Assembly (NCBI GenBank): GCA_012270555.1 | Contig: JAAXIC010000006.1 | Location: forward strand, 65,374 to 129,373 | Direction: 5' to 3' | Origin: Chloroflexota bacterium | GTDB lineage: Bacteria; Chloroflexota; UBA11872; VXOZ01 | Length of the DNA: 64,000 bases | In this document: positions 1 to 64,000 of the stretch, piece after piece | How the letters are laid out: each line of letters begins with the position of its first letter | Numbering within the stretch: the first letter of the stretch is position 1 | Made by a program: the position numbers and the translations under genes | The notes under the pieces: model-generated | Database searches by the model: none | What the model was told of the DNA's origin: nothing | Seen by the model: only the letters and a program-made list of their open reading frames with translations

Positions 1-937
1 CGCGCCGTGCAGGATGCCGTCGGCCCGCTCGCGAATCTCCTTGAAGCTGGAGAGAATTCGCGCCTCAGTAGCCGCAGTGATGGTGGGAATGGGAATGCCG
101 TGGTCAAGCGCGCTCTGGGACGTCCACTTGCCCGTGCCCTTCTGCGCCGCGCTATCCTGGATGATCTCGACGACGAACTTATCGGTATCGGGGTCTTTGC
201 GGGTGAGGATGTCAGCGGTGATCTCCACGAGGAACGACTGCAATTCGCCTGCGTTCCACCCGGCGACGACTTCTTGTATTTCAGGCACGGTCATGCCCAG
301 GCCGCGCTGCATCACGTCAAAGGCCTCGGCCAGCACCTGCATGATGCCGTACTCAATGCCGTTATGGACCATCTTGACATAGTGTCCGGCGGATCCCGGG
401 CCCAAGTAGGCGCAGCACGGGCCGTCGTCCACCTGCGCCGCGATCTTGGTGAAGATCGGTTCCACGGCGGCGTAGGCTGCCTCGGTGCCGCCGGGCATGA
501 TGGAAGGTCCGTGCAGCGCGCCGTACTCGCCGCCGCTCACGCCGGTGCCGATGTAGCCGCGCCCCTCCGCTTCAACGGCGGCGGCTCTCCGCTCGGTATC
601 GTCGTAGAACGAATTGCCGCCATCGATGATCAGGTCGCCGGGTTCAAGCAGCGGCAGCAGTGCGTCGATCACCGCGTCCGTACCCGCGCCCGCCTGCACC
701 ATGAGCATCGCCTTGCGCGGCCGCTTGAGCGCGGCGACGAAATCCTCCAGCGTCAGGGCGCCGACTACGTTCTTCCCTTGCCCGCGTTCCCTGACGAAAG
801 CCTCCGTACGCGAGGTAGTGCGGTTGAAGACCGCCACCGTAAAACCCTTGCTCTCGATGTTCAGAGCAAGGTTCTGCCCCATCACCGCCATGCCGATGAC
901 ACCAATGTCGCAGGTGCCTGTGTTCTGCTCTGCCATG
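1..937 (-). CDS. gnd: 6-phosphogluconate dehydrogenase (decarboxylating); start codon inside window, C-terminal part cut by window edge
   Basis: Reverse-complement translation from the ATG at 935-937 reads MAEQNTGTCDIGVIGMAVMGQNLALN... (Rossmann GxGxxG N-terminus typical of 6PGDH) and continues through ...GGNSFYDD... and ...QKGTGKWT... motifs. The ORF runs off the window, so it is absent from the ORF track; + strand ORF 7..1020 is its antisense shadow. Confidence 0.8.
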
Positions 938-1337
938 TAGTTGCTTTCTCCCTCAATACGTGTCCGTTAAATGGTGCTCTCTGCCCAGCATCGTCAGGAG
1001 CGGAGCACGAACTACAATAGCCGCTGCGAGCGGCCCTGGATGCCTCTGCGCTAGATTGTAGCAGGTAAGACGGGCGTCGCGCCCACCGTGCAACAGCCTC
1101 ATCTCGGGAGCGCCAATCTGAGAACACAGAGTAGCGGCAATGGTGAGTGTAGCCGTTCTGATCGTACCCAACTCTTCCGCGTCATCCGCCGTCCCGCCGG
1201 ATAGGACAGAATGCACGGCTATTCCGTATACTGTCACCAATAAGCGCGGTCGGCGAGGGAGTAAGCCGGGCACAAGTAGCGTGCGAGGCTGTAATCGTGG
1301 AGTGGCGGCAACTGTGGCTGTGGAAGGAAACAGGATC

Positions 1338-2402
1338 ATGATGCGTTCAGTGGTGTCCTACTTACTCTTCTTGGTTCTGCTGGTTTCGGTGCTCTTACTG
1401 GCTGGCTGCGCAGGCCAGCCACCCTTTGAGCAAGAGCCCAATTTGATAGATGGGGAGCCGGCGCCGCTCACGGTTGAGGTCCTGAAGAATGCCACGTACA
1501 AGTCTGAGTTTGTGAAAGCGGGTCAGGCGCAATTGCAGGACGGTGTGTACGAGGAGCAGGCGGCGCCGGACTCCGCCAGCAAGAACACCCTCATGTTGAC
1601 CGAACATATCGCCTTTGGCGACGTGAACGGCGATCCAATAGATGATGCCGCAGTCGTGCTAGCGGCCAGCGGAGGCGGCAGCGGCACGTTCTACACGCTG
1701 GCTATCGTCATAAACAGAATGGGCAATCCTTACCACTTTCATACCGCTTCACTTGGGGATCGCGTCAAGGTCGAATCGGTCGAGATTGAGGATGCCGTGA
1801 TTACCGTGCGGATGCTGGCGCATGGCGAGGGAGACGCCATGTGTTGTCCCACCCAAGCGGAAGTGCGCCGCTATAATCTGGGCTTCGGCGTGCTCAGGCT
1901 ACTTGAACGCACTACGCCGGTCGGCCGACTAACGGAAGACGCGCTGCGCAACGCCACCTATCAGCATGAGTTTCCGAAAGAAGGCGAGGCGCAGTTGCAG
2001 GACGGCACGTACGAAGAGGCAATCGAGGGTTCAGCGAGCAAGACTCATATTGCGATGATGGATCTGGTGGCTTTTGGCGATCTAAACGGCGACGGCATAT
2101 GGGACGCTGCGGTGGTGCTGGAGGCCAGCGGCGGTGGCAGCGGTACGTTTCGCTCCTTAGAGGCCGTCATCAACGAGGAAGGGGTGCCGGTGCACGTGGC
2201 TTCCGCTTTGCTGGGCGACCGCGTGAAAATTGAAGAGATCATCGTCGCTGATCAATACATCAGGGTGCAAATGGTGACCCACGGCGAGGGCGACGGGATG
2301 TGTTGTCCCACGCTACGGGTGGTGCAATTGTATCAGTTGACCGAGGACGGTTTGGAACTGCGCCACCAGGAAGAGAGAGGGCGAGTCGGCGATTCTGAAT
2401 AG
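1338..2402 (+). CDS. Secreted lipoprotein with internal tandem duplication (two ~140-aa repeats each ending GEGDxMCCPT); function unknown
   Basis: The ATG at 1338 is preceded by GGAAGGAAA. The product starts MMRSVVSYLLFLVLLVSVLLLAGCAG (signal peptide + lipobox). Two homologous halves (LTVEVLKNATYKSEF...HGEGDAMCCPT and LTEDALRNATYQHEF...HGEGDGMCCPT). The annotated 1140 start would add a non-signal leader. Confidence 0.6.
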   Translation: MMRSVVSYLLFLVLLVSVLLLAGCAGQPPFEQEPNLIDGEPAPLTVEVLKNATYKSEFVKAGQAQLQDGVYEEQAAPDSASKNTLMLTEHIAFGDVNGDPIDDAAVVLAASGGGSGTFYTLAIVINRMGNPYHFHTASLGDRVKVESVEIEDAVITVRMLAHGEGDAMCCPTQAEVRRYNLGFGVLRLLERTTPVGRLTEDALRNATYQHEFPKEGEAQLQDGTYEEAIEGSASKTHIAMMDLVAFGDLNGDGIWDAAVVLEASGGGSGTFRSLEAVINEEGVPVHVASALLGDRVKIEEIIVADQYIRVQMVTHGEGDGMCCPTLRVVQLYQLTEDGLELRHQEERGRVGDSE

Positions 2403-2518
2403 TCGTCTGCCAGCGTGAAACTTGACAGCGCGGTCCAGTGTGCACTGGATCGCGCTGTTCGCATTTGACACATAGGGTTGCCAGACCAGCCTGCCCGATC
2501 TGGCTTATTGAGGCAAAG

Positions 2519-2590
2519 ATTCCCTACGCAAGTTCGAAGACCGCGAACTCTGTCTAAGTTCGAAGACTGCGAACTCTACTTGAGTTCGAC
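2519..2590. repeat. Tandem ~23-bp direct repeats (AAGTTCGAAGACYGCGAACTCT x2 + partial), each a small hairpin, overlapping the rplL stop codon
   Basis: Units at 2529-2551 and 2556-2577, with partial unit 2581-2590 that is the rplL 3' coding end (ASVELK); AGTTCG/CGAACT inverted arms in each unit. Confidence 0.45.
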
Positions 2591-2968
2591 GCTGGCGCCA
2601 ACCTCTTCCAGCTTGCCCTTGACTTCTTCGCCCTCTTCCTTGCTGACGCCTTCCTTGATGGGATTGGGAGCCGCTTCCACGGCGGCTTTGGCCTCGCGCA
2701 GGCCCAGTCCGGTGATCTCGCGCACGGCCTTGATGACCTGGATCTTCTTGTCGCCAATCTCAGTGAGCACGACGTCGAAGGAGTCCTTCTCTTCTTCAGC
2801 CGCGGCGCCGTCGCCATCGGCCGGCGCGGCGGCTACCGCGACCGGCGCGGCCGCCGATACGCCGAACTTCTCTTCCAGCGCCTTCACGAGTTCCGACACC
2901 TCGAGCAGTGTCATGTTCTCGATTGCCGCAATGATGTCCTCAGTCGCAATCGTCTGTGCCATGTTCAT
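2576..2968 (-). CDS. rplL: 50S ribosomal protein L7/L12
   Basis: Product [35 protein letters not shown]...[15 protein letters not shown]...VELK is canonical L7/L12; the real start is probably the second Met (MAQT). Confidence 0.9.
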
Positions 2969-3064
2969 TCCTCCTCATCGCTAGAATGGCTTGTGTTCTT
3001 TAGTCTTGGCTTAGGTTTGCCAATCGGTTCGCTCGATGGATGTCAGCGAAGGCCACGCAGATAG

Positions 3065-3598
3065 CTATGCGCCCTCCGACTGTTGCAGTTGCTCGGCGCG
3101 GGCTTGCAGCACGTATGCCAGGCTGCGCGCCACGCCGCTGAGCACACCCACCAAGTTTGTTGCGGGGGCCTGCATACTGCCGAGCATCTTTGCCAGCATC
3201 TCCTCGCGTGAGGGCAGCGACGCCAGTGCGCCGACCTCTGCCGCGCTGATGCCTTTCCCATTCATAAGGCCGCCCCGCACCTCGAGCGCATCCACAGTCC
3301 TGGCGAATGTGGTGAGGGCTTTCGCGACAGTCACCATGTCGCCGTCGGCGAACGCGATGCCGGTCGGCCCGTCGAGTAGCGCAGTAAGGTCTGCTTGGTC
3401 CTCTCGCTCCGCCGCGAGGCGCAGCAGGGTATTCTTTGCCACCCTGAACTGCCCGCCGGCGGCCCGGAGTTCCCGGCGCAGCGTCTGCATCTGTCCTACG
3501 GTCAGACCCCGGTAGTCGGCTACGATCACCAGATCCGTGCCGCGCAGCGTTGCGCGCAGCTCGTCGATCATTACGGCCTTCTCTTCACGAGTCGCCAA
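3065..3598 (-). CDS. rplJ: 50S ribosomal protein L10
   Basis: Product MATREEKAVMIDELRATLRGTDLVIVADYRGLTVGQMQTLRREL... is canonical L10. TTG start at 3598 is preceded by GAGGAGGTGA. Immediately upstream of rplL. Confidence 0.9.
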   Translation of the reverse strand: MATREEKAVMIDELRATLRGTDLVIVADYRGLTVGQMQTLRRELRAAGGQFRVAKNTLLRLAAEREDQADLTALLDGPTGIAFADGDMVTVAKALTTFARTVDALEVRGGLMNGKGISAAEVGALASLPSREEMLAKMLGSMQAPATNLVGVLSGVARSLAYVLQARAEQLQQSEGA

Positions 3599-3625
3599 AA
3601 CACATCACCTCCTCTCTGCAAATAA

Positions 3626-3660
3626 AAAAACCTTGGCGTTGACCAAGGCTTTGCGCAATA
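3626..3660 (-). promoter_or_regulatory. rplJ leader hairpin + U-tract (possible L10-leader attenuator)
   Basis: On the minus strand GCCTTGGTCAACGCCAAGGC is followed by TTTTTTTATTTG, ~30 nt upstream of the rplJ RBS. Position and form fit an L10-leader-type attenuator. Not verified against a covariance model. Confidence 0.4.
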
Positions 3661-3979
3661 GACTCACTGCAAGCACGCCGTTTGGCTAAGTGTGCCGTGC
3701 AGTGCTCCGGTCTTGCGATTGTGCCTGGACAGGCTTGCCTCACGCGCTGAGGATTATGCCCCATGGGGAGCGCCTGTGGTCAACGGCTTGTTCAATTGTT
3801 TCTTCGTGCTCGCGCACGTTCATTACATAGGATAGCAGGAGCGGCGCCGCAAATGCAATTCGCGCCCTGTTGGATGCGCCGCTTGCCAGTGAGAGCACGA
3901 ACGAAGCAAGTCTTGCGCCATTGGGGCATAGCATAAGGCTTAGAGAAGGCCTTGTTCGCAGAGCCGCAGGTGGAAAGAC

Positions 3980-4026
3980 AAAAAGAAGGTGGCTATGGGC
4001 ATTTCGCCCACAGCCACCTTTTCGCC
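3980..4026. terminator. Bidirectional intrinsic terminator (stem GGTGGCTATGGGC/GCCCACAGCCACC)
   Basis: 13-bp near-perfect inverted repeat with T-runs on both strands (TTTTCGCC on +; CTTCTTTTTGTC on -). Lies just downstream of the 4084..5358 minus-strand gene and separates it from the rplJ promoter region. Confidence 0.6.
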
Positions 4027-4083
4027 GCTATCCCTCACCCCGGCAAAGCACAAGGCTTGCGAAGTAAGGTGGAAAAGCAAGCG

Positions 4084-5358
4084 CTATTCGATGTTCACAA
4101 CGATGTCAACCGCCAGCTCGTTGCGTCGCACCAGGAGTGGCGCCACGCTGCCCAGCATATCCCCGGCCTCATCGCCAGCAAAGGCTGCTGCAACCAAGGA
4201 CAGGTTTTGCAGGGTCTCTTCATCGCCCAAGAAGACGGTCATAGCATGCACGTCATCCAGGTAGATGTCGAGGCCTTGCGGGACCAGTTTGACGGTTATC
4301 ATGCTCAGTCCGGCTTCCTTCAAACCTGCCACGGTATCTGCCGGAAGCATGCCGGGCATGCTCAGGTTCAAGCCGATGGCTTCGAGCAGAGGCGCGGTGT
4401 TTTCCAGAATGATAACGTCAGGTACAAGCAGGTCGCCGTTGGCACTCAAGACTGTGCCGACAGTGAGCGGATACTGCGGGTCCGCAGCGCCGGGCACATC
4501 GGGAGGCTGCGACGTATCGCCGGAGAACTTATCGACTGCCGCAGCGCCGTCCGCCGTGGGGAAATCCACCGCGACGGTGCCAATCATCGCCAACGCGAGA
4601 GGCACGGCGAGATCGGGCAGCGCCACTTCATAGCCAAGTCCCTTCACAAGCGAAATGACTTTGTCCAGCGCAGCCTGCTCGTAGTTTACGGAAACGCGGA
4701 GCGCAAAGCCGCCATTGACGTAGACGTCGATATCGCCGCCCGGCCCCTTGATGATTTGGATGTGTTGTAGATTGGCCGCTTGTAAGGACTCGATGGCTGA
4801 AGCCGATAGGACTTCACCGACACCGAGTTGACTAATCTCACCCTCTGACAAACCGAGGGTGAACTCCTGTCCGGCAAGGAATGTGCGAACCTCTACGCCG
4901 CTGATGCCGCCGTTATCGCCGAATTGCACGGCTGCTTGCGGCAAGCCGTAGATCTCGATTGACTCTTCAGCGCGCTCCGGCGGTGCGCCCGGGCCGGAAA
5001 TCGGCTGGGCAGCCGACATTCGCGCCGGTGCAAACGGTGTAGAAAGCCCGTGGCTCACAAAGCCCGTGGAAACAATCAAAAGCGAAGCCAGCAGGCCTAC
5101 TATTCCGCCGATGATCAGGCCGACAATGCCCACGGCCTGACCGGTACCGGTACCACCACCGAGTTGGTACCCTGCCTTATAGCCAAGCCCCGCGCCGAGG
5201 TAGAGCAGTGAGAAGAGCAAACCAAAACTCACTAAGAACAGGATTGCCGCGAACTTAGTGAGTCCTCCACCCACCGCTACCAGCACAATCAGAGCGATGA
5301 TGACAAGGACCAACCACAGAATTGGTACGGGCACCCACCAATGTCTCCAGGTGGTCAT
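4084..5358 (-). CDS. Membrane-anchored hypothetical protein (paralog of 5545..6534)
   Basis: Start taken at MTTWRHWW (ATG 5356-5358, RBS GAGGGAAGG). N-terminal hydrophobic segments plus a Gly-rich linker, then a soluble domain sharing IKGPGGDIDVYVNGGFALRVSVNYEQAALDKVISLVKGLG with the downstream paralog. + strand ORF 3952..4770 judged antisense. Confidence 0.55.
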   Translation of the reverse strand: MTTWRHWWVPVPILWLVLVIIALIVLVAVGGGLTKFAAILFLVSFGLLFSLLYLGAGLGYKAGYQLGGGTGTGQAVGIVGLIIGGIVGLLASLLIVSTGFVSHGLSTPFAPARMSAAQPISGPGAPPERAEESIEIYGLPQAAVQFGDNGGISGVEVRTFLAGQEFTLGLSEGEISQLGVGEVLSASAIESLQAANLQHIQIIKGPGGDIDVYVNGGFALRVSVNYEQAALDKVISLVKGLGYEVALPDLAVPLALAMIGTVAVDFPTADGAAAVDKFSGDTSQPPDVPGAADPQYPLTVGTVLSANGDLLVPDVIILENTAPLLEAIGLNLSMPGMLPADTVAGLKEAGLSMITVKLVPQGLDIYLDDVHAMTVFLGDEETLQNLSLVAAAFAGDEAGDMLGSVAPLLVRRNELAVDIVVNIE

Positions 5359-5544
5359 AGCCTTCCCTCTCTGTGCTTGCATGCATTCATGGTTTCGAGT
5401 CTAACGTTCATGCAAAGATACTGTCTGTCTTCAAGCCTTCTCTAAGCAATGAGGGATACCCTTGGGGCGCATAGGGTATCCCTCACCACCTGCGTATGAC
5501 GGGAGCGTAGTGCTTTTCCTGATTTACACTACTGCAACCCCTTC

Positions 5545-6534
5545 TTACGGCAGGCTCACCGTCAGGTCAACGTCAATGCGGTCACGCAAGTGCAAGTATG
5601 GCAGAACAATACTAGCTTGCGGTGCGAACGCAGTGAGGATGCCCAATGCATCGGCGCCGCCCAAGCGGACGTCAGCCAGCATCTCACCGTTGCTACCCAG
5701 CGACAGACCGTCATTGTTGATCTTGACGTTCAACTCGCTGATGCCGTTGTCCGTCATGAGGGCAATGATGGCCGGAGCCAACTCGGTGCCAACCACACCA
5801 AGGTCGGCAGCAGACATACCCAGCACGGAGAGATTGCCGTCGGCATCGTAGCTGACATTGGCCTTGGCCATCAGCTCAATCTCTTGTTGCTCGGTGCCCA
5901 CGTAGCCGGAAGGCGCGCCTTCTTCACGTACCGGAATGGCCGACTCACCAATGGTGATGACCACGTCGCCACCAGAAGCGAGCACCACGGGAACCACAAC
6001 GTCCCGCAAGGGGATGGCAATGCCGGTGAAACCTTCCACCAGATTGAGCACCCGCTCGTAGTTCGCTGCATCCTCGCCAAGGTTTACACCAATGGTGTAA
6101 GCGCCGTTGACGTAGATGTCAATCAAGCCGTCAACGCCCTTTACGACCTGAAGGTGCTCGACACCAGCGCCCGTAAGCAAGCCCAAGGTCATGGCATCAA
6201 GGCCCAGCGCCGGTACAGGAATACCAAACGCGCTTAGCGCGGCTAGATCGTTCGCCGAGATACTCACCGGCGTAGCCGTGCCGCCGATGAAGACGCTAGT
6301 CGTTACCGACTGCAAAGCACCATCGTCACCAAGGGCGATGGTAATTCGAGGCGGCACGATCACAACTTCCATCTGCGCCGCAGATGCGCTGGACTGTGCC
6401 GCTGAAGCGATGCGCGCCGGCAGAGATACTGCCAACAGCGCAACGATTACCGCAATCACGAGAGCGACCTGGACAAGGGAACTGTACAGGAACGTCCTGT
6501 CTAGTGACTGGGTAGGGTATCTGGTAATACGCAT
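5545..6534 (-). CDS. Membrane-anchored hypothetical protein (paralog of 4084..5358)
   Basis: Single N-terminal TM (LVQVALVIAVIVALLAVSL), then a domain with VKGVDGLIDIYVNGAYTIGVNLGEDAANYERVLNLVEGFTG matching the upstream paralog. Same strand, tandem arrangement. Confidence 0.55.
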   Translation of the reverse strand: MRITRYPTQSLDRTFLYSSLVQVALVIAVIVALLAVSLPARIASAAQSSASAAQMEVVIVPPRITIALGDDGALQSVTTSVFIGGTATPVSISANDLAALSAFGIPVPALGLDAMTLGLLTGAGVEHLQVVKGVDGLIDIYVNGAYTIGVNLGEDAANYERVLNLVEGFTGIAIPLRDVVVPVVLASGGDVVITIGESAIPVREEGAPSGYVGTEQQEIELMAKANVSYDADGNLSVLGMSAADLGVVGTELAPAIIALMTDNGISELNVKINNDGLSLGSNGEMLADVRLGGADALGILTAFAPQASIVLPYLHLRDRIDVDLTVSLP

Positions 6535-7106
6535 TGATCCCTCCTCCTGAAGATCCGTTCGGGTTCGGTACGCCCCTTCACCGAACGCTACCTGAATGAT
6601 ACATACTGCTCACCACGTTTTCGATACCCACGGTGTGGTGCTGCTGACATTATGGGGAACGCTCCAATACCTGTCAAGGACAAAGCCTCTATTCAACCGA
6701 AAAAGTAACAAGATTCCGGGAAAATTCCGGTTATGACCTGTATATGCGGGTTGTCAATAGATGAAATGACCGTTGGTGAGGCATATTTTCCTATTGACAA
6801 GGAGATGATTTGGAAAATGCGGCTACAGAAAAGCTTGACAGATTATGACTATAGGGGTCTGAGCGGCAAGGGCATTTTTCTCATGACCCAGGAATCGTCT
6901 CGCGAGAAGAGGGATTCTTCAACTGCGGCATCATGAATCTTTGCGCGGAATCCGTAATTCTGAATTCTGCCGCAAACGTTGGCCGGCTCAACGACCTGCT
7001 CTTAAGCGAGGCGAATGCTATAGCGCCAGGCGGTCTTTACAAAGGTCACCATAGAGGAGAACTACAGCTTCAGAGAGGAGAGTTGCGGCTTGCAGGGGCG
7101 GCAATC

Positions 7107-7583
7107 TCAGAAAGCTGGGCGCGTTGCCGGCAGCTCGAGGACGTTACGCGCCTGCTCCAGAAAGGCATCGTCCGTGGTGGTGATGACGCGCGTCGAGACG
7201 TTGCCGCGGGGGTTGAACTCCATCATGAGCAACGCGCCGCGCGGCTCCAGCCCTGCCAGCAACTCGTCGAAAAGTTCGTTGGTGATGCGTTCGTGGGAAA
7301 AGTACTTGTCGCGGAAGCTATTAAAGTAAAGCTTCAACGTCCTGAGGTCCACGATGCGCGCATCGGGAATATACACCATGGTGGCGACAGCGAAGTCCGG
7401 GTAGCCGGAAACGGGGTCCTTAAAGGTAAGTTCCGGCAGGCGGATTTGCACGTAGTAGTCGCGCTTGGGCTCCGGGTTGGGGAAGTAGCGGATCTCTACG
7501 GATTGGATCTCCTCTTCCCCGTACCGTACCCGGCGCCTCTTCCTTTTGCTGCCTTGGCTCTTGTCGGATTCTTCGGTGCTCAT
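7107..7583 (-). CDS. QueF (NADPH-dependent 7-cyano-7-deazaguanine reductase) family T-fold protein, catalytic Cys replaced by Asp
   Basis: DYYVQIRLPELTFKDPVSGYPDFAVATMVYIPDARIVDLRTLKLYFNSFRD...FNPRGNVS aligns to unimodular QueF ([33 protein letters not shown]...ESKSLKLYLFSFRN...FTPRGGIS). The QueF motif and GxPDF are retained, but the thioimide-forming Cys is D (confirmed by re-translating 7390-7480). Start uncertain (7583 or 7637). Confidence 0.6.
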   Translation of the reverse strand: MSTEESDKSQGSKRKRRRVRYGEEEIQSVEIRYFPNPEPKRDYYVQIRLPELTFKDPVSGYPDFAVATMVYIPDARIVDLRTLKLYFNSFRDKYFSHERITNELFDELLAGLEPRGALLMMEFNPRGNVSTRVITTTDDAFLEQARNVLELPATRPAF

Positions 7584-7745
7584 CTCAAACGTCCTCAACG
7601 CCGGTCGCGGCGCGTGTGTATCATCGGTATGCAGCAAGCATGGACATGCCGCAATGCTGCAAATATGACCGTACTATGTCGCTCTGCGGAACGTCAACCC
7701 ACGCTGGAGACCTTTGCGTAACGATGTCCTGAGGGAAGGGTGTTA

Positions 7746-7783
7746 CGCCCTCTCCCTGGGGAGAGGGTTGGGGTGAGGGGGGA
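7746..7783. repeat. Family-B hairpin repeat (CCCTCTCCC-N3-GGGAGAGGG + GGGGTGAGGGG tail)
   Basis: GCCCTCTCCCTGGGGAGAGGGTTGGGGTGAGGGGGG; near-identical copies at 29365, 36884, 51518, and in inverted orientation at 23333, 51643, 55445. Confidence 0.7.
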
Positions 7784-8061
7784 CATCAGCACCGATCAAG
7801 TTCTATTCCTACTGGCTAATAGAATTGCGCAAGGATCCTTTTATAAGGAAACGGCATCTAAGTGGATTAATGTAGGGGACTTGCCGTCGCATCAGCGCAG
7901 AGAGGGTTGCCTGCGCCACAAGGACGTTGGAATCGATGCAGGCAAGCGAGCGCTCGCGTTGCCTGTGCGGTTGGTTGCCCAAGTAGGCATACGGCTGTGC
8001 CATAGCGGATAATAGAGTAGCTCGGCACTCAGATACTGCTAACGAGAAAGGTGAAAGACCG

Positions 8062-9045
8062 GTGGCAAAGGTATTCATTGGCGCGCGTTCTATTCTCGAC
8101 CTGCCCGGCCCGCATTGGGACTTGCTGCACAATGCCGGCCTGGAATTGGCTCCGCCGCTCGACATCTATCGGCCGCTCACGGAACAAGAAATCATCGACA
8201 ATATCGACGACGTGGTGGCGTTCGTGGCCGGCTCGGATAACTTCACCGAGCGCGTCTTTGCCGCCCATCCGCAGCTCAAGATCGTGGCCCGCGTCGGCGT
8301 GGGCTACGACCAGATCGACGTGGATGCCGCCACGAGACACGGCGTCTGGATTACCATCACGCCCGGAGCAAACAACGATACCGTGGCCGATTACGCCATG
8401 GCCATGATTCTCGCCGTGGCGCGCGAGGTCGTGGGCCACGCGGCGATTGCCCGCGAGGGCGGCTTCCACCGCATTCAGGGCGTGGACGTGTGCAACAAGA
8501 CCCTCGGCATTCTGGGGCTGGGCCGCATCGGCAAGTCGGTGGCGCGCCGAGCGAGCGGCTTCAACATGCGTGTGCTGGCGTACGACGTGATGTGGGATGA
8601 AAACGCAGCGGCGGAGCTCGGGGTGGAGTTCGCGGAGCCGGAAGCGCTCTTTGCGGAATCGGACTTCATCTCGGTCCACCTGCCGAGCACGCCGGAGACC
8701 GTCAAATTCGTCAACGCCGACTTGCTGGCGCGCATGAAGCCCAGTGCCTACATTGTTAATACCGCGCGGGGCAGTCTGGTCGACGAGGAAGCCCTGGTGG
8801 CCGCCATCGACGCGGGCCAACTGGCCGGCGCCGCCTCAGACGTCTTCTCCGTGGAACCGCCGCCCAACGACCACCCCTTCCTGACCCACCCGAAGATCCT
8901 GCCCTTCCCCCACGTGGCCGGCGTTACCCAAGAGTCCGTCCACGCCATGGTGATCATGGCCTTCGAGTGCATCGCCGCCGTCGTCAAAGGCGAACGCCCG
9001 CCGTATCCGGTAGACGAACAGGCGGAGTACGAAACCCTGCCGTAA
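8062..9045 (+). CDS. D-isomer-specific 2-hydroxyacid dehydrogenase (PGDH/glyoxylate reductase-like), NAD-binding
   Basis: GILGLGRIGKSVARR (GxGxxG) and catalytic-domain signature ...YIVNTARGSLVDEEALVAAIDAGQLAGAASDVF... typical of the family. Tandem stop codons TAA TAG at 9043-9048. Confidence 0.8.
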   Translation: MAKVFIGARSILDLPGPHWDLLHNAGLELAPPLDIYRPLTEQEIIDNIDDVVAFVAGSDNFTERVFAAHPQLKIVARVGVGYDQIDVDAATRHGVWITITPGANNDTVADYAMAMILAVAREVVGHAAIAREGGFHRIQGVDVCNKTLGILGLGRIGKSVARRASGFNMRVLAYDVMWDENAAAELGVEFAEPEALFAESDFISVHLPSTPETVKFVNADLLARMKPSAYIVNTARGSLVDEEALVAAIDAGQLAGAASDVFSVEPPPNDHPFLTHPKILPFPHVAGVTQESVHAMVIMAFECIAAVVKGERPPYPVDEQAEYETLP

Positions 9046-9051
9046 TAGCTG

Positions 9052-12000
9052 ATGCCACTAGATCAAGATCGCCAATTAGAGATCGTTATCGAACTTCTCA
9101 GCCGACCAGGGCACGAGAAGGTGCGGTCACTTGTCTATTCACTGCTAGTGGACGGCCTGGGAGCGAAGAGCGGCCAAATCCGTTTCGAGAAGCGACTCAA
9201 TGAGGTGCGTGGTCGTGCAGACGCGTTGTTGGGACGTACACTCTTCGAGTTTAAGCGCGATCTGCGGGCTGAATCTGCGGACGCGGAGTCGCAACTTGCC
9301 CGCTATATCAACCAGCGGCAAAAGGACACCAGTGAGCATTACATCGGCATCGCTACCGACGGCGCAGTCTTCATTGCCTATGAGTTGCAGGGCGAAACGG
9401 TAGTAGAGCTTGCTCGATATACGCCTTCCGTTGACGACCCTGGCATGCTTCTCACTTGGCTGGATACCGCAGTCGCCATTCAGCCTGAGATTCCGCCCGA
9501 ACCTGACGCCGTACGCAAGGAACTCGGGCGGGCAAGCCTCTCGTACTTTGTCGCGCATACTGAACTCGCGCGCTTGTGGCAAGAGGTAAAGTCAACGCCG
9601 GACGTGGCGCTCAAGCGCACGTTGTGGGCGGACTTGCTGCAAATGGTCTACGGCGAATCTGTGGATGCGGCTGACTTCGTCAAAGGCGACGACCTTTTCT
9701 TCCAGCACACGTATCTCACCGTTGTGGCGAAGACGATGGCAACGCAGGCGCTTGGCATCCCTCTGCCGCAGCCGGCTGATTTGCTTTCCGGTCAGCCATT
9801 TCGCGACGCAGGCATTACGGGGGCGGTGGAATCCGACTTCTTCGATTGGATTCTCGCTGTGCCGGACGGGGCCACGTTAGTGAACCGCATTGCCACGCAG
9901 GCCGCTCGCTTTCGCCTGCAGGACATCGAGCATGACGTGCTGAAAGGCCTCTACGAGTCGCTCATCGATCCCGAGCAGCGCCACCAACTGGGCGAATACT
10001 ATACGCCGGACTGGCTGGCGGACCTGATGGTGCGGGAGGTGGTGACAGACCCGCTCGCGCAGCGTGTGCTTGATCCCTCCTGCGGCTCCGGCACGTTCCT
10101 CTTCCATGCCGTGCGTCACTTTCTGGCAGCGGCGGAAGAAAAGGGGTACGAGAATAGAGTTGCGCTGGCGGAGTGCACGCGCAACGTCTTGGGCGTGGAC
10201 ATTCATCCAGTGGCGGCACTCATCGCGCGTGTTACTTATATCTTGGCTCTCGGCTCGGAGCGTTTGAATGACAGGGATGAACTGGCTATACCGGTTTACC
10301 TGGGGGATTCGCTCCAATGGAATACGGAAGGCTTTATCGCTGGGCGAGACGTGGTCATTCGTGTGCCGGACGGCCCCCAGCTTCACTTCCCCACCGCAAT
10401 TGTGGCGGACCTGGGCAGCTTCGAGCAGGTCGTGCAGGTGATGTTGGATTCTAGCGAGCGGGACGCACCGGCATCGGCTTTACGCGCATGGTTGCAGCGG
10501 GAGAACATCGGCGGCGATTGGGAAAGAGACACGTTGGCAGCCACGTATCAGCATCTCTGCGACCTTCGTGCGGCAGATCGGGACCACATCTGGGGCTACG
10601 TGGTGCGCAACCAGGCGCGTCCGGTGTGGCTATCTTCTCCACAGCAGCGCGCAGACGTCATCATCGGCAATCCGCCGTGGCTCGCGTATCGCTACATGTC
10701 CGCTGCCATGCAAAAACGTTTCAAGGAGGAGTGCCAACGGCGCAACCTGTGGGCCGGCGGGCGCGTGGCGACGCACCAAGACCTCTCCGCCTACTTCTAC
10801 GCCCGCTGCGCCGAACTCTACGCGATCCAGGAACCTGATCGCCACAGCCTGATCGCCTTTGTCTTGCCCTATGCCACGCTTCACCGCAAGCAATATGAGG
10901 GCTTCCGCAGTGGAGTCTTTGGGAAAGGCGACGTGGTGTTCGCGCGGGCCGCGTTTCAGGCAGCCTGGACGTTTGACGAGTCCGTGCAGCCGCTCTTTCC
11001 CGTGCCCGCGTGCGTACTTATTGGTCGTGTGGGCGCGGGAGGTACACTGCCGCAGCAGGTGACAGCGTACTCCGGTGCGTTGCCCCGCCGCGACGCTACG
11101 CCGGCAGAGGCGGCGCGCTATCTTATCCAGCGACCCGCGCCGTGGCCGACGGGCGGGGAATTGGCGGGCGGCTCCGCGTACCGTGAGAAGTTTCGCCAGG
11201 GCGCGACGCTCGTACCGCGCATGCTTTGTTTAGTGGAGGAAGTTCAGTCGGTGGGAATGCTGGGCAGCGCCGCGGACACACCCATCGTTCAGAGCCGCCG
11301 CACGCGCCAGGAGAAGGAGCCGTGGAAAAGTCTCCCCGCCCTCCAGCAACAAGTGGAGAGGGAGTTCCTCCGTCCTGTCTATCTCGGTGAGTCTATTGCC
11401 CCTTATCGCCTGCTCCAACCGGTGCAAGGCGTCATCCCCTGGGAGGCTGGAAAAAAGCGCCTGCTCGACGCTGCGGCCGCGCAACATTCCGGCTATCCGC
11501 ATTTGGCCGGTTGGCTTCAAGAAGCCGAACGGCTTTGGGATACGCGCGGTGCTGGGAAAATGACCCTAGTGGAGCGCTGGGACTACCATCGGGAGCTCAA
11601 CGCGCAATTTCCAGTGCCATCAGTGCGGGTTGTCTTTGCGGCTTCCGGGACATTGCCAGCCGCCGCAATCCTGAATGAAGATCAGGGAGTCTTGGAGCAT
11701 GCCTTGTACTGGGCCGCAACCGGCAAGCGCGAGGCGCACTACATAGTAGCCATCTTGAATAGCGAAGCCGCGCGCAGCCAGGTCGCTGCCATGCAGGCTC
11801 GCGGACAGTGGGGCGCGCGCCACTTCGACAAGCTCATGTTCGAGTTGCCCATACCCCTCTTCAACGTCAACGATCCTCTCCACCGCGAACTCTCCGCAGC
11901 CGCCGCCCGCGCCGCCAAAGTCGCCGCCAACGTCCCCCTCAAAGAAGGCATGTACTTCGTCACCGCCCGCAAGCACATCCGCGCCGCCCTCCACGACGAC

Positions 12001-12060
12001 GGCATTGTCCAAGAGATCGAGGAACTGGTGACCAGACTGCTCGCTTTGCCTCAGTCCTAA
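9052..12060 (+). CDS. Fused restriction endonuclease / N6-adenine DNA methyltransferase, MmeI / Type IIG-IIL-like (1002 aa)
   Basis: N-terminal PD-(D/E)xK-like motif RADALLGRTLFEFKRDL (D-x8-E-x-K). MTase motif I VLDPSCGSGTFLFHA and motif IV IIGNPPW. ~400 aa C-terminal putative target-recognition region. ATG 6 nt after the upstream gene's stop, with no SD. Confidence 0.65.
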   Translation: MPLDQDRQLEIVIELLSRPGHEKVRSLVYSLLVDGLGAKSGQIRFEKRLNEVRGRADALLGRTLFEFKRDLRAESADAESQLARYINQRQKDTSEHYIGIATDGAVFIAYELQGETVVELARYTPSVDDPGMLLTWLDTAVAIQPEIPPEPDAVRKELGRASLSYFVAHTELARLWQEVKSTPDVALKRTLWADLLQMVYGESVDAADFVKGDDLFFQHTYLTVVAKTMATQALGIPLPQPADLLSGQPFRDAGITGAVESDFFDWILAVPDGATLVNRIATQAARFRLQDIEHDVLKGLYESLIDPEQRHQLGEYYTPDWLADLMVREVVTDPLAQRVLDPSCGSGTFLFHAVRHFLAAAEEKGYENRVALAECTRNVLGVDIHPVAALIARVTYILALGSERLNDRDELAIPVYLGDSLQWNTEGFIAGRDVVIRVPDGPQLHFPTAIVADLGSFEQVVQVMLDSSERDAPASALRAWLQRENIGGDWERDTLAATYQHLCDLRAADRDHIWGYVVRNQARPVWLSSPQQRADVIIGNPPWLAYRYMSAAMQKRFKEECQRRNLWAGGRVATHQDLSAYFYARCAELYAIQEPDRHSLIAFVLPYATLHRKQYEGFRSGVFGKGDVVFARAAFQAAWTFDESVQPLFPVPACVLIGRVGAGGTLPQQVTAYSGALPRRDATPAEAARYLIQRPAPWPTGGELAGGSAYREKFRQGATLVPRMLCLVEEVQSVGMLGSAADTPIVQSRRTRQEKEPWKSLPALQQQVEREFLRPVYLGESIAPYRLLQPVQGVIPWEAGKKRLLDAAAAQHSGYPHLAGWLQEAERLWDTRGAGKMTLVERWDYHRELNAQFPVPSVRVVFAASGTLPAAAILNEDQGVLEHALYWAATGKREAHYIVAILNSEAARSQVAAMQARGQWGARHFDKLMFELPIPLFNVNDPLHRELSAAAARAAKVAANVPLKEGMYFVTARKHIRAALHDDGIVQEIEELVTRLLALPQS

Positions 12061-12095
12061 AGTTGGCAGCTATTAGGCACTCACGAATCCCGCCC

Positions 12096-12124
12096 TTACG
12101 TACCTTATGTATTAGGTACGTAAA
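12096..12124. promoter_or_regulatory. Perfect 10-bp inverted repeat TTACGTACCT-N8-AGGTACGTAA (terminator of the RM gene and/or operator of the downstream cassette)
   Basis: Located 36 nt after the RM stop and ~130 nt upstream of the 12255 start, in an AT-rich stretch. Confidence 0.45.
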
Positions 12125-12148
12125 TCGGGTGAATCGCCAGCAACTCAT

Positions 12149-12177
12149 TTGCAGAGCATGAGAGAATGGAATTATAG
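12149..12177 (+). promoter_or_regulatory. Putative sigma70-like promoter TTGCAG-17-TTATAG for the 12255 cassette
   Basis: Hexamers at 12149-12154 and 12172-12177 with a 17-bp spacer, ~80 nt upstream of the start codon; weak inference from consensus only. Confidence 0.3.
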
Positions 12178-12254
12178 AACTGTACGCAGACTTAGGGTAT
12201 TCTCTAGTCAAATGCAGACTACAGGCGAAGTCTAGCCTTCTGGGAGGAACCGAA

Positions 12255-13055
12255 ATGGCAAGATTGCATCTCACAGTGAAAGGTGAGCTCGGCAACATTG
12301 CTTTCGATTCACTTACCCTGGTGCTGGCAAAGTCTGACTCGATACTGCGCCGTTTTGATCGCGCGGTGTCCGGGAAAGAGAAAGGCACTATGAAGTGGAT
12401 GGTAGCAGGGCTCAAGGAAGGCAATAGCGGCACAATCGAAATGCGCAGTCGCGTCATTAGCGGGGACACAGACTTTGGCGTTCAAGTGGGGTCTCGGTAC
12501 ATTGAGACGATAGACCACATTGAAACTCAAGGAGAGGCCCCACCCGATTATGATCTGGACATGCTCAGGGACTTGCAGGCCATGACTCGTGCGTTTGGTC
12601 GGAATGGTGTGGATGGGCTCAGTGTAAGCATGCCCGATTACAACAAGGGCGCGTTGCTCTCTTGGAAGTCTGATGAAATACTTCAGAATCTCACCGGGGT
12701 TCATTACAAGACGATTGGTTCTGTCGAGGGAAGAGTTGAATTAGTCTCCCTGCATGACGGAAACCGATATTTCAATGTTTACCACGCAGTTACGGACAGA
12801 GCAGTCCGGTGTTCTCTACCCGAAGAACGCGAGGAAGCGGTCATCGAAGACTTGAAACGCAAGCGTCGCGTAGTTGTGTCTGGAGAGATCTCTTACAACG
12901 TTGAAGGGAGGTTGCTTAGTGTAAGTGTAGACCGATATTGCAGATTGTGGGACGGAGATAAGCTACCAACACTCGAGGACTCCTTGGGCGTAGCACCAGA
13001 CCTAACAGGCAACCAGAATACTGAGGAATACATTCGGAGCCTGCGCGATGGCTGA
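12255..13055 (+). CDS. Hypothetical 266-aa protein, no recognisable domain; upstream partner of a PIN nuclease
   Basis: Clean ORF in a visibly lower-GC block. RBS GGGAGGAACCGAAATG. Stop overlaps the next gene's start by 8 nt. Confidence 0.5.
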   Translation: MARLHLTVKGELGNIAFDSLTLVLAKSDSILRRFDRAVSGKEKGTMKWMVAGLKEGNSGTIEMRSRVISGDTDFGVQVGSRYIETIDHIETQGEAPPDYDLDMLRDLQAMTRAFGRNGVDGLSVSMPDYNKGALLSWKSDEILQNLTGVHYKTIGSVEGRVELVSLHDGNRYFNVYHAVTDRAVRCSLPEEREEAVIEDLKRKRRVVVSGEISYNVEGRLLSVSVDRYCRLWDGDKLPTLEDSLGVAPDLTGNQNTEEYIRSLRDG

Positions 13056-13581
13056 ATCCTTTAGTAAGCCCTACCTCGACTCATCCGTCTTTTTTGCGCA
13101 CGTCAAGAAAGAGACAATCGAGTGCCCTGACGGCTTGAAGCGATGGGAGGTGGCGTACGGTATTCTGAAGGACGCGCAGAGTGGTTTGTACAAAGTATTC
13201 ACTTCTACGGTTACACTGGCAGAGGTGCGACGAATCAAGATTAAGAATGAGGAGCTGAACGAGAGCGAACTTGAAGCGGTGCGCAACCTCTTTGCCCACG
13301 AGTTCATTAGTCTAGTTGAGGTTAACCGTGAAATCGCGGAAAAGGCGCAACGATTAGGTGCAACCTACGGTATCTCTCCTATGGACTCTCTTCATCTGGC
13401 AACGGCAATTTGGTGGAAATGCGACGTATTTCTCTACTGGGACAAGAAGCTGGCGGCAGCACTTGGGCCAGGCCCTATTGAGGACGTCGTACTCGCTGAA
13501 CCCTACTGGCCGAGGGCTAGCGGTGGGTTACCTATGGGATTGCAACCAGAGAGTAGTGAGAATAGCAGTTCGCCAGAGTGA
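13048..13581 (+). CDS. PIN-domain ribonuclease (VapC-like)
   Basis: N-terminal YLDSSVF (first acidic residue). Further conserved acidic positions in ...TLAEV..., ...GISPMDSLHLATAI... and ...WDKK... fit a four-acidic-residue PIN core. 8-nt overlap with the upstream gene. Confidence 0.6.
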   Translation: MAESFSKPYLDSSVFFAHVKKETIECPDGLKRWEVAYGILKDAQSGLYKVFTSTVTLAEVRRIKIKNEELNESELEAVRNLFAHEFISLVEVNREIAEKAQRLGATYGISPMDSLHLATAIWWKCDVFLYWDKKLAAALGPGPIEDVVLAEPYWPRASGGLPMGLQPESSENSSSPE

Positions 13582-13647
13582 GGCCTTAGACAGTTTGTAG
13601 CCTGCGCCCACGAATTGAGCGGCAATTGGGTTGGTTCATTAGGAAAG

Positions 13648-13686
13648 AAAGAGGGTGGTACCGATTTGGTACCACCCTCTTGTATT
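13648..13686. terminator. Bidirectional intrinsic terminator (AGAGGGTGGTACC-GATTT-GGTACCACCCTCT)
   Basis: Perfect 13-bp stem; T-rich flank on the minus strand (TTTCTTTCC) terminates the convergent 13735..15123 gene, and a weaker TTGTATT flank on +. Confidence 0.6.
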
Positions 13687-13734
13687 CCCAGACCTATCGC
13701 ATGAAAGACCCGGTACTGACTCAGTGAGCCAGGT

Positions 13735-15123
13735 TTACTGCACCACGGAGTTGGCTTCCCACTCGTCGAGCAGTTGCTGGGTCTTGGCCTCGGCCTCTTT
13801 GATGGCCTCGGGGATGGTCTTCAGGTGCTGCCACGCATCCCGGCTGAGTTGGATGTGCGCGCCGAGGATGTCGGGGCCGCCCGCTGCGGTGACCACCCAG
13901 TGCGCACCCGGCATCTCGTCGATAGCGTGGGCACGGTCGGGGTCACCCTGGATGAAGGCCTCGCTGCGGCCGACGGACTTCCGCACCGGAATGCGGTCCC
14001 AGCGGTCGGCCCAGCGGCGGTCCTGCGGCTCCATGAAGAGGAACTCGAGGAACTGGAACGCACCCTCCGCCGACTTGGCGCCGGTGGGAATGACGTTCGA
14101 CCAGCCGCCGCCGTAGGTCGCGGGCTGGCCGTCATCGGGATACGGCTCGAAGACGACGCTGTAGTCAATCTTGGCATATTCCTCAGCAAACGCCGTGTTG
14201 CGCGGCGTGCTGTAGGTATCGAAGAACATGCCTACGCCACCGCCGGTGAAGACGAGCGCCGGCGACAGATCGCCGCGGAAGGCCTGCACGGCGTCCCAGC
14301 CGCCCTGCGCGTCGTAGAAGCGGGTGCTGTGCTCCAGCGCCGCGATCATCTCCTCGTTGTCCATGGTGGCCTGGGTCTCGTCTGCGCTGGTCAGGGTCAT
14401 GCCTTGCTGCCAGTAGGGAATCATCCAACCGGCGATAATACCGGCGCTGCCCCAGTTCGGCACAAAGCCCAGGCGAGTAATGTTCTCGCCTTCCACCGTG
14501 TGAATCCTGCTCGCCGCGTTGTGAAAGTCTTCCCAGTTCCCGATCGGTTCTTCCGGATCGATGCCGACTTCAATCAGCACGTCGTGGTTCAGGAAGAGCG
14601 TGCGGGTGTCCGGGCCCCACGGCCAGCCAAAGTGGCGGCCCTTGTAGGTCACGTCGTTCAGAATGCGGTCCCAGATGTCGTCCGGCTGCATCACGGCGGA
14701 GGCCTTCACGAACGGGGTAATGTCCATGGTGGCGCCCACGGCCGCGTGGCTCTTGGTGATGTAGCGGTCCAGGAACGAAATGTCGGGCGCGCTGCCCGCC
14801 GCGACCACGGTGGGAAGCTTGCTCTTAGTGTCGCCGTAGGCGGTACCAACGGCAAAGACCTCAACGCCATCCTGGGAGGCGTTGAATTCGGCAACCATCT
14901 CGGCGCCAATGTCAGCGTGGAAAGGCTGCGTGGAGTGAGACCAATAGAGCACCTTTTGCTTTTCCATCATGGCGGGCTCTTTGGCTTCCATCTCCTCAGA
15001 CTCGGCCGGCGCTTCACCTGCCGGAGCCATACCGGCGCCCGCGCCGCAGGCCGCCGCGAACGTGGCGGCGAGACCGACGCCCATGCCGCCGAGGATCGTT
15101 CGTCTTGAAAATCGCGATCGCAT
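13735..15123 (-). CDS. ABC transporter solute-binding protein, family 1 (sugar/oligosaccharide type), TAT/lipoprotein signal
   Basis: Start at MRSRFSRRTILGGMGVGLAATFAAACG (ATG 15121-15123, RBS AGGAGAAGGG); SBP_bac_1-like body; paralog of 59709..61127 (FGWPWGPDTRTLFLNHDV vs FGLPWAPTVFTYFYNKDV). Confidence 0.75.
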   Translation of the reverse strand: MRSRFSRRTILGGMGVGLAATFAAACGAGAGMAPAGEAPAESEEMEAKEPAMMEKQKVLYWSHSTQPFHADIGAEMVAEFNASQDGVEVFAVGTAYGDTKSKLPTVVAAGSAPDISFLDRYITKSHAAVGATMDITPFVKASAVMQPDDIWDRILNDVTYKGRHFGWPWGPDTRTLFLNHDVLIEVGIDPEEPIGNWEDFHNAASRIHTVEGENITRLGFVPNWGSAGIIAGWMIPYWQQGMTLTSADETQATMDNEEMIAALEHSTRFYDAQGGWDAVQAFRGDLSPALVFTGGGVGMFFDTYSTPRNTAFAEEYAKIDYSVVFEPYPDDGQPATYGGGWSNVIPTGAKSAEGAFQFLEFLFMEPQDRRWADRWDRIPVRKSVGRSEAFIQGDPDRAHAIDEMPGAHWVVTAAGGPDILGAHIQLSRDAWQHLKTIPEAIKEAEAKTQQLLDEWEANSVVQ

Positions 15124-15410
15124 CGTTACCCTTCTCCTTAGGTAATGCCAATACGCTTCGATCACACGTGCGCGTTTCTTGAAAAAACGCGGCTTGGCTT
15201 GGGTAGGCCCGAATCCCCCGTGTTTCGCACCTCCTTTAGAAGCGGCAAATGCACAGTTCGGATGGAATGCTGTCGCCGCAACACGGTCAGGCTTCCATGC
15301 TACCACTATTTTTAGTCCACTGCGCGGGCTTTGTCAACAGTATGTGTATGTGAAAGCCTGCCTCAGGGCTGATGGTGCATTGGATGGAGCGATTATAGGG
15401 TACAGCCTGC

Positions 15411-17276
15411 CTATGTGTCCCGGAGGTGACGGTCGAACCACGCCAACGTCCGCCGCAAGTAGTCGGCCTGGTTCTCCAGCTTGCGAAAGGCGTGCCCCTC
15501 TCCTTCGTAGTAGACGTATTCAACTTCCACACCGGCGGCTGTTAGGGCGTCGCAGAAGGGTTTGCCCTGCTCCATGCGCTTCATGGGTTCGCCCTCGAAG
15601 AGCAGCAGCGGTGTGCGCGCCTGTGTGGCGTAGGTCAACGGCGAATATGCACGGTAGTTCTCCGGCACGTCCTCCACCGAGCCGCCGTATTCCAGTTCGG
15701 CGATGTCATTGGGCGCGGTCGCCTTGGCGGCAGCGATGAGATCGGTTGGGCCTTCAACGCTCACGGCGGCGGCAAAACGGTTCGTCTGCGTGATCAGCCA
15801 GTTGGCGAACTGCCCACCGGCGCTATGCCCGCGAATGCCCAGGCGCGCCGGGTCGGCTAGGCCGGCCGCAACGAGGAAATCCACGCCTGTCATAATGTCC
15901 GCAGAGTCCAGCCGAGTGTTGTTATCATGTCCGGCACTCAGCATTTGCTGATACGCGTCCCAGCCGTAGACACCGCTGGAACGGTAGTCGGGCGAGAAGC
16001 AGAGGTAGCCCTGCGCAGCCAGGAAGTGCAGGGTCGTGTAGTGCAGCGCGTTATCGCCCAGCATTCGCCTGGGCGTAACATCCTTCGGCCCGCCATGCGG
16101 GTCAACGATGGTGGGCAGCGGCGACGGCGGCGGCCGGTCGGGTCCAAAGCCGGGCGGGTAGAGCAACAATCCTTCTATTTCCAGGCCGTCGATCGAGGTC
16201 CAGCGGACTACTTCCATCTCCAGCCGCTCGACCGCCGGGACGCTCTCTAGCTGCCGATTGGCATTGGTCAACTGACGCGTCTCGGAGCCGTCGGTGGCGA
16301 CGAGGAAGATTTCCGACAATTGGTCCGGCGGCTCTACGACACTGGCAAGCCAGCGCCCATCGGATGAAAGCACAGGCGTCTTGTGATTGCTGATGCCACT
16401 GGTGAGCGGTTTGACCGTGCCATCCGCAAGGGAAACAGCATAAACCTGCCGCGTGATGGTGCCGTTGTTGCCTGTTATGAATATGGTCTGCCCGTCGGGC
16501 GACCAGAGCGGCGCGCTGCGGGCCGGCAGCACAAAGGGATCACGCGTCCGGTATTGCAGACTGGCGTCGCGGCGGTTCCAGGTAGCCAGGCTGTAAAACG
16601 CGTGGTAGCCATAGGGATGGGGCGTGGCGGCAAAGGCCAGCGCCTCGCCGTCGGCACGCCAGGAAGGCAAAGAGGCTTGACAGGCGCCCACCGGCAGCAC
16701 GGTCCGGATGGTCCCATCTGCCACGGATAGCACCCGAATCTCGCGGTTCTCTGCCCGCCGGCCCTCGACGACAACGGCTGCACTCCAGGCAATCTGTTGG
16801 CTATCCGGCGACCAGGCGGGCCCGCCCAGCAGCAGTTGCCGTTCAGGCGGCGGATCGATACGCCGCCGGGTCTCTCCGGTTGCGGCATCCAGCAGCCAGA
16901 TGGCGCCGGGTTTGGCGACCTGTGGGCGTTGCATGGCCCGCCCTTCCAACACGGCAAGGGTAAGCCCATCCGGCGACCAGGCGTAGGACCCTACCGAAAG
17001 GTCCTCAGGAGAAACTGAAGTCGGCTGCTCTTCTGCCAGGTGGTCATAACGCCACACGCGCGTCATGCCGTCAGTCTCGCGCAGGTAAGACAGCCAGCCG
17101 TCGGGATGCCACTGCGGATTGGCGCCGGGACCGACACTCACGGGCGCACCGCCCGCGGCTACAGTGATGACCCAAACGCCGCCGTTTTCGACATAGGCAA
17201 TGCGTGAATCGTCCGGCGAAAACTGTGGCTGACTTGCCCCTTGCGGCAAATTCAGCAAAGTTTCTGGTTGAATCAT
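15411..17276 (-). CDS. S9-family serine peptidase (prolyl oligopeptidase/acylaminoacyl-peptidase-like) with N-terminal beta-propeller
   Basis: Repeated WSPDG propeller blades, then C-terminal alpha/beta hydrolase with GHSAGG nucleophile elbow and downstream Asp/His region. Confidence 0.8.
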   Translation of the reverse strand: MIQPETLLNLPQGASQPQFSPDDSRIAYVENGGVWVITVAAGGAPVSVGPGANPQWHPDGWLSYLRETDGMTRVWRYDHLAEEQPTSVSPEDLSVGSYAWSPDGLTLAVLEGRAMQRPQVAKPGAIWLLDAATGETRRRIDPPPERQLLLGGPAWSPDSQQIAWSAAVVVEGRRAENREIRVLSVADGTIRTVLPVGACQASLPSWRADGEALAFAATPHPYGYHAFYSLATWNRRDASLQYRTRDPFVLPARSAPLWSPDGQTIFITGNNGTITRQVYAVSLADGTVKPLTSGISNHKTPVLSSDGRWLASVVEPPDQLSEIFLVATDGSETRQLTNANRQLESVPAVERLEMEVVRWTSIDGLEIEGLLLYPPGFGPDRPPPSPLPTIVDPHGGPKDVTPRRMLGDNALHYTTLHFLAAQGYLCFSPDYRSSGVYGWDAYQQMLSAGHDNNTRLDSADIMTGVDFLVAAGLADPARLGIRGHSAGGQFANWLITQTNRFAAAVSVEGPTDLIAAAKATAPNDIAELEYGGSVEDVPENYRAYSPLTYATQARTPLLLFEGEPMKRMEQGKPFCDALTAAGVEVEYVYYEGEGHAFRKLENQADYLRRTLAWFDRHLRDT

Positions 17277-17509
17277 GGTGCGACCCCCTTACACTTGTGA
17301 GCACCACCCCGCAGGATCCGCCAACGCCGCTTGTCCCCGTGAGTCTGCCACGACTCCCTCTCTAAAGCGCGCGTTGGGAATGCATCCTTGAAGGGAAAAG
17401 GATAATAGCAGGATTGAAGCACATAAATATGAAATTAACCTTAGAGAGCGCTGCTACACGCTTCAGTTTCGGGCGGCGCCGTGCCTCGTCACGTTGCGAT
17501 GCAGTCAGG

Positions 17510-19012
17510 CTAGCTCGTCACCCAGACCGGCGTCGTCCACGCGAGTTGGCCGTTGCGCGCGGCGAGGCGGGCGTAGTAGTAGTCAGTGGGCCGCTCCGGT
17601 TCGGTATCCATGACGGTGGCGGCGAAGGTGTAGTCCTGCGCGGGCACGGCGCGGTGGATGCGCACGGCGGGACTGCGAAAGCCGTCGGTAAGGTGGCCGC
17701 GGGTACCGGTGAGTAGGTCTGCCAAGGTGTGTTCCGCCGTGTAGCCGTTTGCGGTGAAGGAGAGCGTGGCGCCGACCGGCATTTCCAGGTGGACGATGAG
17801 CCCCTGGGTGGTGGGGTGGCGGGTGGTCACGTTGCCGCGGGTGACTGAGCGCCACTTTAGCTCTTGCGCTGTCTGCTCTTCCACGGCGTGAGGTATCGTC
17901 TCGGCGACGCCTTCCACCTGCTCGTGGCGCAGAACGGGATCGCCGCGGAAGCAGGTTTCGCAGTCAAGAATCTCGCCGTCTTTCACGCGCACCGCCATCT
18001 CCCAGTTTGCGTCCTGGTCCACTGCGGACCAGCCCCACTCGATGTGCACTTTGGCACGCAGGCGGCGGTGCTGCTCCGGCATAACGTAGCTCGGCAGCGG
18101 CGCCCAGCGCCGCCAGACCTTGCTATTCTTAATGACTTCGATCGTGTCCCAGAAGTCGGACCCCTCCGCGCTGATGCTGACCTGCCGCCGGTCGCCGTGA
18201 GTCTCGCCGCCCAGCATGGCTTCATTGACGTGAAACGCCACCGCCATCTTGTCGCCGGTGACGGCATAGGTGCGGCGGTTCCAGAGCGCATCCCAAATGG
18301 CATCGCGCGAGAGATCCGTGGCATAGACCGCCAGCCGGCCGTCGCCGTACGAGCCTGGATAGCCGGAGTGCTGGTCGGTGGAGGCCACGATGCCGAAGCG
18401 GTGCCCCCGCTCCAGCCCCGCCTGGATGGTGCTGTCGTGGTCGCGGGGGCCCATGGTGTTGAGCATGGGATACGGCGCTTCATCGCTCTCGGAGCAGCCG
18501 TGCATGGAGTAGGTCTCGACGATGGGTGAATGCTTCGGGTCGTAGGCGTCCCAGTTGATGCCGCGCCCGCCCAAGGGATAGCCGATGTGATGGGGTTCGA
18601 GGATGAACGGCTGGCCGGTGTCGATGAGGCTCGCGCGCAATTCTGCCAATGTTTCTCCCCCGAGCAGCGGCCCGTGCGTACCCTTATAAAGCACGTGGTG
18701 ATCGCCGTAGCCGCGGGAATGCCACTCGTAGCTCAAGAAGGGTATAAACCGCTCTTCTTCATGAAACGACCCGAAGGTATCCTGCACCGTGTCCCAGTTC
18801 CTGTGCAGCTTGGCGAACCCTTCCTGGTGGTAGTCTATGATGGCGCCAAATTTCTCACGGTCGGTGGGGATGTCCGGCCAGAAAGCATGGCCGGTGACGG
18901 AGGCAAAATCAAGCTGCTGCCGGGCCAGCGTCAGCGCCCGCTCCAGGCTGCCGTGCCCGTAGCTGATGCCGCAGTGGTTGTGGATGTCACCCCAATAGAG
19001 TTGATATGGCAT
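17510..19012 (-). CDS. PHP-like / DUF3604-like metal-dependent hydrolase (paralog of 22020..23225)
   Basis: N-terminus LYWGDIHNHCGISYGHGS (D-x-H-x-H PHP motif I). C-terminal YYYARLA...AWTTPVWV tail shared with the paralog (YYYVRVV...AWSSPVWF). Confidence 0.55.
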   Translation of the reverse strand: MPYQLYWGDIHNHCGISYGHGSLERALTLARQQLDFASVTGHAFWPDIPTDREKFGAIIDYHQEGFAKLHRNWDTVQDTFGSFHEEERFIPFLSYEWHSRGYGDHHVLYKGTHGPLLGGETLAELRASLIDTGQPFILEPHHIGYPLGGRGINWDAYDPKHSPIVETYSMHGCSESDEAPYPMLNTMGPRDHDSTIQAGLERGHRFGIVASTDQHSGYPGSYGDGRLAVYATDLSRDAIWDALWNRRTYAVTGDKMAVAFHVNEAMLGGETHGDRRQVSISAEGSDFWDTIEVIKNSKVWRRWAPLPSYVMPEQHRRLRAKVHIEWGWSAVDQDANWEMAVRVKDGEILDCETCFRGDPVLRHEQVEGVAETIPHAVEEQTAQELKWRSVTRGNVTTRHPTTQGLIVHLEMPVGATLSFTANGYTAEHTLADLLTGTRGHLTDGFRSPAVRIHRAVPAQDYTFAATVMDTEPERPTDYYYARLAARNGQLAWTTPVWVTS

Positions 19013-19180
19013 TGCACTCTCCTCATTATCGCGTTGGCAGGGGGTCTGTCTATTGTGCGCGCTCGTTAAGACACCACATTTGGTCTGCTGCGAGCGGAAA
19101 CCGGCAACTATAAGGGTCTAGTATACGATCTGGACGCGGTCAGCGCGATGGAGAACGCATCCATCTGTAGGATGAAGGGT

Positions 19181-19513
19181 TTAGCTCTGCTCACCCTCTG
19201 GTCCTGCTTTGTCCAGGTCGATCCAAACGATGTCACGTTCGACAGCGCGGCGGAATCTTGGCCGTAACGTGTCCAGCATAAGCACGTCTACGTGGTGGCC
19301 AAATTGCGCTTCCAAGAAGTCAATGATGGCAAAGTACTCGCGCACAGTCTGGTGTTCTGGCGGCAGGTCTATGATGACGTCTAGGTCGCTGGTGTCGTCC
19401 GCTTCGTCGCGTGCGACTGAGCCAATGAGCCCTATGGCTGCTACGCCAAGTGCAGCGATCTCTTCACGGTTCTTGGTGATGGACCGTATTGCGTCTGCTT
19501 TACGAAGGGACAT
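19181..19513 (-). CDS. Minimal nucleotidyltransferase (MNT-type antitoxin-like)
   Basis: GSVARDEADDTSDLDVIIDL matches the GSxxRGxxxxxSDxDLxV Pol-beta NTase signature. Located in a lower-GC block. Confidence 0.65.
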   Translation of the reverse strand: MSLRKADAIRSITKNREEIAALGVAAIGLIGSVARDEADDTSDLDVIIDLPPEHQTVREYFAIIDFLEAQFGHHVDVLMLDTLRPRFRRAVERDIVWIDLDKAGPEGEQS

Positions 19514-19543
19514 GAGCAATCAGCCTACAATTTGGGCGAGGAT

Positions 19544-19981
19544 TCATTGCTCTTCAGCAGTATCATTAGATGTCTGCTTCGGCATCATTTTATCCATATG
19601 GTACGTACGATTGGGATTTAGAAAATGATCTTCCCAAGGGCTAGCTCCACCACCGTCGCCCGCTCCCAACCCAGCCAAAATCCTGTTTGCTGCAATCGCT
19701 CCGGTAACCACCAAAGGTATCTTTGCTTTCTTCAGCAACTGCGACCATGCACCATAAGCAGATTTAACAGCCGAATCGATTTGATCATGCCCCAAGCCGG
19801 GAACGAACGTGCTAAACAAAACTTCGCCCTGACCCCCTACCTCACTAATAGAAGCTATTTGTGCTTCGGCCCCTCCTTCGTACTTGCCCAACTTCCGAGC
19901 TAACTTTACACGGAGCCTCTCAGGCATATTCCTAAACTCCCCTGCCGCCATCTTTGCAGCCCGCTGCCCAACTGCCACCAA
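19544..19981 (-). CDS. Hypothetical 145-aa protein between HEPN and MNT genes
   Basis: ORF with a Gly-rich segment (AGLGAGDGGG), no recognisable domain; same strand and spacing as the neighbours (25-nt and 37-nt gaps). Confidence 0.35.
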   Translation of the reverse strand: MVAVGQRAAKMAAGEFRNMPERLRVKLARKLGKYEGGAEAQIASISEVGGQGEVLFSTFVPGLGHDQIDSAVKSAYGAWSQLLKKAKIPLVVTGAIAANRILAGLGAGDGGGASPWEDHFLNPNRTYHMDKMMPKQTSNDTAEEQ

Positions 19982-20017
19982 GTCCCTTCCAGGTTCAGCT
20001 ATCGCTTGCCTATGAGC

Positions 20018-20557
20018 CTAATATCGAGCATACGCAAGCTCGACACCACTAAGAGGAGGCCCTTTAGGATTTTCAACAGACCTAAACCCCTCTTCAAAAG
20101 CCTTATTGCGGTGAAGCATCACTTTCAACGCATCGGCATCGCTTAATTTCCCCTTTCCACCATTCTCAGAAATCAGCACCAACACCTGGTCCTCCAAAAC
20201 AGAATGCCGACGACCAAAAATCACTGCCCGTTCCAGAAATTTGAGAAGCTCGGGCACATTTGTAGTGGCTGCGTCCCATACAATCCTGTTCGCGACCGTC
20301 CAGTAATGGTGGGCCAGTCTATCACGCATACGGGCCAGGGCCCGCCAATCGATTTCAGGTGCGGCAGTTGTTGTTTCCGTGGAGAGCGTCTTGGACGCTT
20401 CGCCGAGCAGAAAGAGCGCGTGGGTAACAGCAAATTGCTTCTCTAGGCTGGCCTCGAATCTCTCAAAATCCATGTCCTCGACAAAGCGCAGTATATTGCG
20501 GCACAAGTCCATCATATCCTGAATTCGATCTCGCTCATCTCTGCTCATAGTACGCAC
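20018..20557 (-). CDS. HEPN-domain protein (HepT/DUF86-like, Rx4HxY) with ~60-aa C-terminal extension
   Basis: IDWRALARMRDRLAHHYWTV carries the HEPN R-x4-H-x-Y motif; lower-GC block. Confidence 0.6.
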   Translation of the reverse strand: MRTMSRDERDRIQDMMDLCRNILRFVEDMDFERFEASLEKQFAVTHALFLLGEASKTLSTETTTAAPEIDWRALARMRDRLAHHYWTVANRIVWDAATTNVPELLKFLERAVIFGRRHSVLEDQVLVLISENGGKGKLSDADALKVMLHRNKAFEEGFRSVENPKGPPLSGVELAYARY

Positions 20558-20626
20558 CGTTTCTTCGTATGCAGAGGCGAGAGTGATTCAAGGACAAGCC
20601 TTCGCTTTGTATTTGTCCCAACTGCA

Positions 20627-21760
20627 TCACACCTCCACCGGAACCCTGGCACTGGCGAAAATCTCCTCCAACCGCGCGATCACCGTCGGCACTTCGCTCA
20701 GGCGCAGTTCGACGGGGTCAATATAGAAGAAGCCTTCGTCCACGTGGTGGGCGCGGGGGTGGATGCACGGCGTGCCGGCCTTTAGCGCATCGCACACTTC
20801 CTCAGCGGTGGTGCCGGTGATCGCCGGATCCACGATGATCTTGGCGCGGGCCTGCGGGTTGCCGGTGATATCCGGTTCCGAGATAGCGGTAATGCCGGGT
20901 ATCTTGGCCATGGCCTCGACCACGGGGTCAGTTTTTGCGTCCATGTCGGCGAAGTAGGCGTCGCGATCGAAGGTGCGCAGCCACTCCATGGTGGCGATCA
21001 CGCTCACGATGCCTTCTTTTGTCGGCTTCATGGCGCGTCCCAGGCCCATGGCTTGGCGGGCGGTGGCATCGATGAGATCGCGGTTGCCGGCGATCACGCC
21101 GGCCGTAAAGCCGTTGAGGTGCTTCTGGTCGCTGAAGACCACGGCGGAAGCGCCCGCTTCCAGCAGCTCGCGCGCCAGAAATGCCTCCGCCGCGCCATCC
21201 ACGATCACGGGCACGCCGTGGGCGTCCGCGACCTCCACGAATTCCGCGAACGAAAGCTGGTTGTGCTGCACGGTGTGATGGGAAAGCACAAATATCGCCG
21301 CCGCCGTATTGGCGTTGATAGCACGAACCATGTGTTCGGGCAGGGCACGGTTGGTCTCGCCAAACTCCACCGCGGTCGCGCCGGTCATGCGGATCATTTG
21401 GGTGACGGGCGCGCCGAAGTTCACGGCATGGCCCTTCTGGAGGATGACCTCGTTCTTCAAGCCGGTCGTGTCCGGCAGGGAGAGCACGTTGCCGAGGTCG
21501 TCTCCGGTCATGGCGCCGGCGCAGGTCACCGCAATGCCCGCCGCCGCGCAGTGGGTCACCGTGCCGGCCTCGGCGCCGGTGGCGTCGGCAATGGCTTCAC
21601 TCGCTACCTTCAAGAACTCCGGCATGTCGATGAACTCCGACATGGCCTCCATCACGCGGCTCGTCACCTCCGGCGGCACCGCCGCCGCGCCCAGATGCGT
21701 CATCTTGCCGCAGGCATTAATGATGGGCGTCAGCCCGTAACGTTCATGGAACCTGGACAT
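20627..21760 (-). CDS. SelA/DgaE-family PLP-dependent enzyme (L-seryl-tRNA(Sec) selenium transferase-related)
   Basis: Length and pattern (...VFSDQKHLNG... putative PLP-lysine region, Gly-rich N-terminal segment) resemble the SelA-like/DgaE group; assignment by family resemblance only. Confidence 0.5.
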   Translation of the reverse strand: MSRFHERYGLTPIINACGKMTHLGAAAVPPEVTSRVMEAMSEFIDMPEFLKVASEAIADATGAEAGTVTHCAAAGIAVTCAGAMTGDDLGNVLSLPDTTGLKNEVILQKGHAVNFGAPVTQMIRMTGATAVEFGETNRALPEHMVRAINANTAAAIFVLSHHTVQHNQLSFAEFVEVADAHGVPVIVDGAAEAFLARELLEAGASAVVFSDQKHLNGFTAGVIAGNRDLIDATARQAMGLGRAMKPTKEGIVSVIATMEWLRTFDRDAYFADMDAKTDPVVEAMAKIPGITAISEPDITGNPQARAKIIVDPAITGTTAEEVCDALKAGTPCIHPRAHHVDEGFFYIDPVELRLSEVPTVIARLEEIFASARVPVEV

Positions 21761-21799
21761 ACCTGTCTCTTTCCTTTTTTGAATGCGGAATCGTCCGCT

Positions 21800-21850
21800 C
21801 CGTCATTCCCGCGAATGCGTGCCCCCGTTCGGGGCGCGGAATCCATCTTT
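21800..21850. repeat. Family-A hairpin repeat (CGTCATTCCCGCG...CGCGGAATCCATCTT) with nested GCCCCCGTTCGGGGGC hairpin
   Basis: Other copies at 24722, 29275 (partial), 45895, 46471, 57871. Confidence 0.7.
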
Positions 21851-22019
21851 ACGTTTGGCTGCTATGATAACCGCGCGGAAACCCCTCGTCTATGACGTAC
21901 AAGCGGCTACAGGCTTGGGTAAAAGAATAGTCGTGTTACTAGAATCCAAAGGCATCAGCTTGAAGCTTGAGAGAACTTTCTCCGGTTTCGTAAGCGCAAG
22001 ATAGATCAGCGCAAAGGTC

Positions 22020-23225
22020 TTACGTGTGCGCAGTAAACCACACCGGGCTCGACCAGGCGGTGCGTTCGTCGGCCTGCACTACGCGGACGTAGTAGTAGAC
22101 CAGCGCAACGCCGTTACCGTCTGCCACCGGCGGTGAGACTTTCACGATCTTCTCCATGGAATCGTCGTCCACCAGGTCTACGGTTACGTCAGCCGCCGGT
22201 TCGGGCGGATGGAAGCGGCGCACGTCCACGTTGTTCCGCACCAAAGTAATGTGGGCGATGGGCGCCGTGCCGTTCACGGCCACGTGGACCGTGCGGGGCT
22301 CATCCGGCAGCGCGCCGCCGTCCGCGCCCATGACGTGGCCGTTCGTCTCGGTCCAGAGGCGAATTTTTCTGCCCGTGGCCGCATAGCAACGGCGGGCGTG
22401 CAGTGCCGCAAAGATGCCCTCGCGGGTGAATTCCTCCGCATAGACCCCGGCGAGGCCGGCGCCCAGGATGTTGCGCCGATACGAATTGCGCGCGGCACTT
22501 ATCGGGTTGGCCGGACGCCCCGGTATCTTGGGGTCGAATGGAGGGTGGTGCCCGCCGGAGTGGCCGGAGTGACTGTCGCTGCTGCCGATCACGCCCACGC
22601 GGTAGCCCTGCGCCAAGCCGTCCTGCAGGAACGAACCGGGCACGCCGGGCGACCAATTGGGATCGCACGCATGCGGGTTGCCTTTGTATTCGTAGGTCCC
22701 CCAATTGGACGTTATTTCCACCACCGGCTCATAGCGCGGATTGAGCGTGGACCAATCATAGGGCGTCTGGTCACGCGCCAGGTGGTGGGGTATCATCATC
22801 GCTTCATACGGCAGATCGTCGAAGGCCTCCCACATCTCATTAATGGAGCTAATATCGTAGCCGCTGGGCAGCAAGGGCGGCTCGTCGTCACAAAAGTACG
22901 CATTGTGATGTCCGTAGGTGCGATCGAGGGGCGAGTTCCACTCGTAGGCCGGAATGGTTACGAACCTGCCGGGATCGTGATACGCGCGGTTTGCCTCCAG
23001 GATAACCCCAAACTGGTCCTCGGTGAGCAAAATGGGCTCCTTCTTGCCCAGGCCGGAAAAGGTGTGGTCGGTGACGGCGGCAAAGTCAATCTCCGCCACG
23101 TCGCGCGCGTAGCGGTAGCAGTCCGCGGGCGAGCCGTCAAAGCCGTCCGGAATCGACTCCGGCTTGAAGCACACCGAGTATTCCGCGTGAATGTGGGTAT
23201 CTCCCCAGAGCAACGTGTAGGTCAT
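22020..23225 (-). CDS. PHP-like / DUF3604-like metal-dependent hydrolase (paralog of 17510..19012)
   Basis: LLWGDTHIHAEYS N-terminus; ...AAVTDHTFSG...; shared C-terminal YYYVRV...AWSSPVWF. Confidence 0.55.
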   Translation of the reverse strand: MTYTLLWGDTHIHAEYSVCFKPESIPDGFDGSPADCYRYARDVAEIDFAAVTDHTFSGLGKKEPILLTEDQFGVILEANRAYHDPGRFVTIPAYEWNSPLDRTYGHHNAYFCDDEPPLLPSGYDISSINEMWEAFDDLPYEAMMIPHHLARDQTPYDWSTLNPRYEPVVEITSNWGTYEYKGNPHACDPNWSPGVPGSFLQDGLAQGYRVGVIGSSDSHSGHSGGHHPPFDPKIPGRPANPISAARNSYRRNILGAGLAGVYAEEFTREGIFAALHARRCYAATGRKIRLWTETNGHVMGADGGALPDEPRTVHVAVNGTAPIAHITLVRNNVDVRRFHPPEPAADVTVDLVDDDSMEKIVKVSPPVADGNGVALVYYYVRVVQADERTAWSSPVWFTAHT

Positions 23226-23332
23226 GCTTTACCTTTCATAGTCCCCTCACCGGTCCATGATGTTCGAGCAAACACTATCTTCAATGCGTTTTTTGCCAAG
23301 TTGACGGAATTGCGCGGAGCCGTCAAGCAACC

Positions 23333-23389
23333 GCCCTCACCCCTGTATCGAGTACGGGGCAGGCTCTAACCCTCTCCCCCGGGAGAGGG
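23333..23389. repeat. Compound repeat: inverted family B + family-C hairpin (CCCCTGTATCGAGTACGGGG)
   Basis: GCCCTCACCCCTGTATCGAGTACGGGGCAGGCTCTAACCCTCTCCCCCGGGAGAGGG; same compound at 51643. Confidence 0.7.
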
Positions 23390-23479
23390 AATGCCCCCGT
23401 GGTCGCGATGGTACTATCCTCTCCTCAGGTGAGGGCTTTCTTGCTCTTGAGGGGGACCTTGGTCGCACAATGTGGTCTG

Positions 23480-24298
23480 TTACTTTGCTTCGATGTGCTT
23501 GCCTAACTCGAGCGGAGTCCTGAATACCTTTAAGATGTCGTCGCCGGTTACGCGCGCTTCCCCGCCGGGTACGCCGTTCTCAGGACGCGAGGTGTGCACG
23601 AGGGTGTAAGGCGGCTCCAGCCAGAAGCGCTCGATTTCGTCGCGGCACTCGATGCCGCGCTTCACGCCGGCATAGATGAGTTCTCGCGCCTTGGTGGGAT
23701 GCAGGTGAATGGCAGCGCCGTTGAACGCGCGGTTCGCGCCCATGCCGAGACCGGTGGCCGAACCCCGGTCCAGGCCTTCCTTCACCACCGCGGTCTCGAT
23801 GCCGGGCGCCAGCGCCTCGGCTTCTTCCGCCGCTGCCAGATCGCCGCTCAGAAACACGTACGGCACGCCGAAGTACGCCGCGCTCAAAAAACTCCGGCCG
23901 CTTTCGCCGATCGAGACGCCGTTAATGGTCAGGTCTTCAACGTTGAACGAGCCGGAATGAGCCAAGTGGCCGCCGGGGGCATTAGACTTGGCATGCTGGC
24001 CGATGCTGATGGCGACGTCGAACGATGCGTCGAGGACGGCGCCGATGGGACGCGGGCGTCCTTTGAGGAGTTGCGCTGCCGGATGCAGCAGCATTGGCGT
24101 AATCGCCCCCTGGCCATGCCCGTCAATCACGACGATGTCCGTAGCGCCGGCCTCCAACGCCCCCTCGATGGCGGCGTTCGTTTCCAGCGTGGTAAGCTCG
24201 CAGCCGCGCTCGTAGTAGCGAGATTCGGGGAAGCAGTAGTTCGGCGAGTCTATGACCCCCGCCACGCCTTCCATGTCGGTCATCACGTAGACTTTCAT
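23480..24298 (-). CDS. dppA: D-aminopeptidase DppA (peptidase family M55)
   Basis: MKVYVMTDMEGVAGV N-terminus is the M55 signature; ATG at 24296-24298 with GAGGAG RBS. Confidence 0.7.
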   Translation of the reverse strand: MKVYVMTDMEGVAGVIDSPNYCFPESRYYERGCELTTLETNAAIEGALEAGATDIVVIDGHGQGAITPMLLHPAAQLLKGRPRPIGAVLDASFDVAISIGQHAKSNAPGGHLAHSGSFNVEDLTINGVSIGESGRSFLSAAYFGVPYVFLSGDLAAAEEAEALAPGIETAVVKEGLDRGSATGLGMGANRAFNGAAIHLHPTKARELIYAGVKRGIECRDEIERFWLEPPYTLVHTSRPENGVPGGEARVTGDDILKVFRTPLELGKHIEAK

Positions 24299-24556
24299 CG
24301 TTCTCCTCAAGACTCACAGGAAAGAAACAACTGGGAGATCAACTACGTTGTCACTGTATTCTACCAGTCTGTGCGGCCTTGGGAACTCAGTTGTCTAACA
24401 TGGAGAAAGGCAGTGATCTGATCCGTCATTTGTATGTTGAAAAAAGCCTACAAATGAGCGAATGTGAGAGGGTAATGCGAGGGGCGCATCGTTCGTCATC
24501 ACCATGAAAAATAGAACTCCAACCTCCGTCATTACTCTGAAAATAGCGTGACCAAG

Positions 24557-24591
24557 CCGTTCGCCCTGAGCAGCGTCGAAGGGTGAACGGC
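24557..24591. repeat. Family-E repeat (CCGTTCGCCCTGAGC-NN-GTCGAAGGGT...GAACGG)
   Basis: Second copy at 44394-44434, with extra GTCGAAGGG units at 44346 and 44362. Degenerate relatives at 24640-24680 and 24888-24920. Confidence 0.55.
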
Positions 24592-24721
24592 GGAAGCGAT
24601 TGACAGGTTTCGACACTCCTCCTTCCGTCCCTGCTTCGACAAGGGCTTCGCGCAGCCCTCAGCACGAACGGAGAGATCGGAGTCCATTTTTTATTCCCTT
24701 GTGTGGCCTTTGCAAGGCCAT

Positions 24722-24773
24722 GGTGATTCCCGCGCAAGCTCGCCCCCGTGCGGGGGCGCGGAATCCATCTTCT
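24722..24773. repeat. Family-A hairpin repeat with nested GCCCCCGTGCGGGGGC
   Basis: GTGATTCCCGCGCAAGCTCGCCCCCGTGCGGGGGCGCGGAATCCATCTTCTCT. Confidence 0.7.
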
Positions 24774-25203
24774 CTTTAAGACGTAGACCCTTGTTCGCTT
24801 TGACGTACGCGGTCGGGGCCATATTGCACCGTCTCTGGACTCCGGCGTTCGCCGGAGTGACGGGTTGGGATGCTCGCTTTCCTTGGACCGGTTACTCTTC
24901 GATCCTTCGACAAAGCCTGTGCTGAGCTTGTCGAAGTGCTCCAGACAGGCAAGCTCAGAGCCTGTCCCCTACTCGATACAGCGTATCGACACGATACGAG
25001 GCGAACGGGGTTCATGTCCGCCTGTATTTCCTCTTGTTCCAAACGAACACCGGCGACTATATACTTGAATTGTCCAATAGAGACGAATTGGCAGACAAGA
25101 GTGCTCTCATGTGCGAACGGACGTACACGTGCCAGCATTCGGTTCCGCTGCAACTGCATCACATGAATGATTGGGTATAGAAGTATAGTTCCCGGTTAGG
25201 AGT

Positions 25204-26286
25204 ATGCGCATCGTGAATAAGTTCGACCTCCCAACCCCGGCGCTCTGTATCGATATGGAAGCCGTCGGCGACAACCTGCGCCTGATGCAGGATTTCGCCG
25301 ATGGCGCCGGGGTAGACCTGCGCCCCCATGCCAAGACGCACAAGAATCCGTTCTTCGCGCATATGCAGATAGACCAGGGAGCGGTGGGGATTTGCGTGGC
25401 GAAACTGAGCGAGGCGGAAGTGATGGTGGCGGGCGGCGTCAAGGACATTCTCGTCACCAACGAGATCGCCGACCCGCGCAAGTTGCGCCAACTGGCGGCA
25501 CTGGCGCACTACGCCACAATCACATTGGCGGTGGACAGCTTGCCCTGTGCCGCGGACGCCGCCCGCGCTGCCATGGACATGGGCAGCACGCTGCGTCTCC
25601 TCATCGAGGTGGATAGCGGCTCGCTGCGCTGCGGCACGGCCCCCGGCGCGCCGACGCTGGAGTTGGCGCAAGGCATCATGGAGCTAGAAAACGTAGAGTT
25701 CGCGGGCGTGATGGGCTACGAGGGCCACTGCATGTTCATCGAGGATCCGGACGAACGCCGGCAGATGGTGCATGCGGACCAAGAACGACTCGTGGGCACC
25801 GCCGCACTCATCCGCGACCACGGTATTCCTGTGGAGACAGTCTCCGCCGCCGGTACCGGCACCTACGATCTGACCGGCAACTATCCCGGCATCACCGAGC
25901 TACAGCCGGGGTCGTATATCTTCATGGACGGGCGCTACCGTCCGCTGCGTCCGGAGTTCCGCTGTGCGCTCACCGTGATCGTCACGGTCATCAGCCGTCC
26001 CACACCAGAGCGGGTAGTGGTGGACGTGGGCATGAAGTCCCTCACCAACGAGTTTGGCATGCCGCTCGTGCTCGGTATCCCTAACGCTGACTTCTATAGA
26101 GAAGGTGAGGAGAACGCCTGCATCCGCTTAGAAGACACCAGCCACCCCATCCGCCCCGGCGACCCGGTGGAACTCCTGCCCATGCACGGCGATACGACCA
26201 TCGCCGTCCACGACGCCTACCACCTCTGCCACGGCGAAGAGGTGGTGATGACGCTGCCGATTCAGGGACGGGGGAAGTTCATTTAG
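25204..26286 (+). CDS. DSD1/YhfX-type PLP enzyme, alanine-racemase-fold (D-serine deaminase / D-threonine aldolase-like)
   Basis: LRPHAKTHK PLP-lysine motif, N-terminal TIM-barrel + C-terminal beta domain length (~360 aa). Confidence 0.65.
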   Translation: MRIVNKFDLPTPALCIDMEAVGDNLRLMQDFADGAGVDLRPHAKTHKNPFFAHMQIDQGAVGICVAKLSEAEVMVAGGVKDILVTNEIADPRKLRQLAALAHYATITLAVDSLPCAADAARAAMDMGSTLRLLIEVDSGSLRCGTAPGAPTLELAQGIMELENVEFAGVMGYEGHCMFIEDPDERRQMVHADQERLVGTAALIRDHGIPVETVSAAGTGTYDLTGNYPGITELQPGSYIFMDGRYRPLRPEFRCALTVIVTVISRPTPERVVVDVGMKSLTNEFGMPLVLGIPNADFYREGEENACIRLEDTSHPIRPGDPVELLPMHGDTTIAVHDAYHLCHGEEVVMTLPIQGRGKFI

Positions 26287-26427
26287 CTCATGCCTTCGCT
26301 CCTCACGTGCTGCAAGAGGAGGGCACCATATGCTACGCTGCGAGCAATGAGCGTGCGTTTGCTTTCCGCTGCATCTGGATGGATCGGACCCGGTGCAATA
26401 ACTGCATCGTGAAAGGCGACCTACGTA

Positions 26428-27021
26428 ATGAGTAAAGATCCGCATTTGCCTGTTGTCATCGGCATCACGGCTGCCAGCGGCGCGGTGCTCACCGAGCGGT
26501 GCATCACCTGGCTGGCGGCGCACGGTGTGCCGCTCTACGTGACGTGCAGCAACAACGGCCGGCTGGTCTGGCAGCAGGAACTCGACGAGTCGCTGGAAGC
26601 CGCCGCCGCCCGCTGGAGGGAGCAGGGCGACGTAACGCTGGTGGACGTGGGGGACGAGGCTGCGCTGATTGCCAGCGGGAGTCTGCTTACGGCGGGAATG
26701 ATTATTGTGCCGTGCAGCACGGGATCGGTGGCGGCCATTGCCAACGGCGTCTGCACGAACGTGCTGCACCGCGCGGCGGAAGTGACCATCAAAGAGAAAC
26801 GGCCGCTGGTGCTCATGCCCCGCGAGACTCCGCTCTCGGCCATCCACCTGGAAGCTTGGCTCAAGCTCGCGCGCCTCGGCGTCACTATCGTGCCGCCCAT
26901 GCTCACCTTCTACAATCACCCCAAAGACATCCAGGACATGGTGGACTTCAGCGTGGGCCGCGCCCTTACGCTGCTGGGCTTCCCGGACGCCTTGCCGGAG
27001 CACCTGCGCTACCATCGGTAG
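26428..27021 (+). CDS. ubiX: Flavin prenyltransferase UbiX/Pad1
   Basis: GITAASGA, MIIVPCSTGSVAAIANGV and LMPRETPLS match UbiX signatures; 197 aa. Confidence 0.8.
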   Translation: MSKDPHLPVVIGITAASGAVLTERCITWLAAHGVPLYVTCSNNGRLVWQQELDESLEAAAARWREQGDVTLVDVGDEAALIASGSLLTAGMIIVPCSTGSVAAIANGVCTNVLHRAAEVTIKEKRPLVLMPRETPLSAIHLEAWLKLARLGVTIVPPMLTFYNHPKDIQDMVDFSVGRALTLLGFPDALPEHLRYHR

Positions 27022-27174
27022 GCTCCGCTGGCAATCCCCAATGCGCTGCTAACGATTTTCTCCTTCGCAGACCGATTTCCTCCCTGAGACATGGTCCGCC
27101 CTTCCATGCCATGGTATTTGTGCATTAGTTCACAACTGCGGTATCCTGCAACCAAAGTACACGTAAAGAGGAGG

Positions 27175-28182
27175 ATGAGAATCTTGGCACTGACACGACG
27201 AACACTACTGCGCGGGGCAGCCGCCGGCGCGTTGGCGCTCCCCATGCTGGCAGCCTGCGGCCAGGTTACCGTGACTACGGATGAAGCGGAAGCGCCTGCA
27301 GCCCCGGCGGAATCGGCAAAGCTGCGCATCGGCGATCTGCCTTTGATTGATATGCTGCCGGTCTACGTGGCGCAACAGGAAGGTCTCTTTCCCGAAAACC
27401 TGGAAGTGGAACTGGTACCGTTTTCCAGCGCCCTGGAGCGCGACACGGCCTATATCTCGAAGCAGGTTGACGGCGTACTCAACGACTTCGTCTCGGCCAC
27501 GGCCCTGAACCGCGATCAGGACTTCACCCGCAACGTGCGCGTGATTCTGCGGTCCACCCCGCAGCTCTCGCTGTTTGCGCTCATAGCCAAGAAAGACGCC
27601 GACATTGAGAAGATCGAGGACGTGAAGGGCAAGCAGATCGCGATTTCGCCGAATACCATCATCGAGTACGTGCTCGATCGCATGCTCGGCACGGTGGGCA
27701 TGGGCCACGACGACATTGAAAAACTGGCGGTGCCCAGCATCCCGCTGCGCCTGGAGATGATCAACCAGGGCAACGTGGACGCTGCGGTGCTGCCTGAGCC
27801 GCTTGTTACTCTGAGCATCACCACCGCCGGGACGCGCCTCATCCGGGATGATGCCGAGACCCAGTTCGGTGCCTCGCTCCTTTCGTTCCGCAGTGAAGTG
27901 ATTGCGGACCAGGAAGAGACCGTGCGCGGTTTCATGAATGGCTTTGAGGCCGGCGTGAACCGCATCAACAGTAACCCAGGCAACTATCAGGACCTGATGG
28001 AAGCACGCGGCCGCATTCCACCGCCGCTGTTCGGCCGGTTCTCGGTGCCCACGTTTCCTGAAGCGGCAGTGGTGCCGCAGGCGGAATTCGAGGCGGTGGG
28101 CCAGTGGGCCGTAGAACGCGGACTGCTGCAAGAGGCCATACCCTACGAAAAACTGGTGGATACACGCTTCCTGCCGGGATAG
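27175..28182 (+). CDS. ABC transporter solute-binding protein, NitT/TauT (NMT1/THI5-like) family, TAT signal
   Basis: ATG 27175 after AAAGAGGAGG; MRILALTRRTLLRGAAAGALALPMLAACG signal; the 27091 start in the ORF track is an unlikely extension. Confidence 0.7.
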   Translation: MRILALTRRTLLRGAAAGALALPMLAACGQVTVTTDEAEAPAAPAESAKLRIGDLPLIDMLPVYVAQQEGLFPENLEVELVPFSSALERDTAYISKQVDGVLNDFVSATALNRDQDFTRNVRVILRSTPQLSLFALIAKKDADIEKIEDVKGKQIAISPNTIIEYVLDRMLGTVGMGHDDIEKLAVPSIPLRLEMINQGNVDAAVLPEPLVTLSITTAGTRLIRDDAETQFGASLLSFRSEVIADQEETVRGFMNGFEAGVNRINSNPGNYQDLMEARGRIPPPLFGRFSVPTFPEAAVVPQAEFEAVGQWAVERGLLQEAIPYEKLVDTRFLPG

Positions 28183-28382
28183 ACCGCGGCAACGCATTGT
28201 CCGCTCGCCTCAGCAGACCCGAGTCAGTCAATTGCGCTGTGGCCGTTCGCGCTGAGTGGGATTCGCGAAGCCTGGGCTTTACGAAGCCCTTGTCAAGGCG
28301 CGCCGCAGTGTACAGCGAATTCTAACGGTTGAATCTTGCGTACTTTGGTGTGCCCATCATCCATCGCGAGTGGAGCAGTGTA

Positions 28383-29198
28383 ATGAGTGCGCAGCGCCAG
28401 GCCGTACACGAGGTGGAAGACTCTACCACGAATGCCACTACCGCCACGCCGCGTGCGGAGTTGCAAGACGTCACGTTCTTCTACCGTGAAGGCCAGCCGA
28501 TCTTTCGCGATTTCTCATGGCAGATCACGCCCGGTGAGGCTTGGGCGGTGATCGGTCCCTCCGGTTGCGGCAAGTCTACGCTGCTCTACCTGCTTACGGG
28601 CTTGCGCCAACCGCAAGCGGGCACGGTGCGCGTCGACGGCGGCGCGGTCGGCAAGCCGCACCCAGGCAGCATGACCGGGCTGATTCTGCAGGACTACGGC
28701 CTGCTGCCGTGGGCGACGGTGTGGGACAACGTGCGGCTCGGCCTGCAGTTGCGCGGCATATCACGCGGCGAGCAGGAAGAGCAGGTGGCGTCCTGGCTGG
28801 ATCGTCTTGACATCGCGGGGCTGCGCGATCACTATCCCGCTCAGCTCTCCGGCGGCCAACGTCAGCGTACCGCCATTGCGCGGACGCTGGTCTTCCGGCC
28901 CAACCTCCTGCTCATGGACGAGCCATTTAATTCCCTCGACGCTCTCACGCGCGAACGCCTGCAGAACGTCGTGTTGGAACTCATCCAAGAGCACGGCCTG
29001 ACCACGGTGCTCGTCACACACAACATCGAGGAAGCTGTCTTTCTCGGCCAGCGTGTGCTCGTGCTCACCCAGCCGCCGACTGCTGAAACGACAGCATTCG
29101 ACAACCGCCATGAGGACCCTCATGCTTTCCGCTCCGCGCCCGCGTTCCTGACCCAGTGCACCGCGCTCCGCGAGTTGTTGGGCCGGTCGGATGAATGA
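28383..29198 (+). CDS. ABC transporter ATP-binding protein (NitT/TauT family)
   Basis: Walker A GPSGCGKST, signature LSGGQRQR, Walker B LLLMDEPF; no permease gene adjacent. Confidence 0.75.
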   Translation: MSAQRQAVHEVEDSTTNATTATPRAELQDVTFFYREGQPIFRDFSWQITPGEAWAVIGPSGCGKSTLLYLLTGLRQPQAGTVRVDGGAVGKPHPGSMTGLILQDYGLLPWATVWDNVRLGLQLRGISRGEQEEQVASWLDRLDIAGLRDHYPAQLSGGQRQRTAIARTLVFRPNLLLMDEPFNSLDALTRERLQNVVLELIQEHGLTTVLVTHNIEEAVFLGQRVLVLTQPPTAETTAFDNRHEDPHAFRSAPAFLTQCTALRELLGRSDE

Positions 29199-29274
29199 AA
29201 CCTGTAACGAATCCCCCTCGCGAGTGCACGGGATGCTAGGCGAGGTAGAATCACCAACGTCACTGTTGCGGCAT

Positions 29275-29295
29275 GGTCGTCATTCCCGCGTGCGA
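29275..29295. repeat. Truncated family-A repeat
   Basis: GGTCGTCATTCCCGCGTGCG. Confidence 0.45.
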
Positions 29296-29364
29296 CTAGA
29301 GTGGGTGACAAGCCTCAATGCTGTCGCATTAAGATTAAGACGGTACGCTCTTTGGGCGCGCTCT

Positions 29365-29447
29365 GCTCCCTCTCCCTGGGGAGAGGGCCGGGGTGAGGGG
29401 AAATGGCAGGCGGGCGCAGAGCCTGCCCCGTACTCGATACGGGGTTG
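29365..29447. repeat. Compound repeat: family B + family-C hairpin (CCCCGTACTCGATACGGGG)
   Basis: CTCCCTCTCCCTGGGGAGAGGGCCGGGGTGAGGGG...GCCTGCCCCGTACTCGATACGGGGTTGC. Confidence 0.7.
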
Positions 29448-29509
29448 CAAACCTGCGCTACCGGGGACGTGAGGCGCGGTATTCATTGCCACTGTTTAAT
29501 GCGACAACA

Positions 29510-29528
29510 TTGGGGACAAGCCCCCGCG
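29510..29528. repeat. Family-D hairpin (GGGGACAAGCCCCCGCG)
   Basis: Second copy at 49616-49636. Confidence 0.5.
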
Positions 29529-29655
29529 TTACTACTTTCAAAGTGACGACATGTTGGAGCTTTCTCTGGATCGAACGGTAGTATTTTTGGCGTAAGAGTC
29601 GGAACGTGTACGGTAACGCGATGGGACGCAACGTCAGAACGCAAAGAAACGAACT

Positions 29656-30474
29656 ATGAGCGTCATTCCGCACTACATCATGAGCAAGGACAACCCGCAG
29701 ATCAAGCGAGTGCGGGCGTTGCTGCAGTCGTCGCGGCAGCGGCGGAAAGAGGGAGCGTTTGTGGTGGAAGGCGTGCGCTTGGTGGAGGAGGCGCTGGCTG
29801 CCGCGCGTGTGGCCACGCTCTTCATCTGTCCTGAGTTGCTCGCCTCCCACGCCCGCAGCCGCGCGTTCCACGACGGCCTGGCTGCGGATGGCGCCTATGC
29901 GCTCATCCACGTCGCGCCGGATGTCTTTGCGGCGCTGGCGGATACGGCCACGCCCCAAGGGGTGGTGGCGGTGTGTTCGCTACCGGAAGACGCGGCGCTG
30001 GCGTCCCAGGCCACACTGGCAGTGCTTCTCGACGGTGTACAGGATCCGGGGAACGCGGGCATGATCCTGCGCGCCGCCGCGGCCGCCAATGCCGACGGGG
30101 TGCTCTTTGGGCCCGGCAGCGTGGATCCGTATAATCCCAAGGTACTGCGCGGGGCCATGGGCGCTCACTTTCGCACGACGCTGCTCAGCCTGCGTGGCGA
30201 GGACGACGTGCATGCCGTTGCCGGCAGGTTTGCGCAACGTATCGTGGCGGCGGCGCGGGACGGGGAGCGGTACGATACGCTAGATTGGACCGAGCCAACC
30301 TTGCTGATCGTGGGCGCTGAGGCCCACGGTACCAGCGACTTAGGCAGAAGTCTGCAAACCGCCGCAGCCTCGATCCCGCTGGCGCGAGGTGTGGAATCCT
30401 TGAACGTGGGTATGGCCGCGGGTGTATTGCTCTTCGAGGCCGTGCGGCAGCGTCTGAACGTCTCAGAGGCGTAG
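29656..30474 (+). CDS. TrmH/SpoU-family RNA 2'-O-methyltransferase (RlmB-like)
   Basis: SPOUT motifs LDGVQDPGNAGMILRAAAAANADGVLF and LIVGAEAHGTS...IPLARGVESLNVGMAAGVLLFE. Confidence 0.75.
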   Translation: MSVIPHYIMSKDNPQIKRVRALLQSSRQRRKEGAFVVEGVRLVEEALAAARVATLFICPELLASHARSRAFHDGLAADGAYALIHVAPDVFAALADTATPQGVVAVCSLPEDAALASQATLAVLLDGVQDPGNAGMILRAAAAANADGVLFGPGSVDPYNPKVLRGAMGAHFRTTLLSLRGEDDVHAVAGRFAQRIVAAARDGERYDTLDWTEPTLLIVGAEAHGTSDLGRSLQTAAASIPLARGVESLNVGMAAGVLLFEAVRQRLNVSEA

Positions 30475-30580
30475 TATCGGCTACGTGCCGAGCGGGACTA
30501 AGGCCGCACGCACAAAACGACCCCCAATTTGGCAATTGTGCCGGCTAAACGCTCGTTGACTGCGGGAAGGGAGACTACAG

Positions 30581-30985
30581 ATGGCGCAGGACTCCGTGTT
30601 CATTGAAGGCATGCGCGTCACCGCCCACATCGGCGTGTCGTCTGAAGAGCGCGAGACGCGCCAAGTCTTGCGTTTCGATCTGGAATTGCGCTGCGACCTG
30701 CGCCGCGCGGGGCAGAGCGACGAGGTCGGCCACACGATCGATTACGGAGCCGTCTACCAGCACGTCGTTTCTGTGGTGGAGCGCACGCGCTGCAAGCTCT
30801 TGGAACAATTGGCGTCTAGAGTGGCCGATGCCCTGCTTATGGCGTTTCCCATGTGCGATGCCGTATGCATCCGCGTAGGCAAGCCGGCGCTCTTTCCTAC
30901 CACGGGCCGCTCCGGCATGCCGGGGGTGGAGCTAACTCGTGGCCGGTCCTGCCAGGGTTTGGGAGAGCCGAAAAGACTGGGGTAG
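30581..30985 (+). CDS. folB: Dihydroneopterin aldolase
   Basis: VFIEGMRVTAHIGVSSEERETRQVLRFDLEL is the FolB N-terminal signature; short C-terminal extension. Confidence 0.7.
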   Translation: MAQDSVFIEGMRVTAHIGVSSEERETRQVLRFDLELRCDLRRAGQSDEVGHTIDYGAVYQHVVSVVERTRCKLLEQLASRVADALLMAFPMCDAVCIRVGKPALFPTTGRSGMPGVELTRGRSCQGLGEPKRLG

Positions 30986-31116
30986 GAAATGGCAGGGAAT
31001 CACCGAATTGCGTGCCAATGAGGGGGTATTAGGAGGTTGAAAGCCAAGTATCTGCAAGATTTGTGCACGGGAAAAGCGCTAGTTTCCGTGCACAACCCAC
31101 TATAGTGCACGGAAAC

Positions 31117-32241
31117 CTATACACTACGGCCAATGCTTTCGGAGCAAATGCCAAGCAATTCCGGAAAAAACAGAACGGCTGGTTTCGGACCGCTGGCAGA
31201 GATAAGCTCCTGCAACACACGCAAATCCTTTAGTCTTCGAAACAGCTCTCGCGCTGACTGCATTGGAACGCCAGTGGCTCTGGCAAAGTCAGGTACCCGA
31301 AACACTGGATACTCAAAAATCCAATCTACTACCTTGTCCCTGTAACCAGAATTCGTCACTCGGGCGAAACTCTCCCTAGTCTCCCTTTGCAACGCCAGTA
31401 TACGGAGTGCCTTAGATCGGTTGTGCCGTGCCTGTAAAATCGTCATCTTTAGGAAAAACTCGCACCAGCCATCCCAGTCATTGTCCCTAGAGACCGCCCG
31501 TAGCCTCTCATAGTACTCATCTCTATAGGCTTCTATGCTTTCGCTAATGTAGAAGTTCGGGCGATTAATTAGCCTTTTTTCAAACATGCTCAGTGGGATG
31601 AGTAGTCTCCCAATTCTCCCGTTTCCGTCAAGAAAAGGATGAATCGACTCGAACTCGGCGTGCGTAATTGCCACTTGAAGCAATGGATCCAAATTGTCTT
31701 CATGCAAATAGCCTTCCCAGGCTTGCATTGCCAATTCAATTCTGTCGTTGGGGCAAGGCACGTAGACGGTAACGGACCCTTTCTTGACGACTATGTCGTC
31801 TCTCATAAGCCGATACTCACCTGGGAGTTTATCTTGCCCCCGAACGCCCTGCATGAGATCAAAGTGTGCCCGTCTGACAATGGCTTGCGTTAGACGTGCG
31901 CTATCGCTAGTCATGGAATCGGTAGCGTTTTGAAGCGCCGTGATGTAATTCAATACCTCGCGCCTGTCGGCCCTTTCTGGCGTGCTTTCGTTGTAAATGT
32001 CTCCTTGTGCCTCGAATAGCAGGACGTCTTGCAGTGTTGCCAGAGTTCCTTCAATTGCTGTGGAAGAGACTGCCTCTTGTTTTGATAGTGGCATGAAGAA
32101 CATCTCAATATTGGAGATATCGGCAATTGTAGCCTCATATGCGCCAATGTTAGCCCGGGCGCTGCCTAGTAGCCCAATTAGGCGATTCAAGTCTAATCGC
32201 TGTGGGGGGAATCTCCCTAGGTGGTAGCGGACTGGTGTCAT
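31117..32241 (-). CDS. Fic-family protein (AMPylase-type) with N-terminal inhibitory helix and C-terminal wHTH
   Basis: HPFLDGNGRIGR Fic motif; SSTAIEG matches the (S/T)xxxE(G/N) auto-inhibitory motif; lower-GC block. Confidence 0.75.
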   Translation of the reverse strand: MTPVRYHLGRFPPQRLDLNRLIGLLGSARANIGAYEATIADISNIEMFFMPLSKQEAVSSTAIEGTLATLQDVLLFEAQGDIYNESTPERADRREVLNYITALQNATDSMTSDSARLTQAIVRRAHFDLMQGVRGQDKLPGEYRLMRDDIVVKKGSVTVYVPCPNDRIELAMQAWEGYLHEDNLDPLLQVAITHAEFESIHPFLDGNGRIGRLLIPLSMFEKRLINRPNFYISESIEAYRDEYYERLRAVSRDNDWDGWCEFFLKMTILQARHNRSKALRILALQRETRESFARVTNSGYRDKVVDWIFEYPVFRVPDFARATGVPMQSARELFRRLKDLRVLQELISASGPKPAVLFFPELLGICSESIGRSV

Positions 32242-32406
32242 AGTGAGGTCTCTGATTTCGACCTAGGACTATCCAGCAGGCTATGCCAGTCTTCATTTGG
32301 CTCGGCATTGGGTAACACGTCGGCCAGTGAATCCGGCGTCACGCCCTCAATCGGCGGCAGATGCTTCACAGAGACACAGAAGTGAAAAAGGAGAAATCGA
32401 ATCTGA

Positions 32407-33099
32407 TCACTGGTCGCCCAAAATGCCATCCAGCACCGTGCGGAATTCCTCCACCGGTCTCCCGCCCACGAAGATCTCCACCACGCGGTGGTCAGCATCG
32501 AGAATGAAGGTCGTGGGGAACGATGCAATCTGGTATGCCGTTCCGATTTCGACACTTGGGTCGAAGAGCAGGGGATAGGTGACGCCAAACTCCTCTTTGA
32601 ACCATTTGAGGTCGTCCATGGTGATGCGGGGATGCTGGGCGATCCTGCTTGAACTTTGGCCGTAATCCTTGCCATACGGCGTTGCGCTGATAGAGACGAT
32701 GTGTACGCGGTCGCCGTACTCCCCGTGAATCTGGCTCAGTCGCGGCGCTTCGTCCTGGCAGTGCGGACACCACGGCGCAAAGAATGCGATGACGACCGGC
32801 TTGCCTTGCAAGGACTCGAGGCTGATCGTCTCGCCTTCAGTGTCTTCCAGCGAGAACCCGGGGACGGCGGAGCCGACTCCCAAGACCGAGGGCTGTTGGG
32901 ACTGGCCCTGATCCTCTGCCGGCGCGGCGCTGCTGCTCTCCGCCGGCGATCCCAGCGGGTTGAGGCCGGTGAGCACGGTGGGCACGACGAGCACGATGAC
33001 AAAGAGCGCTATCACCGCCGGAATTATCCACTTCCGCCACACGGGGCCCACTGATCTTCGGTTCTGTGTATTGCGTCTCTTTCTCTTTGCTCGCGCCAT
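32407..33099 (-). CDS. Thiol-disulfide oxidoreductase, TlpA/ResA-like thioredoxin fold, membrane-anchored
   Basis: Single N-terminal TM then WCPHC active site. Confidence 0.7.
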   Translation of the reverse strand: MARAKRKRRNTQNRRSVGPVWRKWIIPAVIALFVIVLVVPTVLTGLNPLGSPAESSSAAPAEDQGQSQQPSVLGVGSAVPGFSLEDTEGETISLESLQGKPVVIAFFAPWCPHCQDEAPRLSQIHGEYGDRVHIVSISATPYGKDYGQSSSRIAQHPRITMDDLKWFKEEFGVTYPLLFDPSVEIGTAYQIASFPTTFILDADHRVVEIFVGGRPVEEFRTVLDGILGDQ

Positions 33100-33433
33100 G
33101 GTGCTGCTCTCTTACCCTATGTCCTGGCAGGTTCTTCGGTGTATTATGGAAGCAGATTCGGAACCGGTATCACCGTGCCCGTTGTGGTAATCCGCTCGCG
33201 CCTGGCCAGACAGCGAGGCACAATCCAGGAGCACACATCTGCCTCCCTCAGCCCGGGCCGCCGGTCTTGGTGGCTAGCGCCACTTTCCTCGCATACTGCC
33301 GTAACCCGTCGACTCTGTCAATTGAAGCGAGCGTAGGATTGCATCCGCTTGCACGCCGCTCGGAGCAGCGAGCATTCCAATACTAAGGAATCCGACCTCC
33401 ACAGGGTCGAGGCCAGATAGTTTCCGAAAGGCT

Positions 33434-35956
<2,523 letters not shown>

Positions 35957-36197
35957 GCTCGCTCCTTGCGGTCAAAAAGGGCGCTCGCGGGTTTCACTTG
36001 CCTGCAGAAGTCTTTTTGCCGTGGCAACAATGTCGCTTGGGCAGTTAAAGGGCCTCGTTCCGGCGCAGGTTTACAACCTGCGTCCGCTTTCTAACTCTCG
36101 TGCAAGTGAAATCCTGCCTAAAGCGGACAAACTCTGCGCCGGCAAGACTGTTGTGTACGCAGTGCTTGCGTCGCCGGTAGAAGCGTCCCCAAGACCC

Positions 36198-36725
<528 letters not shown>

Positions 36726-36883
36726 GGCAAGAATCGCCTCGTTGCCTAGTGTGGGGCTGATTTCATTATACCATTACGCGTCAGTTTGTGCCTTTTTTCA
36801 CATATGCGCGTGCGCCGTGTGCATGGGGCTATACTAGGTGGCAGAGAAGATAGCTGGCAATCGGTACCGGCAGATGAAAAAGG

Positions 36884-36918
36884 CTCCTTCTCCCTGGGGA
36901 GAGGGTTGGGGTGAGGGG
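36884..36918. repeat. Family-B hairpin repeat
   Basis: CTCCTTCTCCCTGGGGAGAGGGTTGGGGTGAGGGG. Confidence 0.7.
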
Positions 36919-37108
36919 AACTCCTCGCGCCGATCTAGGCAAGTGCCTTGCGCTCATTTGAGTTATGCAAAGTCTGTTCCGTACCGAGAATTGGGGGGGA
37001 TTATAAGGTAGCGCGGAAAGTGTACACGGAGAGACAGCGGTGTGGCTTAGGCTGGTTGCCTGTGTCTGATTGTGCGAAGGCAAACCTTGTTAACTGAGGA
37101 AAAGAATC

Positions 37109-37843
37109 ATGATTATCGATGCCCACGTGCACATCAAAGGCGGCGATGCCTACCGCCGCGAATTAGACCCGGACGATACCATCCGCTACATGGATCAGGC
37201 CGGTGTGGACAAGTCGTGCGTATTCACTATCTGCCTCCCCAGCCGCGAGTCGAACAAGATGACGCGGAGGGCGATCACCGGCCGTGAGGACCGCCTGATT
37301 CCCTTCGCGCACATGGTGCCGGAGGAGCGGTCGGTGGGCATGGACGCCCTGCGCCGCGCCATCGAGGATTGGGGCTTTCGCGGCATCAAGCTGCACTTTG
37401 GCGAGGTGAAGGGGGAGATCACGGACGAGCTTTTCCTGCCTATCCTGGAGCTGGGCGCAGGCTACGACCTGCCTATCCTCCTCTGCTGCGCCCACAAACC
37501 GGAGTTTCCCGATCGCTGGGCTGACGCCGTGCCGGAAGCCAAGATCATCATTCCCCACCTGGGCTCCAGCCGCGACCAGGACATGAACTGGCGCTTCTTC
37601 GATGTAGCCAAGCGCCACGACAACATCTGGCTGGATACGTCGTTCACCAGCGGCCCGTGGATGATCCGCGAGGCCTACCACGCCCTCGGCGCAAACAAGC
37701 TCATCTGGGGCTCCGACGGCGGCGGCGACTACAATCCGCCCCTGCCCGAAATGGCGAAAGTGAAGGTCTGGGAATTCCCCGCGGCGGACTACCGGAGAAT
37801 CATGGGCGGCAACATCCTGGAACTGCTCGGAGGGAGCGTCTAG
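37109..37843 (+). CDS. Amidohydrolase-2 family metal-dependent hydrolase (TIM barrel)
   Basis: MIIDAHVHI N-terminal HxH and internal His/Asp pattern of the amidohydrolase_2 group. Confidence 0.6.
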   Translation: MIIDAHVHIKGGDAYRRELDPDDTIRYMDQAGVDKSCVFTICLPSRESNKMTRRAITGREDRLIPFAHMVPEERSVGMDALRRAIEDWGFRGIKLHFGEVKGEITDELFLPILELGAGYDLPILLCCAHKPEFPDRWADAVPEAKIIIPHLGSSRDQDMNWRFFDVAKRHDNIWLDTSFTSGPWMIREAYHALGANKLIWGSDGGGDYNPPLPEMAKVKVWEFPAADYRRIMGGNILELLGGSV

Positions 37844-38123
37844 GGCACAGCAACTGGGGCCGCGGCCGCCGCAGCGGACGTGAACAGGGGTTAACGTTGA
37901 CGGTGAATTGCGTCCACGCTCTTGACTTCCTGCGCGGGCGGGAGCATACTTCCAGCATCGACGAGCGGAGAGTTCGTTATTTCTCGAACTCGCCGCTAAG
38001 GGAAATGTCAGTTGGGGGCGCTTGCGGATTGCTGCTAGCCGGAGCTTCGCAGAAAGCTGCCATTTAGCAGTGATACGTAGCGTGCTCCCGGTGAAGTACT
38101 GTACACACCGAGGAGGTAGCGCC

Positions 38124-39428
38124 ATGGCGCGCATGAGTAGACGACAGATGCTAGCGGGAGTGGGTCTAGGGGTTGGAGCGAGCGTGCTCGCCGCCTGTGG
38201 ACAGGTACAGACGATGCCGGCGCCGGAGGCGGCAGAGGGTGACGCGGCCGCAGCGCCAGAGGAACCGGCAGGCCTCTCCGGGGTCTTGCACGTGTGGGGC
38301 TATCGTTCCCAATACCTGCCCGGCGTGGTGCTGGACGCCTTTCAGGAAATGCATCCGGGCGTCGTGGTCGTGCAATCCCAACCGGCCGGCAATTTCCGTG
38401 GCGACAAATTCCCGGCTTCGGTGGCGGCCGGCGCGCCACCGGCGCTTATGCAGGGCTTTCTCGACTTTGTCGCCATGTACGTTGACCGGGGTTTCCTGGC
38501 AGACCTGGGACCCGCGGCCAAGGCGGGTGACTTTGGCGACTTGGGCGCGTATCTCCCCGGTATCGTAGAGACCGGCACCTTCAACGGCGTATTGCATTTT
38601 CTCCCGCACCGGCAAAGCGTGAACATTCCCCTCTACAACAAGGATATCTTCGAGAACGCGGGCATTAACGAACCGCCCACCCAGTGGGATGACGTGGCGG
38701 AGATCGCGCGGCAATTGACCCAGAAGAAGTCGGATGGTTCCGACCAGTTCGGCCTGACGGTTACCACCAGCAAGAACACGCTAAACTCGTGGTTCAACCC
38801 GGTGCTCTGGCAGGCCGGGGGCGAGTTCTTCGCGGAGGACGGCCGGTCGGTGACATTCGATGAAGACCCCGGACTGGCGGCGCTGGAGTTCCTGACCGAT
38901 CTCTTCAATAAGAAGATCGCAGCCGAGGGTACCACGCCGTACTTTGAGGGCTACGGCGCCATGATCAATGCCCGTACGCCCACGCACGTGAAGAGTCCAT
39001 TCGACCGGGGCACAATCCCCTGGCTCGCCGCCAGCCCTGCCTGGGAGAAGGAAAAGCAGCTTGGCTTTGGCTCGCTCTCCGGCTGGGTAGTGCCGAATAG
39101 CCCGCAGTCCGATGCGGCGATACAACTGCTGGCGCATACCCTGCAGCCTGACAACGTGAAAGCGTTCCTCAAGCTCGTGTTCCTGCTGCCGGTGCGCGGC
39201 GACATAGAGGTGGACTACGTCGGCGAGGAGTACAACGGCTGGATGCCGACGTTCATCGAGCAGAGCCAGAACATGCACTACGACATTCCGCACCCGCACA
39301 TCCGAGCCATCATGCCGTTGGTTTCGGCCGAGATGTACAAGGCCATCGGCGGCGAGGTCACGCCGCAGGAAGCCATCCGGACCGCGGGCGATATCGCGAA
39401 CCAGTTCTTGGCGGATAACATGGGCTAG
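38124..39428 (+). CDS. ABC transporter solute-binding protein, family 1, TAT/lipoprotein signal
   Basis: Start MARMSRRQMLAGVGLGVGASVLAACGQ; the 38022 start is an improbable extension. Confidence 0.7.
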   Translation: MARMSRRQMLAGVGLGVGASVLAACGQVQTMPAPEAAEGDAAAAPEEPAGLSGVLHVWGYRSQYLPGVVLDAFQEMHPGVVVVQSQPAGNFRGDKFPASVAAGAPPALMQGFLDFVAMYVDRGFLADLGPAAKAGDFGDLGAYLPGIVETGTFNGVLHFLPHRQSVNIPLYNKDIFENAGINEPPTQWDDVAEIARQLTQKKSDGSDQFGLTVTTSKNTLNSWFNPVLWQAGGEFFAEDGRSVTFDEDPGLAALEFLTDLFNKKIAAEGTTPYFEGYGAMINARTPTHVKSPFDRGTIPWLAASPAWEKEKQLGFGSLSGWVVPNSPQSDAAIQLLAHTLQPDNVKAFLKLVFLLPVRGDIEVDYVGEEYNGWMPTFIEQSQNMHYDIPHPHIRAIMPLVSAEMYKAIGGEVTPQEAIRTAGDIANQFLADNMG

Positions 39429-39475
39429 CGGCTGTTTCTCGCATTCGCGAAACTGAGTGTGAACGAGAACCTTCA

Positions 39476-39520
39476 AGCTGGGGCCCGCAATGGATCCATT
39501 TGCGGGCCCCAGTTCTCATT
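39476..39520 (+). terminator. Intrinsic terminator (CTGGGGCCCGCAA-TGGATCCAT-TTGCGGGCCCCAG + TTCTCATT)
   Basis: 13-bp perfect stem 48 nt after the binding-protein stop. Confidence 0.65.
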
Positions 39521-39707
39521 CGCGCGGAAGCATGCCGTCGGGTATGGCGGCTTGTCATTTGGCTCGTTCATTTCGAGGTCATTCGAAATAGATTCGTCCA
39601 AGTAAGTCTACGTGTGGTTTGCGAATTCGATTTAGGCTGAACGGTAGTCCGAATACGGCCGTGTACAGCCTCAATACACGGCATTGAAATGCGGATTCAA
39701 AGAGGAG

Positions 39708-40970
39708 ATGCGTACCGTGGCAGTGACAGCGCTCATCAATGGCAGGATCATCGACGGCAACGGCGGCCCGCCGCTTGTGGATGGCGCCGTCCTCATTGTG
39801 GATAACCGCATCGAGGCTGTGGGAAATAATGTGGATATTCCGTCGGAGGCCCAGGTCATCGACGTCGCGGGCGCGAGCCTCCTGCCCGGCATGATGGACC
39901 TGCACGTGCACCTGAACGGTCCGTACCACGCATTGCAGAAGCTGCGAAAGTCGCTGCTGGCGGGTTTCACGACGATTGCCCACGTCGCCGGCACCATGCC
40001 GCCCGCTTCGACACAATGCCGTCAGGCGATTGCGGACGGCTGGTTCCCGGAGTGCGCCCGGCTCATTGTGGGCGCAGTGGTGGACTGCACCAACGGGCAC
40101 GTCCGGGGTCGTGTGGCGGACGGCCCGTGGGAAGTGCGGAAAGCCGTGCGTGAGATGGTGCAGGCCAAGGCTGACTTCATCAAGACGGCTGCCAGCGGCG
40201 GCTTCTGGGCGGAAGACGAAGAGACCTGGTGGCTGGACTACACCCAAGAAGAGCTGGATGCCCTGGTGGACGAGGCCCATAGCGTCGGCAGGCTCGTGGT
40301 GGTGCATTGCCACACGCAACCGGGGCTCGACATGGCGATTCAGGCCGGCTGCGATCAGATACACCACGGTGCGCTTATCGACGAGAAAGCCTTGCATGGG
40401 ATCTTGGAAAGCGAACTCTTCTTTGTGCCGACCCTGCGCGTCACGTCCCGGCAGAACATGGCGATAAAGTACGGCGCGGGGCGACCGTGGGAGACCCGCA
40501 AGATGGGCGAGGCGCACCATGTCCACCGGGAAGGCGTACGCAAGGCCCACCAGATGGGCGTAAAGATGGGTCTGGGTACGGACTGCCCGAGCACGCCGCC
40601 CTGGGACATCTGGGACAGCGGCTTTGAACTCCAAGAGTTCGTGGGCTGCGGTCTCAGCCCCTTGGAGGCCATCGGCGTGGCCACGAAGGGTTCCGCGGAA
40701 GCCATGCGGATCGACGACCGGCTCGGCACGTTGGAAACGGGCAAGCTTGCCGACGTGGTCGTGGTCGACGGCGATCCCGCCAGCGACATTCAGGCGGTGG
40801 TGAACTACGCCAACGTCCGCTATGTCTTCAAGGAAGGCAGGCTCGCAGTGAGTAGAGACCCGGCACGGCCGGCGACGGCGCATTTGGAGACCTATCCGCC
40901 TGACTTCAAGCCGATCGACGAGCGTTTTACCGCCGACCCGGCCTGGGAAGCCGCGGCCGGTCTGGCATAG
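39708..40970 (+). CDS. Amidohydrolase-family metallo-dependent hydrolase (imidazolonepropionase/Xaa-Pro dipeptidase-like)
   Basis: LLPGMMDLHVHL metal-binding HxH, internal ...GTDCP...; start at MRTVAVTALINGRIIDG. Confidence 0.6.
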   Translation: MRTVAVTALINGRIIDGNGGPPLVDGAVLIVDNRIEAVGNNVDIPSEAQVIDVAGASLLPGMMDLHVHLNGPYHALQKLRKSLLAGFTTIAHVAGTMPPASTQCRQAIADGWFPECARLIVGAVVDCTNGHVRGRVADGPWEVRKAVREMVQAKADFIKTAASGGFWAEDEETWWLDYTQEELDALVDEAHSVGRLVVVHCHTQPGLDMAIQAGCDQIHHGALIDEKALHGILESELFFVPTLRVTSRQNMAIKYGAGRPWETRKMGEAHHVHREGVRKAHQMGVKMGLGTDCPSTPPWDIWDSGFELQEFVGCGLSPLEAIGVATKGSAEAMRIDDRLGTLETGKLADVVVVDGDPASDIQAVVNYANVRYVFKEGRLAVSRDPARPATAHLETYPPDFKPIDERFTADPAWEAAAGLA

Positions 40971-41191
40971 TTGGTTTATGATGCAGTAGCCGTCTTTGAG
41001 GCAGGCAGCGAGTACGCCGCTGCTGTTCTCTACCCCGCTTGCGCCCAAGTCACCGTACATTCTCGTGGCTGATATTTGCGCAAATCGTGAACACCTGCGT
41101 CGCAGAGAGCGAATGGTTACTGTTGCAGCGAAGTCCTCTCACATCCCCTTAGGGATTGATACTGTTGCGCAGGGTCCGGAAAGGCTACGGC

Positions 41192-42637
41192 ATGTCGATC
41201 GCAGTGCGGAACACCGGTCTGCACGTGCTCAATATGCAGACGCGCATGCCCTTTCGCTACGGCATTGCGTCCTTGGTCGCCGTTCCCCATCTCTTTGTGC
41301 GCGTGGAGGCAGACATCAACGGCTCGCGGGAAGTGGGCCTTGCCGCGGACGGCCTGCCGCCCAAGTGGTTCACCAAGTATCCCGATACCTCTTTCAGCGA
41401 CGACCTGGACGAGATGTTGGCGGTCATACGACAAGCCTGCACCCAGGCGGAGGCGGCGCCACCTGCCGACAGCGTCTTTGCTTTTTGGCTTTGGCTGCAC
41501 GACCAACAGATGGCATGGGCGGCTGAGACTAGCTATCCCCCGTTACTCTGGGGTTTCGGCGTGAGCTTGGTGGAACGAGCCCTAATCGATGCCTTCTGCC
41601 GCACCACCGGCACGCCTTTCGCCCGCGCGCTGCGTGACAATACGCTTGGCATCCGGTTAGGCGCGATTCACCGTGAGCTTGCTGGGTTCAGTCCGGCGGA
41701 GTTGCTGCCTGCGGAGCCGCAGCGCAGCGTCAGCGTGCGCCACACGGTCGGACTGAGTGATCCCTTGACCGACGCGGAGATACCGGCAGAGGAGCGCGCG
41801 GACGATGGGTTGCCGCAGTCGCTCGTAGCCAGTATACGCTGCTATGGGCTGACCCACTTCAAGATCTTGATCAGCGGTGATGCTACAGCGGATCTCCGAC
41901 GGCTCCGGCAGGTCGCTAACGTGTTGGAAGCGCACGTTGGCGGCGACTACGCCTTTACCCTGGATGGCAGCGAGCAGTACACGGAGGTGGAGGCGTTTCG
42001 GCAGGCCTGGGATGTCATTCTCGTGGATCCTTCTCTGCATGAATTCCTGGGGCATCTGCTCTTCGTCGAGCAGCCGCTGCGGCGCGACGTGGCGTTGAAT
42101 CCACAGGCTAAGGCCAAGCTTCTTGCCTGGTCCGACCGTCCGCCTCTCATCATCGATGAGTCCGACGGTGCCCTGTCCAGCGTGGTGGAGGCGTTGGACT
42201 GCGGCTACGTGGGCGCCAGCTTCAAGAACTGTAAAGGCGTATTTGGCGGCATCGCCAACGCCTGTCTGCTGGCGCTGCGCCGCCGCAGGGATCCCGGCGG
42301 ATACTATGTGCAGAGCAGTGAAGACCTGGCCAGTATCGGGCCGGTGTCAATGTTGCAAGACCTAGCGGCGCTGGCAAGTCTCGGCATCGCGCATTCCCAG
42401 CGCAACGGGCACCACTACTTCGCCGGGTTGAGCATGTTCCCCGCAGACGTGCAAGCGGACGTGCTGGCCAAGCACGCGACCCTCTACCGGCGCCACGAGC
42501 GGGGCTATCCGGTCTTGGACGTCCGTGAAGGCCGGCTGGATGCCGGCAGTGTCGTGGCCGCCCCATTTGGCTATGGCATTGAGCTGGATACGCGGCGCTT
42601 TACGCCACTGGAGCAGTGGACCGTCGATTCGCTTTAG
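41192..42637 (+). CDS. Divergent enolase-superfamily protein (MR/MLE-like)
   Basis: Putative K-x-K (HFKILISG), metal ligands in FTLDGSEQY, FVEQP, IIDESD in the canonical order; unusually long (481 aa). Confidence 0.45.
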   Translation: MSIAVRNTGLHVLNMQTRMPFRYGIASLVAVPHLFVRVEADINGSREVGLAADGLPPKWFTKYPDTSFSDDLDEMLAVIRQACTQAEAAPPADSVFAFWLWLHDQQMAWAAETSYPPLLWGFGVSLVERALIDAFCRTTGTPFARALRDNTLGIRLGAIHRELAGFSPAELLPAEPQRSVSVRHTVGLSDPLTDAEIPAEERADDGLPQSLVASIRCYGLTHFKILISGDATADLRRLRQVANVLEAHVGGDYAFTLDGSEQYTEVEAFRQAWDVILVDPSLHEFLGHLLFVEQPLRRDVALNPQAKAKLLAWSDRPPLIIDESDGALSSVVEALDCGYVGASFKNCKGVFGGIANACLLALRRRRDPGGYYVQSSEDLASIGPVSMLQDLAALASLGIAHSQRNGHHYFAGLSMFPADVQADVLAKHATLYRRHERGYPVLDVREGRLDAGSVVAAPFGYGIELDTRRFTPLEQWTVDSL

Positions 42638-42713
42638 CCTATTGACTCTTGTCAATCTCTCCTCTATGCTTTGACTGTACGAGAGTTGGTGTGCATGTCT
42701 AAGGAGGATTAGC

Positions 42714-44102
42714 ATGCGAAAGCTAGTGTCTCGACGCACGTTCCTTGGTGGCAGCGCCGTTGCCGGTGCGGGTATATTGCTAGCGGCCTGCGGCACTGCG
42801 GCTCCCGCTGCTGTGGAAGAGGCGCCCGCGGCGCCAGAGCAGAAGGAAGCAGAAGCGCCCAAGATGGAGGAGGCAACGGAGATCAAGTATCTCCACTTCT
42901 CCACGCAGAGCGATGTTTGGGACAACGCCTACGACGGTATGTTCGCTACTTTCGAGGAGATGAACCCCGGTCTCAAGCTCAAGGTTGACATTGCGTCCGG
43001 CAGTTTTCCCACCTCGCTGACCGAGAAGGCGGTGGCGGCGTTTGCCAGCGGTGTTCCCTATGACGTCTATTACGGCTGGTTTGGCTATCTCAGCCAGTTC
43101 TACACTGCCGAGATGCTGGTGCCGCTCGACCCGTTCCTGGCCGCGGACCCGGATGTCAACCTGGATGACTTCCATGAATATGCCCTCGAGCGTATCGGTG
43201 GGCAGGCCTACGGCATTGCCTGGTTCACGAATGGCAAGGAGTACTGGTACAATGCCGACCTCATTGCGGAAGCGGGACTGAAGTCGCCGCGCGAGTTGGA
43301 GGCGGAAGGCAACTGGACCTGGGATGCGGTGCTGGAGATGGCTACGAAGCTCACGAAGACGGAGGGGAATCGCATCACCCGCTTTGGCACGCAGCCCTAT
43401 CGCTTCAATCGCACCGGCTGGTTCTGGATTCATCTCTTTGCCTGGGGCGGGGCGTGGTGGAATGAGGACTTCACGGCGCCTACCATCGATACGCAGCAGG
43501 CAGCCGAAGCCGCGCAGAACGCGCTGGACATGGTGATCAAACACCGGGTGGCGTATGGCCTGACCCTGGGGAAAGAGCCGAATGTGGAGCCGGACTTCAC
43601 GCAACAGACGGTGGCGGGTCTCATTACCGGCTCTTACTTTACCCGCACCATCAAAGCGCAGATCGAGACTCAGGAGGAGCCCTTCACGGTAGAGCACACG
43701 CTGCTGCCGAAGGGTCCGGCAGGCCGCATGGCGGCGCAATCCATCAACGCCAAGTGGATCAGCGCGTCAGCCACCGAGCCGGATGCCGGCTGGGAGTTCT
43801 ATAAGTTCGCGATTGGGGAGGATGCCATACCGTTCATCGCACAGCTCGGTGGCAGCCGCTATGCGGCCAACAAGTCCATTCCGCCGTTCACCCAATACGA
43901 GTATGAAGACCCCGAGGTATACGCGCAGACGGCGGCGATGAGCGTGGCCCACCGGCAAATGGTGCGCCAGTCCGAGTTGGATACGCAGTGGGCGGAAGGC
44001 TGGATCAGCTTGGAAGAAGGGAAGACCACCATTCAAGAACTGCTGGAAGAGACGCAGAAAGTGGCTGAGGTGCACCTGGAGGAAGGTGGCTGTGTCTGCT
44101 AA
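42714..44102 (+). CDS. ABC transporter solute-binding protein, family 1, TAT/lipoprotein signal
   Basis: MRKLVSRRTFLGGSAVAGAGILLAACG signal. Confidence 0.75.
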   Translation: MRKLVSRRTFLGGSAVAGAGILLAACGTAAPAAVEEAPAAPEQKEAEAPKMEEATEIKYLHFSTQSDVWDNAYDGMFATFEEMNPGLKLKVDIASGSFPTSLTEKAVAAFASGVPYDVYYGWFGYLSQFYTAEMLVPLDPFLAADPDVNLDDFHEYALERIGGQAYGIAWFTNGKEYWYNADLIAEAGLKSPRELEAEGNWTWDAVLEMATKLTKTEGNRITRFGTQPYRFNRTGWFWIHLFAWGGAWWNEDFTAPTIDTQQAAEAAQNALDMVIKHRVAYGLTLGKEPNVEPDFTQQTVAGLITGSYFTRTIKAQIETQEEPFTVEHTLLPKGPAGRMAAQSINAKWISASATEPDAGWEFYKFAIGEDAIPFIAQLGGSRYAANKSIPPFTQYEYEDPEVYAQTAAMSVAHRQMVRQSELDTQWAEGWISLEEGKTTIQELLEETQKVAEVHLEEGGCVC

Positions 44103-44123
44103 GCACATCTTGAACGCGAATTT

Positions 44124-44163
44124 TGGGGCCGGACCGGTGTGTCCGGCCCCTTCTTTTGTTTTC
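44124..44163 (+). terminator. Intrinsic terminator (GGGGCCGGACCGGTGTGTCCGGCCCC + TTCTTTTGTTTTC)
   Basis: Strong GC stem and U-tract 22 nt after the stop. Confidence 0.7.
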
Positions 44164-44295
44164 AATTGTCTTTAGGGCTCTTGCACCACTGGAAAAGTGC
44201 TTGCCGGTAGCCTGGTAGGGCTATTGTTACTACGTGTGCTCCGCGTCCGTGCATACCGCTGCGATGCCAGAGGGGAGTAGCATTTAGCCGCATAT

Positions 44296-44434
44296 CCGTT
44301 CGCCCCCGTATCAAGTACGGGGCAAGCTTTGAAACTGTCGAAGGGTTCAAAGGTCGAAGGGTAAGCGGCTCCCAACAGCCTGTTGGATCCCATCCGTTCG
44401 CCCTGAGCCTGTCGAAGGGTCTTAGGTTCAACGG
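44296..44434. repeat. Repeat cluster: family-C hairpin + three GTCGAAGGG units + family-E copy
   Basis: CCCCCGTATCAAGTACGGGG at 44303; GTCGAAGGG at 44346, 44362, 44411; CCGTTCGCCCTGAGCCTGTCGAAGGGT at 44394. Confidence 0.6.
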
Positions 44435-44532
44435 CTACTAGCTGACACTGTAAGGAAAGCCACACCGGCGCATCAATCGCCGGTATAATGATGCACTAGC
44501 AGTGCATTCGGACTCAGATTGAGGAGTGAGGG

Positions 44533-45846
44533 ATGGCGGATTCACTATTGGCCGGTGGCGCGAAGGTGGCGATCACGCCGCCTATGGGGAGCGCGTTCCA
44601 ATCAAGCCGGGCGGACCTGCGGGTCGAGAGCGTTTACCACGACCTCTACGCTACGGCTGTCGTCCTCAGCGACGGCGAGCAGAAAGTGGCAATTGTTGGG
44701 TTGGACGTGCTCGGCCTTGATGCCCCGCTGGTCAATGCGGTGCGCGCGCGCGCGGAGCAACAGACGGGAATCCCCGGCGCGCATGTCTTGATAAACGCCT
44801 CGCACAGCCACTTTGGTCCCGCCATTCTGCAGGCCCTGCCCGATGAAATAGATCAGGGATACTATCGGAGTCTGGTGCAATCGCTGGCCGACGCCGTCAC
44901 CCGCGCCGACGCGGCCCTGGAACCGGTGGCTATGCGCGCGGGAGATGCGGAAGGCACCTTTGCCATTAACCGGCGGCGCATGGAGAACGGCGAGGCTCAG
45001 TTGGCGCCGAACTACGACGGCATTGTGGACCAGCGCATCCGCGCGCTCCGTTTCGAACGGCTGGATGGGACCGTCGTTGCCATACTCTTCTCGGCAGCGT
45101 TCCATCCCACCGGCTATGCCTACCGCATGCCGGTGGTAAACGGCGACTACGTGGCCGCCGCACGCATGGAAGTGGAGCGGCAGTTTACCGACCAGGGCGC
45201 GCCGACGGTCGGCTTCCTGCAGGGCTGCGCCGGCAACCAGCGTGTGCGCGTGATCGCGCCGGGCGGCACGCGCTTTCATCCCTGCTCCGGCGAAGAGATC
45301 GACACCCACGGCCGCGGGGTTGGCGCGCTGGCCGCCCGCGCCGCCCGCGAGGCCACCATGGTGGTGGGTTATCCCATCGGCGTCGCGCACGAGTTGGTGT
45401 CCTTGCCGCTCATGCAACCGCCCACTGCGGCAGAACTCGAGGACATGCGCGCAAAGGCGAAGACCGACAACTATATGCAACTCTGGACCGGCTCGATGCT
45501 GGAGAGTCTGCGTAACGACGGGTCGCTGCCGACGAGTGTCGACTTCCCCATTCAGGTCTTGCGTATCGGCGGTCTCTGGATGGTAGGTCTGGGCGCGGAG
45601 GTATTCCTGGAAATTGGTCTACAGATTGAAGAAGCTCTCATGGCCGACAACGTGGGACAAGCCGCGTGGACGCTGGGCTACTCCAATGACACCATCGGCT
45701 ACGTCTGCACCGAAGCCTCCTACGCCGAACGCGGCTACGAACCCACCCGCTCTCACAAGTTCTACCATCTGCCGGCTCCCTACCAGCCGCAGACGGAACA
45801 CTTGCTCGTGTCTGAGGCCATCCGCATCGCGCAGAGTCTTGCCTAG
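44533..45846 (+). CDS. Neutral/alkaline ceramidase-like hydrolase (tentative)
   Basis: KVAITPP N-terminus and LINASHSHFGP resemble the ceramidase HTHSGP region; assignment tentative. Confidence 0.4.
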   Translation: MADSLLAGGAKVAITPPMGSAFQSSRADLRVESVYHDLYATAVVLSDGEQKVAIVGLDVLGLDAPLVNAVRARAEQQTGIPGAHVLINASHSHFGPAILQALPDEIDQGYYRSLVQSLADAVTRADAALEPVAMRAGDAEGTFAINRRRMENGEAQLAPNYDGIVDQRIRALRFERLDGTVVAILFSAAFHPTGYAYRMPVVNGDYVAAARMEVERQFTDQGAPTVGFLQGCAGNQRVRVIAPGGTRFHPCSGEEIDTHGRGVGALAARAAREATMVVGYPIGVAHELVSLPLMQPPTAAELEDMRAKAKTDNYMQLWTGSMLESLRNDGSLPTSVDFPIQVLRIGGLWMVGLGAEVFLEIGLQIEEALMADNVGQAAWTLGYSNDTIGYVCTEASYAERGYEPTRSHKFYHLPAPYQPQTEHLLVSEAIRIAQSLA

Positions 45847-45894
45847 TTGCAGCGAGACTTTTAGGAGTTTGCGATCTTCATGGGAACAAGCGCC

Positions 45895-45976
45895 ATTTTC
45901 CGTCATTCCGGCGCAAGCCGGAATCCATCTTCTCTGCATTCCCTGGACTCCGGCCCCCGTATCAAGTACGGGCAGG
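45895..45976. repeat. Compound repeat: family A + family-C hairpin
   Basis: TTTTCCGTCATTCCGGCGCAAGCCGGAATCCATCTTCTCT ... CCCCCGTATCAAGTACGGGCAGG. Confidence 0.7.
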
Positions 45977-46102
45977 CATTGCGCCGGAGTGACAGTCCCA
46001 ATACCGGATAGCGCCCCAGCAATTTCCCCGGATAAGGAAGGACTATTGAGGGGGAGAGGCGGCACAGAGCAATTCGGGTAAGGCTAGAGGCAGGTTGGCC
46101 CC

Positions 46103-46411
46103 TTATCCCGCCTCTTGCAGCGGCATGGGGGACGCGCCGCTGAAATGGACGCCGATGTCGCTGGCCAGGGTCTCCTGGTACTGCCAATCGGGGACCAGGC
46201 AACGGTACGGCTTGCGCAGGAGCACACGCGGCTCGCCCTGCCACTGGGTAGCGGCCACAGAGCGCTGCAAGTTTACCTGCTGGTATTCCTCAGCGTCTTC
46301 CAAGGACTCATGCAGCGAGAAGCCGTCCGGATAGTAGCGTCCCTCAGTGGCACGCCGACCCCACTCCACGCACCATAACGCCTTTTCATCCCGCATCGGC
46401 ATCTGGGACAT
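46103..46411 (-). CDS. Hypothetical acidic 102-aa protein
   Basis: Clean ORF between two family-A repeats; no homology recognised; + strand ORF 46115..46378 is its antisense. Confidence 0.3.
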   Translation of the reverse strand: MSQMPMRDEKALWCVEWGRRATEGRYYPDGFSLHESLEDAEEYQQVNLQRSVAATQWQGEPRVLLRKPYRCLVPDWQYQETLASDIGVHFSGASPMPLQEAG

Positions 46412-46470
46412 TTCTCCTAACTGCGGCTAGTGAGCCGCAAAGTCCAACATCATTCTGAGGTCAAACACCG

Positions 46471-46506
46471 TTTTCCGTCATTCCCGCGCACGCGGGAATC
46501 CATCTT
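46471..46506. repeat. Family-A hairpin repeat
   Basis: TTTTCCGTCATTCCCGCGCACGCGGGAATCCATCTT. Confidence 0.7.
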
Positions 46507-46649
46507 AATGTAGACTGGGCTACTTCCGCCCGAATCATAGCGTCAAACAAGCGCCTTAGCAACATTGGCATGACATGCTCTGACTTCACATGTGCGACAA
46601 GAGCAGACGGGTGCGCCCTCTATGCATCATCTTTGCCTCTCGCTTCGTC

Positions 46650-47804
46650 CTAAGGCGCGACTGGCGAGAACGTCTCCCTAAGCCAAGCGAGTACCCACTC
46701 AAGCGCGGCGCCGGCGTCCACACTCATTTTGCCTGCGCCAACCTGTATGAAACCCCATGTACCTTGCAACCACTGGGAAACATCGTCCGCTTCCCGCAAG
46801 ACCCATTCAGAGGCATCTCCCAATTGCCGCTGAAATCTCGCGAAAACACTAGAAGCCTCCTCCCACACCTGCACTGAGACAGCCCTTGACTCGTCCCAAG
46901 CTTCCTGTAACGGCGCAAGCCCAACGCGCTGCTTCCACTCTGCGTCAAGAGTGTAGAACCGTTGCCCCACCAGTGCAAAACCTGCAAATGCCAACGGCAG
47001 GGTCATGTGGCTCAGCACCGGCAACAGTGGGGGAAAGACGATTGTCAGGCCTACCACGAGTCCTGACATTACAATGGCAAGAGCGGCGTTCTCTAACAAA
47101 TGCTGCGCGATCTTGGAGTGCATCTCGGCTTGGCTCAGCTTGCCCTCTTGGAACATCAGCCCGTACTCCATTATGGCGAAAGTGCCTTCCGTCGCGGCAA
47201 CGACCAGGCTCCAACCTACCATGGAACTGGCCGTAAGTCTTACGGTGCTTCTCACTGCTTCCGTGTTCAAGGCTGCTCGCGCCCGCGCTATTTCCTCCGC
47301 AGTCATCGGCGCAGCGCCTCTAATCCGATTCAGCATTTTATCCTCGAAGACGCCAGCGGTGGCGATGTCACTGCCACCCAGGCTTTGCGGAATAAAGTGA
47401 CTCCAGTCACGTGAAGAGTGAAACTTCCGTACTGCGCCCGAGCCGCCCATGCGCACCTCATTAGGAATCGTCTCCCAGATCGATTGCGCTCCCACGAGAT
47501 TCCGATATGTGCTGCCGGCGGTCCGGTAATACTTAATCAAGTCTGGCGGCAAAGTATTGAAGTTGAGATTGTTAAGCCAGCTCTTGGCCAGCATACCAGA
47601 GACCCAGAACGGCAGTGCGCCGGTGCGAACGTACTGAATCAGCAAGGACTCCAGACTGATGTTCTCATGCTTTTCTTCCCCGACTATTGTCGATAAGTCC
47701 TCTCTTGTAGTGTCATCTGAGCCTCCACAGCCATAGGCCAAAAGAGTATATCCCATCAAGACAACGATGTCCCTGCGGGATAGGCCCGCCTGTGTCCGCG
47801 TCAT
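46650..47804 (-). CDS. Hypothetical lipoprotein/membrane protein (384 aa), no recognised domain
   Basis: MTRTQAGLSRRDIVVLMGYTLLAYGCGGS signal/lipobox. Central hydrophobic segments. Visibly lower GC than the neighbours. Confidence 0.45.
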   Translation of the reverse strand: MTRTQAGLSRRDIVVLMGYTLLAYGCGGSDDTTREDLSTIVGEEKHENISLESLLIQYVRTGALPFWVSGMLAKSWLNNLNFNTLPPDLIKYYRTAGSTYRNLVGAQSIWETIPNEVRMGGSGAVRKFHSSRDWSHFIPQSLGGSDIATAGVFEDKMLNRIRGAAPMTAEEIARARAALNTEAVRSTVRLTASSMVGWSLVVAATEGTFAIMEYGLMFQEGKLSQAEMHSKIAQHLLENAALAIVMSGLVVGLTIVFPPLLPVLSHMTLPLAFAGFALVGQRFYTLDAEWKQRVGLAPLQEAWDESRAVSVQVWEEASSVFARFQRQLGDASEWVLREADDVSQWLQGTWGFIQVGAGKMSVDAGAALEWVLAWLRETFSPVAP

Positions 47805-47898
47805 TGCGTGTAGACTCCTAACTTTCAATGCTCTTGTTAACTACCAATTGAACGATGATGGCACCATTTCTAGGCGGGAAGGATTCTACACTGCTCAA

Positions 47899-49395
47899 CT
47901 AAAACCACCTTGTGATCACCACTTTTCGCTCGGTGAAGAAGTCAATCGCATCCCGGCCTTGGCCGTGGAGGGTGCCGAAGAAGGACTCTTTCGCGCCGCT
48001 GAAGGGGAAGTAAGCCATGGGCGCGGCGACGCCGACGTTGATGCCGATGTTGCCGGTGGGGGCGCGGTAGCGGAACTCACGGGCCGCCGCGCCGTCCTGC
48101 GTGAAGATGGAGGCGGCGTTGCCGTAGCGCTGGTTCTCGATGAGGGTGATGGCGTCGTCGAGCGTATCCACGTGGAGCATGCTGAGCACCGGGCCGAAGA
48201 TCTCGTCGGTGAAGAGCGCCATGTCCGGCTGCACCTTATCGAAGATGGTCGCGCCAACGAACGCGCCGTTGGCGTCCTGCGTAGCCGCAGCCGCGCGGCC
48301 GTCCAGGAGCAAGTCCGCGCCTTCATCCACGCCCCGCTCGATGTAGCCGAGAATGCGCTCCTTGGCGGTCTGGGAGATAACCGGGCCGAGCTCCACGCCA
48401 TCGTCCGCGCCGTTGCCGACGGCCAGCGATCCCGCTGCCTCCACGATGGCGTCGCGCACGCGTTCATGTCCCTCGCCCACGGTCACCACCACGGAACCGG
48501 CCAGGCAGCGCTGTCCGGCGGAGCCAAACGCGGAGTTGATCACGTTGCCCACGGTCTCGTCCAGCGCGGCGTCGGGCATGACCACGAGCACGTTCTTCGC
48601 GCCGCCCTGGGCCTGCACGCGCTTGCCCTGCTCGCCCGCGCGGGCGTAGAGATACCGGGCCGTCGGCGTCGAGCCGACAAAGGAAATGCCGCGCACTTGC
48701 GGATTATCGAGCAGGGCATCCACGGCGTCTTTGGAGCCGTTCACGACGTTGATGACGCCGGGTGGAAAGCCGCATTGATCCAATTCGTCGAACACCATCT
48801 GCATGCTCGTCGGCACCTGCTCCGACGGCTTGATGATATACGTATTGCCGCAGGCAACGGCATACGGCCAGAACCAGAACGGCACCATCAGCGGAAAATT
48901 GAAAGGGCACACCGCCGCAAAGACGCCCAGCGGCTGGCGTACGACGTCTTCGTCGATGCCCTTGGCGGCGCCGTCCTCCAGGCCGTAGCCCATGAGCAGC
49001 GAGGGAATGCCGCAGGCCACTTCCACGTTCTCGATGGCGCGGCGCACGGAACCGCGGGCATCCTCCAGGGTCTTGCCGTGCTCCTGGGTGATAGCGCAGG
49101 CAAAGTCCTCGAACCGCGCTTCCATGCGGGCTTTCACTGCAAAGAGCAGGCGCGAGCGCTCCAAGGGCGGCGTGGCGCGCCAGGCCGGAAAGGCCTCCTG
49201 CGCCGCTGCTACCGCCGCGTCGGTATCCTCTTTAGATGAAAGCGGCACCTGGGCGATGGTTGCGCCGGTGGCCGGATTGGTAACGCCCAGGTAGTTCTCG
49301 GTCTGCGGGGTCACCCATGCGCCGCCCACGTAATTGCGGAGCTTGGGAGTGGCGGCCTTCTTGCCGGTTTCAGTCTGCTTGAGTTGGGAGTCCAT
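47899..49395 (-). CDS. mmsA: Methylmalonate-semialdehyde dehydrogenase (CoA-acylating)
   Basis: KLRNYVGGAWV N-terminus. ALDH catalytic segment GQRCLAGSVVV. Start at MDSQLKQ (ATG 49393-49395, RBS AAGGA). Confidence 0.8.
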   Translation of the reverse strand: MDSQLKQTETGKKAATPKLRNYVGGAWVTPQTENYLGVTNPATGATIAQVPLSSKEDTDAAVAAAQEAFPAWRATPPLERSRLLFAVKARMEARFEDFACAITQEHGKTLEDARGSVRRAIENVEVACGIPSLLMGYGLEDGAAKGIDEDVVRQPLGVFAAVCPFNFPLMVPFWFWPYAVACGNTYIIKPSEQVPTSMQMVFDELDQCGFPPGVINVVNGSKDAVDALLDNPQVRGISFVGSTPTARYLYARAGEQGKRVQAQGGAKNVLVVMPDAALDETVGNVINSAFGSAGQRCLAGSVVVTVGEGHERVRDAIVEAAGSLAVGNGADDGVELGPVISQTAKERILGYIERGVDEGADLLLDGRAAAATQDANGAFVGATIFDKVQPDMALFTDEIFGPVLSMLHVDTLDDAITLIENQRYGNAASIFTQDGAAAREFRYRAPTGNIGINVGVAAPMAYFPFSGAKESFFGTLHGQGRDAIDFFTERKVVITRWF

Positions 49396-49615
49396 TCGTC
49401 GATCCTTAATTGCCTTCTGCCGTTGTGTGTTGTCCATCGAATCCAAAGAATAGATGGTAGTCATTATAGTGTATGCGTAGGGCAATGGCTGGGCGGGCTA
49501 CTTAGTAAGAGGAAGCGATGGTCCGCGCATGCCCGTTCAGTTTCCTCATCGTAGAGGAGTGTGGCAGCGGCTATTCCAAGCAGTTGGGCCAATAGGATTC
49601 AGCCAGCACCAAGAG

Positions 49616-49636
49616 GCGGGGGACAAGCCCCCGCGC
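49616..49636. repeat. Family-D hairpin (GGCGGGGGACAAGCCCCCGCG)
   Basis: Copy of the 29510 element. Confidence 0.5.
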
Positions 49637-49655
49637 TACAGAAAACGCAAGAAAC

Positions 49656-49686
49656 CGTAGGGGCACGATAAATCGTGCCCCTACGT
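49656..49686. repeat. 31-bp palindrome CCGTAGGGGCACGATAAATCGTGCCCCTACG
   Basis: Near-identical 30-bp perfect palindrome lies inside the CDS at 58643-58672. Confidence 0.7.
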
Positions 49687-49792
49687 GCGATCAATGTGCA
49701 ATGGACTCCCAGGAGAGGAAGGTGCCTGCGGCCCACCCTGCGCGGGAACCCGCGCAAGGTGGGCGATTCTCCCCGTCAGGACGACTCCTGAA

Positions 49793-51151
49793 CTACTGAT
49801 TGCTCTCCCATTCATCCACCGCGGCCTGCATCTGGTCGATAGCCAGGTCGACGGTCTCCTCGGCAGTGAGCGCCCCTTCCTCCACGAAGGCACGGAGCGG
49901 GCCGGTGCCCGCAGAGGCGATCGCGCTCGAGGCCGGGTGCGGGAAGTAGCTGGTGGCGTAGCTGATGGCCTTGACGAACGCGCTCTGGTCGGCGGGTCGC
50001 GGATCGTCCGCCGGCGGGGCGAACGTGTCCGCCGCCGAGTTCAGCGCCGGCACCGACCAGCCCTCGCCGCCCATCCAGCGCTGGTGCTTCTCGCCCATCG
50101 TCCAGACGGCGAACACCTGGGCGTCCGGGTTTTCGGCGCCGCCGGCCAGCAGGCTCATCTGCTCGTGCCCGTTGAACGCGCCGCGCACCCTGGTGCCCGT
50201 GACCTCCGTATAAGGCACTTCCACCGTGGAGAACTGGAACGGATCGGCTTCGCGGAACGGCTTCAAGATGAACGTCCCGCCCGGTACCATGGCAGCCTTG
50301 CCGGTGGGAAAGACCCCGGTGCCGTAATAGTCCTCCGCCGCGGACAGGTCTTCCCGCGTAGGCGCGGCGCGGAACTTCTCGATCGAATCCTTCATGATCA
50401 ACTGCACGAGGTGCACGGCAATCTCGCGGTTCACGATGACGTTGCCGTCCGTATCCAACATGCCCGCGTAGAGCAGCGGGAAGTAACTCCAAGCGTAGCT
50501 CATGGTGGAGATACCCCAGCGCGAGCGCTCCTCGCCCTGGTTCAGTCGGCCGGCGATATCGGCGGAAACCGCGATGGTCTCTTCCCACGACATTTCGTTC
50601 GTCGGCGGATTCTGGCCCGCTTCGTCGAACATGTCGCCTCTGAAGAAGAGCGCGGTGGTGTTCGAGCCGGTGGGCACGCCCATCGTCTTGCCACGCCAGT
50701 TGACGGCCTCGAAGAGCCTGCCGGCATATTGAGACGTGTCTATGCCTGCCGCAGCAATGATCGGTGCCGCATCCAGCCAGTTGTCGGCCAGAATGTGGGG
50801 CGCAGACGAGGTGTTCGCGATGTCCGGCACCTCACCGGCCGCCAGCAACGGCGGCAGGCTGCGCTTCCAATGCTCCCAGGTGATCTTCCACGTCACTTCG
50901 GGATGCTCTTCGGCGAAGAGCTCCATGGCGGTGTTCCAGCGCAATTGGCTGGTCTCATCCCCCATCCACACGGCCCACACGGGCGTATGCTCCATCGCAG
51001 GCGCTTCTTTGGCCGCCTCCTTGGGCGCCATCTCTTCCTTCTGCTCCATCGGGGCAGCGGTCTGTACCGTGCCGCACGCGGCGAGCAGCGCGGCGCCGGT
51101 AATGCCGAGCGTGCCGCCAAGCACCGTGCGTCGGGTCAGTTTCGTAGACAT
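49793..51151 (-). CDS. ABC transporter solute-binding protein, family 1, TAT/lipoprotein signal
   Basis: MSTKLTRRTVLGGTLGITGAALLAACG signal. Confidence 0.75.
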   Translation of the reverse strand: MSTKLTRRTVLGGTLGITGAALLAACGTVQTAAPMEQKEEMAPKEAAKEAPAMEHTPVWAVWMGDETSQLRWNTAMELFAEEHPEVTWKITWEHWKRSLPPLLAAGEVPDIANTSSAPHILADNWLDAAPIIAAAGIDTSQYAGRLFEAVNWRGKTMGVPTGSNTTALFFRGDMFDEAGQNPPTNEMSWEETIAVSADIAGRLNQGEERSRWGISTMSYAWSYFPLLYAGMLDTDGNVIVNREIAVHLVQLIMKDSIEKFRAAPTREDLSAAEDYYGTGVFPTGKAAMVPGGTFILKPFREADPFQFSTVEVPYTEVTGTRVRGAFNGHEQMSLLAGGAENPDAQVFAVWTMGEKHQRWMGGEGWSVPALNSAADTFAPPADDPRPADQSAFVKAISYATSYFPHPASSAIASAGTGPLRAFVEEGALTAEETVDLAIDQMQAAVDEWESNQ

Positions 51152-51517
51152 GAGTCACTTCTCCTTGGTTCGCACCACTACGCTTCGTAACAATCGCGGC
51201 CCTCTGCTTCGCGCCATCTGGTACGTGTGTACTGTCTGCGTATGTTCAGTGGATTCAAGACGGGCGGAGCACTGACCGAAATGTGGACTGCCACCTCCTT
51301 TGCTCTGCGTTGCGCGTATGTACACGATATACCCGACTGATTGAATCTGTCCAGCCCCTTCTGATTAAGGGAACGTGCGCCGGGTATTTCGCTATGGCTA
51401 AGCGGCAGGTCTGTAGGGCGCTTTGCGGATGTCGAGGAGAGAGAAGGTCGTATCTCTAGAGAGAATACCGAATCTCTACGGAAACCTTTACATAACTACT
51501 CGGAGACGCAAGAATAT

Positions 51518-51553
51518 CTCCCTCTCCTTGGGGAGAGGGCCGGGGTGAGGGGG
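51518..51553. repeat. Family-B hairpin repeat flanked by perfect 9-bp inverted repeats CGCAAGAAT / ATTCTTGCG (51507-51515, 51554-51562)
   Basis: CTCCCTCTCCTTGGGGAGAGGGCCGGGGTGAGGGGG. Confidence 0.7.
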
Positions 51554-51642
51554 ATTCTTGCGTGTCCATTTCCTAGTTGCCGGTAGGGACTATGTGCAAA
51601 TGCGCCAAAACCGGTGAGAATGGCCCGTGTTACGTCGGATTT

Positions 51643-51716
51643 GCCCCTCACCCCCGTATCAAGTACGGGGCAGGCTCTAACCCTCTCCCACCGGGAGAGG
51701 GGACGTCATTGCCGCG
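51643..51716. repeat. Compound repeat: inverted B + C hairpin + partial A (GGACGTCATTGCCGCGG)
   Basis: GCCCCTCACCCCCGTATCAAGTACGGGGCAGGCTCTAACCCTCTCCCACCGGGAGAGGGGACGTCATTGCCGCGG. Confidence 0.65.
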
Positions 51717-51766
51717 GCGAGGGCTATGCAAAAGCCTCCTGCGGGACAACAGACCGCGTCGCCGGA

Positions 51767-52087
51767 TTAGCTCCCCGCTTCCTTTTGGGCGGTATGCAGG
51801 GCGATGGCATCCTCCAGCAGCGACGAATTCGCTTTTGCCAGCAACTGGATGTCCGCCAGGAGGATGGGCGCGGACTCTTTGACCTTGCTCTCGACCCGCT
51901 GTTTTACCCTCCTTTGCAAGAAGAGCGACAACACCAGGATCACGATTGCTACTGCCGCCAGGCCATAGGCGAGCCGGGCCGCAAGCTCGCTATCAGTGAG
52001 CGCAGCATCCGTGATCGATGCTACAAAGACGAGAGCGCACACCCAGCTTAGGGTGACTAAGCCGTCATACGAGCGCCAAAACTTCAT
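51767..52087 (-). CDS. Small hypothetical membrane protein
   Basis: One long hydrophobic segment (LVTLSWVCALVFVASI...LAAVAIVILVLSLFL). Lies 51 nt downstream of the S58 peptidase gene on the same strand; weak call. Confidence 0.3.
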   Translation of the reverse strand: MKFWRSYDGLVTLSWVCALVFVASITDAALTDSELAARLAYGLAAVAIVILVLSLFLQRRVKQRVESKVKESAPILLADIQLLAKANSSLLEDAIALHTAQKEAGS

Positions 52088-52138
52088 GCTAATTCCTCCC
52101 TCTGAAAGCTTTGTCTCACTGCGCACACTAGTGCACGA

Positions 52139-53140
52139 TTACTCCTTGCTGAACGACGCCAGCACCGCGTCCCACGCGGTTTCCGAAGCGAGCACGCTGA
52201 GGACGTATTCATTCAAACCTTCTGCTTGGGGTATAGCGTTTGTCGTGACGGCGTAGAGTACGTCACCGTCGGAGATAGTGTGCAGCGGTTCGATGGCCCG
52301 CGCCATTGACGTGTGAACGTGGCGGGCGAGTTGGCGCAGCGACCAGCCGCCCAGGATTTGGTTTGTGACCACGACCGTGAGTGTGGTGTTTCCCGGCGGG
52401 GGCAGTCCAGCGTCGGCCACGCGTGGACGCTCACCTGTTTCCGGATTCAGCGAGCCGCGCACCACACGGCCTTGGCGATCCACGATAGCGCCCACGGCGT
52501 TCACCACCGTGAACACGGCTACCTTCACGCCCTCCACTTCGCGGAACGCGCCGCCCTGACCGGCGTGCTCACTTTGATAGGGCTTCTGCAACCACTTGCC
52601 CACGGTCGCTGAGCGTCCGGCGCCGCGCGGGCCCAGGGGAAACACTCCCGGTCGCGCCGCTTTGAGCGCCGCGCGGCCGAGGGCCTTGTCCGGGTAGGCG
52701 GCGTTGGCGCGCGGACCGTAGTCATAGATGATCGCCCCGGAAACGAGCGCGATATTGCCCCAATGGGGCGAGTAAGCGCGCTGCGCCAGAAGCTCCGCCG
52801 CCACGCCGGTGGCCGCTTCCAGGCCGTAGAACGAACCGCCGGCCAAACAGATGGCATCCAATTTGCCTTCGCCGTTCTGCAGCGCCTCGGTGTAGAGCGT
52901 GGCGTGCGCGCCGCCGCGAATGTCCACGGCGGCGACCGCGCTATGGCCGAAGGAAAAGACCGTGCAACCAGTCGGGCCTTCTGCGTACTCGGCAACGCCG
53001 ATGGCCAGGTCGGGAAAGTTGAAGGTGAGCCTGGGCCCGCTGAACTCGGTCTGGGGCTCGAGCGTTAGCGCGTCGTTTGAAAGCATCGGTTCGTTCGTGT
53101 CTTGTTCCGACACGCGTTCCGCCCCACGATTTTCTACCAT
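52139..53140 (-). CDS. DmpA/OAT-family (peptidase S58) L-aminopeptidase / D-Ala-esterase-amidase
   Basis: GPTGCTV, GGSFYGL and NTTLTVVVTNQ match S58 self-processing family signatures. Confidence 0.7.
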   Translation of the reverse strand: MVENRGAERVSEQDTNEPMLSNDALTLEPQTEFSGPRLTFNFPDLAIGVAEYAEGPTGCTVFSFGHSAVAAVDIRGGAHATLYTEALQNGEGKLDAICLAGGSFYGLEAATGVAAELLAQRAYSPHWGNIALVSGAIIYDYGPRANAAYPDKALGRAALKAARPGVFPLGPRGAGRSATVGKWLQKPYQSEHAGQGGAFREVEGVKVAVFTVVNAVGAIVDRQGRVVRGSLNPETGERPRVADAGLPPPGNTTLTVVVTNQILGGWSLRQLARHVHTSMARAIEPLHTISDGDVLYAVTTNAIPQAEGLNEYVLSVLASETAWDAVLASFSKE

Positions 53141-53195
53141 ATAGTCATCTTGGTTGCCTTAACGAGACTATAGCACGGCTCGTCCGCGCGGCCGC

Positions 53196-54305
53196 TCACT
53201 GCGCACCAAAGCGCTCGGGAGCGTAGGGTTGCAGCGGCGCCAGGTCGCCCTTGCGGATGGCGTTGGACATGAGGTGGGCCGTAATGGGAGCGAGCAGGAT
53301 GCCGTTGCGGTGGTGACCGGCGGCGATCCAGAGTCCCGGCCGGGCCGCGACTGGCCCCAGCAGCGGCAGGCCGTCGGGCGGCGTGGGCCGCAAGCCGACG
53401 CCGAAGTGGTGCACGCGTGTGTCCGCCAGGCTGGGGGCGAGTCTTTGCATTAACTTGACGAGAAAGGCTACGCCGCCGGCCGTATTCTCGCGCTCGAAAC
53501 CCGCGTCCTCTTCCGTAGCGCCGACGACGATGCGGCCGTCCTGCTTGGGCGCCAGATAGCCCCCCGCGCCAAAGACGACGCGCCGCAGCGGACGGTTATA
53601 GGTTTCCAGCACCATCACCTGGCCGCGAGTCGGCTTCAACGGCAAGTTGATGCCTAAATGATCGCCGAGCAAACGGCTCCACGCCCCGGCGGCGATGACG
53701 ACGTGAGCGGCGTGCACGGGACCCGCAGCCGTTTGGAGGCCGGTAACGCGCTCACCGGTGGTGAGGAAGCCGTGCACGGGCGTGTACTCGTGTATCGTCA
53801 CACCTTGGGCAACGGCAGCCAGCGTGAGCACGTGCATGAGTTGGGGCGCGTACACGTGGGCGTCGTCCTGGAAGAAGAGCGCGCCGCGCGCTTTAGTGGA
53901 GAGCAGCGGTTCGGTCGCTTGCAGGGCGTCGGGTTCGAGCCAGGCCACGCGCTGGCCCGCCGCGGCGAGCACACCGGCCTGGTGTTCGAGGAACATCGCT
54001 TGTGTCTCGCCAAAGACGATGGTGAGCGCGCCGGAACGCGTGTAGGTAGCGTCCAGGCCGGTGGCGGCTTCCAGTTCGGCCGCAAAGTCGGGGTAGAGGC
54101 GGGCCGATTGCGCGGACAGACTGGGAAACGTGTCTCTCCCGTCACTCTCCACACCGGAGCCCAAGATCCCGGCCGCGGCGATGCGGGCCTGGCCGCCGAC
54201 GCGTTCTTTCTCGAAGACGGCTACCTGCACACCCTCTTTGGCCAGGGTGTACGCGAGCGCGCAGCCGATGATGCCGCCGCCGACGATGGCGACCTCGGTC
54301 GTCAT
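53196..54305 (-). CDS. thiO: Glycine oxidase ThiO (FAD-dependent)
   Basis: Start at MTTEVAIVGGGIIGCALAY (dinucleotide-binding GxGxxG); the long Arg-rich N-terminal extension in the ORF track is unlikely. Operon position after thiS. Confidence 0.75.
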   Translation of the reverse strand: MTTEVAIVGGGIIGCALAYTLAKEGVQVAVFEKERVGGQARIAAAGILGSGVESDGRDTFPSLSAQSARLYPDFAAELEAATGLDATYTRSGALTIVFGETQAMFLEHQAGVLAAAGQRVAWLEPDALQATEPLLSTKARGALFFQDDAHVYAPQLMHVLTLAAVAQGVTIHEYTPVHGFLTTGERVTGLQTAAGPVHAAHVVIAAGAWSRLLGDHLGINLPLKPTRGQVMVLETYNRPLRRVVFGAGGYLAPKQDGRIVVGATEEDAGFERENTAGGVAFLVKLMQRLAPSLADTRVHHFGVGLRPTPPDGLPLLGPVAARPGLWIAAGHHRNGILLAPITAHLMSNAIRKGDLAPLQPYAPERFGAQ

Positions 54306-54676
54306 GGACATCGTGTCATTGCTTTCTGCCGGTGCAAAAGCGGATTTTCTGTGTAGGTACCCTGGTCGAAACCGGTGTGCGCGGCAATCGGGGCAAGACG
54401 CGTACTGGGCTGCCGGCCGCTGCCGCCGCCGACCATACGCACGATCTCCACCACGTCGCCGTCTTCGAGTATGACGCACGGGTGGTCGGCGCGGCGGACC
54501 ACTTCGTTGTTCACGGCGACGGCGACGAACTGCGCCGGCACGTCTTGCGCCTTGAGGAAAGCAGCCAGCACCGTCTTTGAAGCCAGTTGCCGGTCTTCTC
54601 CATTCACCCTGATGCGGATGGACGCCGCCCGCGGGTGGCTCTCTTCCGCGTGGGGAATACGCTCATCTGTCGTCAT
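54302..54676 (-). CDS. thiS: Sulfur-carrier protein ThiS with 39-codon read-through past the Gly-Gly terminus
   Basis: IRIRVNGEDRQLASKTVLAAFL...VVEIVRMVGGG is a ThiS beta-grasp ending GG, but there is no stop until 54302, where the TGA overlaps the thiO ATG (ATGA). True N-terminal start is probably a non-ATG codon near SIRIRV. Confidence 0.6.
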   Translation of the reverse strand: MTTDERIPHAEESHPRAASIRIRVNGEDRQLASKTVLAAFLKAQDVPAQFVAVAVNNEVVRRADHPCVILEDGDVVEIVRMVGGGSGRQPSTRLAPIAAHTGFDQGTYTENPLLHRQKAMTRCP

Positions 54677-54693
54677 TGCGGTTGCACCTAGGC

Positions 54694-55389
54694 CTAGCCG
54701 TTAAGGGCGCTGATCAGATTACGTGTTGCCCCGGACGTGTCGGGGGCGTCGAGCAGGGCGCTGATGACGGCGACGCCGTGCGCGCCGGCTGCCATCACGG
54801 TGGACGCGTTCTGCGCCGAGATGCCGCCTACGCCGATGACGGGAATGTCGACCGCCGCCGCCACGTTGCGCACCAACTGGGGTCCGGCCGGTGTGCGCCC
54901 CGGCTTGGAGTCCGTCGCATAGAGTGTGCCGACGTGCACGAAGTCCGCGCCGGCCTGCGCGCATTGCACGGCGCTGGCGACGTTGTGCACCGAACAGCCG
55001 ATCAGCTTCTCCTCGCCCAGCAACCGGCGCGCCGCGGCCACCGGCAGGCCGTCTTCAGGCAGGTGCACGCCGTCCGCGTCCACGGCGAGCGCAACATCAA
55101 CACGGTCGTTGACGAGAAAGAGCGCCCGACCCGCGGTCAGATGCCGCAATTGCTGTGCCAGCGTATAGAGCTCCTTGGCGAATGTCTCTTTCTCCCGCAA
55201 CTGCACGACGTGTACGCCGCTCTCTATACCCTCCCGGACCCGCTGCATAAGCGTGCTCGCCAGTGGATTCCGCGTATGCAGGGGGAGGACGGGCCGCTGC
55301 ATGGGGCCCAGATGCTCCGGCGCAACGCGCTGAGGCGCGCCGAGACGCGTAATGAGCGTGAGACAGGGGTATGGCAGTTGCGGTTTCAT
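54694..55389 (-). CDS. thiE: Thiamine-phosphate synthase
   Basis: VVQLREKE, GVHLPEDG and VIGVGGI motifs of ThiE; start MKPQLPYPCLTLITR. Confidence 0.75.
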   Translation of the reverse strand: MKPQLPYPCLTLITRLGAPQRVAPEHLGPMQRPVLPLHTRNPLASTLMQRVREGIESGVHVVQLREKETFAKELYTLAQQLRHLTAGRALFLVNDRVDVALAVDADGVHLPEDGLPVAAARRLLGEEKLIGCSVHNVASAVQCAQAGADFVHVGTLYATDSKPGRTPAGPQLVRNVAAAVDIPVIGVGGISAQNASTVMAAGAHGVAVISALLDAPDTSGATRNLISALNG

Positions 55390-55444
55390 GCAGCGTGGAA
55401 CCAAGTGCGCTCGTACTGCTTCAACGTGACTGTGTTCTGATGTT

Positions 55445-55484
55445 TTGCCCTCACCCTAACCCTCTCCCACGGGGAGAGGGAACC
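55445..55484. repeat. Family-B repeat (inverted orientation); partial copy at 55546-55570
   Basis: TTGCCCTCACCCTAACCCTCTCCCACGGGGAGAGGGAACC. Confidence 0.65.
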
Positions 55485-55617
55485 GGATAGGCAAGTGTCC
55501 CCTCGTCCTGAACGCTAACCAATGCTCCTTGACTGCCAGATAATCTCTCACCCTCTCCCTCACAAGAAGGAACAAGCGCGGGGTTTGGTTATGCGCTAGG
55601 GCTAGGTTGACGGGACG

Positions 55618-56394
55618 CTAGGCGTGCACCACGCCTGCCACCGGACTGCTGGGGCTGGCGAACTTCTGCTGGGCGATGCGTCCGGCCAGGTAGGCCTTGC
55701 GCCCGGCTTCCACGCCGAGACGGAAGCCTTCCGCCATGAGCATTGGGTCTTCCGCGCGGGCGATGGCCGTGTTGATGAGCACGGCGTCTGCGCCAATTTC
55801 CAGCGATTCGGAGGCTTCTGACGGCACGGCCAGCCCCGCATCCACGACCACGGGCACGTTGGCCTGCTCGACGATGAGTTCGATCTCTTCCCGGGTGAAG
55901 ATGCCCCTGCCGGATCCGATGGGCGAGCCGAGTGGCATTACCGTGGCGCAGCCCACGTCTTCCAAACGCCGCGCCAGAATGGGGTCGGCGTGGATGTACG
56001 GCAGTACGACGAAACCGTCCTTGACGAGGGCTTCTGCGGCAAGCAGCGTATCCACCGGGTCCGGCAGGAGCGAAGCGGGGTCCGGCTGCACCTCCAGCTT
56101 GACCCAGTCCGAGCCGGTCAGTTCGCGCGCGAGCTTCGAGGTTACAATGGCCTCGTCCGCGGTGCGGGCGCCGGCAGTATTGGGCAAAATCGTGTAGCGC
56201 TCCCAGTCGATATGATCGAGGATCGTCTTTGCATTGGGGTTGCTGAGGTCGAGGCGGCGTATCGCCACGGTGATGATTTCCGCTCCGGACGCCTCGATTG
56301 CCGCGATCATCTCTTCCGGCGTGCGGTATTTGCCGGTGCCGATCATCAGCCGCGAATTGAACTGCGTGCCCGCTATCTCGAGCATGTCATTCAT
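55618..56394 (-). CDS. thiG: Thiazole synthase
   Basis: [23 protein letters not shown]... canonical ThiG. Confidence 0.85.
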
Positions 56395-56509
56395 CTTCGT
56401 TCCTTCTCCACAGGCTGCCAGTGCTCAGGGCCGAGCGTGACTGACATCCACCCTGCTTCGCGTCAAAACAAATACCGCTTCACAGAGGGAGAGCGGTTCG
56501 CAGCAAGGT

Positions 56510-56645
56510 CTCGGAGACTTGCCGCTTCCCTCCGCTGGCATCTTCCAGACTGCTGGCATCTTCCAGGTCAGGTTCCAAGGATTGCCTCTGCGCACACACA
56601 GAAGCTCTCAGCCGTGGGGCTCCCCCAGCGGCCCTAGTGGCGCGG
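56510..56645 (-). promoter_or_regulatory. TPP (THI-box) riboswitch upstream of thiG
   Basis: Minus strand reads ...CACTAGGGCCGCTGGGGGAGCCCCACGGCTGAGAGC...GGAACCTGACCTGGAAGATGCCAGC...GGAGGGAAG. CUGAGA and ACCUGA-CUGGA-AUGCCAGC-GGGAA elements are in THI-element order. The CTGGAAGATGCCAGC segment is present twice. Confidence 0.55.
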
Positions 56646-56824
56646 AGTTTCGTACGCCAGTAAGACGGTTTCAGTATACCATGCCTGCAGGTCTGTAAAG
56701 GATGCGCTTAGAATAAGGTGGAGTGTGGCAGCCCTCCGGCGACACGGGCGTACCTGCCTTGCAAATCCGCCACGGGTAGTCTGCCTCAAGAGGTCTCTGG
56801 GATCTACATAGGGGAGCAAATCGC

Positions 56825-57820
56825 ATGGAATCAGTGAACATTGGCTTTGTAGGAACAGGAAATAACGCCCGCTCGCACGCACGCGGCTTGGCAGGCGTAC
56901 CCCAGGCGCGGATCGTGGCGGCGGCCGATGTGAACGAAACGGCCGTGCAAGACTTCGCCGCCGCCCACAACGTGGCTGAGGTATTCACTGACTACCGCGC
57001 CGTGCTCGAGAACCCAGCGGTGCACGCCATAGTAATCAGTCTGCCCCATGCGCTCCATGGCGAGGTAGCCATCGCCGCGGCGCAGGCCGGTAAGCACGTG
57101 CTCTGCGAAAAGCCGCTGGGCGTGAGCGTGGCGGAATGCGACGACATTATCGCCGCTTGCCGAGATGCCAACGTGAATCTGATGGTGGGCCATACCCACC
57201 GCTTCATGGCGGAGCACCTGCGGGCTTTAGAACTGCTGCGAGAGGGCGCAATCGGCGATGTGCTCCACGTCCACGACTCTATCACCGGCGCCACGCGCCA
57301 CAAGGACCTGGGCTGGCGCGGTGTGCGGGCGCTGGCCGGCGGCGGTGTCTTCATGGATAACGGCGTGCACAGCGCCGACCGCCTGCGCTGGTGGATCGGG
57401 TCTGAGGTGACGGCGATTACGGCCCGTGTGGGCCACTACGGCGCGCGCACCGAGGGCGAGGACCACGGGGTGGCGCATCTGGAATTCGCGAACGGCGTGA
57501 CCGCGACCATGGAAATCTCGCTGATCGCGCCGCCCGTGCTGGGCCGCTGCCGCGCCGTGGTGACGGGCTCTTCCGGCGCCATGGAGATCGCCACGTGGCG
57601 GCACCTCAAAGTGGCCACGGCGGAAGCCGAGGAATGGGAGACGTTCACGTTTCCCCAAAACCGCAGCCAGTTCGTCCGCGAGGACGGAGAATTTGTAGCG
57701 AGTATTCTGGAAGGTCGCGAGCCACTCGTGACCGGTGAAGACGGCAAGCGGGCGGTGGCAATCGTGCAGGGGATCTATCAGGCGTCGGAGAGCGGCAAGA
57801 CCGTGTACTTGGACGCATAG
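56825..57820 (+). CDS. Gfo/Idh/MocA-family NAD(P)-dependent oxidoreductase
   Basis: N-terminal IGFVGTGNNARSHARG Rossmann; EKP motif (VLCEKPLG). Confidence 0.75.
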   Translation: MESVNIGFVGTGNNARSHARGLAGVPQARIVAAADVNETAVQDFAAAHNVAEVFTDYRAVLENPAVHAIVISLPHALHGEVAIAAAQAGKHVLCEKPLGVSVAECDDIIAACRDANVNLMVGHTHRFMAEHLRALELLREGAIGDVLHVHDSITGATRHKDLGWRGVRALAGGGVFMDNGVHSADRLRWWIGSEVTAITARVGHYGARTEGEDHGVAHLEFANGVTATMEISLIAPPVLGRCRAVVTGSSGAMEIATWRHLKVATAEAEEWETFTFPQNRSQFVREDGEFVASILEGREPLVTGEDGKRAVAIVQGIYQASESGKTVYLDA

Positions 57821-57870
57821 CACAGGATGGCGCCTTGCAGCAGCCAAAAGCGCAAGCGAGTCCGAAGGTT

Positions 57871-57921
57871 CCCACGCGGGATTCCATGACCGTCATGCCG
57901 GCGCACGCCAGAATCCACCTT
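57871..57921. repeat. Family-A repeat (partial + full unit)
   Basis: CCCACGCGGGATTCCATGACCGTCATGCCGGCGCACGCCAGAATCCACCTTT. Confidence 0.6.
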
Positions 57922-58012
57922 TGCCGGTACGGCTTTGGGGTGACGCCAGGTGAGGCAACGCGGCCCGGTTCTTAGTCGGTCGTCCGCATCTCCGCATGCT
58001 CCGCAACCGCCG

Positions 58013-59419
58013 TTATTGCTGTGCGAGCATCTGCCCCACGGCACACGCGTCGCATCTCTTCTCCCGGCACCAGTTGTGGTAGATGTGGAGCAACCCCTGC
58101 TGGCGCGCGGCGGTCATGGGCACGTATTTCGACGGCAAACCAAATACGTCGTCGCGCATGCTCCGGATGAGGCGGTTCAGGCCGGCGGTCGGCGCGCGGC
58201 GAAAGAGGGTGATAGCCCAGTCGGCAAGCCCGGCGTCTCCGGCGATGTCTCCATAGGCAACGAGGAACGGGAGAATCACGTTCGCGAGCATTTCGCGGAC
58301 ACGCTCACCGCCGATGAGGCTCTGCGGCCCGCCCCGCAGCGGGACCCCGAAGTCGCAGTGGGTCACCCAATAGGCCGAACGTGCCGCGGGCAGCGCGAAC
58401 GCTGCTTGCACGCGCCGCAGCACCTGCGTCCAATCGGAAGAATCCGTCAAATCCAGGCAGGCGTGCACCGGTCCGGTTGCGGCAAGCCGGGCACAGAGGT
58501 GTCCTGCCGCCGCCACGCGCCGGGCGGGCGCGTTCACCGGACGCACGCCCCGACGAACCCAGGCTGCGGTCGGCACCACCGGCTCCAACCGGAACTGCCG
58601 CCACAATGTTTCAAGCTCCTGCGCGTACTCCCGGTCCGCGCCAGTAGGGGCACGATATATCGTGCCCCTACTACGTGAGTCGCCGTCACGTTGCGACGGC
58701 AGCAGGCCCGCGGCGCCGAGGAAGAGCGCCTCACCATGCTGTTCCGCATCCGGCTTGCCGCGAAGCAGCGCTGCTACTACCGGCCAGGGCAAGCCCTCAC
58801 TGAGTAGTCGAAACGGTTCACGATTCTGGCTGTAGCCGAGCGCATCGAGCAGGGCGGCATACAGGGCTTGCTCCGGCCCGTGCTGCTCCAGCGCAGAGAG
58901 CATCAGCTCCGCCTTCTTCCGTAAGCGGCGCTCTCCCAGCGTCGCGAAGAGCATGCCGGCGGTCATGGGGTCACATTTGGTGTGGAGTTCCGCGCACGGT
59001 TGAAAGGAAGGGAGCGGCCGCGCCACATATTCCACTGGCATGCCGTCGGGAAAGTGGGGGGCTAACGCCAGCGTGCGCAGCGGGCCGCCCGTGACCGGGC
59101 CGTCGTCGTCCCACACCACGTGGAGCATCACGTTGTGGTAGGCCGGGTCGGGGGCATGACCGTGGGCGCGCCACGCAGACGTGACCGTATGAATCTCAAT
59201 GTGGCCGTGGCGCAGCCGGCGACCGTCCAGGGCGATGATGGCGTCGAGGAAATCCGGCCCGGGACCTAGGTTGCGCCGCCCGGGATAGACGACTTGAATC
59301 TGTTCGCCGCCCGTGGTGCGCAGGAGCTTGCCGCCCCAGGGGCACGCCTGCCAGAGTTGCGCAACGTCCTCTTCACGCAGCGTCTCAGTCGGGGCAAGCG
59401 TGGGCGCGGCAATGCTCAT
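58013..59419 (-). CDS. DUF2851-like protein (C-terminal CDAC...C cluster)
   Basis: Start at MSIAAPTLAP (ATG 59417-59419). The upstream 200 codons of the ORF-track entry overlap the 59709..61127 gene in another frame and are rejected. Confidence 0.5.
   Translation of the reverse strand: MSIAAPTLAPTETLREEDVAQLWQACPWGGKLLRTTGGEQIQVVYPGRRNLGPGPDFLDAIIALDGRRLRHGHIEIHTVTSAWRAHGHAPDPAYHNVMLHVVWDDDGPVTGGPLRTLALAPHFPDGMPVEYVARPLPSFQPCAELHTKCDPMTAGMLFATLGERRLRKKAELMLSALEQHGPEQALYAALLDALGYSQNREPFRLLSEGLPWPVVAALLRGKPDAEQHGEALFLGAAGLLPSQRDGDSRSRGTIYRAPTGADREYAQELETLWRQFRLEPVVPTAAWVRRGVRPVNAPARRVAAAGHLCARLAATGPVHACLDLTDSSDWTQVLRRVQAAFALPAARSAYWVTHCDFGVPLRGGPQSLIGGERVREMLANVILPFLVAYGDIAGDAGLADWAITLFRRAPTAGLNRLIRSMRDDVFGLPSKYVPMTAARQQGLLHIYHNWCREKRCDACAVGQMLAQQ
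58643..58672. repeat. 30-bp perfect palindrome AGTAGGGGCACGATATATCGTGCCCCTACT in-frame inside the DUF2851-like CDS
   Basis: Encodes ...SRGTIYRAPTG...; intergenic twin at 49656. Confidence 0.7.
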
Positions 59420-59708
59420 GGCGGGTAGTAGTATGCATAACTGGGAATATTCTCTGTACATACTATACCACGCATGGCAAACTATCGCTCTTTGGCACTC
59501 CTTGCAGCCATCAAGAACCAACGAAGTCGCACTGCCGGGTACGACGTAGGAGCGTGCACTGGAGGGGGAGCGTGTTTCCGTTGCCGCAGCAAGCGGACAC
59601 AGGGCAAATGGAGGCTGCCTACCGTGAGTCCCGGCGTTATAAGCAGGCGCACGCGTGGGAAACCCCACGCGTGCGCTCGTTTGCGTCGTAGCTCGCAACA
59701 AATGCGTC

Positions 59709-61127
59709 CTAGAAGTCGACGACTGAGTTCTCCAGCGCCTCGTCCAGCGCCTGCTGCACCTGCGCGTTGCCGTCGGCGAGCGCTTCGGGCACCGTCTTCT
59801 CGCGGTTCCAGATGGAACTCGCCATGCGCACGTGGATGCCGATGATCCGGCGTCCCCCGGGAGCGCTGACCACCCACTGGGCGCCGTCCATCTCGCGCGC
59901 GCCTTGGATGCGCAACGGGTCGCCCTGCGTGAACTCTTCACTCTGGGCCACCGATCGCCGCGCCGGCAGACTGTCGCGTACGTCGTTGAAGCGACGGTCG
60001 TTGGGCTCAAGGAACAACCACTCCAAGAACTTGAACGCCCCGTCCGGGTTGTTGGAGCCTTCGGGCATCAGGTGCGCGCCGCCGCCGCGATAGGCCGCGG
60101 GCGAGCCGCCCTCCGCCACCGGATAGGTGTCCACCCCGACGGTGATCTTCGCGAAGGCCTCCTCATAGGCCTCGAAGCGAGTGATGTTCATCACGTCGGT
60201 CCACATGGCGCAACGACCGGTGGAGAAGAGGTGTTGATGCCGCTCGTCGCCCCTGAACTCATTCATGGCGTCCAGGCCGCCCTGCAGGTCGAAGAAGCGC
60301 AGGGTCAAATTGAACGCGGTCTCCATCAACTCGTTGTCGATCGTAGACTCAAGCTCATCGTCGCTGAGCAAGCGACCGCCCTGCTGCCAGAAGGGCACCA
60401 GCCACCACACGAGCGAACTGTTGCCGTACCAGAAGCCGAGGCGCTCGATGTTGTCGCCCTCTTTCTTGAGCGTTTGCTGGATGGCTGCGTCAAGCTCATC
60501 CCAATTGGAAGGCCCGCTATCAGGATCGAGACCTACCTCTACAAAAACGTCTTTATTGTAGAAATAGGTAAAGACCGTGGGCGCCCAGGGCAAGCCGAAC
60601 CAGTGGCCGCGATAGGTCGAGTCGAAGACCACGCGCGGGTAGTAGTCGTCGGCGTCGATCACCGTCGATGCCTTCACGTAATTCGTGATGTCGGCGGCGA
60701 TGCCGCGCACGCCGAAGTCCTTCGGCAGATAGGCGTCAATGTAGGAAATGTCGGGTGGAATGCCGCCGGCCACCACCGTGGGCAGCTTGTTGATGGTGTC
60801 GCCATAGGTGGTGACGATGACGTTGACACTCTCGTTGGGGTTGGCCTCATGGTACTCGGCGACGATCTGCTCGCCAATGCCTTGCACCCAGTTACTGCCG
60901 CCCATGTCGATGGCCCAGAAGTTGGTGGGCTGCATCTCGGCAGGCGCCATCTCCTCGGCCTTTTCCATCTCTTCGGACGCCGGCGCGTCCCCTGCCGCAG
61001 GTGCCATGCCGCCCTGGGCGCACGCGGCAAAGAGCACCGCACCCGCCGCGGCTCCCGTGCCCGCGAGCATACGACGCCGCGTTAGTTGGCCGTGTGCGGC
61101 CAATTGGAAATCAGTACGACTCTTCAT
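59709..61127 (-). CDS. ABC transporter solute-binding protein, family 1 (paralog of 13735..15123)
   Basis: MKSRTDFQLAAHGQLTRRRMLAGTGAAAGAVLFAACAQG signal; body collinear with the 13735 paralog. Confidence 0.75.
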   Translation of the reverse strand: MKSRTDFQLAAHGQLTRRRMLAGTGAAAGAVLFAACAQGGMAPAAGDAPASEEMEKAEEMAPAEMQPTNFWAIDMGGSNWVQGIGEQIVAEYHEANPNESVNVIVTTYGDTINKLPTVVAGGIPPDISYIDAYLPKDFGVRGIAADITNYVKASTVIDADDYYPRVVFDSTYRGHWFGLPWAPTVFTYFYNKDVFVEVGLDPDSGPSNWDELDAAIQQTLKKEGDNIERLGFWYGNSSLVWWLVPFWQQGGRLLSDDELESTIDNELMETAFNLTLRFFDLQGGLDAMNEFRGDERHQHLFSTGRCAMWTDVMNITRFEAYEEAFAKITVGVDTYPVAEGGSPAAYRGGGAHLMPEGSNNPDGAFKFLEWLFLEPNDRRFNDVRDSLPARRSVAQSEEFTQGDPLRIQGAREMDGAQWVVSAPGGRRIIGIHVRMASSIWNREKTVPEALADGNAQVQQALDEALENSVVDF

Positions 61128-61374
61128 CGGAACCGATACCTCCTGCCTAGTAGGCGCTATTCCAAACTCGTACCACCGCTAAATGAGATGACGGGACACC
61201 AGTGGTTTGCCGTCCGCTGCCATCCCTTCCAGGAAACTACAGCAAAGACCGCAATTCCTAGACAGCTTGAAAGAATTGTAGCGTGCGCAAAGACGTGATG
61301 TCAAGGGCATGTACGGCCCGGAGCAAGGCGATTCCATGCCCAATCCATCTGAGATCTGACCGCTGGCAAAGCGT

Positions 61375-61438
61375 GGGTATCTTACGCAGTCAAAGCTGTT
61401 GAGGCCTCTTACAGAACCGGATTGGACCGAACTGCGGC
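61375..61438. repeat. Left ~65-bp direct repeat flanking the higBA-like cassette
   Basis: GGTATCTTACGCAGTCAAAGCTGTTGAGGCCTCTTACAGAACCGGATTGGACCGAACTGCGGCC vs the right copy at 62253 (~85% identity). Confidence 0.65.
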
Positions 61439-61531
61439 CAATAGAGTATCACCACGCCGAGAATGCGATTTCCCTTGGGAGAGGCCGAGCGTAGCTTGCA
61501 TTACATTCCTTATTTGGAATATACTACAGCC

Positions 61532-61894
61532 ATGCGTTGGGATGTCGAGTATACGGACGAGTTCGGGCAGTGGTGGCAAGGCCTCTCGGAGGGCCAGCAG
61601 GACGCGGTAGCCGCCAGAGTCGAGTTGCTGGCGGAGCACGGCCCCAACCTGCCGTACCCCTACTCCTCGGACATCAGAGGTTCGCGCCACGGAGTCATGC
61701 GGGAACTGCGCGTGCAGAGCGGCGGGAGGCCCATCCGGGTCTTCTACGCCTTCGACCCGAGACGAACATCCATCCTGCTCATTGGCGGGGACAAGACGGG
61801 CAACGACCGATTCTACGAGGAGTACGTGCCCGTGGCTGACGACCTCTACGACGAATATCTGGAAGAACTGCGCAGGGAGGGGTTGATCGAATGA
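61532..61894 (+). CDS. RelE/HigB-superfamily toxin (Gp49/addiction-module killer-like)
   Basis: MRWDVEYTDEF...IRVFYAFDPRRTSILLIGGDKTGNDRFYEE pattern of HigB-type killer proteins. Toxin gene first, overlapping (ATGA) with the HTH gene. Confidence 0.6.
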   Translation: MRWDVEYTDEFGQWWQGLSEGQQDAVAARVELLAEHGPNLPYPYSSDIRGSRHGVMRELRVQSGGRPIRVFYAFDPRRTSILLIGGDKTGNDRFYEEYVPVADDLYDEYLEELRREGLIE

Positions 61895-62229
61895 GTGGAC
61901 GCCATCCGTTCAGCGAACTGACCGGGGCCTTCACACCGGAGCGCCGTCGGCGCATCGACGAGATTAAGCGGGAGTTGCTCGCCGAGATGCCGTTGCACGA
62001 GTTGCGCCGGGCGCGTGCGCTGACCCAGCGGGACCTCGCCGAGACGCTACGAGTGAATCAGCCCGCCGTCTCCAAATTGGAGCAGCGGGCCGACATGTAC
62101 GTGTCCAGCCTCCGTTCCTACATCGAGGCCGTGGGCGGGAAGCTGAAGATCATCGCCGAGTTTCCCGAAGGCGAGGTGGTCATTGCCAACTTCTCGGATG
62201 TGGGAGAAGAGGAAGAAGACTCCGTCTGA
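61891..62229 (+). CDS. XRE-family HTH antitoxin (HigA-like)
   Basis: LTQRDLAETLRVNQPAVSKLE helix-turn-helix; acidic C-terminus. Confidence 0.65.
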   Translation: MSGRHPFSELTGAFTPERRRRIDEIKRELLAEMPLHELRRARALTQRDLAETLRVNQPAVSKLEQRADMYVSSLRSYIEAVGGKLKIIAEFPEGEVVIANFSDVGEEEEDSV

Positions 62230-62252
62230 GGTATGGCCGCCGGCACAGCGTT

Positions 62253-62317
62253 GGTATCTCACGTAGTCAAGGCTGTTGAAGCCGCTTACAGAGCCGGATC
62301 GGACTGAACTGCGCCGC
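62253..62317. repeat. Right ~65-bp direct repeat flanking the higBA-like cassette
   Basis: GGTATCTCACGTAGTCAAGGCTGTTGAAGCCGCTTACAGAGCCGGATCGGACTGAACTGCGCCGC. Confidence 0.65.
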
Positions 62318-62365
62318 GACACCATCGCCCTGCGCCGGCTTGATGGAATGGACTCTGAGCGGGCG

Positions 62366-63973
62366 CTACGTGGCGTGCTGGAGCGCGGCTATCTCTTCCG
62401 CGCTCAGGGCGCGGCCGTGCACGCGCACGTCGGCCAGGTTGCCGTTGAAGTGATCGTGCTGGCCGAAACCGATGCGCAGCGGCTCCCCGTTCGCGATGGA
62501 AGTGGGGAAGCGCACCGCGTCGGCGGATGTGGCTACCTGCACGCCGTCCACGTAGAGCGTGAGCTGATTTGCTTCCCGTACGGCTGCGAGATGGTGCCAA
62601 CCGGGAGCGAGGGCACGGTCGTACGTCACGTTCGCGCCGGCCTGCAAAGAGTAGACCCGCCCTGACGGCAGCGTGCCGCCGAAGAGTTTTCCCTGGAAGA
62701 CCGCCATCGACCACACTCGGCGGTATTTAACGTCCGGCGTGGTGTCCAGTTGCCCCGTATTGGTCCAAGTGGCCCCACCCTCGTAGCGATAGACGTTCGC
62801 CAGTGGCAGCGTGCCCGCGTAGAGCTTGCCGTTGTAGGCCGCCATGGCCATCACTTCCTTTTCTTCCTCCAGGCGGCCGACGCTCTCCCACGTCTCGTTG
62901 CCATCCCAGCGGAAAACGGTGCCGTTGGGCCAGGTGCCGACGTAGAGTTCGCCCTGGTAGGCGGCAAAAGAATAGACCTGAGTAACCCCCTCCTGGAAGC
63001 CGCAGGGTGTCCAATCGGTGCCGCCGTCGTAGCGAAAGACGCCGCCGCCCTCGTTGCCGGCACCGTAGAGGTGGCCCTTGAAGACCGTCAGCGCCATCAT
63101 GCGGCGTCCGGGCGTGCCGCAGTACGCCCACTCCTGCCCGCCCAGATAGCGAAAGACGCCTTGGCTGTAGAGCGGTATGGCGTAGAGTTCGCCGTTGTAG
63201 ACGGCCATACCCGCGATTGATTCTGCCCCTTCCAGGCGTCCGCAGTATTCCCAGGCAGCGTCTCCCAGATAGCGATAAATGGCGCCGCCGGGATGCTTAT
63301 TCGGCGAATCTTCTAGCGCGGAGCCGCCCGCGCGGTAGCACGACGTACCGGCGTAGAGCTCGCCCCGAAACACAGCGAGCGACGCCACGGTGTTGCTCGC
63401 GTCCGGGCTGCCGCAGTCATCCCACGTCTGCCCACCCGCGTAGCGGTACATGTGGCCGGCCTCGTCAGCGCCCCATTCGAAGGTGCCGGTGTAGAGGTGT
63501 CCGTTGTAGACGGCCAGCGAGTAGACGCGCAGGTTGTTGCCGGGTCGGCCGCGGTCCTCCCAGGCCAAGTCGCCCGTGCCGTCGTCGATGCCGAAGTGTA
63601 GGTTGCGGTGGTGGGCCTGGGCGGCGGTGACGCCGGCGTAGTTGAGGGTGCCGAAGTTCAGGCCGGTGCGGGTTGTTGGATCGTACTTGCTGATGATGTC
63701 GCCGTGCAGGTTGGCGCCGTCGGGCGGCAACTCTACCCAGGCTGAGAGCGTGAAGTCACCGTCGGCGAGCGCCAGCGCGTCGCTGGCAGGGACTTCTACG
63801 CAGGCGGCGCGGCCGTCAAAGCGCGCGGCGCCGTAGGGACTGCCGTCGCGGCCCACCGCCGCGAGGTCGGCCCCGCGGTTCGTGCCGTGATTGCCGTTGC
63901 CGGAGGCGTCCCGGCAATCGCCGTTGAATTTCCAATGCGCCAACAGGCCGGTATCGATACTCATGGGATGCAC
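62366..63973 (-). CDS. LamG/concanavalin-A-like jelly-roll protein interrupted by ~8 internal beta-propeller-type repeats
   Basis: N-terminal LAHWKFNGD...DGDFTLSAWVE and C-terminal WHHLAAV...LTLYVDG...GNLADVRV are LamG halves. Between them are ~45-aa repeats of form A.Y.G.LY.GT....G.V.RY.GG.W..CG. Confidence 0.5.
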   Translation of the reverse strand: MHPMSIDTGLLAHWKFNGDCRDASGNGNHGTNRGADLAAVGRDGSPYGAARFDGRAACVEVPASDALALADGDFTLSAWVELPPDGANLHGDIISKYDPTTRTGLNFGTLNYAGVTAAQAHHRNLHFGIDDGTGDLAWEDRGRPGNNLRVYSLAVYNGHLYTGTFEWGADEAGHMYRYAGGQTWDDCGSPDASNTVASLAVFRGELYAGTSCYRAGGSALEDSPNKHPGGAIYRYLGDAAWEYCGRLEGAESIAGMAVYNGELYAIPLYSQGVFRYLGGQEWAYCGTPGRRMMALTVFKGHLYGAGNEGGGVFRYDGGTDWTPCGFQEGVTQVYSFAAYQGELYVGTWPNGTVFRWDGNETWESVGRLEEEKEVMAMAAYNGKLYAGTLPLANVYRYEGGATWTNTGQLDTTPDVKYRRVWSMAVFQGKLFGGTLPSGRVYSLQAGANVTYDRALAPGWHHLAAVREANQLTLYVDGVQVATSADAVRFPTSIANGEPLRIGFGQHDHFNGNLADVRVHGRALSAEEIAALQHAT

Positions 63974-64000
63974 ACTTTCTTGTCCTTTGTTGACAGCCTC

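Follow-up and report, generated by a model that had tools for sequence, protein, structure and literature searches.

Introduction

QueF is the textbook case of biological nitrile reduction, in which the thioimide formed by a cysteine is treated as indispensable. The family is defined by that cysteine (Cys55 in the unimodular enzyme of B. subtilis) and by the QueF motif E(S/L)K(S/A)hK(L/Y)(Y/F/W), which includes Glu78, and sequences without the catalytic cysteine are left out of it; in about 83% of unimodular QueF proteins a second, "backdoor" cysteine (Cys99 or Cys53) protects Cys55 (PMC5372742). The E. coli equivalents of Cys55 and Glu78 (Cys190 and Glu89) both adjoin the nicotinamide of NADPH, and the C190A and C190S variants, which have been made and characterised, are without the NADPH-hydratase side activity (PMC7317782).

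In Crenarchaeota, archaeosine is made by QueF-L (PDB 5JYX), a unimodular T-fold enzyme that descends from QueF and has lost nitrile reduction. It acts on tRNA, its Cys21 forming a thioimide with preQ0-tRNA (PMC5485725), and it does not use NADPH, the site for which has been lost (PMC5699537). QueF-L is a precedent both for a new function arising out of QueF and for a nucleic-acid substrate. In Streptococcus pneumoniae, a QueC-QueF fusion contains a QueF domain that lacks the cysteine, and preQ0 is not used in vivo (PMC12632869); this truncated fusion is read as decay within one species. DpdL, a phage homolog of QueD, is proposed to be a 7-carboxy-7-deazaguanine decarboxylase, a proposal that was prompted by the replacement of its essential Cys by Leu (PMC10516641).

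Here we describe QueF-D, a QueF homolog of sponge-associated Chloroflexota that contains no cysteine and has an aspartate at the position of the catalytic one. We found no description of a Cys-to-Asp QueF in the literature. The gene lies in a 64-kb stretch of Chloroflexota DNA, which was analysed as a whole and is referred to here as the window.

Results

Start codon and upstream region of the QueF-D gene

The features of the gene and their positions in the window are collected in Table 1. The preliminary description had given the open reading frame as 7107..7637. The reading frame, on the minus strand, is real; its start codon, however, is the ATG at 7583, which is preceded by AGGA and is conserved among relatives. 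The TTG at 7637 was rejected because indels upstream of this ATG break the frame in the relatives.

Table 1. Positions of the QueF-D gene, its diagnostic residues and its upstream blocks in the 64-kb window
Feature	Position	Strand	Basis
Cys-free QueF homolog CDS (QueF-D), 158 aa, stop codon within coordinates	7107..7583	minus	ORF and Pfam/NCBIfam matches
Asp56 codon GAC, column of B. subtilis QueF Cys55	7416..7418	minus	alignment to 4f8b and 4fgc
Phe54, at the column of Cys53 (B. subtilis numbering), the alternative position for the backdoor cysteine	7422..7424	minus	column counts and PMC5372742
QueF motif region DLRTLKLY, residues 79-86	7326..7349	minus	motif definition (PMC5372742) and column counts
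Asp63, equivalent of general acid/base Asp62	7395..7397	minus	alignment; invariant column
His97-Glu98, equivalents of His96 and substrate-anchoring Glu97	7290..7295	minus	alignment to 4f8b and 5udg
KRKRRRVR, Lys/Arg-rich stretch in disordered N-terminal tail	7524..7547	minus	composition scoring of relatives
Conserved upstream region	7584..7697	minus	alignment of 15 orthologous upstream regions
TTGACG block	7697-7692	minus	15-ortholog alignment
TAGTACGGTCAT block	7676-7664	minus	15-ortholog alignment
AATGATACAC block	7625-7616	minus	15-ortholog alignment

Alignment of 15 orthologous upstream regions revealed three conserved blocks together with the AGGA ribosome-binding site. The gene thus has a conserved promoter-like region of its own. 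No preQ1 riboswitch or other known RNA was found in the 64-kb window, which gave zero Rfam matches at the gathering threshold, and relaxing the search to E<=1 over positions 7400-8100 added nothing beyond a weak match to an unrelated sRNA. A structured leader RNA was also considered and rejected: RNAalifold returned -0.09 kcal/mol for the 15 orthologous leaders, with pairs solely between invariant blocks and without covariation.

QueF-D is a unimodular QueF along its whole length

Sequence profiles, alignment to B. subtilis QueF and the predicted fold all agree with the original assignment of QueF-D as a whole-length homolog of unimodular QueF. The protein matched the Pfam QueF family (PF14489) at E=7e-22, B. 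subtilis QueF (PDB 4f8b) at E=1e-18, and the NCBIfam equivalog model for preQ1 synthase (TIGR03139) at 108.7 bits (cut-off 86.9); NCBI and JGI records annotate it as preQ1 synthase. An AF2 model, predicted as a monomer, reached a pLDDT of 88.4 and had 4f8b as its best fold match in the PDB (Foldseek E=3e-12), the two being about 32% identical across the aligned part. In the alignment, the segment PELTFKDPVSGYPDF of QueF-D pairs with a 15-residue segment of 4f8b, and DLRTLKLY, SHER and NPRGN pair with ESKSLKLY, FHED and TPRGG, respectively. QueF-D thus shares the length class and predicted fold of B. subtilis-type unimodular QueF, from which it differs by a basic N-terminal and a helical C-terminal extension, both specific to its clade.

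Similarity to the other T-fold enzymes was much lower. The match to QueF-L was marginal (E=0.25; 18% identity in the fold match). FolE (GTP cyclohydrolase I), a T-fold enzyme of the same superfamily with a homologous substrate-anchoring Glu, matched QueF-D weakly in sequence and fold: PF01227 scored 18.5 bits (cut-off 27), and the NCBIfam folE models fell far below their cut-offs. FolE binds zinc through two Cys and one His, whereas QueF-D is devoid of Cys and just one His is conserved in it.

The catalytic cysteine is replaced and no other cysteine is present

The nucleophilic cysteine had been reported as replaced by aspartate, and this is borne out by the GAC codon itself and by the alignment to 4f8b; in the C55A mutant structure (4fgc), Ala stands exactly in the column of Asp56. 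The GAC codon is two bases away from a Cys codon. In all 16 orthologs that could be read (from 15 Chloroflexota species genomes and the window), the column was Asp, encoded by GAC in 15 and by GAT in one, which excludes a sequencing error. The question whether re-sequencing would bring a Cys codon to light is thereby answered, with Asp fixed in 15 other species. Of 269 QueF homologs outside the clade, 262 have Cys in this column and a single one has Asp.

Cysteine is absent from the entire protein in all 28 members of the clade, whereas each of 268 other QueF homologs contains at least one, the median being 4. A nucleophile relocated elsewhere in the sequence is therefore excluded. A thioimide with preQ0 is likewise impossible for a protein without any cysteine, as had been argued when the substitution was first noted.

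The backdoor cysteine has been lost as well. QueF-D has Phe54 and Ile100 at the Cys53 and Cys99 columns. Of the 262 Cys-bearing homologs sampled, 215 have a Cys at one of the two; the Cys53 column is Cys in 214 of the 269 homologs outside the clade, and the nearest Cys-bearing relatives read TCKCP in the region of Phe54 and Asp56.

The QueF motif is altered at its first position, where Glu78 has become Asp79; neither this change nor the loss of the backdoor cysteine had been noted in the preliminary description. The clade reads D-L-(R/K)-T-L-K-L-(Y/H), so that six of eight positions fit the motif in most members; outside the clade, these columns are Glu in 268, first Lys in 266 and second Lys in all 269 of 269 homologs. 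The equivalent of the first lysine, Lys80, is Arg in the QueF-D of the window and Lys in most of the clade.

Much of the remaining active site is retained. Asp63, within YPDF, corresponds to the general acid/base Asp62, and Glu98, within SHE, corresponds to the substrate-anchoring Glu97, which is Glu in 268 of 269 other homologs and is the column changed to Gln in the E97Q mutant structure (5udg). The equivalents of Asp62, His96, Glu97, Lys83, Tyr85 and Arg125 of unimodular QueF are all kept, and in QueF-D numbering the retained residues are N36, Y43, E51, D63, K84, Y86, R91, H97, E98 and R126. Departures from otherwise conserved residues cluster at F52L, C54F, C56D, E79D and S82T. This pattern is the reverse of that in QueF-L, which retains the cysteine and the thioimide and has lost the NADPH site: QueF-D has no counterpart of Cys21 but keeps the motif Lys83, the Tyr and Arg125, with Lys80 in most of the clade.

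QueF-D is under strong purifying selection

In 15 species the gene is intact, of full length and syntenic, and within the 20 kb around it single-copy. At a dS of about 0.9, dN/dS over the 16 orthologs was 0.079 for the whole gene and 0.034 for the core. Such strong purifying selection indicates that QueF-D is neither a decaying gene nor the product of sequencing error.

The N-terminal tail behaves differently. It is predicted to be disordered (pLDDT <70) and has a dN/dS of 0.35, yet its Lys/Arg composition is preserved while its sequence drifts. In the eight-residue patch, seven residues are Lys or Arg in the QueF-D of the window, and 9 of the 11 close relatives scored have as many; the remaining two have six (P0010) and five (P0011). 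Other QueF homologs mostly have four or fewer, with five of them reaching five or six, and the more distant Asp-type relative P0012 is without a basic tail.

A second Asp-type lineage (P0064), 38% identical, adjoins purA; no relatives were found outside its own cluster, and it therefore provides no comparative context. The nearest Cys-bearing homologs (P0013 and P0014) stand in unrelated gene contexts in which no que genes were found, and the contig of the nearest one looks cyanobacterial by its gene content.

The neighbourhood points to no pathway

None of the genes neighbouring QueF-D points to a pathway. The two genes downstream match no Pfam family, and a promoter-like site of their own comes after a 570-bp gap; rplJ and rplL are nearby, and between them and QueF-D stand two unrelated genes that have a promoter-like site to themselves. 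The 64-kb window contained no other que gene and no tgt or dpd gene, queCDE and dpdA included. In 15 genomes, the 20 kb surrounding QueF-D likewise held none of the remaining genes for queuosine synthesis (queCDE, tgt, queA, queG/H), and a second QueF was found neither there nor in the window. The close relatives are on closed chromosomes of 3.3-3.7 Mb. A profile built from 74 canonical QueFs was run against a collection of 5.8 billion proteins; none of the best 120 of the 8000 candidates scored came from these chromosomes.

A type IIG restriction-modification (RM) gene (9052-12060) lies about 1.5 kb from QueF-D, and its proximity had been taken as a possible functional tie. The two genes are on opposite strands with a 2-hydroxyacid dehydrogenase gene between them, and PADLOC recognised the RM gene alone, with no match for QueF-D. 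QueF-D is present in all relatives, whereas the RM gene occupies this site in seven and is absent in seven. Since only half of the relatives have it, we do not consider QueF-D to be linked to the RM gene.

Discussion

The reading we favour, at a probability of roughly 0.6, is that QueF-D descends from unimodular QueF and is still functional, having abandoned the covalent nitrile-reductase mechanism. It would still bind a ligand of the 7-deazaguanine type, and probably NADPH as well, with a different chemistry or with binding alone. Both ideas put forward in the preliminary description, a protein that binds 7-deazapurines and a T-fold enzyme of different chemistry, are consistent with the retained base-binding residues and the strong selection. 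We propose tentatively, at well below even odds, that QueF-D is an enzyme with altered, non-covalent chemistry, and we hold a binding-only protein to be about equally conjectural.

In the mechanism that we envisage, the T-fold and the pocket for a 2-amino-4-oxo-pyrimidine ring, such as that of a 7-deazaguanine, are kept through the equivalents of Asp62, His96 and Glu97, and most of the NADPH-binding QueF motif (the lysines, Tyr85 and Arg125) is kept as well. The residues of the reaction centre, on the other hand, have been replaced together, with Cys55 and Glu78 becoming Asp and the partner cysteine becoming Phe or Ile. Three carboxylates may thus surround the position of the 7-substituent, an arrangement that would suit a polar or positively charged substituent, such as the aminomethyl of preQ1, an aldehyde or an imine, better than the neutral nitrile. 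QueF-D would bind such a 7-deazaguanine non-covalently, after which either hydride would be transferred directly from NADPH with Asp56 as the acid, or the ligand would simply be held. Retention of the NADPH motif could also reflect stability of the fold or oligomer rather than use of the cofactor, given that the whole core is constrained.

A catalytically active QueF-D would carry out 7-deazaguanine-pathway chemistry that has not yet been described, which we regard as possible rather than probable. It might be a cysteine-independent, oxidation-proof nitrile reductase with a carboxylate where the thiol had been, or an NADPH-dependent enzyme for another deazaguanine substituted at position 7, which might be part of RNA or DNA and be reached by way of the basic tails. 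DpdL resembles QueF-D as a T-fold enzyme of the 7-deazaguanine pathway without its essential cysteine, but it belongs to the QueD/PTPS family, is found in phage gene clusters with dpdA, and has a proposed activity only.

Alternatively, QueF-D could be a non-catalytic protein associated with nucleic acid, in which a decameric T-fold barrel with ten Lys/Arg-rich tails binds tRNA, other RNA or DNA and might recognise 7-deazaguanine within the polymer as QueF-L recognises preQ0-tRNA. The preserved composition of the disordered tail agrees with this, as do the action of QueF-L on tRNA (PMC5485725) and the cross-linking of Synechocystis QueF to RNA in vivo (PMC12475003), the nearest Cys-bearing relative being on the cyanobacterial-looking contig. 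We nevertheless consider it unlikely: basic tails have little predictive value, the distant Asp-type member P0012 has none, and the proximity to rplJ and rplL is broken by the two intervening genes and their promoter-like site.

A further possibility, which we also doubt, is that QueF-D is still a preQ1 synthase. Asp56 would then either attack as a nucleophile through its carboxylate, giving an O-acyl imidate where QueF forms a thioimide, or act as the acid activating the nitrile for direct hydride transfer, although no enzyme is known to us in which a carboxylate adds to a nitrile. Such a QueF would be proof against oxidation, to which the cysteine of QueF is known to be prone (PMC5372742). 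The TIGR03139 score and the public annotation agree with such an activity, the other defining residues have all been retained together with most of the NADPH motif, the single-copy, syntenic and strongly conserved gene looks like a housekeeping gene, and no second QueF was found in the regions searched. However, QueF and QueF-L both act through a covalent Cys thioimide (PMC5372742, PMC5485725), family curators leave out sequences without the cysteine (PMC5372742), and the natural Cys-less QueF domain of S. pneumoniae is unable to use preQ0 (PMC12632869). A working Asp should also be common, but among about 280 homologs sampled it was found in one narrow clade and one singleton.

Symbionts often salvage precursors, and the loss of a catalytic residue is a classic early sign of decay. 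QueF-D might therefore be a queF relic in a lineage that has lost or bypassed de novo queuosine synthesis, and the S. pneumoniae fusion is a precedent for a natural QueF-family domain without its catalytic cysteine (PMC12632869). The selection analysis strongly disfavours this reading: unlike that fusion, QueF-D is a full-length, stand-alone protein maintained across 15 species at the dS and core dN/dS given above, and its Asp codon, promoter-like blocks and ribosome-binding site are all conserved. Equally improbable is a DNA-modification or defence system shared with the RM gene, for although 7-deazaguanines do serve in DNA modification (PMC5699537, PMC10516641) and that gene is close by, its orientation, the intervening dehydrogenase gene, its patchy occurrence, the lack of a PADLOC match for QueF-D and the absence of dpdA, tgt-like and preQ0-synthesis genes from the window and the relatives' flanks all stand against it.

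QueF-D passes the NCBIfam cut-off and bears a public preQ(1) synthase label, and metabolic reconstructions of these sponge symbionts will as a result credit them wrongly with preQ0 reduction, the same trap that has been documented experimentally in S. pneumoniae. The QueF-D lineage can be viewed as a natural experiment on what the fold does without covalent catalysis, in which the residues of the reaction centre have been swapped and the rest has remained under strong selection. If QueF-D only binds its ligand, a tRNA-modification pathway would have given rise to a ligand-binding pseudoenzyme, of which bacterial examples are rare. If QueF-D is active, it would represent a new route of nitrile reduction or a new reaction of 7-deazaguanines, and such new chemistry, if true, would point to a deazapurine metabolite or modification so far undescribed in sponge-symbiont Chloroflexota.

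Identity of the gene and of its catalytic column

The preliminary description had placed a QueF homolog with aspartate for the catalytic cysteine at 7107-7637. This ORF is present, on the minus strand, and every statement made about its sequence was borne out. The gene itself, which we call QueF-D, begins at a conserved ATG at 7583 preceded by an AGGA ribosome-binding site and encodes 158 aa; the longer frame is not the gene, because upstream indels of 2, 9 and 11 nt in the orthologs break it. The product matches Pfam QueF PF14489 (E=7e-22) and scores 108.7 bits against the NCBIfam preQ(1) synthase equivalog TIGR03139, passing the cut-off of 86.9. Among solved structures, B. subtilis QueF 4f8b matches it best (E=1e-18; 102 residues aligned without gaps): a 15-residue segment pairs with PELTFKDPVSGYPDF, ESKSLKLY with DLRTLKLY, FHED with SHER, and TPRGG with NPRGN. 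Two mutant structures pin the columns independently: C55A (4fgc) has Ala at the Asp column of QueF-D, and E97Q (5udg) has Gln where QueF-D retains Glu. The Asp codon, GAC, is two base changes from a Cys codon. A confident AlphaFold2 model (mean pLDDT 88.4), of a monomer although the QueF active site is inter-subunit, had B. subtilis QueF chains as its nearest PDB folds.

Features of the window
Feature	Position	Strand	Remarks
Putative lipoprotein	1140-2402		420 aa; two similar halves, each with terminal HGEGD.MCCPT motif; faint Lipoprotein_21 match only
Membrane-anchored paralog	4084-5382	minus	432 aa
Membrane-anchored paralog	5545-6534	minus	329 aa
QueF-D	7107-7583	minus	cysteine-free QueF homolog
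Asp codon of QueF-D	7416-7418	minus	GAC
Conserved upstream blocks	7616-7697	minus	three blocks
D-2-hydroxyacid dehydrogenase	8062-9045		adjoins QueF-D gene, divergent
Type IIG RM gene	9052-12060		restriction-methyltransferase, 1002 aa
RM/266-aa/PIN block	9052-13581		variably present
SBP_bac_1 solute-binding protein	13735-15306
DUF3604 protein	17510-19012
Weak SelA match	20627-21760		E=1e-12; also other PLP-enzyme families
DUF3604 protein	22020-23225
Fic-domain protein	31117-32241
SBP_bac_1 solute-binding protein	38022-39428
SBP_bac_1 solute-binding protein	42714-44102
DUF2851 protein	58013-60010	minus	665 aa
SBP_bac_1 solute-binding protein	59709-61127	minus	upstream of DUF2851

Taken at their longest, the ORFs of the DUF2851 protein and of the solute-binding protein upstream of it overlap by ~300 nt; the DUF2851 ORF probably starts downstream of its first possible start codon.

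Active-site residues

Key columns (B. subtilis numbering; clade numbering is one higher) were counted in 269 QueF homologs outside the QueF-D clade. Position 55 is Cys in 262 and position 78 is Glu in 268, and both are Asp in the clade, which keeps Asp62 and Glu97 (268 each) and Lys83 (all 269); position 80, Lys in 266, is Lys in the clade or Arg in the window. In clade numbering, the changes at otherwise conserved positions are Phe52 to Leu, Cys54 to Phe, Cys56 to Asp, Glu79 to Asp and Ser82 to Thr, concentrated at the reaction centre, while His97, Glu98, Asp63, Lys84, Tyr86, Arg91 and Arg126 are retained. The residues predicted to bind the base and the phosphate of the cofactor are preserved, and the pattern looks like that of a site re-tuned, not ruined.

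In E. coli QueF, the residues corresponding to Cys55 and Glu78 are Cys190 and Glu89. Both adjoin the NADPH nicotinamide ring, and the C190A and C190S variants, when made and characterised, were without the NADPH-hydratase side activity (PMC7317782). QueF-D has therefore swapped both residues flanking the hydride-transfer site. Cys55 is protected in QueF by a disulfide with Cys99 or Cys53 (PMC5372742); Cys54 is of this 'backdoor' Cys53 type, the nearest relatives read TCKCP here, and QueF-D has also dropped this protective cysteine, now pointless. None of the 28 clade members has any cysteine, whereas 268 other QueF homologs had a median of four and none had zero. This rules out a nucleophile moved to another position in QueF-D and makes thioimide chemistry impossible. 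The core of the preliminary description (a QueF homolog, Cys to Asp, no covalent thioimide chemistry) was right.

Comparison with known proteins

The QueF family definition leaves out sequences lacking any one of its defining residues (PMC5372742), and with two of these, Cys55 and Glu78, replaced, QueF-D is by its sequence not a QueF member in the strict sense. Archaeal QueF-L shows the opposite pattern, keeping the cysteine and forming the thioimide but losing the NADPH site (PMC5485725, PMC5699537), and identity with QueF-L was rejected on this reversal; FolE was excluded by score and by the absence of metal ligands. Among natural QueF domains without the cysteine, the closest precedent is S. 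pneumoniae QueCF, whose gene is regarded as decayed in an organism that uses preQ1 only and cannot use preQ0 (PMC12632869); QueF-D, unlike QueCF, is full-length, stand-alone, multi-species and strongly constrained. DpdL, a QueD homolog whose essential Cys is Leu and for which a new activity was proposed (PMC10516641), is a parallel case from the same pathway as QueF. Our literature search found no description of a Cys-to-Asp QueF.

Asp also occupies the catalytic position of another QueF homolog, P0064, which is encoded on an unrelated metagenomic contig (L004, 3363-3860), directly downstream of purA. It is 38% identical to QueF-D, has the motif FARDFASGYPDL, keeps Glu78 and one cysteine, and has no relatives beyond its own cluster. 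Five further family representatives (P0077, P0129, P0135, P0121 and P0143) have Arg, Asn, Ala or a gap in place of the catalytic Cys; fragments, or N-terminal modules of bimodular QueF, may account for some of them.

Proposed function

We favour, at a probability of about 0.6, the reading that QueF-D is a QueF derivative that still functions and binds a ligand but no longer reduces nitriles, with a catalytic and a binding-only version taking about equal shares. Asp56, Asp63 and Asp79 would lie around the site of the 7-substituent, and such a pocket should favour a polar or cationic group over the neutral nitrile, candidates being an imine, an aldehyde or the aminomethyl group of preQ1. Since the NADPH motif lost in QueF-L is largely kept, cofactor binding may persist. 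In the first version direct hydride transfer would reduce such a ligand, with Asp56 as the acid; in the second, QueF-D would be a binding protein only.

A nucleic-acid-associated protein acting through Lys/Arg tails seems unlikely: the clade has a specific basic patch, and Synechocystis QueF cross-links to RNA (PMC12475003), but the more distant Asp-type member P0012 has no basic tail. It is also improbable that QueF-D, for all its equivalog score, is still a preQ1 synthase working with a carboxylate.

Conservation and selection

HMMER, run exhaustively against 1.84 billion representative proteins, returned 2068 relatives of QueF-D, the best beyond its own cluster being only 48% identical. When one genome was scanned for each GTDB species, orthologs (83-98% identity) occurred in 15 species, all uncultured Chloroflexota and many with closed 3.3-3.7 Mb chromosomes. 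The closest was in MAG SB0662_bin_44, from the SB06xx sample series that also gave sponge-associated Poribacteria MAGs. Asp is fixed at the catalytic site in 16 of 16 orthologs (15 GAC and one synonymous GAT). Pairwise Nei-Gojobori dN/dS had a median of 0.079 at dS ~0.9, indicating strong purifying selection; by region, the core gave 0.034, against 0.35 for the N-terminal tail and 0.12 for the C-terminal extension. The Asp is thus not a sequence error, and a decaying relic is very improbable. In a neighbour-joining tree the clade's stem branch (0.26 substitutions per site) exceeded the 95th percentile of internal branches; root-to-tip length was ordinary.

Genomic context

Across 15 species, three nearly invariant blocks, TTGACG, TAGTACGGTCAT and AATGATACAC, stand in otherwise variable sequence upstream of QueF-D. 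The latter two are partly complementary, with a variable GC-rich hairpin in between. The blocks matched no Rfam family, and covariation lent no support; they could represent a promoter together with an operator or a leader element. Because QueF-D has these blocks of its own and a 570-bp gap separates it from the following gene, which is preceded by a strong promoter-like site, the gene looks monocistronic. Upstream it adjoins the divergently transcribed dehydrogenase gene, also in an order conserved among relatives. Downstream, two paralogs without a Pfam family, each with an N-terminal membrane anchor and sharing repeated segments such as 'IQ..KG..G.IDVYVNG', separate it from rplJ and then rplL, in a synteny kept in all relatives.

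The RM gene, to whose proximity the preliminary description had drawn attention, occupies the same site in 7 relatives and is missing in 7, and QueF-D is in all 14. The two are therefore not dependent on each other, the hint was not sustained, and a part for QueF-D in a defence system is very hard to credit. The RM gene is followed by genes for a 266-aa protein without family match and a PIN-domain protein, a pair found without it in at least two relatives (loci L010 and L015). We found no que, tgt or dpd families among the window's large ORFs, and no tRNA genes or Rfam families (preQ1 riboswitches included) in the window. Neither the window nor the fetched loci (≤10 kb each side of the gene) contained a second QueF homolog.

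The immediate practical consequence concerns public databases, in which the annotation of QueF-D proteins as preQ(1) synthase is very probably wrong.

What the first reader, a model, noticed from the sequence alone, without database searches (positions are those of the whole stretch)
12061..13690. Low-GC orphan (266 aa) + PIN-nuclease two-gene cassette directly downstream of the restriction-modification gene: candidate novel toxin-antitoxin / abortive-infection module
The block 12061-13650 looks clearly AT-richer than the ~65% GC flanks. It begins with a perfect 10-bp inverted repeat (TTACGTACCT-N8-AGGTACGTAA) and a plausible TTGCAG-17-TTATAG promoter. It encodes a 266-aa protein with no domain I can recognise, whose stop overlaps by 8 nt the start of a PIN-domain (VapC-like) nuclease, and it ends in a strong bidirectional terminator. 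A PIN toxin normally pairs with a small (~70-90 aa) DNA-binding antitoxin; a 266-aa partner is atypical and suggests a sensor/regulator-type partner as in abortive-infection systems. The position next to a fused RM enzyme fits the defence-island pattern.
Basis: partly seen in the sequence, partly recalled or inferred. Interest (0 to 1): 0.75.

Follow-up and report, generated by a model that had tools for sequence, protein, structure and literature searches.

The report
PIN nuclease with new OB-fold partner
A VapC-type PIN nuclease gene is always preceded by an uncharacterised 266-residue protein (ferredoxin-like domain, OB fold, conserved flexible tail), forming a widespread mobile two-gene cassette that is most likely a toxin-antitoxin or phage-defence module with a new kind of large antitoxin.

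Summary
The sequence features are real. There are two overlapping + strand genes: 12255-13055 (266 aa, "A") and 13048-13581 (177 aa, PIN). GC is about 0.50 against 0.60-0.69 in the flanks, and a type IIG restriction-modification (RM) gene lies upstream.

A is not an orphan. It belongs to a family of more than 1,300 clusters at 50% identity, with no match in Pfam, NCBIfam, PADLOC or PHROGs.

The pairing is nearly obligate:
- 91 of 94 loci found through A alone carry the same PIN subfamily directly downstream.
- 6 of 6 loci found through the PIN carry A upstream.
- The overlap is usually 8 nt.

The cassette occurs in Chloroflexota, Acidobacteriota, Spirochaetia, Actinomycetota, Bathyarchaeia, and a temperate Pseudomonas aeruginosa phage beside its repressor gene.

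Structure prediction gives a ferredoxin-like N-domain, an OB fold and a conserved low-confidence C-terminal tail. Decayed copies either lose the PIN and keep A, or keep the PIN together with A's OB fold and tail.

Best reading (0.6): a VapBC-like toxin-antitoxin or abortive-infection module in which A's tail neutralises the PIN and its folded domains may sense nucleic acid. Neutralisation, toxicity and defence are all untested.

The palindrome is not conserved and the proposed promoter is weak. The neighbouring RM gene decays in relatives, so the cassette is independent of it.

Verdict: a new variant of a known kind.

The parts
12096..12123 (.). Inverted repeat TTACGTACCT-N8-AGGTACGTAA in the spacer after the RM gene. 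It is probably not part of the cassette.
   Evidence: Found. It carries one mismatch in L001 and is absent from the orthologous loci L016-L018.
12140..12254 (+). Conserved upstream leader and putative promoter region of the cassette. It includes a sequence-conserved inverted repeat (AGAGAAT 12161-12167 / ATTCTCT 12199-12205) and the Shine-Dalgarno sequence GGGAGG at 12242-12247.
   Evidence: Conservation among the window, L001 and L016-L018 starts at about 12140. The predicted hairpin shows almost no covariation. No sigma-70-like site was scored.
12255..13055 (+). Gene A: a 266-aa uncharacterised partner protein and the putative antitoxin or sensor.
   Evidence: ORF. No match in four family libraries. 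The family has 1,326 clusters at 50% identity. dN/dS is 0.14-0.23. The AF2 model has pLDDT 89.7.
12255..12698 (+). A residues 1-148: ferredoxin-like alpha/beta N-terminal domain.
12699..12950 (+). A residues 149-232: OB-fold domain (beta1-beta2-beta3-alpha-beta4-beta5) carrying the GSVEGR(L/V)E ... RFNVYH ... AVRC ... GRRVVVSG motifs.
12951..13052 (+). A residues 233-266: conserved, low-confidence C-terminal tail (LP..x..G..PD.TG...TEEYIRSLRDG). This is the proposed PIN-neutralising segment.
   Evidence: pLDDT is 56-72. Column entropy equals that of the OB fold and is lower than that of the N-domain. By my count on the alignment, 16 of 34 residues are identical to the Pseudomonas phage homologue, against 22.6% overall. 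The tail is retained in every decayed copy that keeps an intact PIN.
13036..13055 (+). Translational-coupling junction: a GGAG Shine-Dalgarno sequence inside the IRS codons of A, and the PIN ATG 8 nt before A's stop codon.
   Evidence: The overlap is -8 nt in 45 of 66 full-length pairs, -4 in 7 and -11 in 6.
13048..13581 (+). PIN-domain (VapC-like) nuclease, 177 aa. This is the putative toxin or effector.
   Evidence: Pfam PIN, E = 1.9e-12. A profile of the subfamily hits solved VapC 7by2_B at E = 9.2e-5. D11, E59 and D113 are invariant and D132 nearly invariant. dN/dS is 0.05-0.15.
13642..13688 (.). GC-rich hairpin between the convergent PIN and solute-binding-protein genes; a likely shared terminator.
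   Evidence: 14-bp stem, 8 GC pairs, scored as a terminator on the - strand.

Best explanation
Genes 12255-13055 (A) and 13048-13581 (PIN) form one autonomous, horizontally mobile two-gene cassette of the VapBC type, with a non-canonical large first component.

The PIN protein is a Mg-dependent VapC-like ribonuclease and acts as the toxin or effector. A is co-translated just ahead of it. A holds the PIN inactive through its conserved, intrinsically flexible C-terminal tail (residues about 233-266, ending in EEYIRSLRDG with conserved arginines). This is how VapB tails, the VapS C-terminal helix and the VapB52 C-terminal domain occlude VapC active sites.

The two folded domains of A are a ferredoxin-like domain and an OB fold with conserved aromatic and basic residues. 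They replace the usual DNA-binding domain of an antitoxin. I propose they act as a sensor or regulatory module, most plausibly by binding a nucleic acid such as ssDNA or a tRNA-like RNA. A trigger such as phage infection or DNA damage would then free the nuclease and arrest the cell (abortive infection or addiction).

Shown here:
- gene structure;
- near-obligate pairing in both directions;
- purifying selection on both genes;
- the predicted folds;
- mobility and carriage by a prophage;
- the pattern of decay in degraded copies.

Inferred, not shown:
- PIN toxicity;
- neutralisation by the tail;
- nucleic-acid sensing;
- a role in phage defence.
For: Pairing:
- Loci found through A alone carry a same-strand PIN of one subfamily immediately downstream in 21/22 testable genome loci and 70/72 metagenome loci.
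- Loci found through the PIN carry an A-family gene upstream in 6/6 cases.
- Gene order is A then PIN. The overlap is 8 nt in 45/66 pairs, with an embedded GGAG. This matches the classic antitoxin-first, translationally coupled layout.

Selection:
- Both genes are under purifying selection, with dN/dS 0.05-0.23.

The PIN:
- It is VapC-like and its catalytic residues are intact.
- NCBI annotates the Pseudomonas orthologue as 'type II toxin-antitoxin system VapC family toxin', while its partner is 'hypothetical protein'.

The tail of A:
- It is predicted with low confidence (pLDDT 56-72) on an otherwise confident model.
- It is nevertheless as conserved as the OB fold.
- It is the best-conserved segment between the window protein and the distant Pseudomonas phage homologue.

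Decay series:
- A is intact and the PIN deleted in L002-L004 and L061.
- The PIN is intact with only the OB fold and tail of A left in L030 and L033.
- The PIN is intact with only a 47-aa tail ORF in L124.
- In a cultured P. aeruginosa isolate, A is split at the boundary between the N-domain and the OB fold, and the PIN is intact.
- No locus had an intact PIN without the tail.

Mobility:
- Distribution is patchy across at least six bacterial phyla and an archaeon.
- GC is lower than the flanks in most hosts.
- Contexts vary: next to type IIG, type ISP and type I RM systems, next to Gabija-like OLD-TOPRIM plus UvrD genes, in TA-rich islands, and inside a cobalamin operon.
- A temperate Pseudomonas phage carries it directly after its S24 repressor gene.

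Independence from the RM gene:
- In the orthologous loci of three Chloroflexota genomes the cassette is intact while the RM gene is reduced to remnants.

Precedents for large sensor antitoxins of VapC:
- VapB52, which self-cleaves when triggered by ssDNA (PMC13273310).
- VapS/VapK (PMC13373217).
Against: - No experiment and no complex model supports the interaction.
- Inter-protein covariation on 53 pairs was dominated by outlier columns and is inconclusive.
- A has none of the DNA-binding folds of known antitoxins.
- No conserved operator was found.
- At least one characterised PIN two-gene defence system, DS-5, is explicitly not a TA. Deleting its partner abolished defence without releasing toxicity (PMC13092281).
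- The decay argument has an ascertainment bias. Most loci were found with patterns inside A (GSVEGR.. and TEEYIR..), so PIN-only loci could not be detected in that set. Only six loci were found from the PIN side.
- The invariant acidic residues in OB strand beta1 (E158, E162) are unusual for a nucleic-acid-binding face. E158 is also replaced in the Pseudomonas branch.
Confidence: 0.6

Rival explanations
1. The cassette is a two-component defence nuclease and not a toxin-antitoxin pair. A is a required positive partner. It recognises or recruits the target (phage nucleic acid or a tRNA) through its OB fold and activates or guides the PIN, which is not toxic on its own. This would resemble DS-5 (PIN plus a DUF5830/AcrIF4-like protein) or HEC-03 (ABC ATPase plus PIN).
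For: - A carries an OB fold most similar to ssDNA-binding and tRNA-anticodon-binding domains. It lacks any antitoxin-type DNA-binding fold.
- DS-5 shows that a PIN with a larger partner can need both proteins without TA behaviour (PMC13092281).
- HEC-03 pairs a VapC-like PIN with a non-VapB partner.
- Strict co-occurrence and defence-type neighbourhoods fit this model equally well.
Against: - The gene order, the conserved 8-nt overlap and the conserved disordered C-terminal tail next to the toxin gene are the hallmarks of antitoxins.
- Intact A genes persist after the PIN is deleted.
- Copies that keep the PIN always keep the tail, even when the N-domain is lost. That asymmetry is expected for a toxin and its neutraliser, not for two mutually dependent parts.
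Confidence: 0.25
2. The pair is a housekeeping or accessory RNA- or DNA-processing complex: a PIN nuclease with an OB-fold substrate-binding subunit, unrelated to conflict systems.
For: - Both genes are under purifying selection.
- The pair is retained at the same chromosomal position in four related Chloroflexota genomes.
- One copy sits inside a cobalamin operon.
Against: - Distribution across phyla is patchy.
- GC is consistently lower than the flanks.
- It diverges faster than flanking genes. A is 77% identical between the window and L017, against 92-98% for neighbours.
- It is carried in a temperate phage immunity region.
- Copies are frequently decayed or disrupted by insertion sequences.
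- RM, TA or Gabija-like neighbours recur.
Confidence: 0.07
3. The cassette is functionally tied to the adjacent type IIG RM enzyme, for example as an accessory or addiction module for that RM system.
For: - It lies directly downstream of the RM gene on the same strand.
- RM genes adjoin the cassette in several unrelated loci: type ISP in L005, type I in L006 and L125, and an HSDR_N protein in L002.
Against: - In the orthologous loci L016-L018 the RM gene is reduced to fragments while A and the PIN stay intact and under selection.
- The RM types differ between loci.
- Many loci have no RM gene within 5 kb.
- The cassette has its own conserved leader, starting at about 12140.
Confidence: 0.05

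Closest known systems
Canonical VapBC type II toxin-antitoxin systems
   Same: - A PIN/VapC-like toxin with the D-E-D-D acidic site.
- The partner gene lies upstream and overlaps the toxin gene.
- The partner ends in a flexible, conserved C-terminal segment with arginines.
- The module is mobile, patchily distributed and often lies in defence or TA islands.
   Different: - The partner is 266 aa, not 70-100 aa.
- It has a ferredoxin-like domain and an OB fold in place of an RHH, AbrB, Phd or HTH DNA-binding domain.
- No conserved operator palindrome was found.
- The partner family is absent from Pfam, NCBIfam, PADLOC and PHROGs.
VapBC52 of Mycobacterium tuberculosis (PMC13273310)
   Same: - A VapC toxin with an exceptionally large, multidomain antitoxin whose terminal domain occludes the active site.
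- The antitoxin acts as a sensor (ssDNA) and the system defends against phage.
   Different: - VapB52 is 46 kDa and built from helical terminal domains plus an IrrE/CapP-type HEXXH peptidase and an HTH. It self-cleaves.
- A has no peptidase or HTH signature and completely different folds.
VapKSC (PMC13373217)
   Same: - A VapC-like toxin neutralised by a non-VapB folded domain plus a short C-terminal region that reaches the active site.
- It is an anti-phage system and responds to ssDNA.
   Different: - VapKSC has three genes, with a GHKL kinase and a STAS-domain antitoxin controlled by phosphorylation.
- The cassette here has two genes, with no kinase and no STAS fold.
DS-5 (DefensePredictor, PMC13092281) and HEC-03 (10.1101/2024.01.29.577857)
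   Same: Two-gene anti-phage systems that pair a PIN nuclease with a larger, non-VapB partner.
   Different: - The partners are a DUF5830/AcrIF4-like protein (DS-5) and an ABC ATPase (HEC-03). Neither signature is found in A.
- DS-5 was shown not to behave as a TA.
OB-fold nucleic-acid-binding domains (SSB, RPA, PriB; anticodon-binding domains of Asp/Asn/Lys-tRNA synthetases)
   Different: - Sequence identity is only 13-20%.
- There is no significant sequence-profile match (best PDB profile hit E = 0.34; Pfam tRNA_anti-codon only E = 0.009, in 5 of 60 members).
- Ligand binding is untested.

Membership tests
PIN domain / VapC-like nucleases (PF01850) | Significant match to the PIN profile | tested here: met
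   Pfam PIN, E = 1.9e-12, 48.3 bits against a cut-off of 23.6. The subfamily profile hits solved VapC 7by2_B at E = 9.2e-5.
PIN domain / VapC-like nucleases (PF01850) | Four conserved acidic active-site residues | tested here: met
   D11, E59 and D113 are invariant and D132 is conserved in at least 90% of 25 subfamily members. The same holds in 23 paired PINs, with occasional D-to-E or D-to-N changes.
PIN domain / VapC-like nucleases (PF01850) | Mg-dependent ribonuclease activity and a defined RNA target | not testable with these tools
   Needs biochemistry or RNA-end mapping.
Type II toxin-antitoxin system (VapBC type) | Bicistronic operon with the antitoxin gene first, adjacent to or overlapping the toxin gene | tested here: met
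   The 8-nt overlap in the window is conserved in 45/66 pairs. 64 of the 66 pairs overlap or abut.
Type II toxin-antitoxin system (VapBC type) | Small antitoxin with an N-terminal DNA-binding domain (RHH, AbrB, Phd/YefM or HTH) | tested here: not met
Type II toxin-antitoxin system (VapBC type) | Antitoxin C-terminal region binds the toxin and blocks its active site | not testable with these tools
The only support is indirect: a conserved low-pLDDT tail and its retention in decayed copies.
Type II toxin-antitoxin system (VapBC type) | Toxin arrests growth and the antitoxin rescues it | not testable with these tools
   Requires expression experiments.
Type II toxin-antitoxin system (VapBC type) | Autoregulation through a palindromic operator in the promoter | tested here: inconclusive
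   The window palindrome at 12096-12123 is not conserved in orthologues. No recurrent inverted repeat occurs upstream of A in 24 loci. A leader inverted repeat conserved in sequence shows no covariation.
VapBC52-like (IrrE/CapP peptidase-HTH antitoxin) | HEXXH metallopeptidase domain plus HTH in the antitoxin | tested here: not met
   No peptidase or HTH family appears among the Pfam hits for A or 60 of its homologues. The folds differ.
VapKSC | STAS-domain antitoxin plus a GHKL kinase gene in the operon | tested here: not met
   No third conserved gene is present: a type IIG RM gene upstream and a convergent SBP gene downstream. The folds of A are not STAS.
Known anti-phage defence systems in PADLOC-DB v2.0.0 | Match of either protein to a PADLOC model | tested here: not met
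   Neither A nor the PIN matches any family at E <= 1.
DS-5 (PIN plus DUF5830/AcrIF4-like partner) | Partner protein with DUF5830 | tested here: not met
   DUF5830 is not among the Pfam hits for A at E <= 0.1, nor among the listed families for its 60 homologues at E <= 1. The DS-5 sequences themselves were not available for comparison.
OB-fold nucleic-acid-binding proteins | Five-stranded beta-barrel with a helix between beta3 and beta4 | tested here: met
OB-fold nucleic-acid-binding proteins | Binds ssDNA or RNA | not testable with these tools
   Only conserved aromatic and basic residues (F173, Y176, H177, R160, R205) point to this.

The most novel reading that the evidence does not exclude
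A is a new class of self-contained sensor antitoxin. Its OB fold, with the ferredoxin-like domain, would directly bind a nucleic acid produced during phage infection or DNA damage (ssDNA), or the tRNA substrate itself. That binding would pull the C-terminal tail off the PIN active site. Sensing and release would then happen in one non-enzymatic protein, without the protease, kinase or transcriptional circuitry used by VapB52, VapKSC or canonical VapB.
Probability: 0.25. Interest if true: 0.75.

Novelty: new variant of a known kind. Interest (0 to 1): 0.6.

Why it matters
PIN/VapC toxins are the largest toxin family in prokaryotes. How they are switched on is a central open question. Two 2026 studies showed that unusually large VapC partners act as sensors of ssDNA.

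The cassette described here adds a third, unrelated partner architecture: a ferredoxin-like domain, an OB fold and a tail.
- The partner family is large, at more than 1,300 clusters at 50% identity.
- It spans bacteria and archaea.
- It is absent from Pfam, NCBIfam, PADLOC and PHROGs, so current annotation reports these PIN genes as VapC toxins with no recognised partner.

An orthologous pair lies in the immunity region of a temperate P. aeruginosa phage and in hundreds of P. aeruginosa genome contigs. The hypothesis can therefore be tested directly in a tractable host.

If confirmed, the result would supply a new antitoxin or defence family model. It could also give a simple example of nucleic-acid-gated toxin release.

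Tried and rejected
1. **AF2 of an A-(GGGGS)6-PIN fusion with 18 paired sequences.** This was meant to test tail docking.
2. **Inter-protein mutual information (APC-corrected) on 53 non-redundant pairs.** Tail positions made up 24 of the top 100 pairs against 13 expected. The top scores come from near-invariant columns driven by one or two divergent lineages, so I treat the result as inconclusive.
3. **Palindrome as operator.** Rejected, because it is not conserved in orthologues.
4. **Sigma-70 promoter.** None scored.
5. **Leader RNA hairpin.** Conserved in sequence but with no covariation.
6. **PADLOC scan of 140 neighbouring genes from 17 loci.** This was meant to quantify defence enrichment. 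The output was dominated by redundant RM models, each hit by only 2-3 genes, and there was no background for comparison, so I did not pursue it.
7. **afdb50 fold search.** The library was unavailable.
8. **Alignment-based locus search with all 60 sequences.** It failed for lack of a conserved stretch. A 21-sequence subset worked.
9. **Plasmid search.** No A homologue was found in 72,556 plasmids, with either the window protein or the phage protein. IMG/VR held only the Pseudomonas prophage version.
10. **Sequence-profile search of the PDB with the A family.** It gave only a weak SSB-type OB hit (E = 0.34) and a designed helical repeat.
11. **TiaS, which also combines a ferredoxin-like domain with an OB fold.** It appeared only at Foldseek rank 43 with probability 0.63. 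I kept it as a weak lead, not as evidence.
Full report
**1. What is in the window**

Two + strand ORFs occupy the flagged block. Gene A runs 12255-13055 (266 aa). The second gene runs 13048-13581 (177 aa), and its ATG lies 8 nt before A's stop codon.

GC falls to 0.48-0.54 across 12000-13650, against 0.58-0.69 on both sides. A is 0.513 and the PIN 0.515, against 0.61-0.63 for the 3-kb flanks.

The neighbours are as follows:
- Upstream is a 1002-aa type IIG restriction-modification (RM) enzyme (PADLOC REase_MTase_IIG, E = 2.9e-73; Pfam N6_Mtase and Eco57I).
- Downstream, on the opposite strand, are a solute-binding protein and an S9 peptidase.
- A GC-rich hairpin (14-bp stem, 13649-13681) separates the convergent genes.

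The inverted repeat TTACGTACCT-N8-AGGTACGTAA is present at 12096-12123. The proposed TTGCAG-17-TTATAG promoter is a poor match to the consensus, and the scan found no promoter-like site.

**2. The two proteins**

The 177-aa protein is a PIN domain (PF01850, E = 1.9e-12). A profile of its subfamily hits solved VapC (7by2_B, E = 9.2e-5). D11, E59 and D113 are invariant and D132 is nearly invariant.

The 266-aa protein matches nothing in Pfam, PADLOC, NCBIfam or PHROGs. A profile of 60 family members also finds nothing convincing in Pfam or among PDB sequences. The only hints are weak OB-fold matches: SSB at E = 0.34, and tRNA_anti-codon in 5 of 60 members.

It is not an orphan:
- It has 68 close clusters.
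- It has 1,326 representatives at 50% identity with E <= 1e-3, and 348 at E <= 1e-10.
- Most listed members are about 255-275 aa and match the query end to end.
- A profile search returned 106 clusters. None has a Pfam domain and none carries an informative name.

**3. Structure**

AF2 with the family alignment gives a confident model (pLDDT 89.7) with three parts.

- *Residues 233-266.* This is a low-confidence tail (pLDDT 56-72) with the conserved motif LP...G..PD.TG...TEEYIRSLRDG. Its column entropy (1.78 bits) equals that of the OB fold and is lower than that of the N-domain (2.18 bits).

**4. Is the pairing real?**

I searched with A only. Of the 23 genome-collection loci, 22 had enough sequence after A to test, and 21 of those carry a same-strand PIN of the same subfamily immediately after A. 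Of the 80 metagenome loci, 72 were testable and 70 carry it.

Going the other way, six PIN homologues were looked up, down to E = 5e-6. All six have an A-family gene directly upstream (confirmed by hmmsearch).

Among 66 full-length pairs the overlap is 8 nt in 45, 4 nt in 7 and 11 nt in 6. A GGAG sequence is embedded in the IRS codons of A.

Both genes are under purifying selection: dN/dS is 0.11-0.23 for A and 0.05-0.15 for the PIN.

**5. The exceptions are informative**

Cases where the PIN was lost and A remains intact:
- L002-L004: one species in three assemblies. Only the first seven PIN codons remain.
- L061.

Cases where the PIN is intact and A is damaged:
- L030 and L033 have lost the N-domain but keep an in-frame OB-plus-tail ORF.
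- L124 has a frameshift that leaves a 47-aa ORF encoding the tail, still overlapping the PIN gene by 8 nt.
- In a cultured P. aeruginosa isolate (LSP20_ locus tags), A is split at residue about 137, the boundary between the N-domain and the OB fold. The pieces are 147 aa and 151 aa (OB plus tail), and the PIN is intact.

Other cases: in L098 an insertion sequence interrupts A, and in L034 both genes are truncated.

No locus had an intact PIN without the tail. This asymmetry is what a toxin and its neutraliser predict. The caveat is that most loci were found through motifs inside A.

**6. Mobility and context**

Hosts include Chloroflexota and Dehalococcoidia, which are the closest relatives of the window. 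Others are Bryobacterales and other Acidobacteriota, Thermodesulfobacteriota, Spirochaetia, Actinomycetota (Salinispora) and a Bathyarchaeia archaeon. The module's GC is lower than its flanks in most hosts.

Neighbours differ from locus to locus:

| Locus | Neighbours |
|---|---|
| L005 | Type ISP RM |
| L006 | Type I hsdMSR |
| L125 | Type I hsdR |
| L009 | Gabija-like OLD-TOPRIM plus UvrD, and transposases |
| L008 | BrnT/RHH, PIN, DUF433 and a caspase-like gene |
| L002 | An HSDR_N protein, HicAB and Uma2 |
| L014, L030 | Insertion between cobS and cobD |

A temperate P. aeruginosa phage, vB_PaeS_AV001, encodes a 278-aa A homologue (hhalign probability 99.6%, E = 6e-24) and a 177-aa PIN (Pfam E = 2.1e-8). 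The two genes overlap by 11 nt and lie directly after the S24 repressor gene. The same pair is found on hundreds of P. aeruginosa contigs and in four IMG/VR prophage contigs. There, A is named 'hypothetical protein' and the PIN is named 'type II toxin-antitoxin system VapC family toxin'.

No plasmid in PLSDB carries the family.

**7. Relation to the RM gene**

Three related Chloroflexota genomes (L016-L018) hold the cassette at the same position, between the 2-hydroxyacid dehydrogenase and the solute-binding-protein genes. A is 86%, 77% and 68% identical to the window protein in these genomes, and the flanking genes are 86-98% identical.

In these genomes the type IIG RM gene is reduced to fragments: the last 258 aa, the first 98 aa, or 32 plus 39 aa. 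In L001 it is split in two.

The cassette therefore works independently of this RM gene and outlasts it. Conservation upstream of A begins at about 12140, so the palindrome at 12096-12123 lies outside the conserved unit and is not shared. Inverted-repeat searches upstream of A in 24 loci found nothing recurrent.

**8. Mechanism**

The best-supported reading is a VapBC-like cassette. The PIN RNase is held inactive by A's conserved flexible tail. The two folded domains of A stand in place of the usual DNA-binding domain.

Two recent studies show that large VapC partners can be sensors:
- VapB52 is a 46-kDa protein with an IrrE-type peptidase and an HTH. It self-cleaves on contact with ssDNA and frees an anti-phage VapC (PMC13273310).
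- VapS is a STAS-domain protein whose C-terminal helix reaches the VapC active site. It is released after phosphorylation by an ssDNA-activated kinase (PMC13373217).

By analogy, and because OB folds typically bind ssDNA or RNA, I propose that A senses a nucleic acid directly. This step is inference.

The main rival is that A is a required positive partner, as in DS-5. There, deleting the PIN's partner abolished defence without releasing toxicity (PMC13092281). HEC-03 (ABC ATPase plus PIN) is another non-VapB pairing.

I could not test the A-PIN interface.

**9. Verdict**

- The interpretation, a candidate new TA or abortive-infection module with an atypical large partner, is supported by every computational test available.
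- The RM adjacency is common but not essential.
- The system is a new variant of a known kind: a VapC-type toxin with an undescribed, widespread partner family.

Confidence that this is a genuine functional two-gene module is about 0.95. Confidence that A neutralises the PIN (TA-like) is about 0.6. Confidence in an anti-phage role is about 0.45.

Noticed in passing
window 9052-12060; L016-L018 about 5050-5880; L001 4822-7806: The type IIG RM gene is intact in the window. It is split into two ORFs in the near-identical contig L001, and reduced to N- or C-terminal remnants in three related Chloroflexota genomes. The downstream A-PIN cassette stays intact in all of them.
   Followed up: partly
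window 6450-7050 and 7110-7637 (- strand): A second low-GC stretch (0.45-0.51) lies upstream of a QueF-like gene on the - strand (Pfam QueF, E = 7e-22). The long + strand ORF 6933-7721 overlapping that gene is probably spurious.
   Followed up: partly
window 12161-12167 / 12199-12205: A sequence-conserved inverted repeat (AGAGAAT ... ATTCTCT) lies in the cassette's leader and is predicted to form a hairpin in four orthologues. It shows essentially no compensatory changes, so its role (RNA structure or protein binding site) is open.
   Followed up: partly
L014 4223-5492 and L030 5929-6853: In two Dehalococcoidia genomes the cassette is inserted inside a cobalamin biosynthesis operon, between cobS and cobD/cbiB. 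In L030 the N-terminal domain of A has been deleted.
   Followed up: partly
L002 6794-6955: After the first seven PIN codons, the ORF continues into unrelated sequence (…GGRIAVKVVDYTGMEHMRVMDIQ). From memory this resembles the C-terminus of a DNA methyltransferase, which would suggest the PIN was lost by a deletion fusing it to an RM remnant. This was not tested.
   Followed up: no
L039 3062-5315 (Pseudomonas phage vB_PaeS_AV001, PQ349086 34267-36520): The PIN gene of the phage cassette is annotated 'repressor protein' in the GenBank record, which looks like a mis-annotation. The real S24/LexA-type repressor is the gene just upstream.
   Followed up: yes
L009 1694-5520: A Gabija-like pair (AAA_15/OLD-TOPRIM and a UvrD helicase), each apparently split into two ORFs, sits directly upstream of an A-PIN cassette and is flanked by transposases. 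This is a decaying defence island.
   Followed up: no
PIN C-termini in L006, L008, L023, L026, L053, L054 and others: In Acidobacteriota and some groundwater lineages the PIN carries a 60-110-residue low-complexity acidic, Pro/Ser-rich C-terminal extension. This extension is absent from the window protein.
   Followed up: no
L126 80-1354 and family members P0052-P0065: A sub-branch of the A family lacks the PD.TG...EEYIR part of the tail and ends shortly after the LP motif (for example ...LPxxDDVRGILG). In L126 the two genes abut without overlap. Whether these PINs are neutralised differently is unknown.
   Followed up: no
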